In this document: positions 1-64,000 of the stretch, piece after piece
How the letters are laid out: the number at the start of each line of letters is the position of its first letter
Position numbering within the stretch: position 1 is the first letter of the stretch
Source of the DNA: Mytilus edulis
Taxonomy: Eukaryota
NCBI RefSeq assembly: GCF_963676685.1
Contig: NC_092347.1
Span: 41,416,001-41,480,000 of the forward strand
DNA length: 64,000 bases
Reading direction: 5' to 3'
Made by a program: the position numbers and the translations under genes
The notes under the pieces: model-generated
What the model was told of the DNA's origin: nothing
The model's input: only the letters and a program-made list of their open reading frames with translations
Databases searched by the model: none

Positions 1-50
1 CTACATTGCTGTTACAACCTCTTAGTACACTTATGAAACTGTAATACTAT

Positions 51-170
51 ATAGATATAGGAAGATGTGGTGTGAGTGCCAATGAGACACCTCTCCATCA
101 AAATAACAATTCTAAAAGTAAACCATTATAGGTCAATGTACGGCCTTCAACACGGAGCATTGGCTCACAT
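51..170 (+). repeat. Abundant dispersed repeat (SINE-like), partial
   Basis: Near-identical to 22181-22300. Related sequence is inverted at 1560-1865 and 41050-41150. Confidence 0.75.
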
Positions 171-260
171 ACTATGTATGTTTGTGTAGAAAAGAAGATA
201 TTTAAATGACCTTTGTGTGGAAATTAAAAAAATATCTTCTCTACTAATCGTTCAGCATCT

Positions 261-287
261 TATATATATATATATATATATATATAT
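261..287. repeat. (TA)n microsatellite
   Basis: Direct observation. Confidence 0.9.
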
Positions 288-1559
288 TAACTGTGTGTGA
301 AAGGTGTCTATTTGACATTTGCGCACCATTAATAAAGTGTTTTGAATTTGAATCGTTGCAAATGTGCTTTGTGTCAGTATTTTATAGAACTATTTTACCT
401 TCTACATAACGTTTGCAAAATGTACATTTGTATCTGTAATTTTTGTGTTGACGAAAAAGATTTGTATGAAAACTGCTTATTAATATGTGCCAGATGATTC
501 TCCTAAAGAACATGTACAAGTTAGAAAATATTGCTATAATAATTGTTTTTGAATAATTCACTTTAATAGTTTATTTTTGTAAACCTAGTGTTATCTTTGT
601 TTTTATATTGAAATAAATCTTCTTATTACATTTTAATGTCTTTATTGTGTACTGGTTATTGCTAATTCACTTTATATTAAATGATACTTTTAAATGTTGT
701 ACAATGCTAGAACGCACCAGATTATGTCTGTTTGTCGATAAGATGGATATTGTAGTGCAATTATAGCTATCCAAAATAACAGCAGAGGGCATCTAACAAA
801 TCACAGATTTAACATAATATACAAAATCTGCAGACAAGTCGCCTATATCAATTATTAACTGAATTTCTATTATATGTGTCATATTACCGAAACAATGTAG
901 AATTTTTTATGGCAAATTGTAACGAGGTCATAACTCAAATAATTCATAAAACGTCTATAAATTATCCAAGATGTTGATTGGAGCTGACAATTAGAAAGCT
1001 GAAACCATCACGTTTGTCAAAGATTCTATAGTTGAATGAACCGTAGATATAGAAGGGTGGTTGGCTGCAAATATCGTATACATGGAATGGAGATGTCAGT
1101 TATATCTTCTGCCTTTCTTTTTCTGTTGAAAAACTTTTTAATTTGGCAGCAAAACATGAACTACAGATGGATGTAGTCCTAACCTGTCTAAAAATTAACT
1201 GCTTTCCACGTTACATTGTATATTTATGCTTTCACATGACATGGACAAAAAGTATTCATGGGGAATTTTGGCTTTAAAAATTGCAGTTTGTAAAATAATA
1301 ACAATCGCAGTTATTGAGAAAACATAAATGATTATTAAAGTATCGTGAAAATGTCTTGGGTCTTATCATCTACAAAACATATTCGTGTTCATCGAATTTT
1401 GAGGATAAATATGAACAATTTGGAATAAGTGATAAAAAGTAGATGTGAGGCTTAGATCAATGGAACGGCGATAATATGATGGTAATAGAACATTCATTTT
1501 AAATGTTTGAAAATAAATCGAAACCAGAGAGTTTAAAAAGACTCAGGCGGAGGTTGACC

Positions 1560-1865
1560 TACCTTTAACATGTTTAACCCGTCACATTGTGTATGTGCCC
1601 GTCCCAAGTCAGGAGCCTGTAATTCAGTGGTTGTTGTTTGTTGCTGTGTTACATTTTTTCATTCATTCTTTTGTACGTAGATTAGGCCGTTGGTTTCTGC
1701 TTTGAATTGTTTCAATTTGTCATGTCGGGGTCTTTTATAGCCGACTATACAGTATGGACTTTGCTTATTCTTTAAGGTCGTAAAGTGACCTGTAGTTGTT
1801 AATTTCTTTCACATTTGGTCACTTGTGAAGTGTGGTCTTCTTGGCAATCAAATGACATCTTCTAG
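1560..1865. repeat. Diverged copy of the same dispersed repeat family, opposite orientation
   Basis: Ends gtgacctgtagttgttaatttc...ttggcaatcaaatgacatcttct, the reverse complement of the 51-170 family. The cccaagtcagga motif recurs near 47620, 57705 and 60100. Confidence 0.65.
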
Positions 1866-2802
1866 TTTAAACATATTTTATTGTCCAAAAAACATTGACA
1901 ATAGGATTAGACACAAGTTTTGCAACTTAGAACGTCTTCTCCATTACATACAAATAATAAATAACCGAACAAAAATGAAATACATTATAATAACATCATA
2001 AACAATATTAATATGAAGACATGAAATTAACGAGAATTTAAACGACATGGCTCATCTATTTCTAAAAGTCGAGTTGACCGTAAATTTTATGATAGACCTA
2101 CCTGGTAGGTTGTATTATCTTGGAATAAATATTCCCTCAAAAGGTAAGTTTTTACTGTATTTTAAACAAATAAGTTAAATTGTTGTTGTCAACTGATGAA
2201 TTATGTACTAAAATCAAATTGATGATCCATGTCTTGGGAAAAAATGAACAATTTCATTCGAAGTCAACAAAAAGTAATAAATAAAGGCAACAGTAGTATA
2301 CCGCTGTTCAAAACTCATAAATCCATGGACAAAAAACAAAATCGGGATAACAAACTAAAACCGAGGGAAACGCATTAAATATAAGAGGAGAACAACGACA
2401 TAACACTAAAATGTAACACACATAGACAAAAACCCACGAGAATAACAAATATAACAAATATAACATAAAAACCAAATACATGAATTTGGGATAGACAAGT
2501 ACCGTGACACGTCTTATCGCAATGTGAATGGACACTCAAAAATAAGAGAAAACAAACGACACAACGTTATAATGTAATACACACAGAAACGAACTATAAT
2601 ATAACAATGACCATATTCCTGACTTGGTACAGGGCATTTTTAAAGGAAAAAATGGTGGGTTGAACCTGGTTTTGTGGCATGCCAAACCTCGCACTTTTAT
2701 GGCCATGTGAAATATAACATCAAAATGACAACACAGGACTACAATATAAATAAACTGGAGAACACAATTGACAAAGAATCACACGAACAACAGCCAACAA
2801 GT

Positions 2803-2990
2803 TCAAAATTTTAATACGCCAGAAGTGTATTTTGTCCACACAAGACCTATGTGTGACGCACAGATACAAAAGTTTGAAAGCCGAAACGAGTACAAAGTTG
2901 AACAGCATCGAGGACCAAAAGATCAAAAAGGTTGTGCCAAAAACGGCAAGGGTTTTCTGTTAAGTTACCAGAAAATCCCTATAATTTAGA
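2803..2990 (-). repeat. Older degenerate retrozyme fragment
   Basis: tacgccaga...gtgacgcacagat...tacaaagttgaacagcatcgaggaccaaaa...gttgtgccaaa aligns with the reverse complement of the 355-bp unit. Confidence 0.7.
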
Positions 2991-3035
2991 GTAATACATT
3001 GTTATTGGTATATATTTAACCATAATGTCTATAAA

Positions 3036-3581
3036 CTATGAAAAGCGATTGGTCTCTTTAATATAATTCTGCACTTTTATAAAAATTAGCCTGTTTATGT
3101 TAATAGTAAACAAAGCATTGCCGTACATTAAATTTTCAAAGTCGGTAGGTATATTTTCTTTTCTAAGTTCAAAAAATAAGGTATTCCTTTGCACTGTATA
3201 ATTTTTACACGAGAGGAAATAATGTTGGGCATTTTCGTATAAATAACCACATTGACACATTGCGTTAGTTTTAATATTAGCGTGATACAGATCCATGTTC
3301 AGGGCACTGCATTTGTTTCTTATTCTTGCGTGTAAAACATTTAAATATCTATCGCCAATATTGAAATATGTAGGGGGTGATTTGTTTTTATAATATTTCT
3401 GTTTAATTTTTAATTTAAACATATTTAAAGAAAGTTCATTTCTAACACTTAAATCAAGCGAATTCCACAGTTTGATACTAGATGGAATAAATGATTCCTG
3501 ATAAAGAGACAGTCTGCTAGAGGTTTGGTATATATTTTGACTGCCTCGTAGATTGTAATTGTTTGTTTCTGCAAAAGACAT
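3036..3581 (-). mobile_element. 5'-truncated LINE (CR1/L2-like) ORF2 C-terminal fragment
   Basis: YNLR...SFIPSSIKLWNSL...HARIR...CQCGYLYENAQHYFLSC...YIKETNRF is the typical C-terminus of invertebrate CR1-group RT proteins. Confidence 0.8.
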
Positions 3582-3684
3582 CTTCTTTTCACATTAGCAA
3601 CAGAGCAATGGTTTTCTGGTTGACAACAGTAATCTGTTTGCCTCCTACTGGCATACATATTTGAATTTGTTCTTCAGGTTACAA

Positions 3685-3845
3685 ATAAACTCATCATAGA
3701 TACCAGGATTAAAATTTTATCTTTGCGCCAGACGCGCGTTTCGTCTACAAAAGACTCATTAGTGATGCTTAAATCAAAATGGTAAAAAAAGGGCAAAATA
3801 ATTTGAAGCGCATTGAGGACCAAGTATTCCTAAAAGTTTTCTTAA
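3685..3845 (-). repeat. Degenerate retrozyme fragment (hammerhead core CUAAUGA)
   Basis: The reverse complement reads gcatca-ctaatga-gtcttttgtagac-gaaacgcgcgtc-tggcgc, homologous to the 355-bp unit. Confidence 0.8.
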
Positions 3846-4100
3846 GGTTGCAATCGTGGTCTGCTGTCTTTCTGTTTTCGACTTGCTAAATGTGCTTCGT
3901 GAAACAGTGTAGTCTAACTGAGAAAAAAAAAACAGCTGTTGTTTTTAAATTTTAAAGAGGCATAACATGACACAATCCATGTGCCGTATCTAAGAGTTGT
4001 TCTTATGTATGTAAATATGGAAACTCAAAATATCCTTTGTTATTACCTTATGAAGTATCATTCCTGTTTGTACGACTTAATGGTTAATAAATTAGGTTTA

Positions 4101-6087
4101 TGCCCGCGTCACACTGTCCCGATTTTTACACCGATGGCAACACGATTATGGAAATGTTCAAAATCGGGACTGATCGTATCCAGATCGGGCTATTCGTAGT
4201 GCCATCTTTAACCATCTTTATCCATCGACCACTTTTTCTAGCCTTCGGGGACAACTTCGGGAAGGGTTCTAAGTTTTTTAACATGTTAAAAAATCCCCGA
4301 AGGTGCGTCCGATGTTGAGGGTTCGTATTGAGTTCGTATCACTATCCTCACCATCGTAATGTCACCGGGAATGCATCTTTGAACATCGTATTGCTTTCGT
4401 GTTTCCGTCGCTTCCATCGGGCACTTTTGAAATTACGATGTCTACACGAATGAATCACGAAGCTACCCGAAGGTCTTACGATGGCAACACGACTTCGTGA
4501 AGACCTCGAAATCCCGTCGTGTTGACATCGAATAAAAGTACGAAGGCGACAAGATGGAACTACGACGGCAATAAATCCAGCTAAATGTAAGTTAATTTTT
4601 CGCGCTAAAATACATTTAAAGTGCCATGCGCGATATGCACTGGTCAGTCTAATACGACAGTTAGGAAAGACGTTCACAAAACATGGAGCTCATATCATAT
4701 GATTCCATGAGAACAAGAAAGGGGACAGCGTTGTTTCTATTAATTCAAATGGAAGAACAAGAAGAGCAGCTATTACAGTCTCAGGATTTACTTTTAAAAG
4801 TAAAATATTTTTTTTAGTCAATTTTTCATTTCAAGTAACATAATGAAAATTATAAACGCGCATCGTACACCAACACTGCAGGTACACGTATATAGGGAAA
4901 CCAACTTTTTCTTCATTATTCTGATTTTTTATGTATCGTCTGAGTTTTTGTTTTCTATATGCCATATTTTGCCGCATTTGTTGCTTTCCCCACATCTTTC
5001 CTTTTGTCTATATTATTATGATATTCTCCTGGAAAGAGCTCTTTTTTAATAAAAGGGATCAACGAACCCATTACCTTACCTTTAAGATAGATCAGTAAAC
5101 ATGGGAATAATTATGGGTGATTATTCAGACTAGTGCACACATTTTACAGTTCTAACAAGGCAATGCCGAGCGTGGCATCCCCTCGTATGTAACATATTGG
5201 GGACATATGACACATGCAGAAAATAGTAAATTGAATATGCATATTTGATACATAAACTATTTTTTTAGAAATCAACCAAAACATTCAGTAACTTGAAATA
5301 CCTTTAATATTGTCTTTAGAACCAGCAGGTAATAAAATGAGCAACCAATTTCCTGTGTATTATGCTATTTCAAGGGAAAAAAAACAAGTTCCTCTGCATG
5401 ACCTTGACCTTTGGCCTTGAACGTAAAAAAATGCCAGATCATTACAAGGAGGAACAATTTACCAAATGTGATTAAAGTCTTTGGAAGCATATTGGTTTAA
5501 GAGTGTCCACAAGGCTGATATTGCCTTGTATTACAACTGACACTGTGACCTTGACCTTTGAACTTTAAAGCCAATAGCGCTTAAGATATTCTTAACGAGT
5601 AAAACCATACCAAGTTTTGAGCATTTTGGTTCTAGAGTGTCCATAACAATTTTATCTACACGCAACTTACATGTAGTAGGCGAGGGGATAATAAACTAAG
5701 TTATATTCAATATTGATCAAATAATTTAAAACGCGTGATGCCTTCGGCATATAATTTAAATGCATCGTAAGCTGTACACGGCGTCTTTTAGACATCGTAT
5801 GGCCATCGCGCCATCATCGTAATCCATCGTGTAGCCTTCGTGATATGTCGTGTAGGCTTCGGCTGAGATATAAAGCTTAAATACCCGTCTTCGGTTAACC
5901 TTCGTATGTCCAACTTTTGCTATCGTATATAATTTCGGCACCATCGTATAGACTTCGTTATTCATCGTACTTGCTTCGGTCACTTTTTGGTATTTTAACG
6001 AGATCGGGACCAACTTCGTACGAACTTACAATTTTCGCATTCGGGTGTCCATCGTATATAAAAATCGGGACAGTGTGACGCGGGCAT
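4101..6087. mobile_element. Non-autonomous PIF/Harbinger-type DNA transposon
   Basis: TIR TGCCCGCGTCACACTGTCCCGATTTTT at both ends. TTA TSD at 4098-4100 and 6088-6090. Confidence 0.85.
5153..5695. mobile_element. Helentron/HINE-like element nested in the Harbinger element
   Basis: AACAAG start, subterminal inverted repeat ATCCCCTCG (5177) / CGAGGGGAT (5681), internal degenerate units with TGACCTTGACCTTT. Confidence 0.55.
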
Positions 6088-6230
6088 TAAGGAATTACTT
6101 AATTGATATGTTGTTGGAAAAGTATAACAATTTACTGACATTTTTAATTTGTATTCACCTGGTTTAATAAGATACATGATGCGGGAATGTGTGCCTTCAA
6201 AAATTACGACAAGAAATATGATAATATTTA

Positions 6231-8578
6231 TTAAGATATTAAAAATCCGGAAAAAGATGAAAATCCGTATCCGAATATTCTCACATTTCCGTTGTTGACA
6301 GATGGCACCAAGTTTAATATCCGTATCCATACTTGATCTCCTGTATCAAGCTGCAAAACAGTCGACTGTCGTCCAGCGTTCCAGGTGGTTGAATCTCCAG
6401 AATAAGTTCTGAAATAACCATCTCCATTTTTGACAATTTCAGTTTCCATGTCTTCACCTGCATGACTTAATATGACGACGCTGAAAAAGTATAATCCACG
6501 TATAGGCGCTCTAAAAATTCCTGAAATATGGTCAAATCCATTTCCGTAATTGGTCACCAAATTCTGAAACTTAACTGTATCTTGTAGATTCATATCTTGA
6601 TTGTGTTCAATCATTGTAGCCGAAAAACCCACAGATGGTGTCGATGGTCGAGCTGCAACAACAAAAAAAATCAACATAAGAGGCCCAAAATCTTTTGTGT
6701 TTGTTCAACTCGCATCATAAAAATAGGACAGATGCCTTATTTACTAGAATTTGATCGATTGATTTTATCAATAATTGTGTAACACCGCTTTCAACACAAA
6801 TTTGCTGATTCGTTGCGGTCCGTTTTTTATTGCTTGAGGAGGACGTCTTACCCGGAGAGAACCACCGACCTTCGACAGGAAAACTGATATTACCTAGTCA
6901 ATTAAGATTGGAGTTGAATGTGAATGCGCCTGCCTCGTGCGGGATTTGAACTTAGAACCCCAGTATTGATTAGTGATACGGTTGTTGGACTACTTAAGCC
7001 ACCAATCAATTAAATTTGAATATCAAGGAGTTTCCATAATTTATTTAAAACATCTATCTTCAATAAAATACATATGGCTGGTAAATACAATGTTCAATGC
7101 TTTTGTAATAAGTGCGTCTGGCGTACACAATCAAAATGCTGGTATCATTTTAGTATCAAGGTACATCTATTATAAATATAACGAATTGAATACATTTTTG
7201 CTTTACTCTCGGTATAACTTTCATTTGTGTTCACTTTCCATATCATACTTTTACTTTATAAAAACTCTCGAGTCAAATCCTATTAATATAACAGTTTCGA
7301 ACATTTATTATTTTGTCATCAATATGATTTGAAATACTAGTAAGCCATAAACAGGAAAATTTACAACATATGTATTTCTATAAACATATGTTTCCATACC
7401 TGTCCTACACATATGTTGTGAATGAATTCAATTGAAGTTGCCACTACTTTTTAAGTGAATATTATGATTTTTAAACAAATCTCATGAATATAAAAACGAT
7501 CTATATGACCTGCAAGATGAGATAATTGAAATTTAGCACTAAAAACTTACAATTTGCATTGTAAAAATATATATGTAAATACATTTTTTAAAAGAGTAAC
7601 GATATATAATAACGTATAATTATATAATGTTGCTCAAACAGTTAGACAATCATCATTGTGTGAACTTTGGTGGATGGTTGTTTCATTGGCATTCATACCA
7701 TATCTCCTTTTTTTATATTCCACAATTTGAAGCTATATATATATATAACAGTGTATAATTACTGCATTAGAATACATTAGGGGATACAATTTTCAAATAT
7801 TTTATGATTGAAGCAACACAATAAGTTTTTAGTTCCTTGCTTTGATAGCCGTTTCTTTGACGTATTCTCCAACTGTTAGGTTACTTGTAAATAATAGACA
7901 CCAGACACCAATCGTAAAATTCTGTATGTTTGTTCGTCAGGCCACATAACCTCTGATTTTAGGTTGACAATTCCAGATTGGTACTTTATTGAAATGACTG
8001 GCATAGGGGTTTAAAGATATTATCCTTAATATATGCAGTATGTATTGATATCCCTTTTTAAATGTGCCACTTTCCTTTCCTTTGTTTTGTTGTCTATGTA
8101 CATACAGTTCCATGATTCTTTTTAATCTCAACTGAATTAACGGGGGAAAATATTATCATTGAAGGCACAAAACATATGCCGTCTAATGTCCTCAGTGACT
8201 CTGTTGCAGGAATTAGCTAGCTCACTTCATTTTGAAAATTACAGAGAAACATATTAAGATAAATATAAAACAGCGTGGAGACCAACCTTGATTTTCTCTT
8301 TTCATTTCTTTCTCTTGTGCATTCAACTTGGCATTGGTATTCATCGTTTGTGCCTGTATACCTTTCCCCAAGGGCACATTAAGGTCAGCTTTTAATGATT
8401 TCAATTCCATCTCAACAAGATTAAATTTCTCGTGAAACGTATTATTTTGTTTTGTATAAAGGGACACTAGATCCTCAACTTTCTTAATTTCATCTTCTAA
8501 CAAAGAATCCCCTTGGAAACAGTATGAAAATCCTCCAATACACCAAATGTAGACCAGAAAGTGTTTCACGAATGTCAT
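6231..8578 (-). CDS. Secreted C1q domain-containing protein (signal peptide + coiled coil + gC1q), 2 coding exons: 8578-8287 and 6652-6231, 237 aa
   Basis: Exon 1 encodes MTFVKHFLVYIWCIGGFSYC (signal-like) and a heptad-rich segment, ending CAA G|GTTGGT (phase 1). The acceptor ttttttttgttgttgcag|CT at 6652 is phase-compatible. Exon 2 has gC1q motifs VGFSA...VKFQNLVTNYGNGFDHISGIFRAPIRGLYFFS...VLQLDTGDQVWI...SSFSGFLI-stop. Confidence 0.93.
6780..7005 (-). mobile_element. tRNA-derived SINE (diverged) in the C1q intron
   Basis: The minus strand has a B-box-like GTTCAAATCCC and the conserved SINE body motif GGTCGGTGGTTCTCTCCGGGT. A related fragment lies at ~61085-61190. Confidence 0.6.
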
Positions 8579-8634
8579 ATTATGTGTATATTTATCTCCA
8601 TTTACAGTACTAAAGGCGATCTCTTATCATGTTA

Positions 8635-8641
8635 CTTTATA
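8635..8641 (-). promoter_or_regulatory. Putative TATA box of the C1q gene
   Basis: TATAAAG on the minus strand ~57 nt upstream of the ATG at 8578. Weak evidence in AT-rich DNA. Confidence 0.35.
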
Positions 8642-9669
8642 ACATCGACAAGAAATATCTTTATCAGTAAAATTAAGAAGATGAATCAATCAATGACAAT
8701 TGTGTGTTTCTTTCTCTTAAACAAGAGCCTGATATATCGATGAAAAGGGGGGGGGGGGGCTACATCTTTTCTGTCTAGGTATTTTAGTCATTGCTAAATT
8801 GAACTTTGTTAAATGTTATTTTGAAAACATATGTGCTGTTATTGACTAGTAAGTTGTTATATTCTTAAAATTGCCATTGTTATTAACTGTTATTGTGGGA
8901 AAAAATGGACCCTGTTTTTTTATTGTTGTTATTACTTTTGAATTTACTGTTTTCTGATTTTCTCATTTAAGATAACTTAAATTGCTGTTATCGTTTATCA
9001 ATATTTTAAATTAACTGTTTTTAGCAAAATCTAAAATAAAATTTATCGTTTAACTGGTATTAATGGACTCCCTCCTGACCCCAACCCATTCTATACTTAG
9101 AAAAAACTAAACACCTTTGTGTTTGTTCAAAACATGTATTTCAGTTAAAATGAAATCTGGATGGTCTTGAGGAACATGTTCATTAGAAAAATCATTCAAA
9201 TGCTTGTTTCCTCATTTTATTTAATACAGGCAGCACATGCAAGTTATGCCGCAATAACCGTTTTGCACACTAAACAGTTCCGCTCTTCAATTTTCCTTTT
9301 TGATGTCATACAATAATGATTCGTAGTAATTTATGTGCACTTAATTGAAAATTTAAATAGGAAGAAAAATCCTGCCTTTGATTCGGACGTACCTCAACTC
9401 ATTTTGGAACGAAATTATGCATCCACACTGCATCCAAAGGTTTTATTTTTTATCCTAGTTATATTTAAGTTGAACAGTTTCATATGGACAATAACAAGGA
9501 CATAATTATGTAGTAAATTTGAGTTGTAATATAGGGAAAAACATAAAACAGGTTAATATTATATCAGTATATATTTTCTTTTACACCCATTGTTTGCTGA
9601 AAATTAATGTTTTATTCAATGGAAATAATGAGATTTAAAAAATTTGAAGTTTACCCATTCATAGATAAT

Positions 9670-10995
9670 CATGCGCGTAGCTACGTTTACGTCAAAACGC
9701 CCGGGCGTACACTTGAATTTTGAAAATAAAACAAATAATCGACATAGAATAAGAAAGCACATCAGCCTTGTGCTTCTTTTTTTAATAGATTGTAATTTTG
9801 AATAAAAATTGGGACTAAATTTACTCAAATAGATCATTTAATATATTTGTTCGAATCTTTTGTAAAAGTCTGAAACCACTTTGAATTCTACCTTCTTTTC
9901 TTATATTTAAAGCAATTCACTATCTGCTCAGATTCGATATGCTGTTTGTATTTTTGTCGAGCCTGTGTTTTATGTCCCAAAAGCGAGACAAAGTGGTGTC
10001 AATATTTAGGTTTCCGAATGTGGATAAATTCTTTTAAATGACTCTCCGACCGTGAAATTTTACGAAAGTTGTACAGAAACTGTTTATGATCAAAAGAGTA
10101 TTCAGAGCAATATAATAATGCAATTATATCTTTAATCTTCCCGCATTTTAAGGATAAAATGTGTTTCTTTCTGCAATTAATCTGAGACTACTATAACTGT
10201 GTTATAGTAGTCTCAGAATTAATAAGTGGTCGCAGTTTGGGCTTACATTTTGTTATTTTGTTATTTCTTCTACTTGTCGAACCTTCATCGAAATTTATGA
10301 AAATGTCGAAGAAGCTTTTTCTATGACTAATGTCTAAAGCTAAAATTTTAAAAGCATTAATTCGTTCATTTTTCGGTTCTTTTCTGATAGACAGATAGCT
10401 GGACTCTTCTTTACGCAAAATTTTACATGCTCAATTTATAAACCTTCATAGATTGTCGTGAAAAATTCCAGATCAAGAAAAAAATATCAAAAGAAAATTT
10501 TAATTTTTTTTTAAATCCCTGTAAAGGAATGATACATTGATTCACTTTTTGTGGAAGAAATCCTAGGTGTTCCAGAATTTTTTTATATTGCACCTCTTAG
10601 AAATATTTTTTTTCGTGATCATTAAAAGGTGCTTTTGTTGATTATATGCGCACTCACGGCACCATTTAAACTTATTTAAAAGTAATATTGGTTTGGACGT
10701 TTTCTCTAGAACCAATGACCATAAGGCTAGCTTCCAGTTTAACACGATGAATAAGTTAACATATTACAAAATTTAACCAAAAAAAAAATAAACCATTTAG
10801 ATTCAAAAGTATGTTGTTATCAATGATTTTTTACTGACAGGAATCATTATGGTATCTCATTCTCGATAGCTTTCGGGGGCTTCGTCCCTTTCGAACCCAC
10901 TACCAACAGGTGCTTTGACATTGAGCGGTTGGCACCCCTCATATCCCTCGCCAAGGTTCGGGCGTACACATAAAAATGACCCAGCTACGCCACTG
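9670..10995. mobile_element. 1326-bp non-autonomous DNA transposon, copy A (5-bp TSD ATAAT)
   Basis: Ends CATGCGCGTAGCT / AGCTACGCCACTG, flanked by ATAAT on both sides. Apparently identical to 18601-19926. Confidence 0.9.
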
Positions 10996-13259
10996 ATAAT
11001 ATCGTTACTTTTTGAAAATTAAAAAAAAAATTGTTGCATATTTTTACTTCACTATTTTTTACCAGTCGAGTAATGAAAAAAAACTTAGTAATTTCTGATT
11101 GCTTCTAGTTTAGTAGTCGGAGATATGTACAGTTATAACTAAGCAACAAGTTAAAAAAAGCTTTAAATTTATTCAAATTATCCAAGAAATATTGATTGCA
11201 ACAAAGTATGCATATTTAAAAACTTCCTTGATTTCTTCCTTGTCTATTTTAAATTTATTATTTTGTCTGTAATTTTAATCATTACTTAAAAGATTTAATT
11301 GTAAGCAATGTAATGTCAAGTAGGATTTGTTTATATATGTGGCTCAGGTGTCTGCCTCCATCTTGGATTTTGAAGTAGCAGATAATGTTGATCTAGATCT
11401 TTGATGAAACATGCACATTTTGAGATTAGTATTCATGTGAGATATAGAGATAAATTATTTTATTATAGTGTCACATATTGATGTGTAAGGCTTTTGATGT
11501 AAATATCGAAAATTAAGGTGTATTTTTTTATCATAATTACAGCTGTAATTTCTCAAAAAACACCTACTATGTGTTTGATAAAAAAAAGATCATCTTTCAT
11601 AAGGGGAGATAACTCAGGTAAAGTAATTTTTATAATAGAGAGTGTTGTGAATTTACCTATTTTAATATTTAGCAAGAAAACGTGTTCACCGTGACCCCAT
11701 TTTTTTCTGAAAGCATGTGAACATGTAAAGGCTATCTTAAGCAGGGTTTTTTCTATAAAAATATATACATGATTTAAGAGTGTCAGTATAAAGACGAAAA
11801 ACTCTATTTGTTTATCTTAACTTTTGTCGCTTTTTTCCTGTCTAATCTGGCAATTTTTATTTAGGTGTAGACTAAAAACTGTATTAAAAACTTAATCCTC
11901 ATTTGTCATCATCCAGATAAAGAAATTTTCTAGATTTTTGCTTCTCAGACTTGAAAACTTTCGAAATAAATTTTGTAAGAACTCTAATCTTGGTGAGCTA
12001 TAAATGTATATAGAGGGCACTCTTAAACAAAAAAAGTAATGCAGTTCATTTTCTATTAAGAACAGTAAACAATGGTAACAGAGCATTGCATGTCTGGACA
12101 GAATCTCAAGTTTTCAGTATTCAATTTTCGTACATGTCGGCCAGTTTCTATTCTCAAATTGTGGTTACTCAGTCTTTATTTTGTAAAAGTTCTTCTACTG
12201 TTAAATATTTTCGTATTTTAGTTAGTTTCAGAATGGAAAGCAAATTTGAATTTGGAATATTTGCTGAGTTTTCCAGTATCTAATTATTTATAGCCATGTC
12301 TTAAGAAAGTTCTGCTGATCACATTTCTTCAAAAACAATTCTAAATTAAGTTTTACTAATTTTTTGGCAGATAGATAGGTTAATATCCATGTTTCACTGT
12401 AAAACAGTATATAAGAATGCCATGAGTTATTTTAATGGTTATAATAGCTAGATTTGTAATCATTATAGGCTCTGCTAAACTGATCAGATGGAGAGTACTG
12501 AAGTCTATACCAGTACAAAAATATTTGTTTTTCACAATCTAAATATATACATCTAACTATATACTCTGACACTTCAAGTTGTTTGATCTAAGTGGAAACA
12601 TAATACATTTTTGTAAAATTATTGTTAAAGGAGTAGAATCAGTTTCCTCTGCGTTTGATTCTCACCAGGGCAATTTTCAAAATGTCTGAGTCTCTACCTT
12701 AATGCTGAACAGCTCCATGCATGTATGTCCCTTAAGGTTCTAACAATTTAATGCCGATTTATCAAGGCCGTAAGATAAATACCCCCTTTTGACAAATTTG
12801 GACTTCTTACTGAAAACGAAATGTAAAAGAAGAACATTATTAACTAAAATCCTCTATCTTGTAATTGACGTAAAATGGACGTGCATAATTCACGAGTTTT
12901 TCTAAAGCCATCAAAAATATTTTAGAAAACAATATAAATTATACACGTTCATATCCGTAGATATGGATTTTATAACACCCTGAAGTGTGAGGCGAAATAT
13001 GAACGTAGATAACGAATCTATCCCCGGTCTTAGTTCAAATTTGGCGATTTTTAGAGAACTTCGTCCACAAAGTGTAACGTGAAAGCAACTTTATTTATTA
13101 CTATTAAAATTTGACATATTTTTAACAGGGTTAAATTGTCAGATATAAGACGTTTTAAAAATCCAGAGACAGAGACATTGGGGTGGGTCGAATTTGGCGC
13201 TCAATGTTATGCGAGTTATATCATAGACGGTGTGACGTCAACGTGGGTCATTTGCATAT

Positions 13260-13415
13260 CAGAGTCGGATTAAGGGGGGGCAGGAGGCCCGGGCCTCCCT
13301 TTTTGGGAAAAAATTTGGTTGCTTATATAAGGAATCACTGAAGCGTGACTGGAGCGGGCCCCCTCTTAGGCAGTCAATGGGCCCCCACTTGTCAAAATTT
13401 CTGGATCCGTCAGTG
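13260..13415. mobile_element. GC-rich MITE with 5-bp TSD CATAT
   Basis: CAGAGTCGGATTAAG...CTGGATCCGTCAGTG flanked by CATAT on both sides. Confidence 0.75.
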
Positions 13416-13834
13416 CATATATACATGTAATAGCTAGGTCAGTAGTCCCATTTGTTGACAATGCGGCAGCAAAGTGGTGCCTTTTTTAAATATGAGTGAA
13501 AATGATCGACATAATAAGATAGCATCGTTAAACTTAGTGGATTAAATATTTAATTACAAATATCTACAGATGAACTACAAAATCGATATTTCACAAGGAA
13601 CAAACCATGGAACTAAGGAAAATGCGGTGAAGTTCCCCTTGTGTACTGGGTGTCAACATCCGGGTGTATTAGTTAGCAACAAACCCGGGGCTATGGGTTT
13701 TTGTAACGACGTGCGTTAATAAACCATTCAAATTCCTGGAAATAAACTAACCTAGGAAAAACGAATTTTCCGTCCAGAAAAGCGTTCAATATTTATTTCA
13801 TTTTTTTACTATGAGTTTTGATAGACAATATTAC

Positions 13835-13902
13835 CTCAGGCACTCGTCTCAGAATTTTTTTTCCTATACACCATAACTTTTTTTCTGAGACAAGTGCCTG
13901 TG
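13835..13902. mobile_element. Tiny hairpin MITE
   Basis: CAGGCACTCGTCTCAGAA...TTCTGAGACAAGTGCCTG. A second family member lies at 43318-43412. Confidence 0.65.
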
Positions 13903-15634
13903 AATATCATTAATATTAGCGCTTTACAATGACGTTACGCACGGTTTTCGGGCTATGTTTCATTTGACCATTTCTTGATGCACAAGTAGGACAGAAACAA
14001 ATCAATTATGCATATTATAATTACTTGTCTTGGTTCATCAGTTTAATCGATATTAAATAAAACCTAATTTTAAAATATTTAATTTTATGTATTATTACAG
14101 AATTAAGCGATAAGTCCCGTGTTCATAATGCCATTTTTGCCGTGTAAGACGTAACAACAATAACTTACCATACAAATATAAACGAAAAAAAACCCAAAAA
14201 AACTACTGAAGGATTACGATGAAATTCAAACAGGTGGGATATAATATGATCATATGCATGGTGTGAAACGGTTACGATAAATGCATGTATCATGTCAGTT
14301 CGCATTCTAGTGGCCATTTTCGAAATTCCATACAGCTGTAAGATTTGAAAATTCGAGTATATAAAAATAAAAGCAAGCACTTCGATATTACAATATTTTC
14401 ATATAAGTCATAGAAAAGGTTCGCCACCTCTACATGCAAATGTAATTTTATTGAATTTTACGAACACATATTTATTTCTAAAATAGCTTCTCTCATTTTA
14501 TTTTTTTCAGTATTTTCCGTGTCTCCCTTAAATGTTACCATAGAGCCATTGTTTAAGATTTTTCAGTACCATGCTAATTTAGGGTATTTTAAATTTGTGA
14601 CTGACAAATGAACTATAAAAACAAATGTTACTACTGAAATGCGATTTTTTTAAAGATTCGTTTAAGCCTTCAATGTTAAGCAAACGCTAAATTTTTCATC
14701 AATTCCCATCAAGTTGTCCATGTCTCCCAAAAATGTTACCACGTTCAAATTGAACGTTTTTTACAAGGAACGTTAATGTAACATATATAATATATTAAAT
14801 TTTCCATAGACTAAAAGTTAAGCATTTTTGTGTCTTAAGCATTTGATACGTTCTGTTGAATGATATATTTTTTGGAGAGAGTTTCAAATATTTATTCTAA
14901 AATGTAATAAATCAACAAAAAATTTGACTTCCATCAAAGTTTTGTAAACCATGTGCTGATCTTAAAGGCGTCGAAGTTTTTGATAAATGAAAAGTTTTCT
15001 ATAAATGAAAAGTTTTCTATAATACCGAACCTTTCGACTTTGGGACCTTCAGTAAAAGATATGTTTCTGCTAGTACGAATGTTTTTTGCATACACTAACA
15101 GTTATGTCCACGCATCCGACAAATTGACGCATGTGAAAAATACTGATCCTAATTCAAGGACTGTAGATCACTTTTTAATCTTAATAAAATGAGCGATTTC
15201 AAACTGCCGTTTTCTTTCCAAAAGCTGAGAATGAAATTGAAATTATAGATCAAGCAAACAGAGGATACATATAGTAGCTGTTGCTGCCATTGACCCGAAC
15301 GAGAATTATTTTTCATTATAATGATAATCTTCTCGAAAGACTCATATTTGGAATGTAACTGTTGGTAGTACGGATAGAAAGACCCTAAAATTATTCAATA
15401 AGTAAAGATTATGAGGAAATAAATAAAATCGAGAATGGAAAGATTATTCATCAAAAATGTATAATCAGTCATGTTTACAGTCTATAATTTTTTTAAATAC
15501 GTAGTCAAACATCAAAAAGCCATATGTATTAAAAATATTGCAAAGCTTTAACGTTTTGTACAGAAGTCGGTTGAAATAAATGAAAATTACGTCGACTAAC
15601 GTTACCATTACTAAACCGAACACTGCGTAACGTA

Positions 15635-15800
15635 ATTTTGTATTTGCGACAGGCGCGCGTTTCGTCTACACATGACTCAGCTGTGACGCTCGAATATTTT
15701 TTTTTAAAAGGCCAAGTAAAGTATGAAGTTGAAGAGCATTTAGGACCAAAAATTCTAAACGTTTTGACAAATACAGCTACGGAAAGGATTTTCCTTGGTC
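15635..15800 (-). repeat. Degenerate retrozyme fragment
   Basis: The reverse complement reads gagcgtca-cagctga-gtcatgtgtagac-gaaacgcgcgcc. Both the core and the cleavage triplet are mutated. Confidence 0.75.
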
Positions 15801-16384
15801 AAATATAGATTATAACCTTATTCAAATTTTGACCTCTGACATGCACTTGAATGGGATGTTGTTAGATCTCCCAAGTGGCGACCAAGCATAAAAAATGAGC
15901 GTGTGCGGGGATTTAATTTGAATCAGATTAAAGTAATAATATTTCGCTTGATAAACTAGCTTCATCGCGCGTTTTATCCAGTTGAAATTGGATGCACGGC
16001 GAAAAAAAAAATTTGTATGGCTTAAACTGCAAACACACCAATCTGCAAAGTATAAGTGCCAAAATGGCACCTTCTTTTGTTGACCTTTTCGTTAATGGGG
16101 GAAAATCACGACGAACGCAAACAAACTCTTATGCTAATTTTTATTAAAAATGATTGTTTGGCAAACTAGGTGGTACTATGGAAAGCGGCATAACTCTTTG
16201 TTCTTATTTGGTAGAAACGCAAATACTAAGTTATTCCTTCCCCTGATGATGTGCTTCAGTTGCATTTAGAAGTGGCAGGAATATTTTGGAACTAAAAATT
16301 ATATTACATTCTGCGTAATTTGTGTTTTAAATAATACGAATATATTGTGACTTGAGAAGAAAAAGGATTATATTCTGTAGATAA

Positions 16385-17674
16385 CAGGGCCGTAACTACA
16401 CTGAGGCAAATGAGGCAAATGCCTCATGTTGAAAACTTCAAAAAAAAAAAAAAAACTGAAACAAAAAAATTGTCTTCATATCAAATTGTGTTCACGGAAA
16501 GTGTCTTGCAAAAAAGAAAGTTCTCTTCACTCTCTGCTGTCGTCCCTGCATGTTTTTCGTGATCCATATTTCTATTTTACTTTTAGTTTTGTTTTCAGAG
16601 TTGATGGTCTATTGTTTGTTATTATGTGTCCCGGATTTGTCTTTTGTTCATTTATTGTCCTACTTTGTGACGATAGTCTGAGGGTTAATTTCCATTTGTA
16701 AACGTGTGGTTTTGCAATGTTGCATGCTAACCGATGTCCAGACATCGTGCGACAAAAATATTTTAAGAATATACGATGCTACTGGACACAGAAAAAACTG
16801 GTCGTTTCTGCATGGGGCATTGAACTTGATATCAAAGAATACAAAACTGACTCTTTTTGTAGATAAAACTAAACAGCTGACATGGTTTAAATCAAAGTAA
16901 GACGACCAATTCATCGGTATCAAATCATCTATAAAAAAAAACATCACTGTATAGCCATATGACCTTTTACATTGAAGGATTAAACATGCATTAAGTCTTG
17001 TTAAGACCCTTTAACACAAAATAAAGGAATATGGAGAAAACGTACACGGGAACTAATCTCACACAAAGTCAATGCATAGAAAAAATACAAATGACCAATG
17101 TTCAAAGTTTTTATTCCTGTTCTTCATCTTGGTAGTAGACGGAGGGTCTTCAACAATAAAAGAATCATTAATACCGTAAAACAAGGTCAAGATGGTTCTT
17201 AGTGTCGACTTAGGCAGTACTAGTACTTAAAGTATATTACTGCACTGTCACTATGTTTAAATCGAGTCATTATAAAATCACCAAAGTCTAAGCACAATAC
17301 AAAACAAGAACAGACAGACAGACCCGGTTTTTATGACTATGAGACTTACGATTTTTGCTTTATCCTACATATCGGTCTGCTAATGATGTTGTCCCCGTAA
17401 AACCTAAAAGTCCCAAATTACAATGAATCTACGTTTTTGCTTTGAGACCAGCATATTGTCGGAGAAAAATGGCTAAAATATTAATTGCGTTTCAATGTCA
17501 GAAAGAGTCTGGGAAACGCTCAGAATGCATGATTTTGCGTTATTTTTCTCAAAGCTTCTGGGGGTCTTAAGCGGCCCCCAAACCCCCCCAGACCCCTCGC
17601 CGAAAAAAATTCGCCTCGCTACGCTCGGCATATATATTTTGCCTCACTATTAACAGAGGCTAGTTACGGCCCTG
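16385..17674. mobile_element. Non-autonomous DNA transposon with 5-bp TSD GATAA
   Basis: TIR CAGGGCCGTAACTA / TAGTTACGGCCCTG, subterminal TGAGGCAA repeats, GATAA on both sides. Confidence 0.85.
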
Positions 17675-18600
17675 GATAATTAGGTAACTTTAATATGTTA
17701 TTTGACATTGTAATTTATAGGTCCGTAATTTGTCGTAATTTGCATCTATACACATGGAAAAAAGTATTGCAACACCTTGATTTTTTAAAACTTGAAAAAT
17801 CAGTTAAAAAAAAAAAACTTGAAAAATCAGTCTCTTATTTTGGATGGAATATGATAAAACATTTGTAAAATAATATTGAAACATAGTTAAGTATAGAATA
17901 TTTATTGGAATTGCCATTTGTTGTATCTTTCCGGAATATTTACCGTTGAACTTTTATTGTAATTAATGTCTTGCACTATTGAAGAAGTTATATATAAACC
18001 ATCGTAAAGCTTAACTTAGTTTTGTTGACTTTATCCAGTGACTTTCCCCCCGAATTCAAAATATAACAGGAACGACAAAAACCCCTGTTATATAATACAG
18101 AAATTATGACTGTCGGTGTAATTGTAATTGTTAAAGAAAAAAACGTGTCAAACATGCAAATGTTATTTAAAAAAAATAGTTTTAATCACTTAAAAGTCAT
18201 GTGATGTTACATTTATAGGACGGGTGTGTTCGATTCAAAAAATAATTAACAAAACCCCGTCATATAACATCCAACTTTGAAATTGCGTCCAAATGTCAAA
18301 TTTAGGTGTGCCACTTTGGGAATGGTCTTAAACGATTGGCAATTCATTTCTCAATTTTTGTAATTTTTCCCAGATTTTTTCTATGTCCAGCAAAAAAAAG
18401 TAGCAGTTTATAAGGAGACCCCCTAAATGACGTAACAGCTTGACTTATGGTCGTTTTGAAAACGATTGTTTGCAAGTTGCATTGTCAACAATTGTACAAT
18501 ATGAAAATTAAACAACGTGAATGCAAATATTTATAATGACTTTACGGAAAGTAACTTTTGTGACATCTTGACAACCGTATACAAAGTTCATTTCACTTTT

Positions 18601-19926
18601 CATGCGCGTAGCTACGTTTACGTCAAAACGCCCGGGCGTACACTTGAATTTTGAAAATAAAACAAATAATCGACATAGAATAAGAAAGCACATCAGCCTT
18701 GTGCTTCTTTTTTTAATAGATTGTAATTTTGAATAAAAATTGGGACTAAATTTACTCAAATAGATCATTTAATATATTTGTTCGAATCTTTTGTAAAAGT
18801 CTGAAACCACTTTGAATTCTACCTTCTTTTCTTATATTTAAAGCAATTCACTATCTGCTCAGATTCGATATGCTGTTTGTATTTTTGTCGAGCCTGTGTT
18901 TTATGTCCCAAAAGCGAGACAAAGTGGTGTCAATATTTAGGTTTCCGAATGTGGATAAATTCTTTTAAATGACTCTCCGACCGTGAAATTTTACGAAAGT
19001 TGTACAGAAACTGTTTATGATCAAAAGAGTATTCAGAGCAATATAATAATGCAATTATATCTTTAATCTTCCCGCATTTTAAGGATAAAATGTGTTTCTT
19101 TCTGCAATTAATCTGAGACTACTATAACTGTGTTATAGTAGTCTCAGAATTAATAAGTGGTCGCAGTTTGGGCTTACATTTTGTTATTTTGTTATTTCTT
19201 CTACTTGTCGAACCTTCATCGAAATTTATGAAAATGTCGAAGAAGCTTTTTCTATGACTAATGTCTAAAGCTAAAATTTTAAAAGCATTAATTCGTTCAT
19301 TTTTCGGTTCTTTTCTGATAGACAGATAGCTGGACTCTTCTTTACGCAAAATTTTACATGCTCAATTTATAAACCTTCATAGATTGTCGTGAAAAATTCC
19401 AGATCAAGAAAAAAATATCAAAAGAAAATTTTAATTTTTTTTTAAATCCCTGTAAAGGAATGATACATTGATTCACTTTTTGTGGAAGAAATCCTAGGTG
19501 TTCCAGAATTTTTTTATATTGCACCTCTTAGAAATATTTTTTTTCGTGATCATTAAAAGGTGCTTTTGTTGATTATATGCGCACTCACGGCACCATTTAA
19601 ACTTATTTAAAAGTAATATTGGTTTGGACGTTTTCTCTAGAACCAATGACCATAAGGCTAGCTTCCAGTTTAACACGATGAATAAGTTAACATATTACAA
19701 AATTTAACCAAAAAAAAAATAAACCATTTAGATTCAAAAGTATGTTGTTATCAATGATTTTTTACTGACAGGAATCATTATGGTATCTCATTCTCGATAG
19801 CTTTCGGGGGCTTCGTCCCTTTCGAACCCACTACCAACAGGTGCTTTGACATTGAGCGGTTGGCACCCCTCATATCCCTCGCCAAGGTTCGGGCGTACAC
19901 ATAAAAATGACCCAGCTACGCCACTG
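18601..19926. mobile_element. 1326-bp non-autonomous DNA transposon, copy B (5-bp TSD CTTTT)
   Basis: Same sequence offset by 8931 bp, with a different TSD (CTTTT on both sides). Confidence 0.9.
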
Positions 19927-22180
19927 CTTTTCTACCTTCTAAACACAAGAGGTCAAATTCTTTTGTTCTATTTAAACCGCATATCTACGGAAGCCGATAA
20001 GGGCCATTCAAAAAAAAAAATTTTATGTCGTTATTACGATATTGCTATGTCGTAATTTCGACAAAACATGTCGTTATAACGACATCGCTATGTCGTAATT
20101 TCGACATAACATGTCGTAATAACGACATCTCCATATATAAAAAAGAATATGTATTATGATTGCCAAGAGACTAAATGACACAGAAATTAACAACTACAAA
20201 AATGTATAGGTCATCATAATGCCCCCAAAAATTAAAAAAACACCCACATAGTCAGCAATAAAAGAGGGACGAAAGAGGGAGAGTCCCGAAATGCTGTGTG
20301 GTAGAGAGTGCGTTATCAATTAATTATTAGCTCCCTTGGTAAAACTCCAAATTTCATATTTAATGTATTTCATTGTTAAATAATTTCATGAAGCTTAATA
20401 AGTATATATATATTTGTTAATTGCATGGCTTTTGCTATTTGAATTCATTGGTTAAAGATATTTATCTATATTGTAAAGTTTAATATTTGCATCGTCGCAA
20501 AATCTTTCGTTACCTTCTTTGGTTGCCTTCTGTTAGAAACTTATATATTTTATAGATCACAATAGGTTTCATATGTGACCGACCGCGGGAAGGCTGTATG
20601 AAGGTCGACACGACCTTGGTAATGTTGGAAGAAGAAAAGGTAGAAATATATGAAGACTGATTTTCAGTCCAACCTAGGCAAGCTAAGCTTTCCACCTCCC
20701 TTTCACTAAATGCCTCTTTTAATAACTGAGAATTGAAGTATTGATCACTCTAGTTCTACAGAGTCCCCGAAATGCTGTGTGGCAGACAGTGTTATTAATT
20801 AATTATTAGCTCCCTTGGTAAAACTCCTAATTTCATATTTAATGTATTTCATTGTTAAATAATTAACATGAATCTTAATAAGTATATATTTGTTAATTGC
20901 ATAGCTTTTGCTATTTGAATTCATTGGTTAAAGATATTTATTTATATTGTAAAGTTTAATATTTGCATCGTCGCAAAATCTTTGGTTACCTTCTTTGGTT
21001 ACCTTCTGTGAGAAACTTATATATTTTATAGATCTTAATAGGTTCAAATTGCTACTGCCCGTGCCAGGGTTGTTTAGCCAGATAAGGTTAAGTTAAACTC
21101 CTTTTTATTGGAAAATTTATAAGTGAATTTTTCAAGGTAAAAGGTTAAATTTCATCAATTTATCAAACAGAATAATAGTGTTTTCATATGTTTACAAAAT
21201 TGTTTGAATATGTACAATATATTCAGTATATTGTTGGTATAATATAAGTTACTTTCTAATATAATATTTTCAACACCTCAAAATGTGTTCATACTTTTCA
21301 AAAAGCAAATATAAATGTTTGTTGTTTTCTTTTAAGGACTGACATTCAGTCCTACCAAGGCAAGCAAAGCTTTCCACATCCCTATATATAAGCGCAAACT
21401 ACATGCCTTCTTGTAATAAGGGCGAATACTGATTGCTCTATTTCTACTTTCAAACGTTGGGCACGATATTCCTACAACCCCTAGGATTTAAAACAGAATC
21501 TTCGAAATTTCATCCGCAAAACAAAATAAAAATGTTAGAAACACGAACCAATATTAAAACAAATTCAATATATGTATTAAATTATGTTTTTACAGCTCTT
21601 GATCATATACTAAGTAATATCTAGTATATTTGAGGATTAAAATAACAAAGCTATGTGGAAAAAACGGATGTCCAACGTTACATTTATGAAAAACTGTTTT
21701 AACTCTTATACATACAGTGAACCTATTTCTTATTCTCTGATCTTCCTGAAACTTGGCAGGAACAACGACATGTGTCGGTTCTTTGTGGCGTTAAAGCCGT
21801 TATTTTGTCAAATTTCATTTGACTCGGTGGCTGCATATTAAGCTGGAATAAGAAAAATGTCCAATGACATTTTTCATTAACTCAACGACTGAAAGTTAAT
21901 TTTATAAGTAGATATAGCAGAAAATGAATAAAAAGAGTGAGACAATAATAATATCTACCAAAAGTACAAATATTTGCCTCATTGTTCGTGAGTTCAAATA
22001 TTGCTGATTCAATAAAATCTTCTCTACACAGTCGTTTTTTAAACGGTAGTAGCCATTTTGTCCAAGTTGATATTTCATTTTTCAAAGCAGTTAACCAGTT
22101 AACGCGTATTTTTTATAATTGATCAAAACAAAAGTTAGATACACGAAGAGTAAAAAATGCCAAGATTCTTTCCTTATTAA

Positions 22181-22390
22181 TAGATATAGGAAGATGTGGT
22201 ATGAGTGCCAATGAGACAACTCTCCATCCAAATAACAATTTATAAAAGTAAACCATTATAGGTCAATGTACGGCCTTCAACACGGAGCCTTGACTCACAC
22301 CGAACAACAAGCTATAAAGGGCCCCAAAATTACTAGACATAAGTGTAAAACCATTCAAACGGGAAAACCAACGTGCTAATCTATATAAAA
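22181..22390 (+). repeat. Dispersed repeat copy
   Basis: Matches 51-170. Confidence 0.75.
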
Positions 22391-22995
22391 AAATGGTATA
22401 TATTTACTTTGAATGTGTCAAGCATCTATAAACATATTATACTTAGTTTCATATACAGCGATGCTTTTAATTTTCATTTTAAAATATTGATATACGTGTA
22501 TATCGATTCTGATGAATTTATATTAGCATATAAGAGTTGACACTTATGATAATTTTTGTGCAATAGCTATATGTGTATAGATTTGCCATTTTTACATTTG
22601 TTTGTAAATGTTGCTTGCAAAGTAAAAACAATATTGCATCGACTCTGATCCAAATCAAAAGCATACCTATTTTCAAATTATAATTTTATATCATATACAA
22701 AATGTTTAGACTTTAAAAATCGATAAGATTATTTAAAAGACGGTTAAAACCAATACATTTTTCGGTATCCAAAGAAAAACGTGATAACACGCATTGACTA
22801 AACACGCCTTCTCAATAAGGGTCTTATCTGACCTTGCTTTATCTTAAGTATTGAAACAGTTTATCTGACCTTGTTTAATTCAACATATTTGGGTCTTAAA
22901 GGAATAAAATGCTTCCACACATTACAAAACGGTAGCCAATTTGTCCAAACGTCTGAAAACGTCTAAATTCCGAAAGACGCTAATTTCCGACGTTA

Positions 22996-23232
22996 GGGAT
23001 GACATCAAAAGTTCAATGAAGGATAAAAAACTTAATTCAAATAGTTTTTTCACTGACCCCCCTACCCCCCTATTAACTTAATTTGGGAAAAATTGATTGA
23101 CCCATATGGATATATGTAAAAATCAATGTCGGATAACCAAATCTTGCAGCAGTTCAACCCCCCCCCCCCCCCCCCCCCAAACTATTTGAATTAAGTTTTT
23201 TTTATCTTACATTGATCTTTTGATGTCGTCCC
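22996..23232. mobile_element. Harbinger/Tourist-like MITE
   Basis: ~55-bp imperfect TIR GGGATGACATCAAAAG / CTTTTGATGTCGTCCC, TTA TSD. Confidence 0.8.
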
Positions 23233-25089
23233 TTACATGTGCTAAAGTTTCAATTAAATGTTCATGATAATTAAAACAAATCGTGTTATGAAATTTGGAA
23301 AAAGAGGTTCATGATTGCTGCCGAAATAAAAGAATAGTGCATGTTGCTATAGTCTCCGCCCGGGGATATAGGTTCGACACAGGTTAAATTTTGCAATTTT
23401 TATTAATCGTTAATAGCTTTTAACGATTTATTTAAAAGAATGGGGGGGGGGGGGGGGATCTCATTACATGAACTTCGTCCAACTTTTGTAAAGACAAATT
23501 GGAGACACCAAGACACTTAATGTAAAATGCGAATTGAAATTTATGTTGCGGAAGTACTCCGAAATAAATCATTTAAAGTCGTCACTTCAGTAAGGTGCAA
23601 TCACCAATATTAAAAGACTTTATACCAGTTCACGGAATGTTTTACTTTGCGATTTGTCCTGCTATTCATGCTATAACTGTCGTGATGAAAGTTATTCCTA
23701 TACTAGCGAAGCCGGAACTTTTCGTCAATATTAACTTGTGCATGAAATGTAGGTAATTGAAAGACAAATCCCAAACAGCGACGAAAACCGTTTCATCGAA
23801 TAAATAAAAACCCCGGATTATATTAGCCGTTTTCGCGGACGATTCAGTAGTAGATTACTATATTTTAAAATGTATATCAGAAGTTAAACACTATAGATGA
23901 CTTGGGAAATATTTCACAAGCCAAGGTTCAAGTAATTGAAGGGTTGTATTTCAACAACTTATGTGCCAGGGAAAATACAATTCTATTCAAATTAAACCAA
24001 GGGTAAAAATGTTCGATTTACTTGCAGAGTGTCAGATATATTTGTATTGGGGTTGAATTAAGATATAGAAATTTTACAATGACAGATGATATGCACCTTG
24101 AAAGTTAAACATCCTATGATAAAAATTTTGTACATCTAATAATATTTTTTTTTTATGGAAAACCGTATACATGTACTTCCGTCCCATCCTTCCTTCATAC
24201 ATTACTTGCAACAGTACTGCATTTTTAGTTGAAATAACTTAAAGGGTAAACATTATTAAATCGATTTCCACAACTTGAGGTAATTTATGATAAAATGACA
24301 TCTCAAAACGAACAGAACCAGAATCAACCAACATATAAAAAAACGAATAAAACTTGCAAAAATTAATCGAAGTCAAAAACCCTCTTCGACGCCGCATTTA
24401 AAAGTGTAACGTCGTGTTTTAGGAACATCGTGCCAAACGTTTGAAAGTAGAAATAGAGCAATCAATACTTCAATTAACCCTTATTACAAGAAGGCATGTA
24501 GTTTGCGATTATTTAAAGGGAGGTGGAAAGCTTGGCTTGCCTTGGTAGGACTGAATGCCAGTCCTCATACAATTCCACATTTTATTCATACAACAAATAG
24601 AAGTTTATTTTGCCTTGAATGGCTTTACTGCCCTGTCACGTTTGGTAACACATTAGAATTTAAATTGGTATCTATAAAATATATAAGTTTCTCACAGAAG
24701 GTAACCAAAGAAGGTAACCAAAGATTTTTCGACGATGCAAATATTAAACTTTACAATATAAATAAATATCTTTAACCAATGAATTCAAATAGCAAAAGCT
24801 ACGCAATTAACAAATATATACTTATTAAGATTCATGTTAATTATTTAACAATAAAATACATTAAATATGAAATTTGGAGTTTTACCAAGGGAGCTAACAA
24901 TTAATTAATAACACTGTCTGCCACACAGCATTTCGGGGACTCTCCCTCTGGTATCTTTCGTTCCTCTTTTATAGCTGACTATGCGGGTTTTTTCTAATTA
25001 TTGGGAGCATTATGATGACCTATATTTATTAATTTCTGTGTCATTTAGTCTCTTGGCAATCATAATACATATTCTTTTATATATATAAA

Positions 25090-25282
25090 TTGTCGTTATT
25101 ACGACATAGCTATGTCGTTAAAATGACATAGTGATGTCGTTATTACGACATGTTATGTCGAAATTACGACATAGCGATGTCGTTATAACGACATGTTATG
25201 TCGTAATTACGACATCGCGATGTCGTAAAAACGACATGTTATGTCGAAATTACGACATGCTATGTCGTAATTACGACATAAT
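25090..25282. repeat. Self-complementary minisatellite (ATGTCG-N5-6-CGACAT units, ~20-22 bp)
   Basis: About 9 units here and about 4-5 in the left arm (20025-20130). Confidence 0.85.
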
Positions 25283-25333
25283 TTTTTTTTTGAATGGCCC
25301 TTATCGGCTTCCGTACATATCGGACTGTATTTA

Positions 25334-26913
25334 CGACGCTGAGGTTGACAAATTACATTTTAAATGTGGGGACTGTATCAAAACACAAAATATATTACCT
25401 GTATAACATTGAATATAACTTAAAAATTGCATTACTCCTTTTGGAGGCAATTCGTCTGGATCGAATATTCAATGACATTTGTACCATAAGAAATATAGGA
25501 AATTGATATTAATAAATTCCATAATATTTTTTAAGAAACTATAATGCAAAAAAAGGGGTGGGGGGAGGGGCACGATCATGTAAATGCAGCAGTAGATGGA
25601 AGGGGGGGGGGAGTGTGTGAATTCTTCGGCTAGTCCTTAATAGACCTTACAAATAATCAAAGTATCATAATCTGTTTTATACCTACTCGTAAATATATAT
25701 GTAACGATTATTTTTATATAGTTATGAAAAGCAAACAAAGGAGTGTATGTATTTTGATCCAGTTGTTTGCCACCTAAATTTTTACCTAACGGGGTATGTT
25801 TTAAAACACCTAAAATACGATTTTTATGCAATTTCAACTTAAAACTTGTTGCATAATAGTTTTAGAAAATTTACTCCCGGTCATGTAGCGGCGAAGGCAT
25901 GTATTTTCTTCCTTTATTTCCTTCCAACTTTGTCTTAATTTAAACAGTTTCAGCTCAATTTGTATTTTCTTTATAAGGGGTTTGTGATTGATTGATTGTT
26001 GGTTGCTTAACGTCAAGTTGCAAATATTTCATGCATGTTCAGAACGATAAGAGGTTTGTGAAAATATGACTCACTACTCACCGGTTGAACTTCCCTGCAG
26101 AGTTTCAAAAGCATTGCATAATGGCTTTGCATTTACACCTTAGCTCCACTTTTTGCGGACATTGCATTCATACATACATGTAGGTGATTGTAGACAACAG
26201 AAGTCATACAAGATTTATTCGAAGTGGTTTCATATATAGGACACCAAAATGATGCCCAACAGTATAATCTATTGCCTTTCATTCGACCAGGTTTGGAGTT
26301 AGATTTCCCACCAAATTTTGTCATCTTAGCGGGAAAAAATTATCCATTTCGATCGCCCCTCTTTATCCGCTACAGGCGCCATCAACTTAGAGCTAAACCA
26401 CGAGCAGAAAGAAGAAAATATTAAAAAAAATGAATTTGCATATATCAGAGTATCGGGTATACATGTATGTCGAACACGCTACAAGGCGCTTGAAAAATTT
26501 CAGAGTCATTGGAAGCTTATGGAGACACCAGACTGACAAATCAATCAGACTGTAGAGCTTTGTGCGGGATTAGTGGAGCGACAGGTTGAACTTTGTCAGG
26601 AACTGTAATACAACAAATAAAACTGACTAATATCTAACCATCTTACTATATTTGTGTTATCAATCTGAAATCGAATGAACTTGTATAACTCTCAGTCCTC
26701 CCTTTTCTAGCCCGCCCTTTTCTAGCCTCTGTCAGCAATGATAACACAAAAGAAATTGTCATACATTGTATACATGTAGGATGTTACATAATGAGACTAG
26801 ATAAATGTGATTTGAAGTAACCAAGACGTGCAGAATTTTACCTGTTTAAATCTATAATCAATGTTTTGACACCGTCCCCAAATTTAAAGTCTAATTTGTC
26901 AACCTCAGCGTCG
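25334..26913 (+). mobile_element. Decayed Harbinger/ISL2EU-like DNA transposon with DDE_Tnp_4 transposase remnant
   Basis: ~50-bp TIR CGACGCTGAGGTTGACAAATTA / TAATTTGTCAACCTCAGCGTCG. Frameshifted remnant at ~26200-26600: GHQNDA...FPPNFVILAGKNY...YVEHATRRLKNFRVIGSLWRH. Confidence 0.65.
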
Positions 26914-29806
26914 AGAATGTACCTTTAACTGTATGTTTGTAAAATTTGTCAGCTTTATTATAATGTAATCTTAATTCTTTGGCAACCTGTAAACATTGTC
27001 TATCTTTATAATTTACTGAACTTTAGTCGAAGCAGCCTTTTGAACTGACACGATCCTTTAAGTTTCATTAAAGTGAAAATAAAAATCCATGCTGAAAGTC
27101 ATAGTTTGTACATGTATTCGCTCTACCAGTCGGTGAGCTCCATGTAGTTCCGCCAGTTGGTTTATGTTTTATAGGCAGGGGCCCATTCGTTGGTCACTGT
27201 CTTTCATTTCGGCATATTCGCCAGTTTCAGCAACAGAACATGTTGCACTGTATCAAACATCAGGGCCGTAAATTGCCTCCCCTGAAATTTTTGGACCCTT
27301 TTTAGACAAAAAAAAAAATTCGGGTTTTTTCCCTGTATGCAATGTACCTCCCCAGAATCCACCACTTGTTAGAATTTTGTTACATTTCAATAATTAAGCG
27401 CCTAAAAATATTGAATACAGTTGTCTGCTCTATGGTCGGGTTGTTGTCTTTTTGACAAATTCCCCATTTTCATTCTCAATTTTATAATTCTGAGTAAGAT
27501 TATAGGTGTTAAGTAAAAAAAATTTACGCTTTATACTGCTTAATGACTTCACAAGCCATTTTTACTAAGTTTTAGTGAAACAGTTTGCGAACTTAAAATG
27601 AAAGACTCCCTGACATTGCCAACTTGAGCATTTTTTGTGGTTTATCCTACTTTTTTTTGTCTGTTCAAATCGAGCTATTTTAACTTCGCTTCACAGACAC
27701 AATTTACAAACCTTAAACTGAAAATTCAAATGTAATTTATAACTAATAATTTTGATTATAAAATTCAAATTAATATAAAGTAACACTGTTTGTTTAACTG
27801 AAAGTTTTATTTGGTTAAGCTTTATCAAATGCCAAGGCGATTTTTCTGTGACCGGTTGAATCCCATCTCTTAAGCACTCCTATACCTTCAACATTGCCAA
27901 CATTGTCACTTCTATGTGTGTAGCATAGCAAGACCACACAATCTGTTTTCCGTCATTGTTGACCTGTTCCATGTTTTGAGGCGCCGTAGCGCAGAAAACG
28001 ATCTTTCACCATAGCAAGACCCAACTGGCAAGGCTAACAAAAGCAGTAGTATTTGCCTTATATTTGGGTAAAACTGCGTGTGATTGATGTCTTGCTCTAT
28101 TGTACATTTTGACCCAATCTCCTTAACCGACGTAACAGTTTTCCATCTATGAACTTCTTGTGGCAAGTCATCAGGGTATGGAATATCATTTATATACTCA
28201 TTAGCAATAGAGCCTATAATGTCTTCCGTCAACTTACAAAAGTACCGTGGTAGCAAGTAAAATCCGTAAAGCATTGGCTTAATATCGTCTGGAAATCTGT
28301 CATTAAGATGTTTAATGATGTGATCAATCAGAGGTATAAAAATGTTGATCCGATAATGCTGTTCTACAGTTTCAGCTGCTGCATTTGCCCTATGGCGTTG
28401 GCGTCCAGATGTTCGCGGTTTGTTGATCGTATTCGTAATGTCGTTCTTATTTGCGATTGTAGTTGCTCTTTCAAAAAGCCCATCAAAAGCTTCTTCTGCG
28501 TGTTCCCGTATCTCGAGAAAAGATGCAGCTAATGAACGAGCTTGAACGTGTGGTTCCACAAGATCACAGTTTTCAGATTGAAGTTCTATGGACAAGGGTC
28601 TTAGTTATCCTAGTAGGAACTGGGTTACGACAGCTACTACTAATATTTCAAAGATATTCACCAGATTTAAATATCGAACACACCCTGCAATTATGATTAA
28701 TCACCTTGTTGGTCAAATTAATAACCGGTGCTACCGCTATTAAAATAATGCATGATTTTAACCATTTTTTTTATTTCTGGTTTTTTTTTCGTATTTTTTT
28801 TTTTGGTCAGCCCGCCATAGGAGGCAACTGCCTACATGCCTCCATGTAATTTATGGCCCTGAGTTACATTCCTGTAACAACATCTTTGTCACAGTATCCT
28901 GCTCCTGTTGCGAGCGAACGGTTATGTCAAATTACTGTACGTCACAGTTCAATTTGGGGTCCTAATTGTGGTCCACGTTCAAGTCATGACGTCGATATTT
29001 TTTTTTAAAACAAATTGTATCAAATGGGATGGAAAAAAATCACAAATTTTATTGCAGGATAAAGACAACAACTATTTGGTGTCTTTAGATATCAGCTGTC
29101 TTTGCATTCGGTTCCAAACAGGAGTAATAGCTCGCTAAAGCCCGTATTACACCTGTTTCGTAGCCTCGTACAAATACACCTGATATTTAGAGACACTAAA
29201 CAGTTATTGTCGGATATTTAAAATTTGCGTTTCTTGGCACCACCATAAATTTAGAATATGTGGAGTTATGACAACCGACCTTCACACACAAAAAAACAAA
29301 CTGACAAACACAAAATTTCTCTTTCCGAAGAGTTAATTTGAACCGGCAAATGCTCCCGAAGTATGTTAGATGTTCAAATTTGCGTTAGAAAATTTTTGTT
29401 CTTCAGTATATAATATATACTTTTTTTCTCTCGATTATATCATGTTTAGTATAAAATAATCCAGATACGTTTCATGAAATTACGCCGGCCCCATACCTTT
29501 TCAAAAATCCAGGATCCAACCCTGAATATAATGAAACGTTAAACTGTTGATCATACTTCGACAGTCAAATAATAGCTGTAAGTATCTAAATAATGTTTTT
29601 TCATTTCATAAATAGTATTGTTGTGTTGTATTAACGCATGTAATTAAACAGTTAACATAAAGCCCCCCCCCCCCCCCCCCAGCCCTTCCCCCCCCCCCAA
29701 AAAAAGTCAATAAAAATCAATTAATATACAGAAAAAATAACAATAACATTACCCAGTCTTAATGTATATGGTGAGATTCATTACGTAATATAATAAGTTA
29801 AACAAT
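26446..29806 (+). repeat. Direct segmental duplication, copy X (~3.36 kb)
   Basis: Colinear with 34237-37407, with scattered SNPs/indels and a ~165-bp block (about 29240-29405) absent from the second copy. Confidence 0.9.
27261..28861 (-). mobile_element. Internally deleted hAT transposon with C-terminal transposase pseudogene (hATC dimerisation domain), copy 1
   Basis: TIR CAGGGCCGTAAATT / AATTTATGGCCCTG. ORF 27912-28595 contains KPRTSGRQRHRAN and LLALPVGSCYGERSFSALRRLKTWNRSTMTENRLCGLAMLH. Confidence 0.85.
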
Positions 29807-32174
29807 AATATAATTTCAGTCGGTTGATTTTATGAATTAGAATGAAATTATTTTCTTCTGAATTGTCTGCCCATAGATGGCGTTTAGGTTAAGTTGTTTG
29901 TGTGATTTGGCGGTTAAATCATTCGACACGACAGGGTCTACTCGATAGGTCACGTTAATTTTTCTAGCTGTGTTAGTCGATTAGTACGTTCGAATTTAGT
30001 CTTGGATTATGAATATTATGAAGATAATGAACCCGATATTTCATTGAAAACTGTAAATTAACTGCTTTAAACTGTTAAATCAACAAAGTTGAGGTATTGA
30101 GCCGGCAATTATTGGTGATAGAGAGACGGAGAAATTTGGTGGACTTGGATAAGTTGCAGGGTGCTAACCAGTTTATGGAGTACCAGAAGAAGAGAAAAGA
30201 AAAAGGGAACATACTACTTTTGTGGGTCCTACACACACTACAGGTCCAGCAGTCCGTATGTCAACAGTAGTAAATCACCCCCAAACCTGGCCTCAGTGAA
30301 ATTTTGAAAGATGAGTATTTAAATTATCTATAAATTTTACCTTTAATAGATAATTGTATTGATTATAATTTGACCAATGATTATATTGAATATCAAGTAG
30401 GTCAATCTGATATTATTGTTAAGGATAGATTTAGCAGAAACATTCAATTTTAGATGTATATTGATACGCCTATATTTATTATAGATACTATTAGAGATGG
30501 TTGTATATTACTTTTCTATTCAAATACAATATCGATTTATTGTTTGTCAAATAATTTATTAGTTTTAAAATACCTCTTTTGTTAAATCAGAGGTTACTGA
30601 TTTATTAGCTTTGATTTAATTGTACTGAGAGATGTCAAAATTCACTTTGTTGTGAATCCTTTAATGTTTCTGTTCAGTCAAAACAACACGTTTAAAATAA
30701 GATTTGAGAGAGAATATGACAGATATTTGCGGAAGATCAGTGTAAAGTTTGAAGATATGCGTATTGCAAAACATTACATTTATACCAATTCATATACGTT
30801 TAAGTATGTTACACATTATGCATAAAACCATGTCTATATGTTTCCACCTCATACTAAATATCTATGATTTGCATGGGACTTTAACGGTGTTACTGCTTGT
30901 TATATTTTTACTATAATATCTCATTAAAATGGAGAGGAGAAGGAAAGCAGATTATTATGTACTTAGACGATGTACTCGGTGCACATGACAATGTATGTAA
31001 TACAATAAGTAGCGGTTTTATACCCAAGGCTGAAAATTTTGTGGACTACTATTAAAAACCTTAAATTTTCAGGCACTAAGATAAAGGAGTTTTTACTATT
31101 CCTGACAATCGTAAAGACAAGATACTGAATATCATTTCATACATTGATTTGTGTTTAGCAAAACGGAAAAGTATTTGTAAGGAAGGTAGCTTCTTTGGTA
31201 GGACAGCTTATATCTATTTCTCAAGTATATTTATTTTCAAAATATTTGTCTAATTATATAAATAGTGTTCATTCATGCCGGAACAGTAAATAAATATACA
31301 TTTATCTGTACACAGTATTGGTCTTATTAATAAAAATATTTGAGGTTTAAAATGCACATGAAGCCAATGTTAAACCTTTTAAATCTGAAGTTCTTGGCAG
31401 ACTATAACGTACAGTGAAAACCCATGTAATATTGTTCACGATACGTGGTTAGAATGTGAGGTTTCTACAAGTTCCAAATGGAAGGAGTTCACAGTAGTGA
31501 AAAATGTATTTTTGGGTTTGATATACTTTTTAGCTTGCAACAATACAAGATTAACCACAATCAACATGTTGTTAGTAAAAGGAGCACGACATCAGTATTG
31601 CAAAAGTTAATTTTAGACATTTTAGCACATATATTGCACAATGTTTATATTGACATGGTAGTGAGCCTACGTACTGAGAATAAGAGAGCAGATTATCTTA
31701 GTCGGATTGTTGATTAACATGATTGGCTATAGGCTAATTCTGAATTTGTATTTCAGATAGTTGAATCCCTTGGGGTACCTCATGAGGTTGATTAGTTTGC
31801 CTCTGATGACAATTTTAAATTGATAGTTTTTTATTCCAGATTTTGGAATGTGAATTCGTCAGGTATTGACGCTTTCGCGGTTGATTGGCGAGGGATTAAC
31901 GGGTTGTTCGTTTCACCTGTTTCTTTGTTCTTACAAGAATTAAGGTATATTCGACAGTGAAAATTAAACTGTTGGTACTTTTACTTTATACTGGCTCTCT
32001 GCTGGTTTTTTGGCTAAAGCCTTTTCCATATGGTGATGGTTTCATTTCTGAAGTGACAAATTTTATGGATCTTCCTACTTAAAGACATGCTTATATAGCT
32101 GGTATGAGTAAAAAGGCCTTATTTGGCAATGTTGATTTAACATTTGTATATGAGCATTAATGATGGATTTTTCA

Positions 32175-32295
32175 TCCAGCTATAGATCACTTTAATGTGA
32201 GCATGTATTATAGATCACTTTGATGTGAGCATGTATAATATCACTCTGACGTGAGCATGTATTATAGATCACCTTGATGTGAGCATGTATATGAT
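32175..32295 (+). repeat. ~28-bp minisatellite inside the YR element
   Basis: TATAGATCACTTTRATGTGAGCATGTAT, about 4 copies. Confidence 0.8.
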
Positions 32296-33162
32296 AGATC
32301 TCTCTTGATCTCTTGGTATAGATTACTAGCTTTACTAGAATTTGAATTTCAGTTAGTTTTTGAGTTGAGATTTCATATGAATTTTGCGGATAATTAGATG
32401 CATAGTACTTAGCTGATAGTTATAATTTTAGATTGCTTTTATTAGTTATGTTTCATTTTTTAATTACAAATATATTTTTGCAGGCACTCTCCGGAAGAAT
32501 TGCAGTCTTTACCTGCTTCGCTAGTTAGCAAAGTGAATTTTCTCTCAGAACTAATGTAGGAATCTCAGCAGTTTCTACTACAAAGAGTTTTTTACGCTGG
32601 AATAATTGGCCTGCATCAAACAGAATTGAAAAATGGTTATACTGTACTTGCAAAAGCTTTTTACGTTGCTATATATTTAGCTTTATTGACACACTCGAGA
32701 AATACTGTTAGTCCAGTTGAACAACCGTTTTACTCTTTACAGTGGATACATTCTCTTATTGGATCATCATGTTTACCGACGAATTCGTCTTTAGTAATTA
32801 ACCTACTAGAAGATGTGAAGCGTAGCTTGGCTATTTTTACGAATATAAAGGAGACTGTTTCGGTAGAATTACTGCATATAATGTGGGTTGCTATGTTTTC
32901 TTTTGGTGACTTGTATAATCAGCATATTTAATATTTGTACGTGTTTCATTGCTTTTGCGAGTTTATGAGTTGCTTTATATTCGACGAAGTGATTATTTTA
33001 AGTTATTTTAGATCAATATTTGCATGTCTATTGTCATTTAACGTATCAAAACAGACGTATACAGATTGAGAGATGGCGATTCAGTGTCATTCGTATAAGT
33101 GTCAGTGAAAAATAAGGAATTATGTTTGCATTTGACTGATATTTCTAGCAATTTTGATGAGT

Positions 33163-33193
<31 letters not shown>

Positions 33194-33896
33194 TTTTTTG
33201 GATTTTGTCCAAATGTTTAGATGTTGATGTTTTACGTAAAAGAATACGCCAGTGTCATACTTTAGGATGCGCGAGCTCTTTATTGAAGTTTCCAGTCGTT
33301 TGTTTTTGATATAAAGTGTTATGAGTTTCACAGTTTTAGGTCTGAAGGTGCTAGTGCTTGTGATAATTTAGGTTTACCAGACTCTTTTTAAGAGACACGG
33401 TAGATGGTGTTCCGAAACGGCAAACGATATTATCGTGAAGGATTCTTTAGATAATTTCTATCGCATTATTTTCAGACTTTTATTGCATGATTTAGATCAC
33501 CTTTTTAATTTTCCCGTTCTTTGTGTTTTCGGCCCTCGGCTCTGTCGTGTGGTATTGCACTTTACTCTTTTTTGTTATTTATTTAATAATATGATTATTA
33601 TCAGTGGTTGTGATATATGGGTGTTAACGGAAGAAGAAATATAATTTCAGTCGGTTGATTTTATGAATTAGAACGAAATTATTTTCTTCTGAATTGTCTG
33701 CCCATAGATGGCGTTTAGGTTAAGTTGTTTGTGTGATTTGGCGGTTAAATCATTCGGCACGACAGGGTCTACTCGATAGGTCACGTTAATTTTTACATCC
33801 ATGCTATTTGATATTTTGTATCATGCATTAAGAGATTGATTGATTTACAAATGATTGTGTGTATTGAAATACTAGTATTTATAATATATATATATA

Positions 33897-34055
33897 TCTA
33901 GCGGGACGGCTACAGTGCAGGCGATTTGGTGTCACGATATCTCAGTAGCATGGGTTCGGATCCCGGCGAGGGAAGAACAAAAAATTTGCGAAAGCAAATT
34001 TACAGATCTAACATTGTTGGGTTGATGTTTAGACGAGTTGTATATATATATATAT
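33897..34055 (+). mobile_element. tRNA-derived SINE (5'-clipped) with (TA)n tail
   Basis: B-box GGTTCGGATCCC. Same family as 43165-43310 (+) and 43440-43660 (-). Confidence 0.75.
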
Positions 34056-34236
34056 TTATATAATGACTTTTCGTTCTGATTCGAAATTTGTCTATAATAA
34101 AAATATTTAATGGTTGTTATTAAACCAGCCGTCGGCTCTGTCGTGTGGTATTGCACTTTACTCTTTTTTGTTATTTATTTAATAATATGATTATTATCAG
34201 TGGTTGTGATATATGGGTGTTAACGGAAGAAGAAAT

Positions 34237-37200
34237 CAGAGTATCGGGTATACATGTATGTCGAACACGCTACAAGGCGCTTAAAAACTTTCAGAGTCAT
34301 TGGAAGCTTATGGAGACACCAGACTGACGTATCAATCAGACTGTAGAGCTTTGTGCGGGATTAGTGGAGCGACAGGTTGAACTTTGTCAGGAACTGTAAT
34401 ACAACAAATAAAACTGACTAATATCTAACCATCTTACTATATTTATGTTATCAATCTGGAATCGAATGAACTTGTATAACTCTCAGTCCTCCCTTTTCTA
34501 GCCCGCCCTTTTCTAGCCTCTGTCAGCAATGATAACACAAAAGAAATTGTCATATACATGTAGGATGTTACATAATGAGACTCTAGATAAATGTGATTTG
34601 AAGTAACCAAGACGTGCAGAATTTTACCTGTTTAAATCTATAATCAATGTTTTGACACCGTCCCCAAATTTAAAGTCTAATTTGTCAACCTCAGCGTCGA
34701 AAATGTACCTTTAACTGTATGGTTGTAAAATTTGTCAGCTTTATTATTATGTAATCTTAATTCTTTGGCAACCTGTAAACATTCAGTTGTCTATCTTTAT
34801 AATTTACTGAACTTCAGTCGAAGCAGCCTTTTGAACTGACACGATCCTTTCATTAAAGTGAAAATAAAAATCCATGCTGAAAGTCATCGTTTGTACATGT
34901 ATTCGCTCTACCAGTCGGTGAGCTCCATGTAGTTCCGCCAGTTGGTTTATGTTTTATAGGCAGGGGACCATTCGTTGGTCACTGTCTTTCATTTCGGCAT
35001 ATTCGCCAGTTTCAGCAACATAACCTGTTGCACTGTATCAAACATCAGGGCCGTAAATTGCCTCCCCTGAAATTTTTGGACCCTTTTTAGACAAAAAATG
35101 ATTTATTTTTTTTCGGGTTTTTTCCCTGTATGCAATGTACCTCCCCAGAATCCACCACTTGTTAGAATTTTGTTACATTTCAATAATTAAGCGCCTAAAA
35201 TATTGAATACAGTTGTCTGCTCTATGGTCGGGTTGTTGTCTCTTTGACAAATTCCCCATTTTTATTCTCAATTTTATAATTCAGAGTAAGATTAGGTGTT
35301 AAGTAAATTGTTTTTACGCTTTATACTGCTTTATGACTTAACAAGCCATTTTTACTAAGTTTTAGTGAAACAGTTTGCGAACTTAAAATGAAAGACTCCC
35401 TGACATTGCCAACTTGAGCATTTTTTGTGGTTTATCCTACTTTTTTTTGTCTGTTCAAATCGAGCTATTTTAACTTCGCTTCACAGACACAATTTACAAA
35501 CCTTAAACTGAAAATTCAAATGTAATTTATTACTCATAATTTTGATCATAAAATTCAAATTAATATAAAGTAACACTGTTTGTTTATACTGAAAGTTTTA
35601 TTTGGTTAAGCTTTATTTTTCTGTGACCGGATGAATCCCATCTCTTAAGCACTCCTATACCTTCAATATTGCCAACATTGTCACTTCTATGTATGTGTAG
35701 CATAGCAAGAACACACAATCTGTTTTCCGTCATTGTTGACCTATTCCATGTTTTGAGGCGCCGTAGCGCAGAAAACGATCTTTCACCATAGCAAGACCCA
35801 ACTGGCAAGGCTAACAAAAGCAGTAGTATTTGCCTTATATTTGGGTAAAACTGCGTGTGTTTGATGTCTTGCTCTATTGTACATTTTGACCCAATCTCCT
35901 TAACCGACGTAACAGTTTTCCATCTATGAACTTCTTGTGGCAAGTCATCGGAGTATGGAATATCATTTATATACTCATTAGCAATAGAGCCTATAATGTC
36001 TTCCGTCAACTTACACAAGTACCGTGGTAGCAAGTAAAATCCGTAAAGCATTGGCTTAATATCGTCCGGAAATCTGTCATTGAGATGTTTAATGATGTGA
36101 TCAATCAGAGGTATACAAATGTTGATCCGATAATGCTGTTCTACAGTTTCAGCTGCTGCATTTGCCCTATGGCGTTGGCGTCCAGATGTTCGCGGTTTGT
36201 TGATCGTATTCGTAATGTCGTTCTTATTTGCGATTATAGATGCTCTTTCAAAAAGCCCATCAAAAGCTTCTTCTGCGTGTTCCCGTATCTCGAGAAAAGA
36301 TGCAGCTAGTGAACGAGCTTAAACGTGTGCTTCCACAAGATCACAGTTTTCAGATTGAAGTTCTATGGACAAGGGTCTTAGGTATCCTAGTAGGAACTGG
36401 GTTATGACCGCTACTACTAATATTTCAAAGATATTCACCAGATTTAAATATCGAACACACCCTGCAATTATGATTAATCACCTTGTTGGTCAAATTAATA
36501 ACCGGTGCTATTAAAATAATGCATGATTTTAACATTTTTTTTATTTTCTGGGGTTTTTTTTTTGTATTTTTTTTTTTTATCAGCCCGCATTAGGAGGCAA
36601 CTGCCTACATGCCTCCATGTAATTTACGGCCTTGAGTTACATTCCAGTAACAACATCTTTGTCACAGTATCCTGCTCCTGTTGCGAGCGAACGGTTATGT
36701 CAAATTACTGTACGTCACAGTTCAATTTGGGGTCCTAATTGCGGTCCACGTTCAAGTCATGACGTCGATATTTTTTTTAAAATAAATTGTATCAAATGGG
36801 ATGGATAAAAATCACAAATTTTATTGCAGGATAAAGACAACAACTATTTGGTGTCTTTAAATATCAGCTGTCTTTGCATTCGGTTCTAAACAGGAGTAAT
36901 AGCTCGCTAAAGCCCGTATTACATCTGTTTCTTAGCCTCGTACAAATACACCTGATATTTAGAGACACTAAACAGTTATTGTCGGATATTTAAAATTTGC
37001 GTTTTTTTGGCACCAGTATATAATATATACTTTTTTCTCTCGATTATATCATGTTTAGTATAAAATAATCCAGATACGTTTCATGAAATTACGCCGTCCC
37101 CATACCTTTTCAAAAATCCATGATCCAACCCTGAATATAATGAAACGTTAAACTGTTGATCATACTTCGAAAGTCAGATAATAGCTGTAAGTACCTAAAT

Positions 37201-37407
37201 AATGTTCATTTCATAAATAGTATTGTTGTGTTGTATTAACGCATGTAATTAAACAGTTAACATAAAGCCCCCCCCCCCCCCCCCACCCCCCACCCCAAAA
37301 AAAAGAGTTAATAAAAATCAATTAATATACAGAAAAAATAACAATAACATTACCCAGTCTTAATGTATATGGTGAGATTCATTACGTAGTATAATAAGTT
37401 AAACATT
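34237..37407 (+). repeat. Direct segmental duplication, copy X' (~3.17 kb)
   Basis: See copy X. Confidence 0.9.
35046..36634 (-). mobile_element. Same hAT element, copy 2 (inside the segmental duplication)
   Basis: Same TIRs and flanks. ORF 35584-36051 carries the hATC motif. Confidence 0.85.
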
Positions 37408-37849
37408 ATTACATAAAGTTTTATACCTGGATAAGTTAATTTATATCACGTGATAATGAATTATTGATAAACATCGGGGGTTAAAATTGGTTTTGTTTTG
37501 CCTTCAGACTTTTCTCCCAACGGAATACTTCAGTGTCCGGATTTAAATATATTTGCAAAGTACGTACAGTTGATTATTAAATTATTAAAATCTACGTAAT
37601 ATTAATCTAATAAAACCAATAAGGGTATCTTTATATTTTGCAAATTATTGTGAGGTTTTGAGAAAACGAAAGTAGAATATTATATTTTCGAAAAATGTAA
37701 AATGTGTCATGGATGTAATTTACTATGAACTTTGGACTGTACTAATTATTTACGAAATCGGAAGTTAAAGTGTAAATTTCGTTTAATTGGCACTTACAAG
37801 CGCAATCGAGTTTCAATGTTAAGATATATATGATTACCATCTAGGATTT

Positions 37850-39688
37850 CCCTTACTGAAAAAATCAGCCTCCTGCAAACATTTGCTTCAAGTCTGCTGC
37901 GAACTTTCTGCAGACTTGCAGCGAACACAGAGTCCATGTTTGTGGCGTGTTTGCTGCAAATACGCTGCATGTCTGCTGCAAACAATTTACCATGCAAATG
38001 AGTGTTCGCTGCAGACCTGCTGCAAACATTAATATGCAAATGAGTGTTTGCTGCAGACCTGCTGCAAACATATTTTTACAAATCAATCTTTCTCCTGCGT
38101 GTTTGCTGCAGACCTGCTGCAAACATTTATATGCAAATGAGTGTTTGCCGCAGACCTGCTGCAAACATATTTATGCAAATTAATATTTCTCCTGAGTGTT
38201 CGCTGCAGACCTGCGGCAAACATTTTTATTCAAATCAATCTGTTATACAATTAACCAATGTCATGTTGTGTACACACCATTTTATCTATATTACACAGCA
38301 AATTCTAAAAAAAGTTGTTACATCCATTCATAAAATAATTCAATTACTTTATCATTTCAAAAACTATCATAGCATAAGTTTATACATGTTATACCTTTTA
38401 ACATGTTTGATAAGTTAAATTAATTCCAAGTACGTTTTCAAATGAATTACATGCATGAATCTAAATTAAAAAAGATTTATTTGAAAGGAGTAGGTCCAGT
38501 AAGACCCCTTTTTGGCCCCAAAATATAGCAGTTTTACAAAATTGTTAAAATGTAAACTTTTAGTTATTTATTGGACAGTAGAATGCTTTTGCTACATAAA
38601 TATGGCCAGTTTTTGACAATACAATTAATGCACATATATCGGGTACTAGCACCATTAAGTCATGCTATATTACTGAAAACTTCACTATTCTAGCATTTTA
38701 GTTAAATTTGATACGGTTTTCGTGTAAAACGGAAGTGGCCGCATTCGTGTTCATCCTTAATATTGAAATGTAAGTTGTATTTGATGATAATACATAACAT
38801 ATATAAAGTTTGAGGATGAACACGGATGCGGCCACTTTCATTTTTGACAAAAACCATCTGAAAAGTGACATTTTTCGGCATATTTGCTAGATTTTTCATA
38901 TTTGAGCTGGAATCGGATCGTTTTTAATGACTAAATCAGTTGAAATCTTTCACAAAAACGAATTGATTCAAATGAAATAGACACTTAAGTGTTTAATAAG
39001 TGGTCAAAATCTTTCGTCAGATGAACCTGGAATTTGAGGCCAGAATTGGTTCTTACCAGACCTACTCCTTTGATTTGCGCATGTATATATATACAGCTAG
39101 TTAAAATAAAATTCTCAAAAAATTCAACTGGGCTTACATATTTTGCATATGAGGGAGTACTGTATATTGCATGGTTACATATTTGAAATTGTATTTTTAA
39201 CCTTCATGCAGATATCTGTGGAGGGAATGAATATTTCATAAGTTTACATTCTACAATGAATTTGTACTTACAAATAATGTCTTTAAAAAACTAATCTGTT
39301 AATTGCCAAACTATAATGACTCCCTGAACACTAATATATATCATGACACAAACATCACCAACATTTTCAAATTTCAAATCTTTATCTTCCAGGAAGTTAC
39401 CAATAGGCATGCAAAGTCGTTTTATGTAGTTTCTTGCAATGCTCTTGCAAACATATAAAATTGTCAAAGATTCCTGCAATCTAGCTGCGAACATCCCTTA
39501 TATTCTTGTTTTTCCTGCAATCTTACTGCAAACATATTTGTTTCTGCAAACTTGTCGCAAGCTTGCAGCAAAAAGCTGCAATGTTTGCAGGAGGTTTGCA
39601 GCTAGCTGCAAACATTATTCAAATTAAGGGTTCCTGCAAGCTTTTTGTTTGCAGCAGACCTGCTGCAAACATTTCAGTTCTGTGTGGG
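37850..39688. mobile_element. CACTA/EnSpm-like non-autonomous element with subterminal GCAGACCTGCTGCAAACA repeats
   Basis: CCC...GGG ends with TT on both sides. Repeat-rich blocks at 37870-38225 and 39430-39675. Confidence 0.6.
38486..39069. mobile_element. Kolobok-like MITE nested in the previous element
   Basis: TIR AGGAGTAGGTCCAGTAAGA / TCTTACCAGACCTACTCCT, degenerate TTAA flanks, internal inverted repeat (38735-38765 / 38810-38838). Confidence 0.7.
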
Positions 39689-41333
39689 TTATATATCCTT
39701 ATTTTAATACGAATAACTTAGTCAACATACAGTATCAAAAATGCTCGCAAAAATGTAGTATGAGACTAACAAGAATCTATCAACCAAATACCAAAAGACA
39801 AGAATGTTTACAACTACAGATCACTGTATGGATCATTTCTGAGAAAATTAACGACCTGTTTCAATTAACATAGCCTTTTAACACGTTATCATAGTCAAAA
39901 GCTACTTGAGCTTTAGCCATCACTTGGCGTCTGAGTACCGAATCCAGGGAGGGGTCCGGGTTTTGATCCCTCCTTTTTTCGGTCAATGATTTTGAATGGG
40001 CATATACTTCACGGTTCAGCTAGCAAGCAAGCTAACCAAAGGTATTACCTTAAGCTACACACTCAATGCAGTCAGCTGTAAAGCATATCTAACAGTGTTA
40101 TGATTGATTAGAAGAAGGCCATGGTCTATAACCTGTGATAAAATCGGGCAACTGAATCTTTTTGAAATTTCAATTTGAAGTAAATTCTAAAGCATATTAC
40201 ATGTTTCTCAAAATCTAAAGAAGTGTTTAAGCAATTAACAAGATAGAATTGATCAGCAGGTCAAGGTTGATCTTCCATTATTTTTTTAGAATTATCAAAC
40301 CGCCAATTTTTGAGTTTTTGGCCCTAAAATGGCAATTATTTGGCAAATTGGCAGCTTCGGGTTATACTTATCTTGAAATGTAAAAATATAGAGAGAATTT
40401 TTAAAAGTATAGTAAGCACAAGAACACTCGGAAAATTAATATCTAAATATAAGTCACGATAGACGATCGAACTTTGAATTGATCCCTTATAGGAGTTATT
40501 ACCCTTGATTGAACGACTTATTTTACTGACTTTTTGCAGAAACTGTAATAGACAAACAGAAATGTAGAAAGCCATAAAACAAAGTCAAAATGAACCGTCA
40601 GAATCGTAAATTCATCCCATATGCATGTAGGAGTTAGTGCCCTTGAAAAACTAGTTTTACTATTAATTTTGTTAATCTTTTTTTCTAGCAAAAAGTATAA
40701 TAGATAGAGAGAATTGGTGTAAGCAAAAGTCTAAAATCTACAAATTCAACTTAACCGCAATTGTCAATTGACCGCTTTTATGAGTTATTGTCCTTGATAA
40801 ATGTTATTCTTCACTTTCTCATTTTTTGGCAGAAATTATCACAGATAGAGAGAACTTCAAGGTGTCTTTAAGCACAATAAATTCAAAAGATATTTAGTCA
40901 ACACTGTGAATTGATTCTATATTGCCATTAAAAGGTCCGCCTAAAAGAAGTTTGCCTGTAAACTTTGTCATAAATGCCATAAAGTCGTCTGTATCCTTTA
41001 TTCCGTAACGAACCAATACTGTAATATTTTGTCTAAATCAGACAGACAAAGGCCGTACGGTGACCTATAGTTGTTAATGTCAGTGTCATTTTGGTCTTTT
41101 GTGGATAGTTGTGTCATTGGCGATCATACCACATCTTCTTTTTTATATAATACAGAAAACTCATTCAACTTTGAACTTATAAACTAAAAGTCTATAATGA
41201 AGGAACTGTTATTTCATGACACACCAACGGATGGTAACCCAATTATGTTCTTGTTTCAACACACACAAAGATACTTTCTAAATATTTTTTTCTCTATTAG
41301 TTGATAATCGGCATTTGAAGATCTAGCAATACG

Positions 41334-44300
41334 ATGTCCGGAGAGAATGGTCAAGATTCTTCAGATACTAACAGAAATGGAGATAATGGTAATGCATACA
41401 CTGTAACTGTATTTTTCATTGCTTTTATTTTATTTTATTTGTTTACTCATTTTGGTTGCTATGTGCTCAAGATTCGTGTTAAACATGATCGTTTAAACAT
41501 CTTTTGCTTCTTGCTAAATAAAGACGGTTATTAAGGCAGCATTTCTTTCTAACCAAAATTTTGTAAACGTTGTGTCGCGTTTTGTTGTTTTCTAAACGCT
41601 ACAAAAGTAGAAACAAATACATCGTTTAATAAGTCTTTACTGACCCTGTCTGAACTTTCAATAATGCATGCACATGTTGTTTGTAAACAGACTTTTTAAC
41701 GTAGAAACAAATACTTAGTTAAATCAGGTTGAAGTAAGAAACACGTGTAGCGTTTGTACTAATAAACGACAAACTGCAGACGCATTTTATCGTTTGCATA
41801 GTTTGTCATAGTTTATGTAAACTTTGAAGACGTATGTTTGAAATAAATTATTAAAACATGTGCGCACTTAGCCTTTTGCATCGTTTTTGTTAGAAAGAAA
41901 TGCACTCTTAATATAAAGGTTAAGGACACATTTTCCAATTTTACCTTCTCACTTGGCATTTCAATTATATAAATGAAAAATAAAGTAAATATTTCTCTTC
42001 GTTTGGCATCTGTAAGATTTATATTTGATCTTATATGCATAATTAAACATTATAATTTTATTTATTTTATGAAACACTTAATAGAAAGTTCTCCTCAAAG
42101 CAACATTGATGGTGATATAAGAAGAGCAGAGGAATTAGTAAAAGAAAAAGAGAAACAAATAGAAGGTCTTAAAGGTAGTTATTAATTTATTTTGTAAAAT
42201 TTTTATATTTAACTTTTTGGTTTTGTTTAGTGGCCTCGTTTACTTGGTTTTAATAAGATACTGTGGATTCATTATTATTCTTTGGATACCAATTTTCGTT
42301 GGTTTCGTGGATAGAGGTGAACCACGAATTTAAATGTTCAACGAACTATAAATTTTCTATAGGCTTTGTATGCAGAGATTTAAAAAAAAACCACGAAATT
42401 AAATGTCAACGATGTAAGTGATCAACAATCCACGAAAATTGATACCCACAAAAATAAATGAATCCGCTGTAATGAGATGTTGGATGTTGAAAACAGATAC
42501 CAAGTGACTATAATTGTACTTTCTGTTTTGGGGACTTCGTATCATACCATTCCATTAGATAAAACACATTTTTTTCTTAAGAACGTTTGAATACACAGAA
42601 CTAAACAAACTTTTTTATATAGTACCCGGAGGAATTATTTCGTTTATCAATGGAGGCGAAAGATACCAAAGATACATTCAAATTCATAAGTTGAAAATAA
42701 ACTGACCAAACTGACTGGCTAAAAAAGAAAAAGACCACCAGACAAATAAAAGTAAACAAAACACAACATAGAAAACTAACGATTGAGATACTTGAACACG
42801 AACTTTATCAAATTCAGTTATAAACGTTGGTACTAAAAATTTGAATCTTAAAGTGATCGCTGAATTACTCTTATCTAAACTCTTAAGAGTCACTCTCTGT
42901 AAATATAAAAGAATTTAAAAAATGTTGGAAATGAGTGGAATCAAGATTTTAACCGTCAGAAAATGGTGATGGTTAAAACCTCCCAAATACACTAAAAGTT
43001 ACGAAACGCGCGTTTTGCTTACATCAAAAACATCACTGGCTAAATTTGTCTATCTAACTGGTCATATTTGTACTTGATGAGCTATGATCAAGATAATGTG
43101 GGTTGTGTGCGGAGCAGGTCTGTTGACCCTTATGAAGCCCTTATTACCTTTCGACTATATTATTTGGCCTAGTGGTCTAGAGCAATGGACACAGTGCAGG
43201 TGGTGTTATCTCGATATTCCAATAAGATTAGTTATAATCCCGCGAGGAAAGAACAAAAACATTTTTTATGCAAAATTGCAGATTTAATATTGTTGTGCTG
43301 ATATTTAGAGTAATTGTCACAGGCACTTGTCTCAGAAAAAAAATCCTATTATAATATATTAATACCTTAATATTAAGGTATAAAGGTGAAAAAAAAATTC
43401 TAAGTGCCTGTGGTATTTGTGTATATATAATTATATTATTCGTCTAAATAACAGCCCAGCAATGTGAGATCTGTAAATTTGCCTTAGTAATTTTTTGTTC
43501 TTCCCTACCGACCGTGCAAGGGCTGTATAGCCAGTCAAGGTCGTTAAAAATTCCATTTGTTTTTCTTTCCTGGCCGGGATTCGAACTCATGATACTGAGA
43601 TATCATGGAACGAAATCGAGTTGCACTGTTCCCGACGCACTAGACCACTCGACCAGCTATGCTATACATGTCTACACTGAAAACAACGTTGAAACCTGTA
43701 AGTGTGCATGTAAAACAAATTACTTTGTATAAGGGTCTCAATACAGCACAAAACAACATTTTCCAAAAGACCAAAAATGTGAAAAGTATAGTTTAACAAA
43801 ACGCATTTGACTAACAGGTCGAAAAACGGATGTTCTTAAACCCTGCTGACTGCCGTTTGCGATTGCCAAATAAATTGATCACCATATGTAACATGGATCT
43901 CAATTATTATTTGAATACCAAATAGAAAACTCGCGGAGAAGATGTCATACCGCAAATTTGAGGTGCATATATGGATTTCGACAATTATTGTCTCTTTTGA
44001 TGAAGTGGTATATATACACAACTAATTTTAAACTTATATAATATATATATATAGGTTCAAAAATGAAACCCAAATTAGATGTTCATGCTGACATATTTTT
44101 GTCTCTCAACGGTTTTTGAACTCGCACCTTTGACACAATACAGATCCAATCGCGTAGCCTCATGTCCATCGCCCTAGACTTCTCCGTATATATATGTCAC
44201 ATATGATATGTGATCAATAATTATCAGCCAATTTCGTAGGTTCATTTTAAACTAACGATTGTCCTGAAATGTAAACACATGGAAACTAAATATTCTTATT

Positions 44301-47300
44301 TAACATCATTTTTTTTTTTAATTTCCTACTCATTTTTTTAAATAGAATATTAAAATATGCATAACGTTGTAATGCAAGTTTTGTGCTTTAATTTTTTTTT
44401 TTCAATTCCAGAGCAAATTATAGCAGCACATGAAAAATTGAGGGAAGTTGAAGAAAAAACAAAGTCAAAAGAAAATGACTTTAAAACGTTTTCAGGTAAG
44501 ATAATATACCTGTAGTAACATCACTTGTGTTTTGCCAAAATAAAGTGATTACAAATTACAGATTTTTTATTTACTAAGCTATATATAAAAGTAGGGGTCA
44601 AAAAATTTTCTTTTTCACACATTGTTTTTCTAAGATTTAAACAATCTGTGCTATCACTTGTTATAAAAGTATTGTCAATGCAAGGTGGTTTTTTTTTTTT
44701 TGATTTAGAGGCACTTATTAAATAATTATATTCAAATACATAAAGAGAAACATTTACAAATGTACATGTAAAGGACATAATGTATGCCTTTTTTAAATTA
44801 ATCGATAAAATATCGGTCATATGACTGCTTATAAAAAGTAAAGAATGTCTTTAGAACTTTAGTATAAGAAATTGATCTACTTTGTCATTGTTTGAAAGTA
44901 TTAAAAGGAAATTACAACTGCTTTGTGATCTTTGTCTTTGTTTGAAGGGTATTTAATGGAACTATTCAATCGTCACAACTCGGCCGATTCCGTACCTCAT
45001 CTAACGAGACGGAAGCGGAGTCACCCGAGGATTGCCGATTGTGGAACTATTCTTATTCTGTATGCCTATTACACGACTTTTCTTACAAAATAAGATTGTC
45101 ATAACTTAAATATTTTTGACATGAATTCATTGGAAGTATATAATAACTTGTGTGTTGAAAAGATAATATGGTTGGTCTCAGTGTAACAAATAAGATACAT
45201 ACACATTGTTGCACTTTTTTGGACGGGTTATGCCAAATAAAAAAGTCGGCTTATGGTATGGTGATGTCAGGTGTCTGTTATTATGGAAAATTCATATTCT
45301 CGTTGAATAGTTCCAAATTTTGCAAACCAACCGTCATTTTTTTGTTTGTTCCATTATTTTTGGTTATTGCAAAAGAAGTTAAGCGTTAAATCTTTGTAAT
45401 TGAATTCATCTAATAATGAGCCAGTACAGAATAATTAATTTTACGATTAAGCACATGTTGTAAGCATATGTAAATATATGAGTTATCACCTAGTTCACAT
45501 GCAAAATTTCTCGTGTCAAACCCGTACCAAATATAATGATTTCTTAAAGTGTTTCCATATCATTTTGTGTTCGGGATGTTCGGTTTTGTTCCGTATATAT
45601 ATGAATATGAGCAATATATTTGTTTTTCGTTTTCCTCGTAATACCTAGTTTCATGTGGATTTTTTCACGTGTGCTTGTGTGAAATATTTGTACAGTCTCC
45701 CCTAAGATGTACGTTTGAAAATCTTATTCCATATTTTACAACATGTCTCTTATTTTTTTTCAGACAAATTAAAAACACAAGAGAGTTCACTGAAGTCCTG
45801 TAATGATCAATTGGCTAGTGCTAAAACAGAACTCAATCAAACCACTGAAAGACACAAACGAGTAGCAGATGAGCTTGGTAACTGACGAAATTATTTACAA
45901 ACCCAATGTATTAAATTTTAAGACATAAAAAAATATTGTTTATGATGTGTTGTCAACTTTTGGAGAAAAAAAGTCGTGTATCTCTTTTTCTCAATATGGC
46001 AGCGGTCCTGTTGAGTGTTTATTTTTCATTTAAACTGAGAGCAATGTGAATAATCAGTCGAACATATATAAATATCTAATATATAAATGTGAATACATTA
46101 TTTATGTAATTCCAAAATCTGAATGCAAAATATAATTTAGAAGAATGGTGTTTTTATATCAAAGTGTAGTCTTATTTGTTTGGATTTATTTTAGCACGAT
46201 TAGACGAAACCCATTCTCTCAACAGACATTTACAACAGATGCTGACCAAGGAGAACAAAACAAATGGCAAGTTTCTTTCACATTAGTATATGTTGTTTTT
46301 TGTTTTATTTTTTAACAAACTCCGAAACAATGGTAGCGTCGTCTTTGCTAAGTTACATTGAAAGTTTAACAAAGCAACGTCACCGCTGTTTTGGAGTTTG
46401 ATTTCCAAACTTAGAATCATTTGCCATTGCTTTCGAATTTTATTAATTGAATTTTGAGTCCTCAGTTCTCTTTAAATTCGTAATTTATTTAGCCTTTTTA
46501 AACTATTTTTTGTAGGCGTCACTAATGAGTATTTCGTAGATGAGACTAAAAGCGCGTTAAGTGTATAAAATTTTAAGCCTGATATGCATGATGAGCTTAT
46601 TGATAAGAGGCTAGAACGTGATAAAGACATAACACCTGAAAACATTTGTATTGATGTAATACATGTATTTGATCAGAAAGTTCGATTTAGTCTTTCAATA
46701 TGATAAGGATTTTAATTGTTTAATTTTATGCAGAAAGAAATGCTGAATGTTAATGTTATTCTGTAAGGGACTTACAGGTAACATCACTGGTTGCTTTTGA
46801 AAACAAAACTTTGAAATTCATACTAGGTTCATTATTATTTTTTTTGTAGAGAAAAAACAACTGGAATTAAACGCACAAAATGTAAAAATCACTTCACTAG
46901 ATGCAGATCGAAGGCAAAAAGAAGGTATTTCTAATGTAAACGGAATCTTCCGACTTTGACGAGAAGAATATTTAGGAGGGGGTAATATGATAAACGATTC
47001 AATGGAATAACAAAAGACATGTTCATGTCGAACCTAGAGATTTCACAAACCTGTTGCATATGATAATATAGTCTATTTATGTGTTTGCTTCAATGATTGA
47101 GGTCTGTGGGCCATACATTGACACCCCTTAATTGTAAATACTACCTTAAAGGTAACTATATAAGTTTTATTAAAAAACTGTCCTAGATAAGAAGGGATGA
47201 CAGCGTTCATAAAAGTGTTTTAACCAGTGCAACATTGATTATGGAATATCCGTTTAAAATTTTCCTTAGAGTTCATTATATTTGTGATTTTCTTTTATAC

Positions 47301-50300
47301 ATAAGGTCTAGATCTGGCATATCAGTAACTTCTAGTACTCCCTTGTTAATGTGTGTATCATTGTCATTTAGCTTAGTTTCTATTGTTACCTATTTTGAAA
47401 TCGAACTAGGACTTCTTTTAAATTGAGTTTTATTGTGCGTATTGCTGTGTACTTCTTTTAAATTGAGTTTTATTGTGCGTATTGCTGTGTACTTCTTTTA
47501 AATTGAGTTTTATTGTGAGTATTGCTGTGTGTTTCTTTATTCTACATTGGCTAGATGTACAAGGGGAGGGTTGAGATCTCTCAAAAAGTATTTAACCCCG
47601 CTGAATGTTTATGTCTATCCCAAGTCAGGGACCATTGTTAGTCGTGTATGTCGTTTTTTAAATTTAGTTCATTTATATACTTTGGAGTTTGGTATTACGT
47701 CCATGTTCAATGAACTAGTACACATTTTAATTTAGGGGCCATCTTAAGCCCACCTACGGATGCGGGAATTTCTCGCCATGTTGAAGACCCAGTGATGGCC
47801 TTGGACTGTTGTTTGTGCCATTCTCTATTTCTATTTTCAATTTTATGTCTCTCCCTCTCCTCGGAAATAATAACAAAAGTTGTCATAAGTTGTTGTCTGC
47901 CATACATGTTGTGGTCGGCAAAGGTTTATGCAGGCCATTGCCTTATTCCTTATTTCATTGTAACTTGATTTTTAGAACTTACTTTATGGCAAGGGTTTCA
48001 ACTAATGTAGGAGGCTGCTCATTAACCTTTATTTGTATACAATCCTGTTACTTTGTTTTGATGTTGTTTAAATGACAATCATACCACATCTGCCTATTCT
48101 TATATCGTAAAAATCATTGCATACTCGAGTTTCGTAGTAAAAAGTATAATTTGGTAGGTCATATAAGTGGTTGGGACATTAGGAGCATATTCGCCATCCC
48201 CTGTGAAACTGGTATTTCATAACTACCGACTTACCACGAAGAGTTGGACAATGCATTTGACTTAAAGGGTCGGTATCCCTCTTAGATCAGCTGTGAACCT
48301 TTATAGTTTTTTTTACCCAACCTTTTTATAATTAATTTTATTCTTTTTTCATCTACATTTATTGTAAATTTGTATTTATATATTAATGGTCATGAATGCT
48401 GTTTACTATTTTCTTTCCATTTTTTTTTATTTGTAGAAAAGATAAAACAACTGACAACAGAATTGCGTCAAGTTCGTGAAAGTCACGAACAATATAAGAG
48501 ACAAATAGAAACTGCATTAGGTAATTTTACTTTTAAGGCTCCTTGATGTATTCAAGCTGCATCTTACATAAATACATGTTTATGTTTTCTATAGAAATTT
48601 GGGTCAAGAAGAAAGTCGTTTTATTTTATTAAACTTCTTCGACTCTTGCTAAATTGAGTCTTTGTATTCCAATAATGTATTATCTGTGTAATCAGATATG
48701 ATGGTCTAAAATAGAATGTCTTGCCTTTTTTTTTTCTTTTTTTTTTTTTTTATTAAAAATCACTTTTTAGCGATACATATTTTTTGTCTAGAATCTACAG
48801 ACTATTTACTTGTCGTTTGAGCTGGAACTTTAAAATAATTTCAATTCATTCCAACAGAATTTGTTAAGCAAGGTATATATCAAAGCATGTCATTTGCAAA
48901 TAAGTCACTATTGTACAATACACTCTTAGAGTTGTGAAACTTAAAAAAAAAAGTATATAGAATAAACTGTCAACTGATTTTTATAAACTATTTTATATTA
49001 AGTACGATAAAGTGAGAGGATATTAAAATCGACTTAACAATAAAATATACATGCAACATACGTTACTAATTTACACAATGCGAGGGGGCAACTGCCTTAT
49101 GACTCCCACGACTATCCTCAATGCAAATCATTATTTATTTCAATGTTTTGTCTATAGGTAATCTACAAAGCAAGCTACAACTTCAAGAAAGAACTATCAA
49201 AATAAAGGAAGAGGATGCTAAATCTAAAAAAATGCACATTGATAAGTTACAAGAGAATAAACAGCAATTGGAAGGTAACCATTGAGAGAGAGAGTCACTC
49301 AGAGATTTTATAATGCTAGTCCATTGCTAAGATTACTATAAAGGAATAGATATCGCCGAACGTTTTGATGCGAATTTCCCCCCGTTTTTTATTAAAAACA
49401 AATATGTATTTCTTCCAACTAAATGTCCCAACCATTCAACCTTGATTCTAGTTATGAAAACGAAAGTTTATTATATTTTGTTTGATGTTATTTAAAATAT
49501 CTTCTTGTCAGAACTTTCAAGAATAAATACAGGATTGATTGAACTTCACTGTTACTTTTATGTTTTATTAATTTTTTTTAATTTCAAGTAATCCAAACCC
49601 ACACCTTAAAGTAGTTTTATCATCAATTGAAAAAATATAGTGCAAATAATTAAGGATATAACAAATGTATACTTAATGTTGTTGTCCTTTTCTTGAATAT
49701 TCGGAAAATTCCAGTACCCAATGGTACTAGTTAACGGTCAATACACTAGTATAAACAATACTTATCAAAACATTGTTGAAATTGTGTCCATAAGTCGTCG
49801 TCTGGATTATACTTAATATACTTTACGCTTCAACATATGTCTTATATTAATACAAAATAACCTGAAAAGGAAATGCAATAAAGTACAATTATTGTCTGGC
49901 GTATAAAATTATAATCCTGGTACTTTTGATAACTATTTACACAACTGGGTCGATGCCACTGCTGGTGGACGTTTCGTCCCCGAGGGTATCACCAGCCCAG
50001 TAGTCAGCACTTCGGTGTTGACATGAATATCAATTATATGGTCATTTTTATAAATTTTCTGTTTACAAAACCTTGAATTTTTCGAAAAACTAAGGATTTT
50101 CTTACCCCAGGAGTAGATTTCCTTAGCCGTATTTGGCACAACTTTTTGGAATTTTGGATCCTCAATGCTCTTCAACTTTGTATTGATTTGGCTTTTTAAC
50201 TATTTTGATCTGAGCGTCACTGATGAGTCTTATGTAGACGAAACGCGCGTCTGGCGTATAAAATTATAATCCTGGTACTTTTGATAACTATTTACACAAC

Positions 50301-53300
50301 TGGGTCGATGCCACTGCTGGTGGACGTTTCGTCCCCGAGGGTATCACCAGCCCAGTAGTCAGCACTTCGGTGTTGACATGAATATCAATTATATGGTCAT
50401 TTTTATAAATTTTCTGTTTACAAAACCTTGAATTTTTCGAAAAACTAAGGATTTTCTTACCCCAGGAGTAGATTTCCTTAGCCGTATTTGGCACAACTTT
50501 TTGGAATTTTGGATCCTCAATGCTCTTCAACTTTGTATTGATTTGGCTTTTTAACTATTTTGATCTGAGCGTCACTGATGAGTCTTATGTAGACGAAACG
50601 CGCGTCTGGCGTATAAAATTATAATCCTGGTACTTTTGATAACTATTTACACAACTGGGTCGATGCCACTGCTGGTGGACGTTTCGTCCCCGAGGGTATC
50701 ACCAGCCCAGTAGTCAGCACTTCGGTGTTGACATGAATATCAATTATATGGTCATTTTTATAAATTTTCTGTTTACAAAACCTTGAATTTTTCGAAAAAC
50801 TAAGGATTTTCTTACCCCAGGAGTAGATTTCCTTAGCCGTATTTGGCACAACTTTTTGGAATTTTGGATCCTCAATGCTCTTCAACTTTGTATTGATTTG
50901 GCTTTTTAACTATTTTGATCTGAGCGTCACTGATGAGTCTTATGTAGACGAAACGCGCGTCTGGCGTATAAAATTATAATCCTGGTACTTTTGATAACTA
51001 TTTACTCACTGATGTGCAGTTTCAATACGACAATAACCAATAAACATAATCGAGACAATATGAAAATAGTTAGTGTTGATTGATGAAAACATATAGAAAC
51101 ATATCACTTAGATCCCAAAAACTGGTACATGACGCTATAATCGATAAAGTTTACATAGGATTGCATTAACTATTTGAGATCGGTTGCTTGAAATTAAAAT
51201 ACACACATGACATACGTCTTGCAGTCTGGATAGCGGCCGAGAAAAGAATAGAAATTAAAAAAGAAAACTTTAATAACAAAAAAAAAGCTGGATTATAGGT
51301 ATAGTACAAAAGTTACAAAGGGTCAGGTATAATAGATCATTCATGAAAGCTGTTTATTTAGTTCTTTAACGTGTATATTGCATTCTGTACCATTTGTTTG
51401 AGATGTGTCTCGAGAAGGTATAACTAGTAGAGCTCAACATTCTGAACATTACTTTCTCTATTTGTAACGGTTTTCAAAATTATAGACAACACTTTACATT
51501 TTATTGTTTGCCATATCGTCATGGTTGGCAGACGGGGCTATCGGACACATTTTATAAACTAGATACCCCAATAATGACTGTGGCCAAGTTTGTTTGAATT
51601 TGGTTTAGTAGTTTCGGATGATACAATTTTTGTAAAAGTTAACGCACGACGACGACGACGACGACGACAGACGACGACGACGACGACAGACGACGGACGC
51701 CTATTGGTCAAGGTAACAGATGATGTAATGTTGAGCTCGACCAGTTGTCCATATACGTAAAAAAAAACTTTGACGACATTTTATGAGTTATAACTGGTAT
51801 ACCAGAATAGTATATTTCATATAAGTAAACAATTGTCATATTTTATTCTATAGGTCAAATAATACAGCTGAAAATGGATTTCAGGCAGAAGGAAATGGAA
51901 CTACAAAAAGAATCCTCAGAACATCAGCGTAAGTTTATTTAGACTTTATTAGTCTTATTTACTGTGCTTTTCCTGAAGGATTTAGCTTATCTCAATAGAA
52001 ATGGCTCAAAAAATAAAGTTTATCAAATTTCAGTTTGAATTCATCTCCCAGAAACTGTTCAACTGTTAAAATACGATAAAAACTTGCTTCAGTGACCTGT
52101 CGTTATAGTATGGAGTGAGTGCAGTGAAATAAAATGTATTAATAAGTATCTATATTCAGTTAGATTTTTATTCATGGAATTCAATTCAAAAACAGTATGA
52201 CATACTATAATATGATATCCTAAATAAATTTATAAATAATGAGTTAAAAAATTTGTGTTGGGTCAATATAATTTATAATGTATAGTTTTGTTTTGCAACA
52301 GCATGCTTTTCTTAAACTTTAAGAATAGTCAAATTATTCGTTTTATAGTTAGGAATAGGAGAGTTTCACCGAATTATATGGGTTTTTAGGTAGTATTACA
52401 TTCAATGTAAAAATTAACTGCTTTTTAAAAGCCTTTCGGCATTTCCTGTCATGAATCCTATTTTAAACTTTTTTTCCATTTAAGAATATCTAGTAAATCT
52501 ACTTTCATCGTCATTAGATTTTGTAATGGATATACTCTATATGTATGGGCATATCATGCGCTCTTGTCACTGCTTTCTTCTCTTTTTATTAGTATTAGTA
52601 TCATTATTTACAGTTAAAAAATCTTCGTATAACACTAGAACACACCGTGACTAAACTAGTACAAGTACTTTCTCCTTTTATTTTGGCTGGAATTTTAATT
52701 TATAGTCGTTTTTGTCATATGAAAAAATCATGCTGATTTTAATGTGCATATACATGTAATTGTGTCTGTTTTCAAAATCTCCAACTGTGAACTCGTCCCA
52801 GATCATGGCTTTCTTACTACAACCGGAAACTACATGTGACATATACTATAGGAATCGGTATCGGATTCGACCTGTTAATTATTGAAAAAAATTATTGTTT
52901 GAAAAATAAACAGATGCTCGTTTTTATAATGTCTCATTGCTTTATCTTAGATTTTTATCATTTGTTAAATAATTTCAGAAACACATTTACAGCTGGTACA
53001 ACGATTTGAAGAAGTGGTGCAGTTAACTTCACAATTAAAATCCAAAGAAAGTGAACTAGAAGTTTTACAAGGTACAAATATAGAAATGCAACCTACTGCA
53101 ATGTGTTGTATTACTGGGAGGATCCTATCACCAGTATTTTACTGGTTATTAGAAATACGACGGTTCAACAAGTAAAACAGGGACTAATAACCCATACGGG
53201 TATATAAATAAACTAATTATAATAGATACCGGAATTAAAATTTTATACGCGTTTTTGCTACAGAAGATTCACCAGTGACGCTCGAATCTGAGTTATACCT

Positions 53301-56300
53301 TGGTTTATGGTTAGTTTTGTGCTGTTCAATCTTTATTGTTACTGTGAGTTGTTTTGAAAGACTTTTTGTTTTGTATTTTCGATCTTTTTTGGTATTGCTG
53401 TTTCTATATCTTCAGCTTTTTGTTAATGACAATACAATTCCAAAGGAAACACATTATCACATCAAATATGTTTAACAGGAGAAGTACAAATCTTAAATAG
53501 ATTTGCATTTGAAAATTATGCTCGTGCTTCATTAAACCTCATCCCTTTTTGGACTTTATCTCGATGACTATTTTCGTAATTAGAAAACTTCAGTCTTATT
53601 AAATAAGAACAATTTGTCACAAATAAAACTAAAAATAAAGAAAAAATCATATAAACCTCTAACTCCTCATTATTATCATACTTAAAGTTGTTTGTCATCG
53701 ACTATGACCTGCAAAATGGTCATACAAAACTCGTCAAATTGGTCATTAGACCTGTTGAACGTTAGAGTTCAGTATGTCCATTTGCTAGGGCTGTTGTGAG
53801 CTATTCTGATGTATGTTTTATGTATGTATATCCCTTGTTTCATTTATCATACGAAATATCTACTGTAGGCGAGGTGGTAAAGGTTAATGTTAATGCAAGG
53901 GAACTTACCATACGATATCAAGAATTACCAGAGAAAGAAGCTCAGTTCAGAAAGATAGCGGAAAGTAGCAGTTATCTTCAAGGTATTTTTTTATTCTTTT
54001 ATCTAAAATGCAACATCATATTTATTAAACACAAATCGTTTAGGAATATTCTGTTTACGTTGTTCGTCAGGTTATTTTAAGTAGTGGAAAAACATAATTT
54101 AGCAATCTTTATTTAAGAATGACATTTTTAGAAGAACTAAAGTGGCGCTTTGTCAAACTCACCTTTATGACAAGTCTATTAGTGAATTCAAAATATTGGT
54201 GTTGTCGAAATAAAACATCAATAAAATGATAAAAAAGCGACAAAAAGAAATACATTGCAATATAATGTTGAAAGAGCTTTTTTTTTTTTTTTATCTTTAT
54301 GGGTTGGAACATTCACATTGCTAATTCCATTCTAAAATGAACATAACACAAGAATTGTAGGCATCCGAAGCGTTTATCTGTATTTATTTTGTTTAGATTG
54401 GTTTTGATTTCTGGACACCTTTTTGCATAAAAAAAAACGTCAATGTTTTCATCTCTTATTAGTTAAATATTATAAACACATTTCAAGACATTTATATTTC
54501 ATCTTAATTGAAGTATTTGTATAGCCTCAAACATCAGTTGATTTATAGGATTCAATGTGTTGTTTTAATATATATTTAAATAATACAGTCATTTCTTATA
54601 ACTTAATTCTTAGTTCCATTTTAAACCGGAGTAAATCATGAAAAAATGTTGATGACGTCACGGTCACAAGACACAATTATGTCTATGAGCTGATGAACAA
54701 AACGACGTCAGCCAATCAGAAGACGCTTTACATCCAAAATTAAGTTATTCTTTGACACTCGTAATAAACGTTGCTTAACAATGTTTTGCAGAAGAAAATG
54801 CTGAACTTCTGGAGCAAATAAAAGTAGCTAATCGTTTGCAGTCAGTAGTTACAAATCTCAGAGAACAAAACGAATCATATTTCAAGGATAAGGAATCATT
54901 CCGAGGTATATTATATTTATAATAATTATAAGGAAAAAAAACTAACAAAAATGTTTCTCCTTTGTTTGTCATTGATGGAAATTTGTTTGCTTCACCATTG
55001 TTGTTGGGTAAAACAAAACTCAATGCCACCTGATGATACAAAACATAGTATGTATATATTGATGAACAGAAACAGTTATAAAAAATATTTAAATCTGCAT
55101 TGTCGACTATCATAGGAACATATTTTGGATTATTGGGGAAGTCAAGAATATGAAAGTTGTTTTCAATTAGTTTGATGTGTGTGAGCTTTTCATTTTTTCC
55201 ATTTGTTAAGGTATTTTCCGTTTTGAATGTCCCTTATTTTTGTTATTCTACGTTAAACTTATATAAATATTATTCACAATATTAAGTATTTTTGCAGTTT
55301 TGAATTAAGTCCACGTAGGTTTGACAAAATTTTGAATATATATATTGATACTAATACATGAATATAGCGAACTGTGTTGAAAAACCTATTCTGTAAGACA
55401 TTGTACTTTCGACTTCGAAGGCCAAATACTTATCAATGCATTTTTTTTCCAATAGTTTAAAATCATCACTTTTCGCAGTGCAGTGGTGATCTGTTTTCAA
55501 CTTTATGCCAAAATAAGCTACTATACATTGCATTACAGACATTGGTTCATTTATATGTTTCTGAGTTTAGTGTGACGTCCATAATCGCTTAACTAGAACA
55601 ATTTTTTGTTGAAAGGCACACTGACGCCTGCCTACTTTTGCGGGATATTCTTGTTGTGTTGCAGACCCATTGGTGGCTTTTGGGATGTTTTCTGCTTTTT
55701 GGTCGGATTGTTGTCTCTTTAACACAGTCCCCGTTTCCATTCTCAATCTAATTATTATCTTGTTTCTCGTTTTGTTCATTATTTATCCACATTTTACAAA
55801 GTAAATGCTATTTTATCAAAAGTTGTGCATCATGAAAGGTAAGGTTAAACTTACTGCTGTGCTTGGTCTGCTGATGTCAGTGTTTTATATCCTCTGTAAC
55901 CTAAGTTGATAGCCATTGTAGAAGATCCTTGAAATTTGAATCGAGTTATCCTAAATTTAAAGGTCATGAGAAGTGTTTCAGTTTCGATCCAGCTAAATGT
56001 ATGACAAATTAATAAATGTTATCATAATTATAAATTGTTGTCAAACTGCTGATGTTTCAGAAAGAAATAAAGTTATGGAGGAAAAATACAGAGAAATATT
56101 ACAACAGTATGGTCAACAAATGGAAGAATCTCAAACTTTTATGGGACAAAAAGCCAGTTTAAAAACACAACTTAAACAGAAGAGTGGTAAATAAATATTT
56201 GCTATAATTTGTATAAGTCCTGTCATGTAATGTTGTCATTTTAGTGTTATATTTATTATTGCCATACAAGCGGGAGGTTTGGCAATTTAGTATCGAATAA

Positions 56301-59300
56301 AATTGGTAATCATTGTATGTAGTTATGTTTCCTTTAATATTAAAGCTTAAATTACTGTACGTATGTACATAAAAACTCGTAAAAATTTGCTCGATTGTAA
56401 TTTAATTAGTCTTTGATGAGTTTGAGCATAAATTGAGTCGATGCCACTACTGGTTGACGTTTCGTTACCAAAAGTTGACAAGCCAAAAAAATCAGCACTT
56501 TTGTGCTTACATGAAATACCACTGATATCAGAGTATGTTCATTTTCTGTGACTTTAATATTTATGAAATGATGAAGTATGTAAAACTCTAAGATATATTT
56601 ACCCGAAGGTAAAGATTGCATCAGCTGTATTTTGGCACAACTTGTTGGTGATTACTACTTAGTTACTTCGTAATAATTGAATTAATTTTGCAACGAATGA
56701 GTTGTCTGGCGTAACATATAAAAGCCTGGTATTTCGTTACATCCTTACATGTATAACTGGCAGTCGATCTGGAACTACCGAAAGGCTTATTACGTTGCTA
56801 ATTTAAGAAGAATAACTTAAAACTTAAAGTCCTTAAAGACGTGTTAAATCCAAAAATTGTCATCTATAATATCTAGTGAAGAAAAACATTATTGTTTAAA
56901 CATGTTAAAGTAAGTTTCAACTTGTACAGATTTATTAACTTTTACTCTGTCACTCAGTGATATTTCATGTTAACACACACTTAATGATCATTGGGCTGTT
57001 GGTATAACGAAGAAATTGAGAATAGGAAAATGCATCGATCGATCGTTCGTACAGTACAGTTATTTAAAATGATTGACTTAGTCGTTTACAATTATTTATC
57101 AGGTGTGTCTATTTGAATACCCCTTGTCTATTGTAGATGAAGTAAACGCTTTGAACAACAAACTTAAAGAATTTTTTGGTAAGTACATTTACCGACACTG
57201 GCTGATGGTTTTATTGTTTATTATTCATTTGTTTCTTTTTAAGATTCATATAGACAAAAATGTGTCGTAGACAGTTCAGTATACATTCCGTGCAAACTAC
57301 GATCCCGGGTTTTTTTATGCATTTTTTGTTTCTGTTCAGGACTTTTTAATGACAGTTAGTGTTTTAAATAAATTTCTATTTGTACGGAGCACCAATGTTG
57401 GCGCCACTAGCGACACAAAACGGCTTACTTTTCCGTAGAAAGATTTGTATAGCTCAATCTTACAGAGTAGATAAGATAAGGAGAATTACAGGATTTATCA
57501 AAACTATTTTACCAGAAACACACCAACGCCCGACTCCTCTGGTAAAACCAAGACGAACAAACTAAGATCAATAACAACGAGCAATATATGATATAATTAG
57601 CCTCACTTGATCATTCAAGATGTCAACTATGAACTGCTGTCAAGAGCGAGGTTTAGCTAGCTATATAACTAGCATTAACTCACCATTTTCTTCGGAAAAT
57701 GCCTGTTCCAAGTCAGGAATATACTGTTTGTTTTTGCTTGTTCCGTATGTTGATAGCGTTTGATTTTGTCAATTTGAGGACTTCCCCTTTTTTGTATTTG
57801 CCTTTGGAGCTCGATATTTGTGTCGTATTTGTGATATAGTCACGGAATGTTTACTCTTAAATGTTTTATGAACTAAACTATTTAAGATTTCTGTTGATTT
57901 ATTTAATAGGGAAAGTGCAATCTCTGGAAACAGCTTTAGTAGAGTCTCATAGGGAATTATGGGAAGCAAGAGCTCATGTTAGTCCACAAACAGGTAGGCT
58001 TGCAATATTTTTATATATGGAAATATAATTTCTAATTATTTAAAATCATAGTCAAATCGACATTTTAAGTCTGTTGTCTGAATGAGTTTTATCAGTTATC
58101 TTTCGTTACCATAACGATATGTCATATGATTCATTAACGAAAGAGTATATTTATAGTTTTGATCGTTTTACAAAGTGTCAGCTGAGACTTATAACAGAGA
58201 CTTAGCTGATAGGTTTTTAAAAAAACAAAATCGACTAACGAAAGTATCATTCCACTTTTGATATGTTTGCTACTCTCGTTTTTATACGCCCGTCAAAATT
58301 TTGACGAGACGTATTATGGTATACAAATGTCCGGTGTCCGTCCGTCCGTCCGTCCGTCTGTCTGTCCGGCGTGAACATTTCGCACCGTAACTTGAGAATG
58401 ACTTATCTAAATTTCATGAAACTTAATATAGTTGTTCTTTATAATGGTCAAATGATCTGTATACTTTTTGGTGAAAATAAGATTTAAACTTTTTGAGTTA
58501 CGGCACTTTGTAACTAAAACAGGGGTGTGTTTTTTTTCACATGTTGCACCGTATCTCAAAAACGATTCTTGATTATTGCTTAAAACTTTACACACTTCTT
58601 AGTTATATTAATCTTAATATCTGTATACTTTTTGGTGATGATTCAAAATTTCATTTTTGAGTTATTGAGTATTTTGTAAAAAAGGGGGAGGGTTTTTTAC
58701 ATGTCGCGCCGTATCTCAAAAACGATTTATGACTATGGCTTAAAACTGTACACACTTCTTTGTTATATTAATCTAAAGATCTGTATACTTTTTGGTGATG
58801 ATTCAAAATTTCATTTTTGAGTTATTGAGTATTTTGTAAAAAAGGGGGAGGGGGTTTTTAAATGTCGTGCCGCATCTCAAAAACGATTTATGATTATTGC
58901 TTAAAACTTTACACACTTCTTTTTTATATTAATCTAAAGATCTGTATACTTTTTGGTGATGACTCAAAATTTCATTTTTGAGTTCTTGAGTATTTTGTAA
59001 AAAAGGGGAGGGTTTTTTTTACATGTTGCGCCGTATCTCAAAAACAATTTATGATTATTGCTTGAAACTGTACACACTTCTTTGTTATATTAATCTAAAG
59101 ATCTGTATACTTTTTGGTTTGATTCAAAATTTTATTTTAGTGATATTTGTAAAAAAAAAAAAAACAGGGTGGGGGGGGGGGGGGGGTTTCACATGTCCCG
59201 CCGTGTCTCAAAAGCAATAAATGGTAATTTCTTAAAACTTTCTCAGAAACTATTTATGATTATTGCATAAAACGTCCACACAAGACGTCGGGCGTATCAT

Positions 59301-62300
59301 GCGCTCATGGCGCAGCTGTTTATTGACTTTCGTAGTGCCATTAAAATGTCGCCCACCAACCCGTACTTTTTTCAAAAACTAGGACACGGCCCTATCATTT
59401 TTATATACTGTCAATTCATTAGTTTTTAAAACAAATGCTAATTATTAAACAAAGGAGCGAACATACTTAAGCACATATAATAAAGTTCCTTGTAGAGTAC
59501 TTAACAGGTACTGAATGAATTACCTTGTGACAATTATGGCAGATACGTATTTAAAAAAGGGCCATGTTAGAAATATTTTTACCGGTATTAAAATGTAATT
59601 CAAGTGCTTTTCAATCAATTAATTTGATCTTGACCCTGTACTTAAAATAGATCTAAAATTGAATAGAAGTAAAGAGAATAATCTTTTTAGGTCTTCATGT
59701 CTTTGAAAAGCAAAAATTGTGAATAACTAGTTAAACCGTTTATGCATTTATTATATTTGTAATTTGAATAATGTCTTATTTTTTTTCCACAATATTTGCA
59801 CAACACAATATTTGTACTTGTGGCAAATGAAAATAACGAAAAGAACCACAAATACTAAAATAAATGACTATCTTGCAGACATGTAAAGGAAAGTATGTCC
59901 TTTTTTAAGGATGACGTTATACATCTGCTTTACATTGCAACGACCAAAGTACGACCCCTCAAAATTGTATCATCTAAAATGGTGTGTATAAAATGTTTAA
60001 GATTCCTTAAACGTTGACACTCTATAACCATTATTATGTGTTCATGCTACAAGATCTCTTGTGAAATCTTAAATATCACCCTGCCATATTTTGCGTTTGC
60101 CTGTCCCAAGTCACAAGCCTATTATTCAGTGGTTGTTGTTTGCTGCTGTATTACATATATCTTTTTCATTGATTTGTTTGTACACATTGGGAAACATACC
60201 AAATCTTCTTTATTATATGTAAGTACCAGACGGATATTCAGAGTATAGTGTGATGCAAACATTGCATGTATTTATAACGATCTATTTGAAAGTTTGTGTT
60301 AAGATTTGAAATTTCAAATATTTTAGGCCTGAATCCTGAAGTAAGTGATCGAAATGAAGATCGTTTGTGCTAATACTAATACCGTTATTATAATATTAAC
60401 GTTTTATTATTTTCATATATACATTTTTCATCTTTAGAAATGGACAGAAAATTACTATTTGTATTATATATGAATAAGCACCAACTGCATTTGAAGTTTG
60501 GGGATATTTTCATTTCATTAAATATGATTGTTTTATATATAGTACTCAACAAGCTCAACACACTTTACATACATGTATAACATAGATATTTTTTTTAGTT
60601 TTACAAAAATATGTTTTACATTCAACAAAGCTATGTTTTATATTTAACAAAACTATATTTTACATTACAGTAACCGACAACTTTGGTATCTTTGGAAATT
60701 CGAACGCAAATTTATACAATAGAATAATACCACAAAATGATTCAGGTAGAGTTATAATAAGATGTATTATAAACTATGACGAAATGAGTTCTCTGATTAA
60801 TGTTTTACTGAGGAGTCATTTTTCAAAATGTCTTTAAATTTTATTATTTACTTATATTCCTTATAGTTGTAACATCATTAGTCTTCAACATCATGGTATT
60901 GCAATTATTAGCATATTGATATATTTGGGAATACCCATAAAACTTTAGGAATTTTATTTATCATCATATATATATATAATTAAAAGGGATCTGGTTTCAA
61001 CATAAAATTACATAAACAATTTGTGAAACAAATTTATAGTTACTGGTCATATCTATTACAATGTACTATATTCACATTTACTTATTGATTGGTTGATTTT
61101 TAACGCCACTGTAAGCACTTGACTATAATCTTGACTTTCAGTTTTAATTGATGGGGAACGCCTGTGAGAACCATCGACCTTCGACAATCTTAGAAATAAC
61201 AACGAGCAGCCATCAAATTAACTTTTTTGTAAAGACAAAAGAAAACATATTTTTAGAAGAAATCGATTGGAAACAATAGTACTAGTAGTTGGAAAAAGAT
61301 AATTTAAAATTTTCTAAACTATGAATTACAGATTTTGAAACTTTATATCTTACCATAAACTTGAGAGAGTGTGTCAGTGGACGATTTATAAACAGTTTAG
61401 CAATAGTCAGTAGCATAATTTTGATAGTCATGCTAATGTATAATATAAAATAATAATATCTTTCTGCACCAATTATAAGATAGAAATTTTTGTTGTTCTT
61501 ATTTATAGGATATGTAGAGAATTCCCCTAGTCATTCCCGATCAATGGAAGGAAAAAGGAACAATAATGGTAGGTATGAGTTTTCAAACTTTCTAAAGTAT
61601 TAAACTGGAAAACAAAATCGAATTACATATTGTAATGTTTTTCTAGAAAAATGTGATAATTGTGATAGTTTCCTGAACTAAACATTAAGAAACACCTTCA
61701 CAAGAGAAATACACTGTCATAAAAGTTTAAATTTATTTAGAAGTAGGTATTTTTTTATTATCTCTATATTCAATGCGGTTCTTTTCATAAAACGAATTAC
61801 GACAGAAACCGATCGTAACTTTTACTGATAAATAACTTGCGTGTAATTTTGTCTGAAAAATTTTGCTTGAAATGAGTCGTATTCAATGCTAGTGAAAACA
61901 ATCAAAATATCGTTCACTTCGAAAGGATGTATATAAAAAAAAATGTCTTCATTGAATGTCAAGCTTAAAGATACCCTTAATTCAGAAAGATCTTCAAAAA
62001 ACAACCTCAAGGGAAAATTAATAAAGAGTTATTTTCATGTACGTACACGTACTGAGTCGTTGGCACTGCTGGTGTACTGTATTTTCCGAGAATATCACCT
62101 GTTCAATAATCATAGCTTCTGCACTTGTATGTTTTATAGCAGCTATAGTTCTACAATTCTTTGTTGAGAAATATCTTTTTTTTTCCAAAAGAGACGTTTA
62201 CCTTACTTACATTATGTTTGTTCGTATTTATACCCCTGACTTTCAAATTTAGGTATGGGTGATCCTGATGAATCAAAATCCCCCAAAAATGCACTTTTTA

Positions 62301-62323
62301 CGCATGCAAATAATAATTTGTAA
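41334..62323 (+). CDS. Multi-exon long coiled-coil protein of unknown family, ~489 aa
   Basis: Exons read by hand: 41334-41388, 42085-42174, 44412-44495, 45764-45877, 46195-46266 (GC donor), 46850-46924, 48437-48520, 49158-49274, 51854-51928, 52979-53071, 53869-53982, 54792-54905, 56061-56186, 57137-57178, 57910-57993, 61509-61568, 62253-62323 (TAA). All have AG acceptors and phase-1 donors and join into one open frame rich in E/K/Q/L heptads. An acceptor at 41300 suggests an upstream UTR exon. The last two exons are less certain. Confidence 0.85.
42261..42469. mobile_element. Tc1/mariner-type MITE, TA TSD
   Basis: TA|CTGTGGATTCATT...AATGAATCCGCTG|TA. Confidence 0.75.
43560..43660 (-). mobile_element. 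tRNA-like SINE head with A and B boxes
   Basis: Minus strand TAGCTGGTCGAGTGGTCTAG...GAGTTCGAATCCCGGCCAGG. The SINE body continues to ~43440. Confidence 0.7.
44967..45041. mobile_element. 75-bp hairpin insertion with 10-bp TSD (Mutator-like mini-MITE)
   Basis: CAATCG...CGATTG flanked by TGGAACTATT on both sides. Confidence 0.75.
46450..46605 (+). repeat. Degenerate retrozyme fragment in intron 5
   Basis: gcgtca-ctaatga-gtatttcgtagat-gagac...gcgcgt, plus flanks similar to the unit. Confidence 0.65.
47411..47530 (+). repeat. 38-bp tandem repeat x3
   Basis: ACTTCTTTTAAATTGAGTTTTATTGTGCGTATTGCTGTGT-like units sharing their ends. Confidence 0.8.
50214..50257 (+). ncRNA. Type I hammerhead ribozyme, copy 1 (cleavage after C50251)
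   Basis: Core CUGAUGA (50220-26), stem II GUCU/AGAC, GAAA (50240-43), palindromic short stem III ACGCGCGU, GUC triplet, stem I GCGUCA/UGGCGU. Confidence 0.92.
50569..50612 (+). ncRNA. Type I hammerhead ribozyme, copy 2 (cleavage after C50606)
   Basis: Identical to copy 1. Confidence 0.92.
50924..50967 (+). ncRNA. Type I hammerhead ribozyme, copy 3 (cleavage after C50961)
   Basis: Identical to copy 1. Confidence 0.92.
51520..51700. mobile_element. Helentron/HINE-like fragment ending in a (GAC)n microsatellite
   Basis: ...GGCCAAGTTTG...AATTTGGTTTAGTAGTTTC...TTTTTGTAAAAGTTAACG followed by (GAC)n GACGGACGCC. Confidence 0.5.
56405..56730 (+). repeat. Degenerate retrozyme-derived monomer in intron 13
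   Basis: gagtcgatgccactactggttgacgtttcg...tcagcactt...ttggcacaact...gtctggcgta is colinear with the unit. The ribozyme core is lost. Confidence 0.65.
58280..59320. mobile_element. Complete Helentron-associated (DINE-1/HINE-like) element carrying ~5 x 161-bp tandem repeats
   Basis: 5' ATACGCCCG with adjacent hairpin, (GTCC)n microsatellite, units at 58457/58621/58781/58942/59103, 3' CGGGCGTAT and terminal palindrome TGCGC-tcatg-GCGCA, T-rich flanks. Confidence 0.85.
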
Positions 62324-62391
62324 TTTTTATTGCTGATTAAGGAGTTGTAGCACAATCTGTAGTTTAATGATTTGATAACAAAAAAGCATAC

Positions 62392-62397
62392 AATAAA
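62392..62397 (+). promoter_or_regulatory. Putative polyadenylation signal of the coiled-coil gene
   Basis: AATAAA ~70 nt after the predicted stop at 62323. Confidence 0.4.
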
Positions 62398-62620
62398 CAT
62401 GTATAATGTAAAGCATAAAGTACAAAATCAAATGTTATTCAGCAGGTATCATCTGAATGTAGTATTTGAACTAAGGATACCGATTCCATTGCAGGCCTTA
62501 TAACTTGGATATAAAAAAAGTAAAACAAATATATCAAACTCAAAGGCAAAATTTCAGAAGGGGAAGTCTGCAAAATCTTGCAAATTGGTCTTCCACGATG
62601 TACATTTTGGGAAGAAACAT

Positions 62621-62818
62621 ACCGTATAGTGGTTTATTTTCGCGATTTTCATTGAATAAAGTAAACGATATATTTTGGCAGTTATCATTTTAGCGGAATC
62701 AAAGCTTTCATAATATCTTTGCATGTACACTTTTAAATTGGCGGAATTTATTTTTGCGATTCTGTTCTATCCTCGAAAATAAGCGAAAATTTACACTGCA
62801 AAAATAACCCGCTGTACG
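62621..62818. mobile_element. Decayed TA-flanked MITE
   Basis: CCGTATAGTGGTTTATTTT...AAAATAACCCGCTGTACG imperfect TIR. Confidence 0.55.
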
Positions 62819-64000
62819 TAAATATTATTTAATGGGATGACAGTAATAAGATGAAGCCAAATAAAAGTCGATTACATAGTTCAAGTTATTTCGAGGTGTA
62901 TTCAACTATAATAGTAATACTTGAATTACCAATGTGCTTTTTACTGATCGGGCGGAGCTTACGTTTCAATTTGCATAAGGACAGTCTATTCGAAGATGTG
63001 TGTGATAAGAATGATTGCCGTTGTAATTATCATTGATTCCTAATCACCTATCAGTGTCACCAAAACATTATATACTAACGACATATGCAGATTTTGAAAC
63101 TTCTGTTATAATTTTACTTTCATATCCATATATTCAAAAATGTAACAATTTTTGAATGTGTTTAAATTCCACTTTACAAGACAATAGACGGTTTTCTCAT
63201 TATTTATTATGCGCGGATACACATATAGTGTAAACATATGTTAACCCGATCAATGACCACAACTGGACTCAACGTTGATGAGTTTATCCAAAAAACACCT
63301 TGCTGTAGATGAACTGGTCTATAATGAGCGTTCGTATTAATCTCTGCCAAGTCAAATAAAATAAATCAAGTAATACAAAGTAAGGAAATACAATTAGATT
63401 GATTCATTTATATATTAAGTGGAAACCGAGTCTAAGTGAACAGAAACTTGCATAGATGTCTGTTTATGTTATGTCTTAGTTTACTGTTACACAATGAGGA
63501 ACCAACAGATGATATGTTTAAATGGAAATAACAGAACATTGTTAAATTTCTACAGCTCTGTACAGAACGACTCTTAAATCCAAAACTGTTATATTGCATA
63601 GCTAAACTGTTAATTTTAATTGCAGGTTCACTTTGAGATTTGCTAGTTTTATGATTGATTCGGGTCCAAGATTATGAACGTTTTACACTAATGTAACATA
63701 TAAAAATGGTACTTTTTTTTAATTATGTACTACTTAAAAATAAAATCATACTTTAAACATGTATAAGTATTTATTTATTGTTTTGACGTCGTACTTCTTT
63801 TTTTTCAAAGTGTAAAACTAATCGGAAATTTTTTAGGTACAAATGAATGTAAAATAATGTCGAATTCAAACTCATATATCGAAAATAAACTGACAACGCC
63901 ATGGCTTTAAATGAAACGACAAAATATTACAATAACAAAAGACAAAAGACAAAGCAACAGGAATCTAACTGAAAATGGGGTGATCCAAGGTGATCCGTTA

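What the first reader, a model, noticed from the sequence alone, without database searches (positions are those of the whole stretch)
49894..49900. Array 5' end coincides with the ribozyme cleavage site
Seen: identity to the unit begins at GTC^TGGCG (49894-49897), within 3 nt of the scissile bond. It ends 44 nt into a fourth unit (51005), and no clear TSD is visible. Inference: the insert is a cDNA made by multi-round reverse transcription of a circular or self-cleaved RNA, with RT stopping at the ligation/cleavage junction. DNA-level tandem amplification would not be expected to respect this site. Unit identity suggests a recent event.
Basis: partly seen in the sequence, partly recalled or inferred. 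Interest (0 to 1): 0.7.

Follow-up and report, generated by a model that had tools for sequence, protein, structure and literature searches.

The report
Retrozyme array: fixed end is 3'
This is one of thousands of copies of a known kind of self-cutting RNA repeat, likely from a mussel; its start at the ribozyme cut site is mostly coincidence, because starts in this family are scattered, while nearly all copies share a fixed other end beside a predicted RNA hairpin, where a Penelope-type (likely Naiad) enzyme probably begins copying an uncut or circular RNA.

Summary
Coordinates confirmed; the mechanism drawn from them is not. The array is three identical 355-nt type I hammerhead units plus a 44-nt tail, starting 3 nt before the cut site. 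5' ends of 55 other arrays of at least one unit are uniform around the monomer (KS p=0.70; 1 of 55 near the cut, 1.1 expected). Genome-wide, starts at the cut window (143 of 12,587) are about as frequent as in a window 7 nt downstream (122); about 97% of copies run through the site. A small peak lies at -3, not at the cut. The fixed end is the 3' end: 72 of 74 position-ordered copies stop at +39..+49, just before a predicted hairpin that also follows the 3' end of a Naiad element in this genome (one checked). Best reading: Penelope-type target-primed copying that starts inside an uncut, likely circular RNA and stops at random. Both junctions occur in other individuals, so the insert is not private. 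The scan reported the fixed 3' end and Naiad hairpin before, on other DNA of this genome.

The parts
49894..51005 (+). Retrozyme tandem array, 3 x 355 nt plus 47 nt, units identical
49894..49896 (+). GTC at the 5' junction: positions -3..-1 relative to the predicted cut; copied through the junction or target microhomology (cannot be told without the empty allele)
   Evidence: 32 of 70 family starts in this window begin at -3; in L104 the same bases are part of a 7-nt junction repeat
49897..50251 (+). Monomer 1, cut site to cut site (predicted self-cleavage product / circle)
50252..50606 (+). Monomer 2
50607..50961 (+). Monomer 3
50962..51005 (+). 3' tail, +1..+44; the family's fixed end (inferred start of reverse transcription)
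   Evidence: 72 of 74 copies end at +39..+49; 36 of 40 top arrays end at +40..+50
50214..50257 (+). Type I hammerhead 1 (stem I 6 bp with two G-U pairs, CUGAUGA core, 3-bp stem II, GAA, 2-bp stem III with GCGC loop, C at the cut); predicted cut after 50251
   Evidence: descriptor match; not found by Rfam at gathering score; not the MFE fold of the isolated stretch
50569..50612 (+). Type I hammerhead 2, identical
50924..50967 (+). Type I hammerhead 3, identical
49941..50004 (+). Predicted long hairpin +45..+108 (repeated in each full unit, absent from the terminal tail, which stops just before it); similar to the hairpin behind the 3'-end position of a Naiad
   Evidence: fold -29.3 kcal/mol; BLAST E=0.003 to L183; folds and alignment
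49158..49274 (+). Candidate host exon upstream (AG..GT, one open frame); unverified
   Evidence: sequence, translation; no RNA laid on it
51854..51928 (+). Candidate host exon downstream (AG..GT); unverified. If both are real the array lies in sense in an intron
   Evidence: sequence, translation

Best explanation
The array is a copy of an abundant non-coding hammerhead repeat whose copies share a fixed 3' end and have scattered 5' ends; it was likely inserted by a Penelope-type (probably Naiad) reverse transcriptase that would bind a predicted hairpin, begin copying just upstream of it, run through the cut site of an uncut, likely circular RNA for three turns, and stop at a near-random place that here happens to be 3 nt past the cut site. 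Shown: the end distribution, the read-through of the cut site in about 97% of copies, identical units, the Naiad-like hairpin in one Naiad, sense-strand RNA across the cut site and unit boundary. Inferred: target-primed initiation, the helper, the circular template, cleavage at this bond.
For: 3' ends: 72 of 74 position-ordered copies at +39..+49 (all carry an exact +1..+37 by selection, so an end before +37 could not be seen, but ends beyond +49 could) and 36 of 40 top BLAST arrays at +40..+50. 5' ends: uniform in 55 arrays; 2 of 74 near the cut, both 44-nt tail-only copies. Genome-wide junction counts: cut window 143 of 12,587, window +5..+8 122 (denominator taken as equal, 134 vs 135 in loci), -35..-32 32 of 11,643, +54..+57 26 of 5,385. 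Long copies are 13 of 70 cut-window starters but 12 of 32 in the +5..+8 control. Short junction repeats of 5 nt or more in 28% of 104 copies against 10% in shuffled pairs. A 1012-aa ORF with N-terminal GIY-YIG and the CxC and DKA motifs named for Naiads in PMC8557442 has a 194-nt pLTR whose 3' end falls directly before a hairpin alignable to the unit's; it was the only one of 30 GIY-YIG loci with a long frame after the nuclease and the only one with this match. Internal initiation defining a tail is shown in vitro for another PLE, and hammerhead cleavage was not needed there (PMC11167929). Focal units share two rare variants (+47, +224; 8% and 4% of 78 other units) and the nearest other unit differs at 4 sites; the +224 motif occurs at only 4 other loci, none identical. 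RNA runs X23, X24: first mates about 5:1 on minus (sense RNA if the library is of the usual stranded kind), no pile-up of ends, 554 and 665 reads across the unit boundary. Mussel retrozyme RNA is mostly circular (PMC7229834).
Against: The cut window is not quite background: estimated 0.75%/nt (0.62-0.91) against 0.56 (+5..+8), 0.49 (+54..+57) and 0.29 (-35..-32), and -3 holds 32 of 70 starts against 19.5 expected by my model (p=0.001), though not significantly more than the matching position in the +8 control (9 of 32, p=0.13). Circle versus uncut multimer versus later DNA expansion is not resolved at this locus; many older arrays have within-array differences near the between-array level. Only one Naiad was examined, the BLAST match is 34 nt at E=0.003, and two sequences cannot show covariation. 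The family also resembles hammerhead-bearing sequence near C-terminal-nuclease PLE loci (L182, L202, L203), so another PLE may be the ancestor or helper. No empty allele was seen in 4 runs on the left and 2 on the right. RNA reads cannot be assigned to this locus or told from host read-through.
Confidence: 0.72

Rival explanations
1. One reading: the RT copied a circular or partly cleaved RNA several times and stopped at the ligation/cleavage junction, which is a preferred stop for the family.
For: The focal start is at -3; the cut window has an estimated stop rate 1.3 to 2.6 times the three control windows, with a peak at -3 (1.2%/nt); 13 long copies start there among 70 aligned.
Against: 5' ends of 55 arrays uniform; more long copies start at +5..+8 (about 34) than in the cut window (about 20); run-off from a 5'-OH end predicts +1, which is not enriched within the window (19 of 70, p=0.52) and the focal copy holds 3 bases from beyond the cut; in the focal subfamily 7 of 2,021 (about 1.4% after correction) equals background (0.33%/nt); no pile-up of RNA ends.
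Confidence: 0.12
2. A shorter insertion (1.13 units, with a 47-nt terminal repeat) was made by retrotransposition and later grew to 3.13 units at the DNA level by unequal exchange or slippage, which keeps both ends and gives identical units.
For: Explains identical units and no parent locus equally well; local amplification by unequal crossover is proposed in bioRxiv 10.64898/2026.07.22.740005; 1.1-unit copies with the same start exist (L114, L148, L237); DNA-level amplification of a copy inside a larger repeat is seen on C8.
Against: Still needs a first template longer than one monomer; needs two expansion steps within a time too short for any mutation; thousands of dispersed 1-5-unit copies all keep the same 3' end.
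Confidence: 0.12
3. The template was a linear, uncut multimeric read-through transcript of a longer parent array, copied once from an internal start and 5'-truncated.
For: PLE RT used uncleaved RNA in vitro (PMC11167929); RNA reads from tails into many different flanks exist (loose ends at 51002-51004); long arrays exist (L069, 11 units).
Against: Needs a parent with four identical units; none in this assembly (the assembly is one haplotype set and the parent may be lost); the mussel hammerhead cleaves co-transcriptionally and circles dominate (PMC7229834).
Confidence: 0.1
4. The perfect unit identity is partly an assembly or polishing effect.
For: 0 differences in three units while most arrays show some.
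Against: Other arrays keep unit differences in the same assembly; flanks differ by only 0-2 bases per 0.6-1 kb between individuals, so zero unit differences is expected. It would not affect the end statistics.
Confidence: 0.05

Closest known systems
Non-LTR retrozymes of Mytilus galloprovincialis (Cervera and de la Pena 2020, PMC7229834; parts 1-4 of 6 read, supplement unreadable)
   Same: About 350-nt AT-rich non-coding tandem unit with one type I hammerhead, thousands of copies, expressed; model of circle copied as multimers by a PLE-like RT.
   Different: That paper does not map insertion ends or name the helper. Sequence identity to its clones could not be tested. Host as Mytilus is inferred (1.37 Gb, 14 large contigs, unit size), not shown.
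Penelope-like element 'tail' and internal initiation (Poseidon from Anolis, Frangieh et al. 2024, PMC11167929; parts 1-2 of 4 read)
   Same: 3' ends fixed at an internal site a few tens of bases downstream of the hammerhead cut, AT-rich targets, cleavage not required for insertion, no RNA ends at the cut site.
   Different: That element is autonomous and copied from a linear RNA in vitro; here no ORF, and the unit repeats head to tail.
Naiad PLEs (Craig et al. 2021, PMC8557442; passages read)
   Same: 5' truncation, partial tandems, abundant in bivalves; one Naiad here ends before a hairpin like the unit's.
   Different: Naiads lack canonical hammerheads and encode EN-RT; the unit has a hammerhead and no ORF. 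Non-autonomous partners with 3'-end similarity are described there for Chlamys, not for mussel retrozymes.
Vertebrate non-LTR retrozymes as PLE derivatives (bioRxiv 10.64898/2026.07.22.740005; parts 1-3 of 5 read, supplements closed)
   Same: Argues that retrozymes are non-autonomous PLE derivatives.
   Different: No mollusc, no end mapping, link through pLTR similarity in Xenopus; favours local DNA amplification for tandems.
R2/RTE-type elements with a 5' self-cleaving ribozyme (5' processing role stated in PMC7761336 passage; details recalled)
   Different: Tested here and not met: 5' ends are not set by the cut.

Membership tests
Metazoan non-LTR retrozyme | Tandem non-coding unit of 150-450 nt, GC under 50% | tested here: met
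   355-nt unit; no ORF of 120 aa over the array; region 35.5% GC
Metazoan non-LTR retrozyme | Type I hammerhead with intact core in every unit | tested here: met
   Descriptor match, units identical; Rfam gave no hit at gathering score and the isolated MFE fold is not the hammerhead
Metazoan non-LTR retrozyme | High copy number, dispersed | tested here: met
   11,643 exact core 21-mers; 12,587 tail motifs
Metazoan non-LTR retrozyme | Self-cleavage at the predicted bond | not testable with these tools
   Shown for a M. galloprovincialis repeat in PMC7229834; no pile-up of read ends in two RNA runs
Metazoan non-LTR retrozyme | Expressed as circular monomer RNA | tested here: inconclusive
   Sense-biased RNA crossing the cut and unit boundary; circles cannot be told from tandem transcripts
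Mytilus galloprovincialis retrozyme family of Cervera and de la Pena | Sequence identity to the published clones | not testable with these tools
   Supplement unreadable
PLE-mobilised non-autonomous element | Fixed 3' end (tail) with variable 5' truncation | tested here: met
PLE-mobilised non-autonomous element | 3'-end signal shared with an autonomous PLE | tested here: inconclusive
   One Naiad shares a hairpin at the matching position; n=1, E=0.003
Elements whose 5' end is set by ribozyme cleavage (R2-like) | 5' ends of insertions concentrated at the scissile bond | tested here: not met
   1 of 55 arrays; about 3% of passes; +1 not enriched
Naiad (for L284, not the window) | N-terminal GIY-YIG, CxC, DKA, pLTR | tested here: met
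   motifs as named in PMC8557442; Pfam did not report the RT domain, so RT rests on motifs read by eye

The most novel reading that the evidence does not exclude
Hammerhead-less Naiad retrotransposons mobilise hammerhead retrozyme circles: Naiad RT recognises a borrowed hairpin, starts inside the ligated circle and rolls through the sealed cut site for several turns, with only a weak pause at hammerhead stem III (-3). The genome's copies would then be a natural record of rolling-circle target-primed reverse transcription by a eukaryotic retroelement, and name the helper and signal for a family whose helper is unknown in print.
Probability: 0.5. Interest if true: 0.65.

Novelty: new member of a known kind. 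Interest (0 to 1): 0.33.

Why it matters
The finding as posed (RT stops at the ribozyme site) does not hold, so this locus is an ordinary young retrozyme copy. The test is still useful: it shows that the ribozyme cut does not set insertion ends, that nearly all copies were made from RNA continuous across the cut, and that the fixed end lies at a hairpin shared with a Naiad. That turns the open question of which enzyme spreads animal retrozymes, and from which RNA form, into a direct in vitro test. I found no paper mapping retrozyme insertion ends or linking them to Naiads in five searches, but the scan's own notes already say it for other loci.

Tried and rejected
Rfam scan: no hit. MFE fold of the isolated hammerhead did not give the ribozyme fold (z 0.83). 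First end mapping by best local alignment locked on neighbouring older copies in 4 loci and was redone anchored. From only 9 rows the -3 start looked very strong (6 of 8 events); the wider set reduced it to 32 of 70. A bump of 5' ends near whole turns, suggested by the first sample and the +54..+57 and +5..+8 counts, was not seen in 55 arrays (Rayleigh p=0.96); left open as weak. Higher-order periodicity in nine long arrays: none evident. Empty allele: not found; short-read contigs stop inside the repeat and cannot count units. Rows dropped: for the cut window only the first 100 of 143 rows are listed; 26 were dropped by eye (22 duplicates, 4 internal deletions), 74 aligned, 4 more internal; for the +8 control the first 43 of 122 rows, 3 dropped by eye, 40 aligned, 8 internal; -35..-32 rows were only de-duplicated by eye (28 of 32); +54..+57 23 of 26 after alignment. 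For the 55-array test the focal copy, 2 duplicates and 4 irregular loci (L058, L093, L097, L102) were left out. Detection probabilities (0.256, 0.194) come; effective window widths are my hand estimates, so per-nt rates are approximate. Supplements of PMC7229834 and of the 2026 preprint were not seen and may hold junction examples or the family sequence.

Full report
Observation. The window is G000:C4:41416001-41480000 of a 1.37-Gb genome. Positions 49894-51005 are three identical 355-nt units plus 47 nt. Each full junction carries a type I hammerhead on the plus strand (descriptor match; no Rfam hit); the predicted cut follows 49896 in the array's frame, and I number from 49897 as +1. The array starts at -3 and ends at +44 of a fourth unit. 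The best junction repeat is 3 nt, so no TSD can be called.

Family. An exact +1..+37 motif occurs 2,021 times, its degenerate form 12,587 times, the hammerhead core 11,643 times. Unit size, composition, hammerhead and abundance match the mussel non-LTR retrozymes of PMC7229834; the host as a mussel is my inference, and identity to the published clones could not be checked.

Test 1, position-ordered sample. The first 100 hits form 74 loci on C1, all fetched and aligned from the hit outwards. 72 of 74 end at +39..+49; 5' ends are spread over the whole monomer; 2 of 74 start near the cut, both 44-nt tail-only copies. The mean stop rate in 70 regular loci is 0.33% per nt.

Test 2, arrays like the focal one. 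All 40 arrays of the BLAST search were mapped: 36 of 40 end at +40..+50, 5' ends scattered. Joining those with the C1 copies of at least one unit, without the focal copy, 2 duplicates and 4 irregular loci, gives 55 arrays: 1 near the cut against 1.1 expected, KS p=0.70, Rayleigh p=0.96.

Test 3, genome-wide junction counts. I counted places where a conserved 21-mer is preceded by A/T at three positions that are G/C in the unit. Cut window: 143 of 12,587; focal subfamily 9 rows, 7 with the 37-mer of 2,021. Controls: +5..+8, 122 (denominator assumed equal, 134 vs 135 in loci); -35..-32, 32 of 11,643; +54..+57, 26 of 5,385. After alignment (70 true of 74, and 32 true of 40) estimated rates are 0.75, 0.56, 0.29 and 0.49% per nt. 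So about 3% of passes stop in the cut window and about 97% go on upstream. 57 of 70 starters are tail-only; long copies are more common among the +5..+8 starters (12 of 32) than at the cut (13 of 70). Within the window, starts fall at -3/-2/-1/+1 as 32/15/4/19 against about 20/19/13/19 expected (p=0.002). Run-off from a self-cleaved 5' end predicts +1, which is not enriched (p=0.52). The excess at -3 is real against my model (p=0.001) but not against the matching control position (p=0.13). It lies at the edge of the palindromic stem III, so a weak pause or a microhomology effect is possible; either way these copies include bases from beyond the cut.

How it likely works. A fixed 3' end with ragged 5' ends is the pattern of target-primed copying that starts at an internal site, as shown in vitro for a Poseidon PLE, where the start sites define the genomic tail and cleavage was dispensable (PMC11167929). 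Short junction repeats are enriched (5 nt or more in 28% of 104 copies against 10% shuffled). The fixed end sits just before a predicted hairpin, +45..+108. Earlier scan notes pointed to Naiad; I tested this on 30 GIY-YIG loci. One (L183/L284) has an N-terminal nuclease, a 1012-aa ORF with Naiad motifs and a 194-nt pLTR, and it alone matches the hairpin (E=0.003). Its 3' end maps, in the upstream pLTR copy, directly before a hairpin that aligns with the unit's and keeps the outer stem with different letters. This is one element and supports, but does not prove, Naiad as helper. Since copying starts at about +41 and a cleaved linear monomer offers only 41 nt upstream of that, every longer copy needs an RNA continuous across the cut: a ligated circle or an uncut multimer.

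Circle or not. The three focal units share two rare variants, the nearest other unit differs at 4 sites, and several young arrays are more alike within than to any other (e.g. L302, L109, L296). The rare +224 motif occurs at 4 other loci, none identical, so no parent array exists in this assembly. That fits multi-turn copying of one monomer circle, and circles dominate mussel retrozyme RNA in PMC7229834. It fits equally a 1.13-unit insert later expanded at the DNA level, which keeps both ends; the 2026 preprint favours such local amplification. Two RNA runs show sense-biased reads that cross the cut and the unit boundary with no pile-up of ends, but cannot tell circles from tandem transcripts.

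Age. The left junction is in contigs of 4 of 4 runs laid (three organism labels, four studies; one may be the assembly's source) and the right junction in 2 of 2 DNA runs; flanks differ by 0-2 bases per 0.6-1 kb, and contig depth in X7 suggests both haplotypes carry it (inference). So it is sequence-young but shared, and no empty allele was seen.

Verdict. The locus is an ordinary young member of a known kind. The more interesting anatomy, the fixed 3' end at a Naiad-like hairpin, I did not find in print but the scan has reported it on other DNA of this genome. Interest 0.33.

Noticed in passing
window 2807-2951, 3693-3838, 15633-15785, 53211-53283 (minus); 46449-46584, 56431-56648 (plus): Six older, truncated relatives of the unit at 69-79% identity in the same window.
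   Followed up: no
G000:C8 75.50-81.45 Mb (L238): One 45-nt tail-only copy recurs in 19 rows with the same flank, many about 1.22 kb apart: amplified at the DNA level inside a larger tandem/segmental repeat.
   Followed up: partly
L097, L058, L093, L102, L069: Irregular copies: a permuted exactly-one-unit copy (5' 206, 3' 204), arrays with internal deletions, and an 11-unit array that has lost its tail.
   Followed up: no
window 50970, RNA runs X23 and X24: About 200 reads per run leave the unit at +9 into one alternative tail sequence, i.e. a second expressed hammerhead family with the same core; similar sequence lies near PLE loci L182 and L203.
   Followed up: no
window 51523-51621: Fragment of another very high-copy repeat, with RNA reads biased to the opposite strand, next to an ACG microsatellite at 51646-51695.
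   Followed up: no
window 6234-6704 (minus); 27915-28604 and 35587-36318 (minus): A C1q-domain frame and two hAT transposase remnants.
   Followed up: partly
window 49158-49274 and 51854-51928 (plus): Exon-like stretches with open, charged, coiled-coil-like frames on either side of the array.
   Followed up: partly
window 58533-59138: 161-bp tandem repeat, 3.8 copies, 91%.
   Followed up: no
G000, GIY-YIG search: Many PLE nuclease hits come in close inverted pairs and several lie in open frames of 780-1050 aa, so intact PLEs of several clades are present.
   Followed up: partly

What the first reader, a model, noticed from the sequence alone, without database searches (positions are those of the whole stretch)
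49894..51005. Intact hammerhead-ribozyme tandem array (retrozyme) in sense orientation inside an intron
Seen: three apparently identical 355-bp units, each with a complete type I hammerhead (stem I GCGUCA/UGGCGU, CUGAUGA, stem II GUCU-UAUGU-AGAC, GAAA, GUC cleavage triplet), on the same strand as the host gene in intron 8 (49275-51853). Known: tandem type I hammerhead repeats (non-LTR retrozymes; newt satellite 2, schistosome Sm-alpha, also reported in Mytilus) self-cleave into monomers that circularise. Inference: host transcription would cut the pre-mRNA at 50251, 50606 and 50961 and release two exact 355-nt monomers (50252-50606, 50607-50961). That would make the intron a circRNA source and force splicing to compete with, or bridge, the cuts.
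Basis: partly seen in the sequence, partly recalled or inferred. Interest (0 to 1): 0.9.

Follow-up and report, generated by a model that had tools for sequence, protein, structure and literature searches.

The report
Known mussel retrozyme array in intron
This is a very young, intact three-unit copy of the hammerhead-ribozyme "retrozyme" repeat already described and tested in Mytilus mussels; it is one of tens of thousands of copies in this genome and happens to lie, in sense, in an intron of a coiled-coil protein gene, so it is real but ordinary.

Summary
Window 49894-51005 is a 355-bp tandem repeat of 3.1 copies at 100% identity. It carries three complete type I hammerheads, each scoring 33.0 bits against Rfam RF00163. 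That is 1 bit under the gathering score, which is why the default scan missed them. The cuts are predicted after 50251, 50606 and 50961.

The array lies in sense in coding intron 8 (49275-51853) of a real 16-exon plus-strand gene. This gene is the orthologue of a 494-aa Mytilus trossulus coiled-coil protein.

The element is not new. It is the non-LTR retrozyme of Mytilus (Cervera & de la Peña 2020). Their cloned Mg353 hammerhead differs from this one by a single loop-2 base. It self-cleaved in vitro at about 0.1 per minute, and the family's circular RNAs were shown by northern blot.

This genome holds about 37,000 copies of the same hammerhead core. Older fragments of the family lie in other introns of the same gene. 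The scan itself has 187 hammerhead/retrozyme notes on other DNA of this genome.

Published work with slow intronic hammerheads suggests splicing would largely survive.

Side result: family copies share a fixed 3' end 40-44 nt past the cut and have variable 5' truncation.

The parts
49158..49274 (+). Coding exon 8 of the host gene (117 nt, phase-1 borders)
   Evidence: tblastn of P0002 residues 190-231 maps to 49151-49276 at 88% identity. The AG acceptor at 49156-49157 and the GT donor at 49275-49276 were read.
49275..51853 (+). Intron 8 of the host gene (2,579 nt, GT..AG). 1,112 nt of it is the retrozyme array.
   Evidence: P0002 residue 231 is shared by the matches that end at 49276 and start at 51853. 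Splice sites were read.
49894..49896 (+). GTC, the last three bases of a hammerhead, at the 5' edge of the array. It is the truncated remnant of an upstream unit.
   Evidence: TRF starts the array at 49894. Sequence read. The junction is printed.
49897..50251 (+). Unit 1 (355 bp). It has no complete ribozyme upstream, so its RNA would stay attached to the 5' part of the intron.
   Evidence: blastn 100% identity, unit positions 1-355
50252..50606 (+). Unit 2 (355 bp). Predicted excisable monomer.
   Evidence: blastn 100% identity; flanked by hammerheads 1 and 2
50607..50961 (+). Unit 3 (355 bp). Predicted excisable monomer.
   Evidence: blastn 100% identity; flanked by hammerheads 2 and 3
50962..51005 (+). 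44-nt tail, equal to the first 44 nt of a unit. This is the family's usual 3' terminus (..GATAACTATTTAC).
   Evidence: All 18 arrays end at unit position 40-49. In one search, 24 of 40 further copies end 40-43 nt after the cut.
50214..50257 (+). Hammerhead 1 (type I). Predicted cut after C50251.
   Evidence: RF00163, 33.0 bits, model 1-45
50569..50612 (+). Hammerhead 2 (type I). Predicted cut after C50606.
   Evidence: RF00163, 33.0 bits
50924..50967 (+). Hammerhead 3 (type I). Predicted cut after C50961.
   Evidence: RF00163, 33.0 bits
50299..50377 (+). GC-rich structured block of the unit (unit positions 48-126; shown for unit 2). It is the second widely conserved module of the family, just 3' of the family's insertion terminus.
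   Evidence: It is the only region that stays paired in the centroid fold. A 32-mer from it has 17,293 genome matches, against 3,446 for a mid-unit 32-mer. There are a few compensatory changes, but the covariation term is weak at -0.27.
51854..51928 (+). Coding exon 9 of the host gene (75 nt)
   Evidence: tblastn of P0002 residues 231-255 maps to 51853-51927. The gtaagt donor at 51929 was read.

Best explanation
The array is a recent insertion of the Mytilus non-LTR retrozyme. This is a non-coding, AT-rich 355-bp unit whose conserved parts are a type I hammerhead ribozyme and a GC-rich structured block. It was probably copied into the genome by a borrowed reverse transcriptase, most likely from a Penelope-like element. 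Synthesis appears to start at a fixed internal point 40-44 nt past the cut site and to run more than three times across the unit junction of a circular or multimeric RNA template. It stopped 3 nt short of a fourth junction. The copy landed in sense in intron 8 of a coiled-coil protein gene. Whenever that gene is transcribed, the pre-mRNA carries three hammerheads. They are expected to cut after 50251, 50606 and 50961, either singly or, helped by the palindromic helix III, as double hammerheads between neighbouring units. [quoted passage not shown] The published near-identical ribozyme is slow (about 0.1 per minute), so splicing of exons 8 and 9 most likely goes on largely undisturbed. The copy would then be a tolerated passenger that adds a little to the cell's large pool of retrozyme circles. 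Shown here: the anatomy, the ribozyme motif, the family membership, the copy number, the gene, the strand and the intron. Inferred: transcription through the array, cleavage and circularisation from this locus, the reverse-transcription route, and the mild effect on the host gene.
For: Array and ribozymes.

Family: PMC7229834 reports about 5,000 type I hammerheads in 350-390-bp repeats of M. galloprovincialis, in vitro self-cleavage at about 0.1 per minute, and abundant circular RNAs on northern blots. Its cloned repeat Mg353 has the same hammerhead except for one loop-2 base (read by eye).

Copy number in this genome: 37,276 hammerhead cores, reversed control 0; at least 1,369 candidate units on all large contigs.

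Retrozyme traits: unit GC 38.6%, longest ATG-ORF 34 aa in a trimer, no tRNA.

Youth: 0 differences among the three units, whereas other arrays show 0-18 (one outlier 56) per unit pair. The nearest other copies found differ at 4 or more of 355 positions.

Retrotransposition anatomy: a fixed 3' end at unit position 40-44 and scattered 5' ends in 18 arrays and 40 further copies. This fits the 5' truncation, partial tandems and 30-40-bp tail described for Penelope-like elements (PMC8557442) and the circle-templated model of PMC7229834.

Host gene: P0002 is XP_063432033 of M. trossulus. It maps collinearly in 16 exons on the + strand, with residue 231 bridging 49276 and 51853.

Double hammerhead: cofolding two 44-mers gives -29.5 kcal/mol against 2 x -9.2, with ACGCGCGU pairing in trans.

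Splicing tolerance: slow intronic hammerheads leave splicing intact. Older family fragments lie in three other introns of the same gene, two in sense and one antisense.
Against: Transcription of the gene in this animal, read-through of the array and cleavage are therefore unverified.

The hammerhead scores 1 bit below Rfam's gathering score.

In isolation the catalytic fold of one hammerhead (-5.7 kcal/mol) is less stable than an alternative fold (-9.2). The unit as a whole folds no better than shuffled sequence, z = -0.88. Misfolding within the pre-mRNA could therefore limit cleavage.

No target-site duplication is visible at this insertion, and no empty allele was found in the assembly. Insertion by reverse transcription is inferred from family anatomy, not shown for this copy.

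Identical units could also arise by unequal crossing-over after insertion.
Confidence: 0.8

Rival explanations
1. Silent passenger. The array is a genuine retrozyme copy, but in the host pre-mRNA it is effectively never cut. Splicing and lariat turnover are faster than a 0.1-per-minute ribozyme, or the hammerheads misfold in the intron context. The cell's retrozyme circles would then come from other, separately transcribed arrays, and this locus contributes nothing.
For: The published ribozyme is slow. The single-hammerhead fold is less stable than an alternative fold (-5.7 against -9.2 kcal/mol). PMC7229834 notes that in some mussel circles the predicted fold blocks the hammerhead. Only 1.6 kb separates the first cut site from the 3' splice site.
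Against: Three tandem hammerheads with a palindromic helix III favour the double-hammerhead form (-29.5 kcal/mol). An excised intron or lariat would still carry the ribozymes and have time to cut. No promoter of its own has been described for these elements in the papers read here.
Confidence: 0.3
2. Host-gene regulator. The sense array lowers or tunes the output of the coiled-coil gene by cutting its pre-mRNA before exon 9 is joined, as proposed for the intronic CPEB3 ribozyme. It might be kept, or be polymorphic, for that reason.
For: Sense orientation and intact ribozymes. There is a precedent for an intronic ribozyme competing with splicing (PMC10919898, abstract).
Against: Zero divergence means there has been no time for selection to be seen. 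With about 37,000 copies, sense intronic landings are expected by chance. Other sense fragments in the same gene have simply decayed. Slow hammerheads did not reduce splicing in the published tests.
Confidence: 0.07
3. Local satellite growth. A single inserted unit was amplified to three by unequal crossing-over or replication slippage. On this reading the tandem form says nothing about the RNA template.
For: The units are identical, which any recent duplication would give.
Against: Arrays all over the genome share the same layout of truncated 5' unit, whole units and a 40-44-nt tail. This is what one round of multi-unit reverse transcription gives. It is not what random unequal exchange would preserve.
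Confidence: 0.08

Closest known systems
Non-LTR retrozymes of Mytilus galloprovincialis (Cervera & de la Peña 2020, PMC7229834)
   Same: A type I hammerhead with the same sequence apart from one loop-2 base. A unit of about 355 bp in tandem, low GC, no ORF. The same GC-rich block after the cut site. Dispersed high copy number.
   Different: None in kind. This copy belongs to a subfamily whose first ~45 nt after the cut and whose apical hairpin differ from the cloned Mg353. The count in this chromosome-level assembly is about 37,000 cores, against 2,880 + 1,681 motifs in the 2016 draft.
Newt satellite 2 and Schistosoma Sm-alpha hammerhead repeats
   Same: [quoted passage not shown]
   Different: Unrelated unit sequences. 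According to PMC7229834, amphibian ribozymes need the dimeric form, whereas invertebrate ones also cut as monomers.
Penelope-like elements (PLEs) with hammerheads in their pseudo-LTRs
   Same: 5' truncation, partial tandems and a short tail at one end, few or variable target duplications, and type I hammerheads (PMC8557442).
   Different: PLEs encode a reverse transcriptase (with or without a GIY-YIG endonuclease). This unit encodes nothing. Their hammerheads are minimal variants lacking helix III.
Conserved intronic ribozymes of amniotes (HH9/HH10 hammerheads, CPEB3 HDV-like ribozyme)
   Same: A self-cleaving RNA in sense in an intron of a protein-coding gene, so that cleavage and splicing can compete.
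   Different: Those are single, anciently conserved motifs. This is a zero-divergence tandem copy of an active mobile element, with no sign of conservation at the locus.
Plant LTR retrozymes
   Same: Non-autonomous retroelements whose RNA is cut by hammerheads and circularised.
   Different: They have type III hammerheads inside LTRs, a PBS and PPT, 4-bp TSDs, about 700 bp, and higher GC.

Membership tests
Hammerhead ribozyme, type I (Rfam RF00163) | Conserved core CUGAUGA ... GAAA ... H17 cleavage triplet, in the right order and spacing | tested here: met
   CUGAUGA, GAAA and GUC are all present. Full-length alignment to model positions 1-45.
Hammerhead ribozyme, type I (Rfam RF00163) | Helix I open, helices II and III closed by loops | tested here: met
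   Helix I GCGUCA/UGGCGU is formed by the two ends. Helix II is GUCU/AGAC with loop UAUGU. Helix III is AC/GU with loop GCGC.
Hammerhead ribozyme, type I (Rfam RF00163) | Score at or above the curated gathering threshold (34 bits) | tested here: not met
   33.0 bits, 1 bit short. E is 5.5e-6 and 2.4e-4 over the window. The shortfall comes from non-consensus helix I bases, not from the core.
Hammerhead ribozyme, type I (Rfam RF00163) | Self-cleavage at the predicted site | not testable with these tools
   Published for the Mg353 clone, which differs by one loop-2 base (kobs about 0.1 per minute).
Metazoan non-LTR retrozyme | Short tandem units (about 170-400 bp), each with a type I hammerhead | tested here: met
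   355 bp x 3.1 copies, with three hammerheads
Metazoan non-LTR retrozyme | Low GC (<45-50%), no LTR/PBS/PPT, no coding capacity | tested here: met
   GC 38.6%. Longest ATG-ORF in a trimer is 34 aa. No tRNA-like part. The flanks are unique intron sequence without terminal repeats.
Metazoan non-LTR retrozyme | Dispersed, multi-copy, with signs of retrotransposition | tested here: met
   37,276 cores genome-wide. Fixed 3' end and variable 5' truncation. TSDs are rare: 3 of 46 copies, and none at this copy.
Metazoan non-LTR retrozyme | Sequence kinship with the described Mytilus element | tested here: met
   Compared by eye with the Mg353 text. The hammerhead differs by one base and the same CTGGGTCGATGCCACTGCTGGTGGA block is present.
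Metazoan non-LTR retrozyme | Expressed as linear and circular monomer RNA | not testable with these tools
Shown for the family by northern blot and RT-PCR in PMC7229834.

The most novel reading that the evidence does not exclude
Sense intronic retrozyme arrays such as this one may be a main way the family gets transcribed, since no promoter of its own has been described for it in the papers read here. Host pre-mRNAs would then be the precursors of the abundant mussel retrozyme circles. Young, probably presence/absence-polymorphic arrays like this one would measurably change the output of their host genes through co-transcriptional cutting. A companion point from the family anatomy: the fixed DNA 3' end 40-44 nt past the cut, next to the conserved GC-rich block, would mark the internal priming site of reverse transcription on a circular template. 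That would be genomic evidence for the circle-templated model.
Probability: 0.2. Interest if true: 0.55.

Novelty: already known. Interest (0 to 1): 0.2.

Why it matters
As a discovery it matters little. Hammerhead retrozymes of Mytilus, their self-cleavage and their circular RNAs were published in 2020. This genome holds tens of thousands of copies, so a sense copy in an intron is expected.

It is useful as a clean natural test case. The array has zero divergence, intact ribozymes, a well-defined intron, unique flanks and a few private variants. RNA from this locus could therefore be told apart from the family background. Alleles with and without it, if they exist, would give a direct in vivo measure of what three tandem slow hammerheads do to splicing.

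The family-wide anatomy seen on the way bears on how these elements are copied, which is still a model rather than a demonstrated mechanism. That anatomy is a fixed 3' end, 5' truncation, rare TSDs and about seven times more copies than reported.

Tried and rejected
1. Default Rfam gathering scan of the window gave no hit. The hammerheads score 33.0 against 34 bits and appear only with the E-value threshold.

4. Empty allele or haplotig in the same assembly: both flanks are single copy, apart from an unrelated dispersed repeat at 51427-51505.

5. Identical sibling or source copy: the three other loci that share the rare mid-unit variant are 96.6-98.6% identical over their well-preserved units, not 100%.

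6. Target-site duplication at this insertion: none. The longest flank match is 5 nt, no better than the shuffled-pair control.

7. tRNA-like head or Pol III origin: ARAGORN finds nothing, and the unit has several T4-5 runs.

8. A second, antisense hammerhead in the unit (another first-stage note, 49958-50004): there is no minus-strand hammerhead match at E<=10 or E<=1. Read by eye, the reverse strand lacks the CUGAUGA core.

9. Rod-like, highly paired monomer: not supported for this unit. Linear fold z = -0.88. The circular fold is 61% paired with z = -0.95 against mononucleotide shuffles.

10. Covariation in the GC-rich block: only weak (covariation term -0.27), because the sampled copies are too similar.

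11. Pfam on the host protein: nothing above threshold. Its database name (streptococcal M-like protein PAM) is an artefact of coiled-coil composition.

12. Steps left out: a joined, spliced model of the host protein was not built or searched. Only one exon was searched by reference, and the related protein was mapped back exon by exon.


Full report
**What is there**

The sequence at 49894-51005 is a perfect tandem repeat. Tandem Repeats Finder reports period 355, 3.1 copies, 100% matches and no indels. blastn of one unit against the window gives three full units at 49897-50251, 50252-50606 and 50607-50961. These are followed by a partial unit ending at 51005 (the blastn match itself runs on to 51008) and preceded by three bases, GTC, of an upstream unit.

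Each unit ends in a complete type I hammerhead. Read directly, the motif is as follows:
- GCGUCA, the 5' strand of helix I.
- CUGAUGA.
- Helix II, GUCU/AGAC with loop UAUGU.
- GAAA.
- A short helix III, AC/GU around GCGC.
- GUC.
- UGGCGU, the 3' strand of helix I.

Rfam's Hammerhead_1 model (RF00163) aligns over its whole length at 50214-50257, 50569-50612 and 50924-50967 on the + strand. Each match scores 33.0 bits. That is one bit below the curated gathering score of 34, so the default scan found nothing and only the E-value scan did. E is 5.5e-6 on 1.5 kb and 2.4e-4 on the whole window. The predicted cuts fall after C50251, C50606 and C50961.

**Host gene and strand**

I searched one candidate exon by reference (window 56063-56185) against the protein representatives. 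It found a 494-aa protein, P0002, at 98% identity over the exon. The cluster look-up names it XP_063432033 of Mytilus trossulus. It carries an automatic and misleading name, [quoted passage not shown]. Pfam finds no domain in it. It is a coiled-coil protein.

Mapped back by tblastn, P0002 covers 16 collinear exons on the + strand from 41334 to 61570. Identity is about 85% overall. Residues 190-231 map to 49151-49276 and residues 231-255 to 51853-51927. With the splice sites read, coding intron 8 is 49275-51853 (GT..AG, phase 1). The array lies inside it in sense.

**Which organism**

The genome is most likely a Mytilus mussel other than the M. trossulus reference animal. Three things point this way: the best protein match, the 1.37-Gb size of the genome, and large contigs numbered up to C14. 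That Mytilus has 14 chromosome pairs is my own knowledge.

**What it is**

The element is the non-LTR retrozyme of mussels. Cervera & de la Peña (2020, PMC7229834) reported the following for M. galloprovincialis:
- About 5,000 type I hammerheads within repeats of 350-390 bp.
- Co-transcriptional self-cleavage of a cloned repeat at about 0.1 per minute.
- Abundant circular RNAs on northern blots of gonad, mantle, gill and hepatopancreas.

Their supplement prints the cloned construct Mg353. Read by eye, its hammerhead differs from the one here by a single base in loop 2 (UUUUG against UUAUG). The block CTGGGTCGATGCCACTGCTGGTGGA and the block CCGAGGGTATCACCAGCCCAGTAGTCAGC also recur.

The other defining traits hold as well:
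- Unit GC is 38.6%, and the longest ATG-ORF in a trimer is 34 aa.
- There is no tRNA-like part.
- There are no terminal repeats.

Copy number in this genome is very high:
- The 355-bp unit has at least 1,369 candidate copies on all large contigs.
- The 32-nt hammerhead core occurs 37,276 times at up to 3 mismatches, against 0 for the reversed control.
- That is roughly one hammerhead per 37 kb, and about seven times the number counted in the 2016 draft genome.

The window itself holds older, decayed fragments of the family:
- At 2830-2951, 3693-3838 and 15654-15785 on the minus strand. One of these carries a degraded hammerhead, 22.3 bits at 3725-3768.
- Inside other introns of the same host gene at 46449-46546 (+), 53211-53283 (-) and 56431-56648 (+).

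The scan's own index holds 187 hammerhead/retrozyme notes on other DNA of this genome. Two of them are first-stage notes of sense intronic copies in other genes. A sense copy in an intron is therefore an expected event, not a special one.

**Age**

- The three units show no difference from one another.
- In ten other arrays the pairwise differences range from 0 to 18 per unit, with one outlier of 56.
- The closest other copies found differ at four or more of 355 positions.
- The three loci that share this array's rare mid-unit variant are 96.6-98.6% identical over their well-preserved units.
- The flanks are single copy in the assembly, so no empty allele was available.

The copy is young, but I could not date it.

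**How the family is copied (a side result)**

- In 18 arrays chosen only as the best matches to the unit, every array ends at unit position 40-49, most at ..GATAACTATT(TAC). The 5' ends are scattered over the unit.
- In 40 further hammerhead loci taken from contig 1, the element ends 40-43 nt after the cut in 24 cases and 35-49 nt after it in 33.
- In those same loci the length upstream of the cut ranges from 35 to over 400 nt.
- Flank duplications are rare. Only 3 of 46 elements have a flank match of 8 nt or more, one of them 20 nt. The array studied here has none.

A fixed 3' end with 5' truncation is the signature of target-primed reverse transcription. The end lies 40-44 nt beyond the ribozyme cut, so the template must have spanned the cut site. 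The template was therefore a circle or an uncleaved multimer, or synthesis started internally and then jumped between monomers.

This fits two published accounts. One is the model in which a primed circular RNA yields tandem cDNA (PMC7229834, discussion). The other is the anatomy described for Penelope-like elements: 5' truncation, partial tandems, a 30-40-bp tail, and TSDs often not discernible (PMC8557442).

In the present array the 5' end lies 3 nt upstream of a cut site, not at it. Three of the 18 arrays end within 8 nt upstream of a cut, which is suggestive but rests on a small sample.

**Conserved modules**

Genome counts of four 32-mers from the unit, each at up to 3 mismatches:

| Segment of the unit | Genome matches |
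|---|---|
| Hammerhead core | 37,276 |
| Positions 10-41 | 23,443 |
| Positions 84-115 | 17,293 |
| Positions ~206-237 | 3,446 |

5' truncation inflates the counts of the segments near the 3' end. However, positions 84-115 lie further from that end than positions 206-237 and are still five times as frequent. So the GC-rich block (positions 48-126) is a second conserved module, and the middle of the unit is the variable part.

The block is the only region that stays paired in the centroid fold. An alignment of 35 copies shows a few compensatory changes, for example in the apical hairpin of the Mg353-like subfamily. The covariation term is weak at -0.27, so its structure is only suggested.

The unit as a whole does not fold better than shuffled sequence:
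- Linear fold: z = -0.88.
- Circular fold: 61% paired, z = -0.95 against mononucleotide shuffles.

**How the ribozymes would work here**

- Helix III is weak. The stretch ACGCGCGU is a perfect palindrome.
- One 44-nt hammerhead in its catalytic fold has -5.7 kcal/mol. An alternative fold has -9.2.
- Two hammerheads cofold into the classic double hammerhead, with an 8-bp helix III in trans, at -29.5 kcal/mol.

Tandem copies should therefore help cleavage, although the published single-hammerhead construct also cut.

If the host gene is transcribed, the expected products are these:
- The 5' part of the intron still joined to unit 1.
- Two 355-nt monomers with 5'-OH and cyclic-phosphate ends, which are substrates for a tRNA-type ligase according to PMC7229834.
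- The 3' part of the intron, beginning at 50962.

**Effect on the host gene**

Published experiments found that a slow hammerhead placed in an intron left splicing efficiency unchanged, whereas a fast ribozyme abolished splicing. These are Dye et al. 2006 and work from the Bentley laboratory, as summarised in PMC2995048. With a rate near 0.1 per minute and 1.6 kb between the first cut site and the 3' splice site, I expect little effect on the host mRNA. This step is inference.

**What could not be done**

- As a result I have no evidence on expression of the gene or the array, on cleavage ends, on circles from this locus, on insertion polymorphism, or on the orthologous intron in other species.

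**Verdict**

The thing itself is an ordinary, very young copy of an already characterised mobile element in the genus where it was characterised. I class it as already known and score interest at 0.2. Its main use is as a clean natural construct for testing intronic ribozyme cleavage against splicing in vivo.

Noticed in passing
L001-L030 and L038-L077 (own genome); window 50962-51005: Copies of this retrozyme family share a fixed 3' terminus 40-44 nt past the ribozyme cut (..GATAACTATT[TAC]) and have 5' ends scattered over the unit. Many are short solo copies of 35-200 nt plus the tail. This points to target-primed reverse transcription that starts at an internal site of a template spanning the cut, either a circle or a multimer.
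   Followed up: yes
own genome G000: The hammerhead core of this family occurs 37,276 times at up to 3 mismatches (reversed control 0). That is about seven times the 2,880 + 1,681 motifs counted in the 2016 M. galloprovincialis draft. Part of the excess over other unit segments is due to 5' truncation.
   Followed up: partly
window 50299-50377 (unit positions 48-126), and the same block in L042, L056, L046: A GC-rich structured block just 3' of the family's insertion terminus is the second conserved module of the unit. It is also present in the published Mg353 clone. The apical hairpin shows compensatory changes in the Mg353-like subfamily, but overall covariation is weak. It may be the 58-nt motif of another first-stage note (s1-836129) and could be a recognition element for the reverse transcriptase.
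   Followed up: partly
window 50243-50250 and equivalents (ACGCGCGT): Helix III plus its loop is a perfect 8-nt palindrome. Two hammerheads cofold into a double hammerhead at -29.5 kcal/mol, against 2 x -9.2 for separate folds. Neighbouring units may therefore cut cooperatively.
   Followed up: partly
window 46449-46546 (+), 53211-53283 (-), 56431-56648 (+), 62051-62112 (+); also 2830-2951, 3693-3838, 15654-15785 (-): Older, 69-86% identical fragments of the same retrozyme family. Three of them lie in other introns of the same host gene, in both orientations. One upstream fragment keeps a degraded hammerhead (3725-3768, 22.3 bits).
   Followed up: partly
window 49958-50004, minus strand: Another first-stage note proposes an antisense hammerhead-like motif here. 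Rfam finds no minus-strand hammerhead at E<=10, and the reverse strand lacks a CUGAUGA core. The stretch is simply part of the GC-rich hairpin block.
   Followed up: partly
window 51427-51505 and 51646-51695: The same intron also holds a piece of an unrelated dispersed repeat (72 candidate copies in the genome, 74-93% identical) and an (ACG)n microsatellite of 16 units.
   Followed up: no
L061 (G000:C1:7035791-7036722): One solo retrozyme copy is flanked by a direct duplication of 20 nt or more (TTTGCCAAGGATAACAAAAA). It is the clearest target-site duplication among the 46 elements examined. Most have none.
   Followed up: partly
window 25087-25285, 38710-38862, 20025-20128: Long AT-rich hairpins or palindromes that hit several plant microRNA precursor models on both strands, far below their gathering scores. 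They are probably inverted-repeat transposon remnants, not microRNA genes.
   Followed up: no
window 41334-61570 (+): The host gene is a 16-exon coiled-coil protein gene whose sampled introns are phase 1 and whose exons are multiples of 3 (117, 75 and 126 nt). Its RefSeq orthologue carries a misleading automatic name (streptococcal M-like protein PAM).
   Followed up: partly
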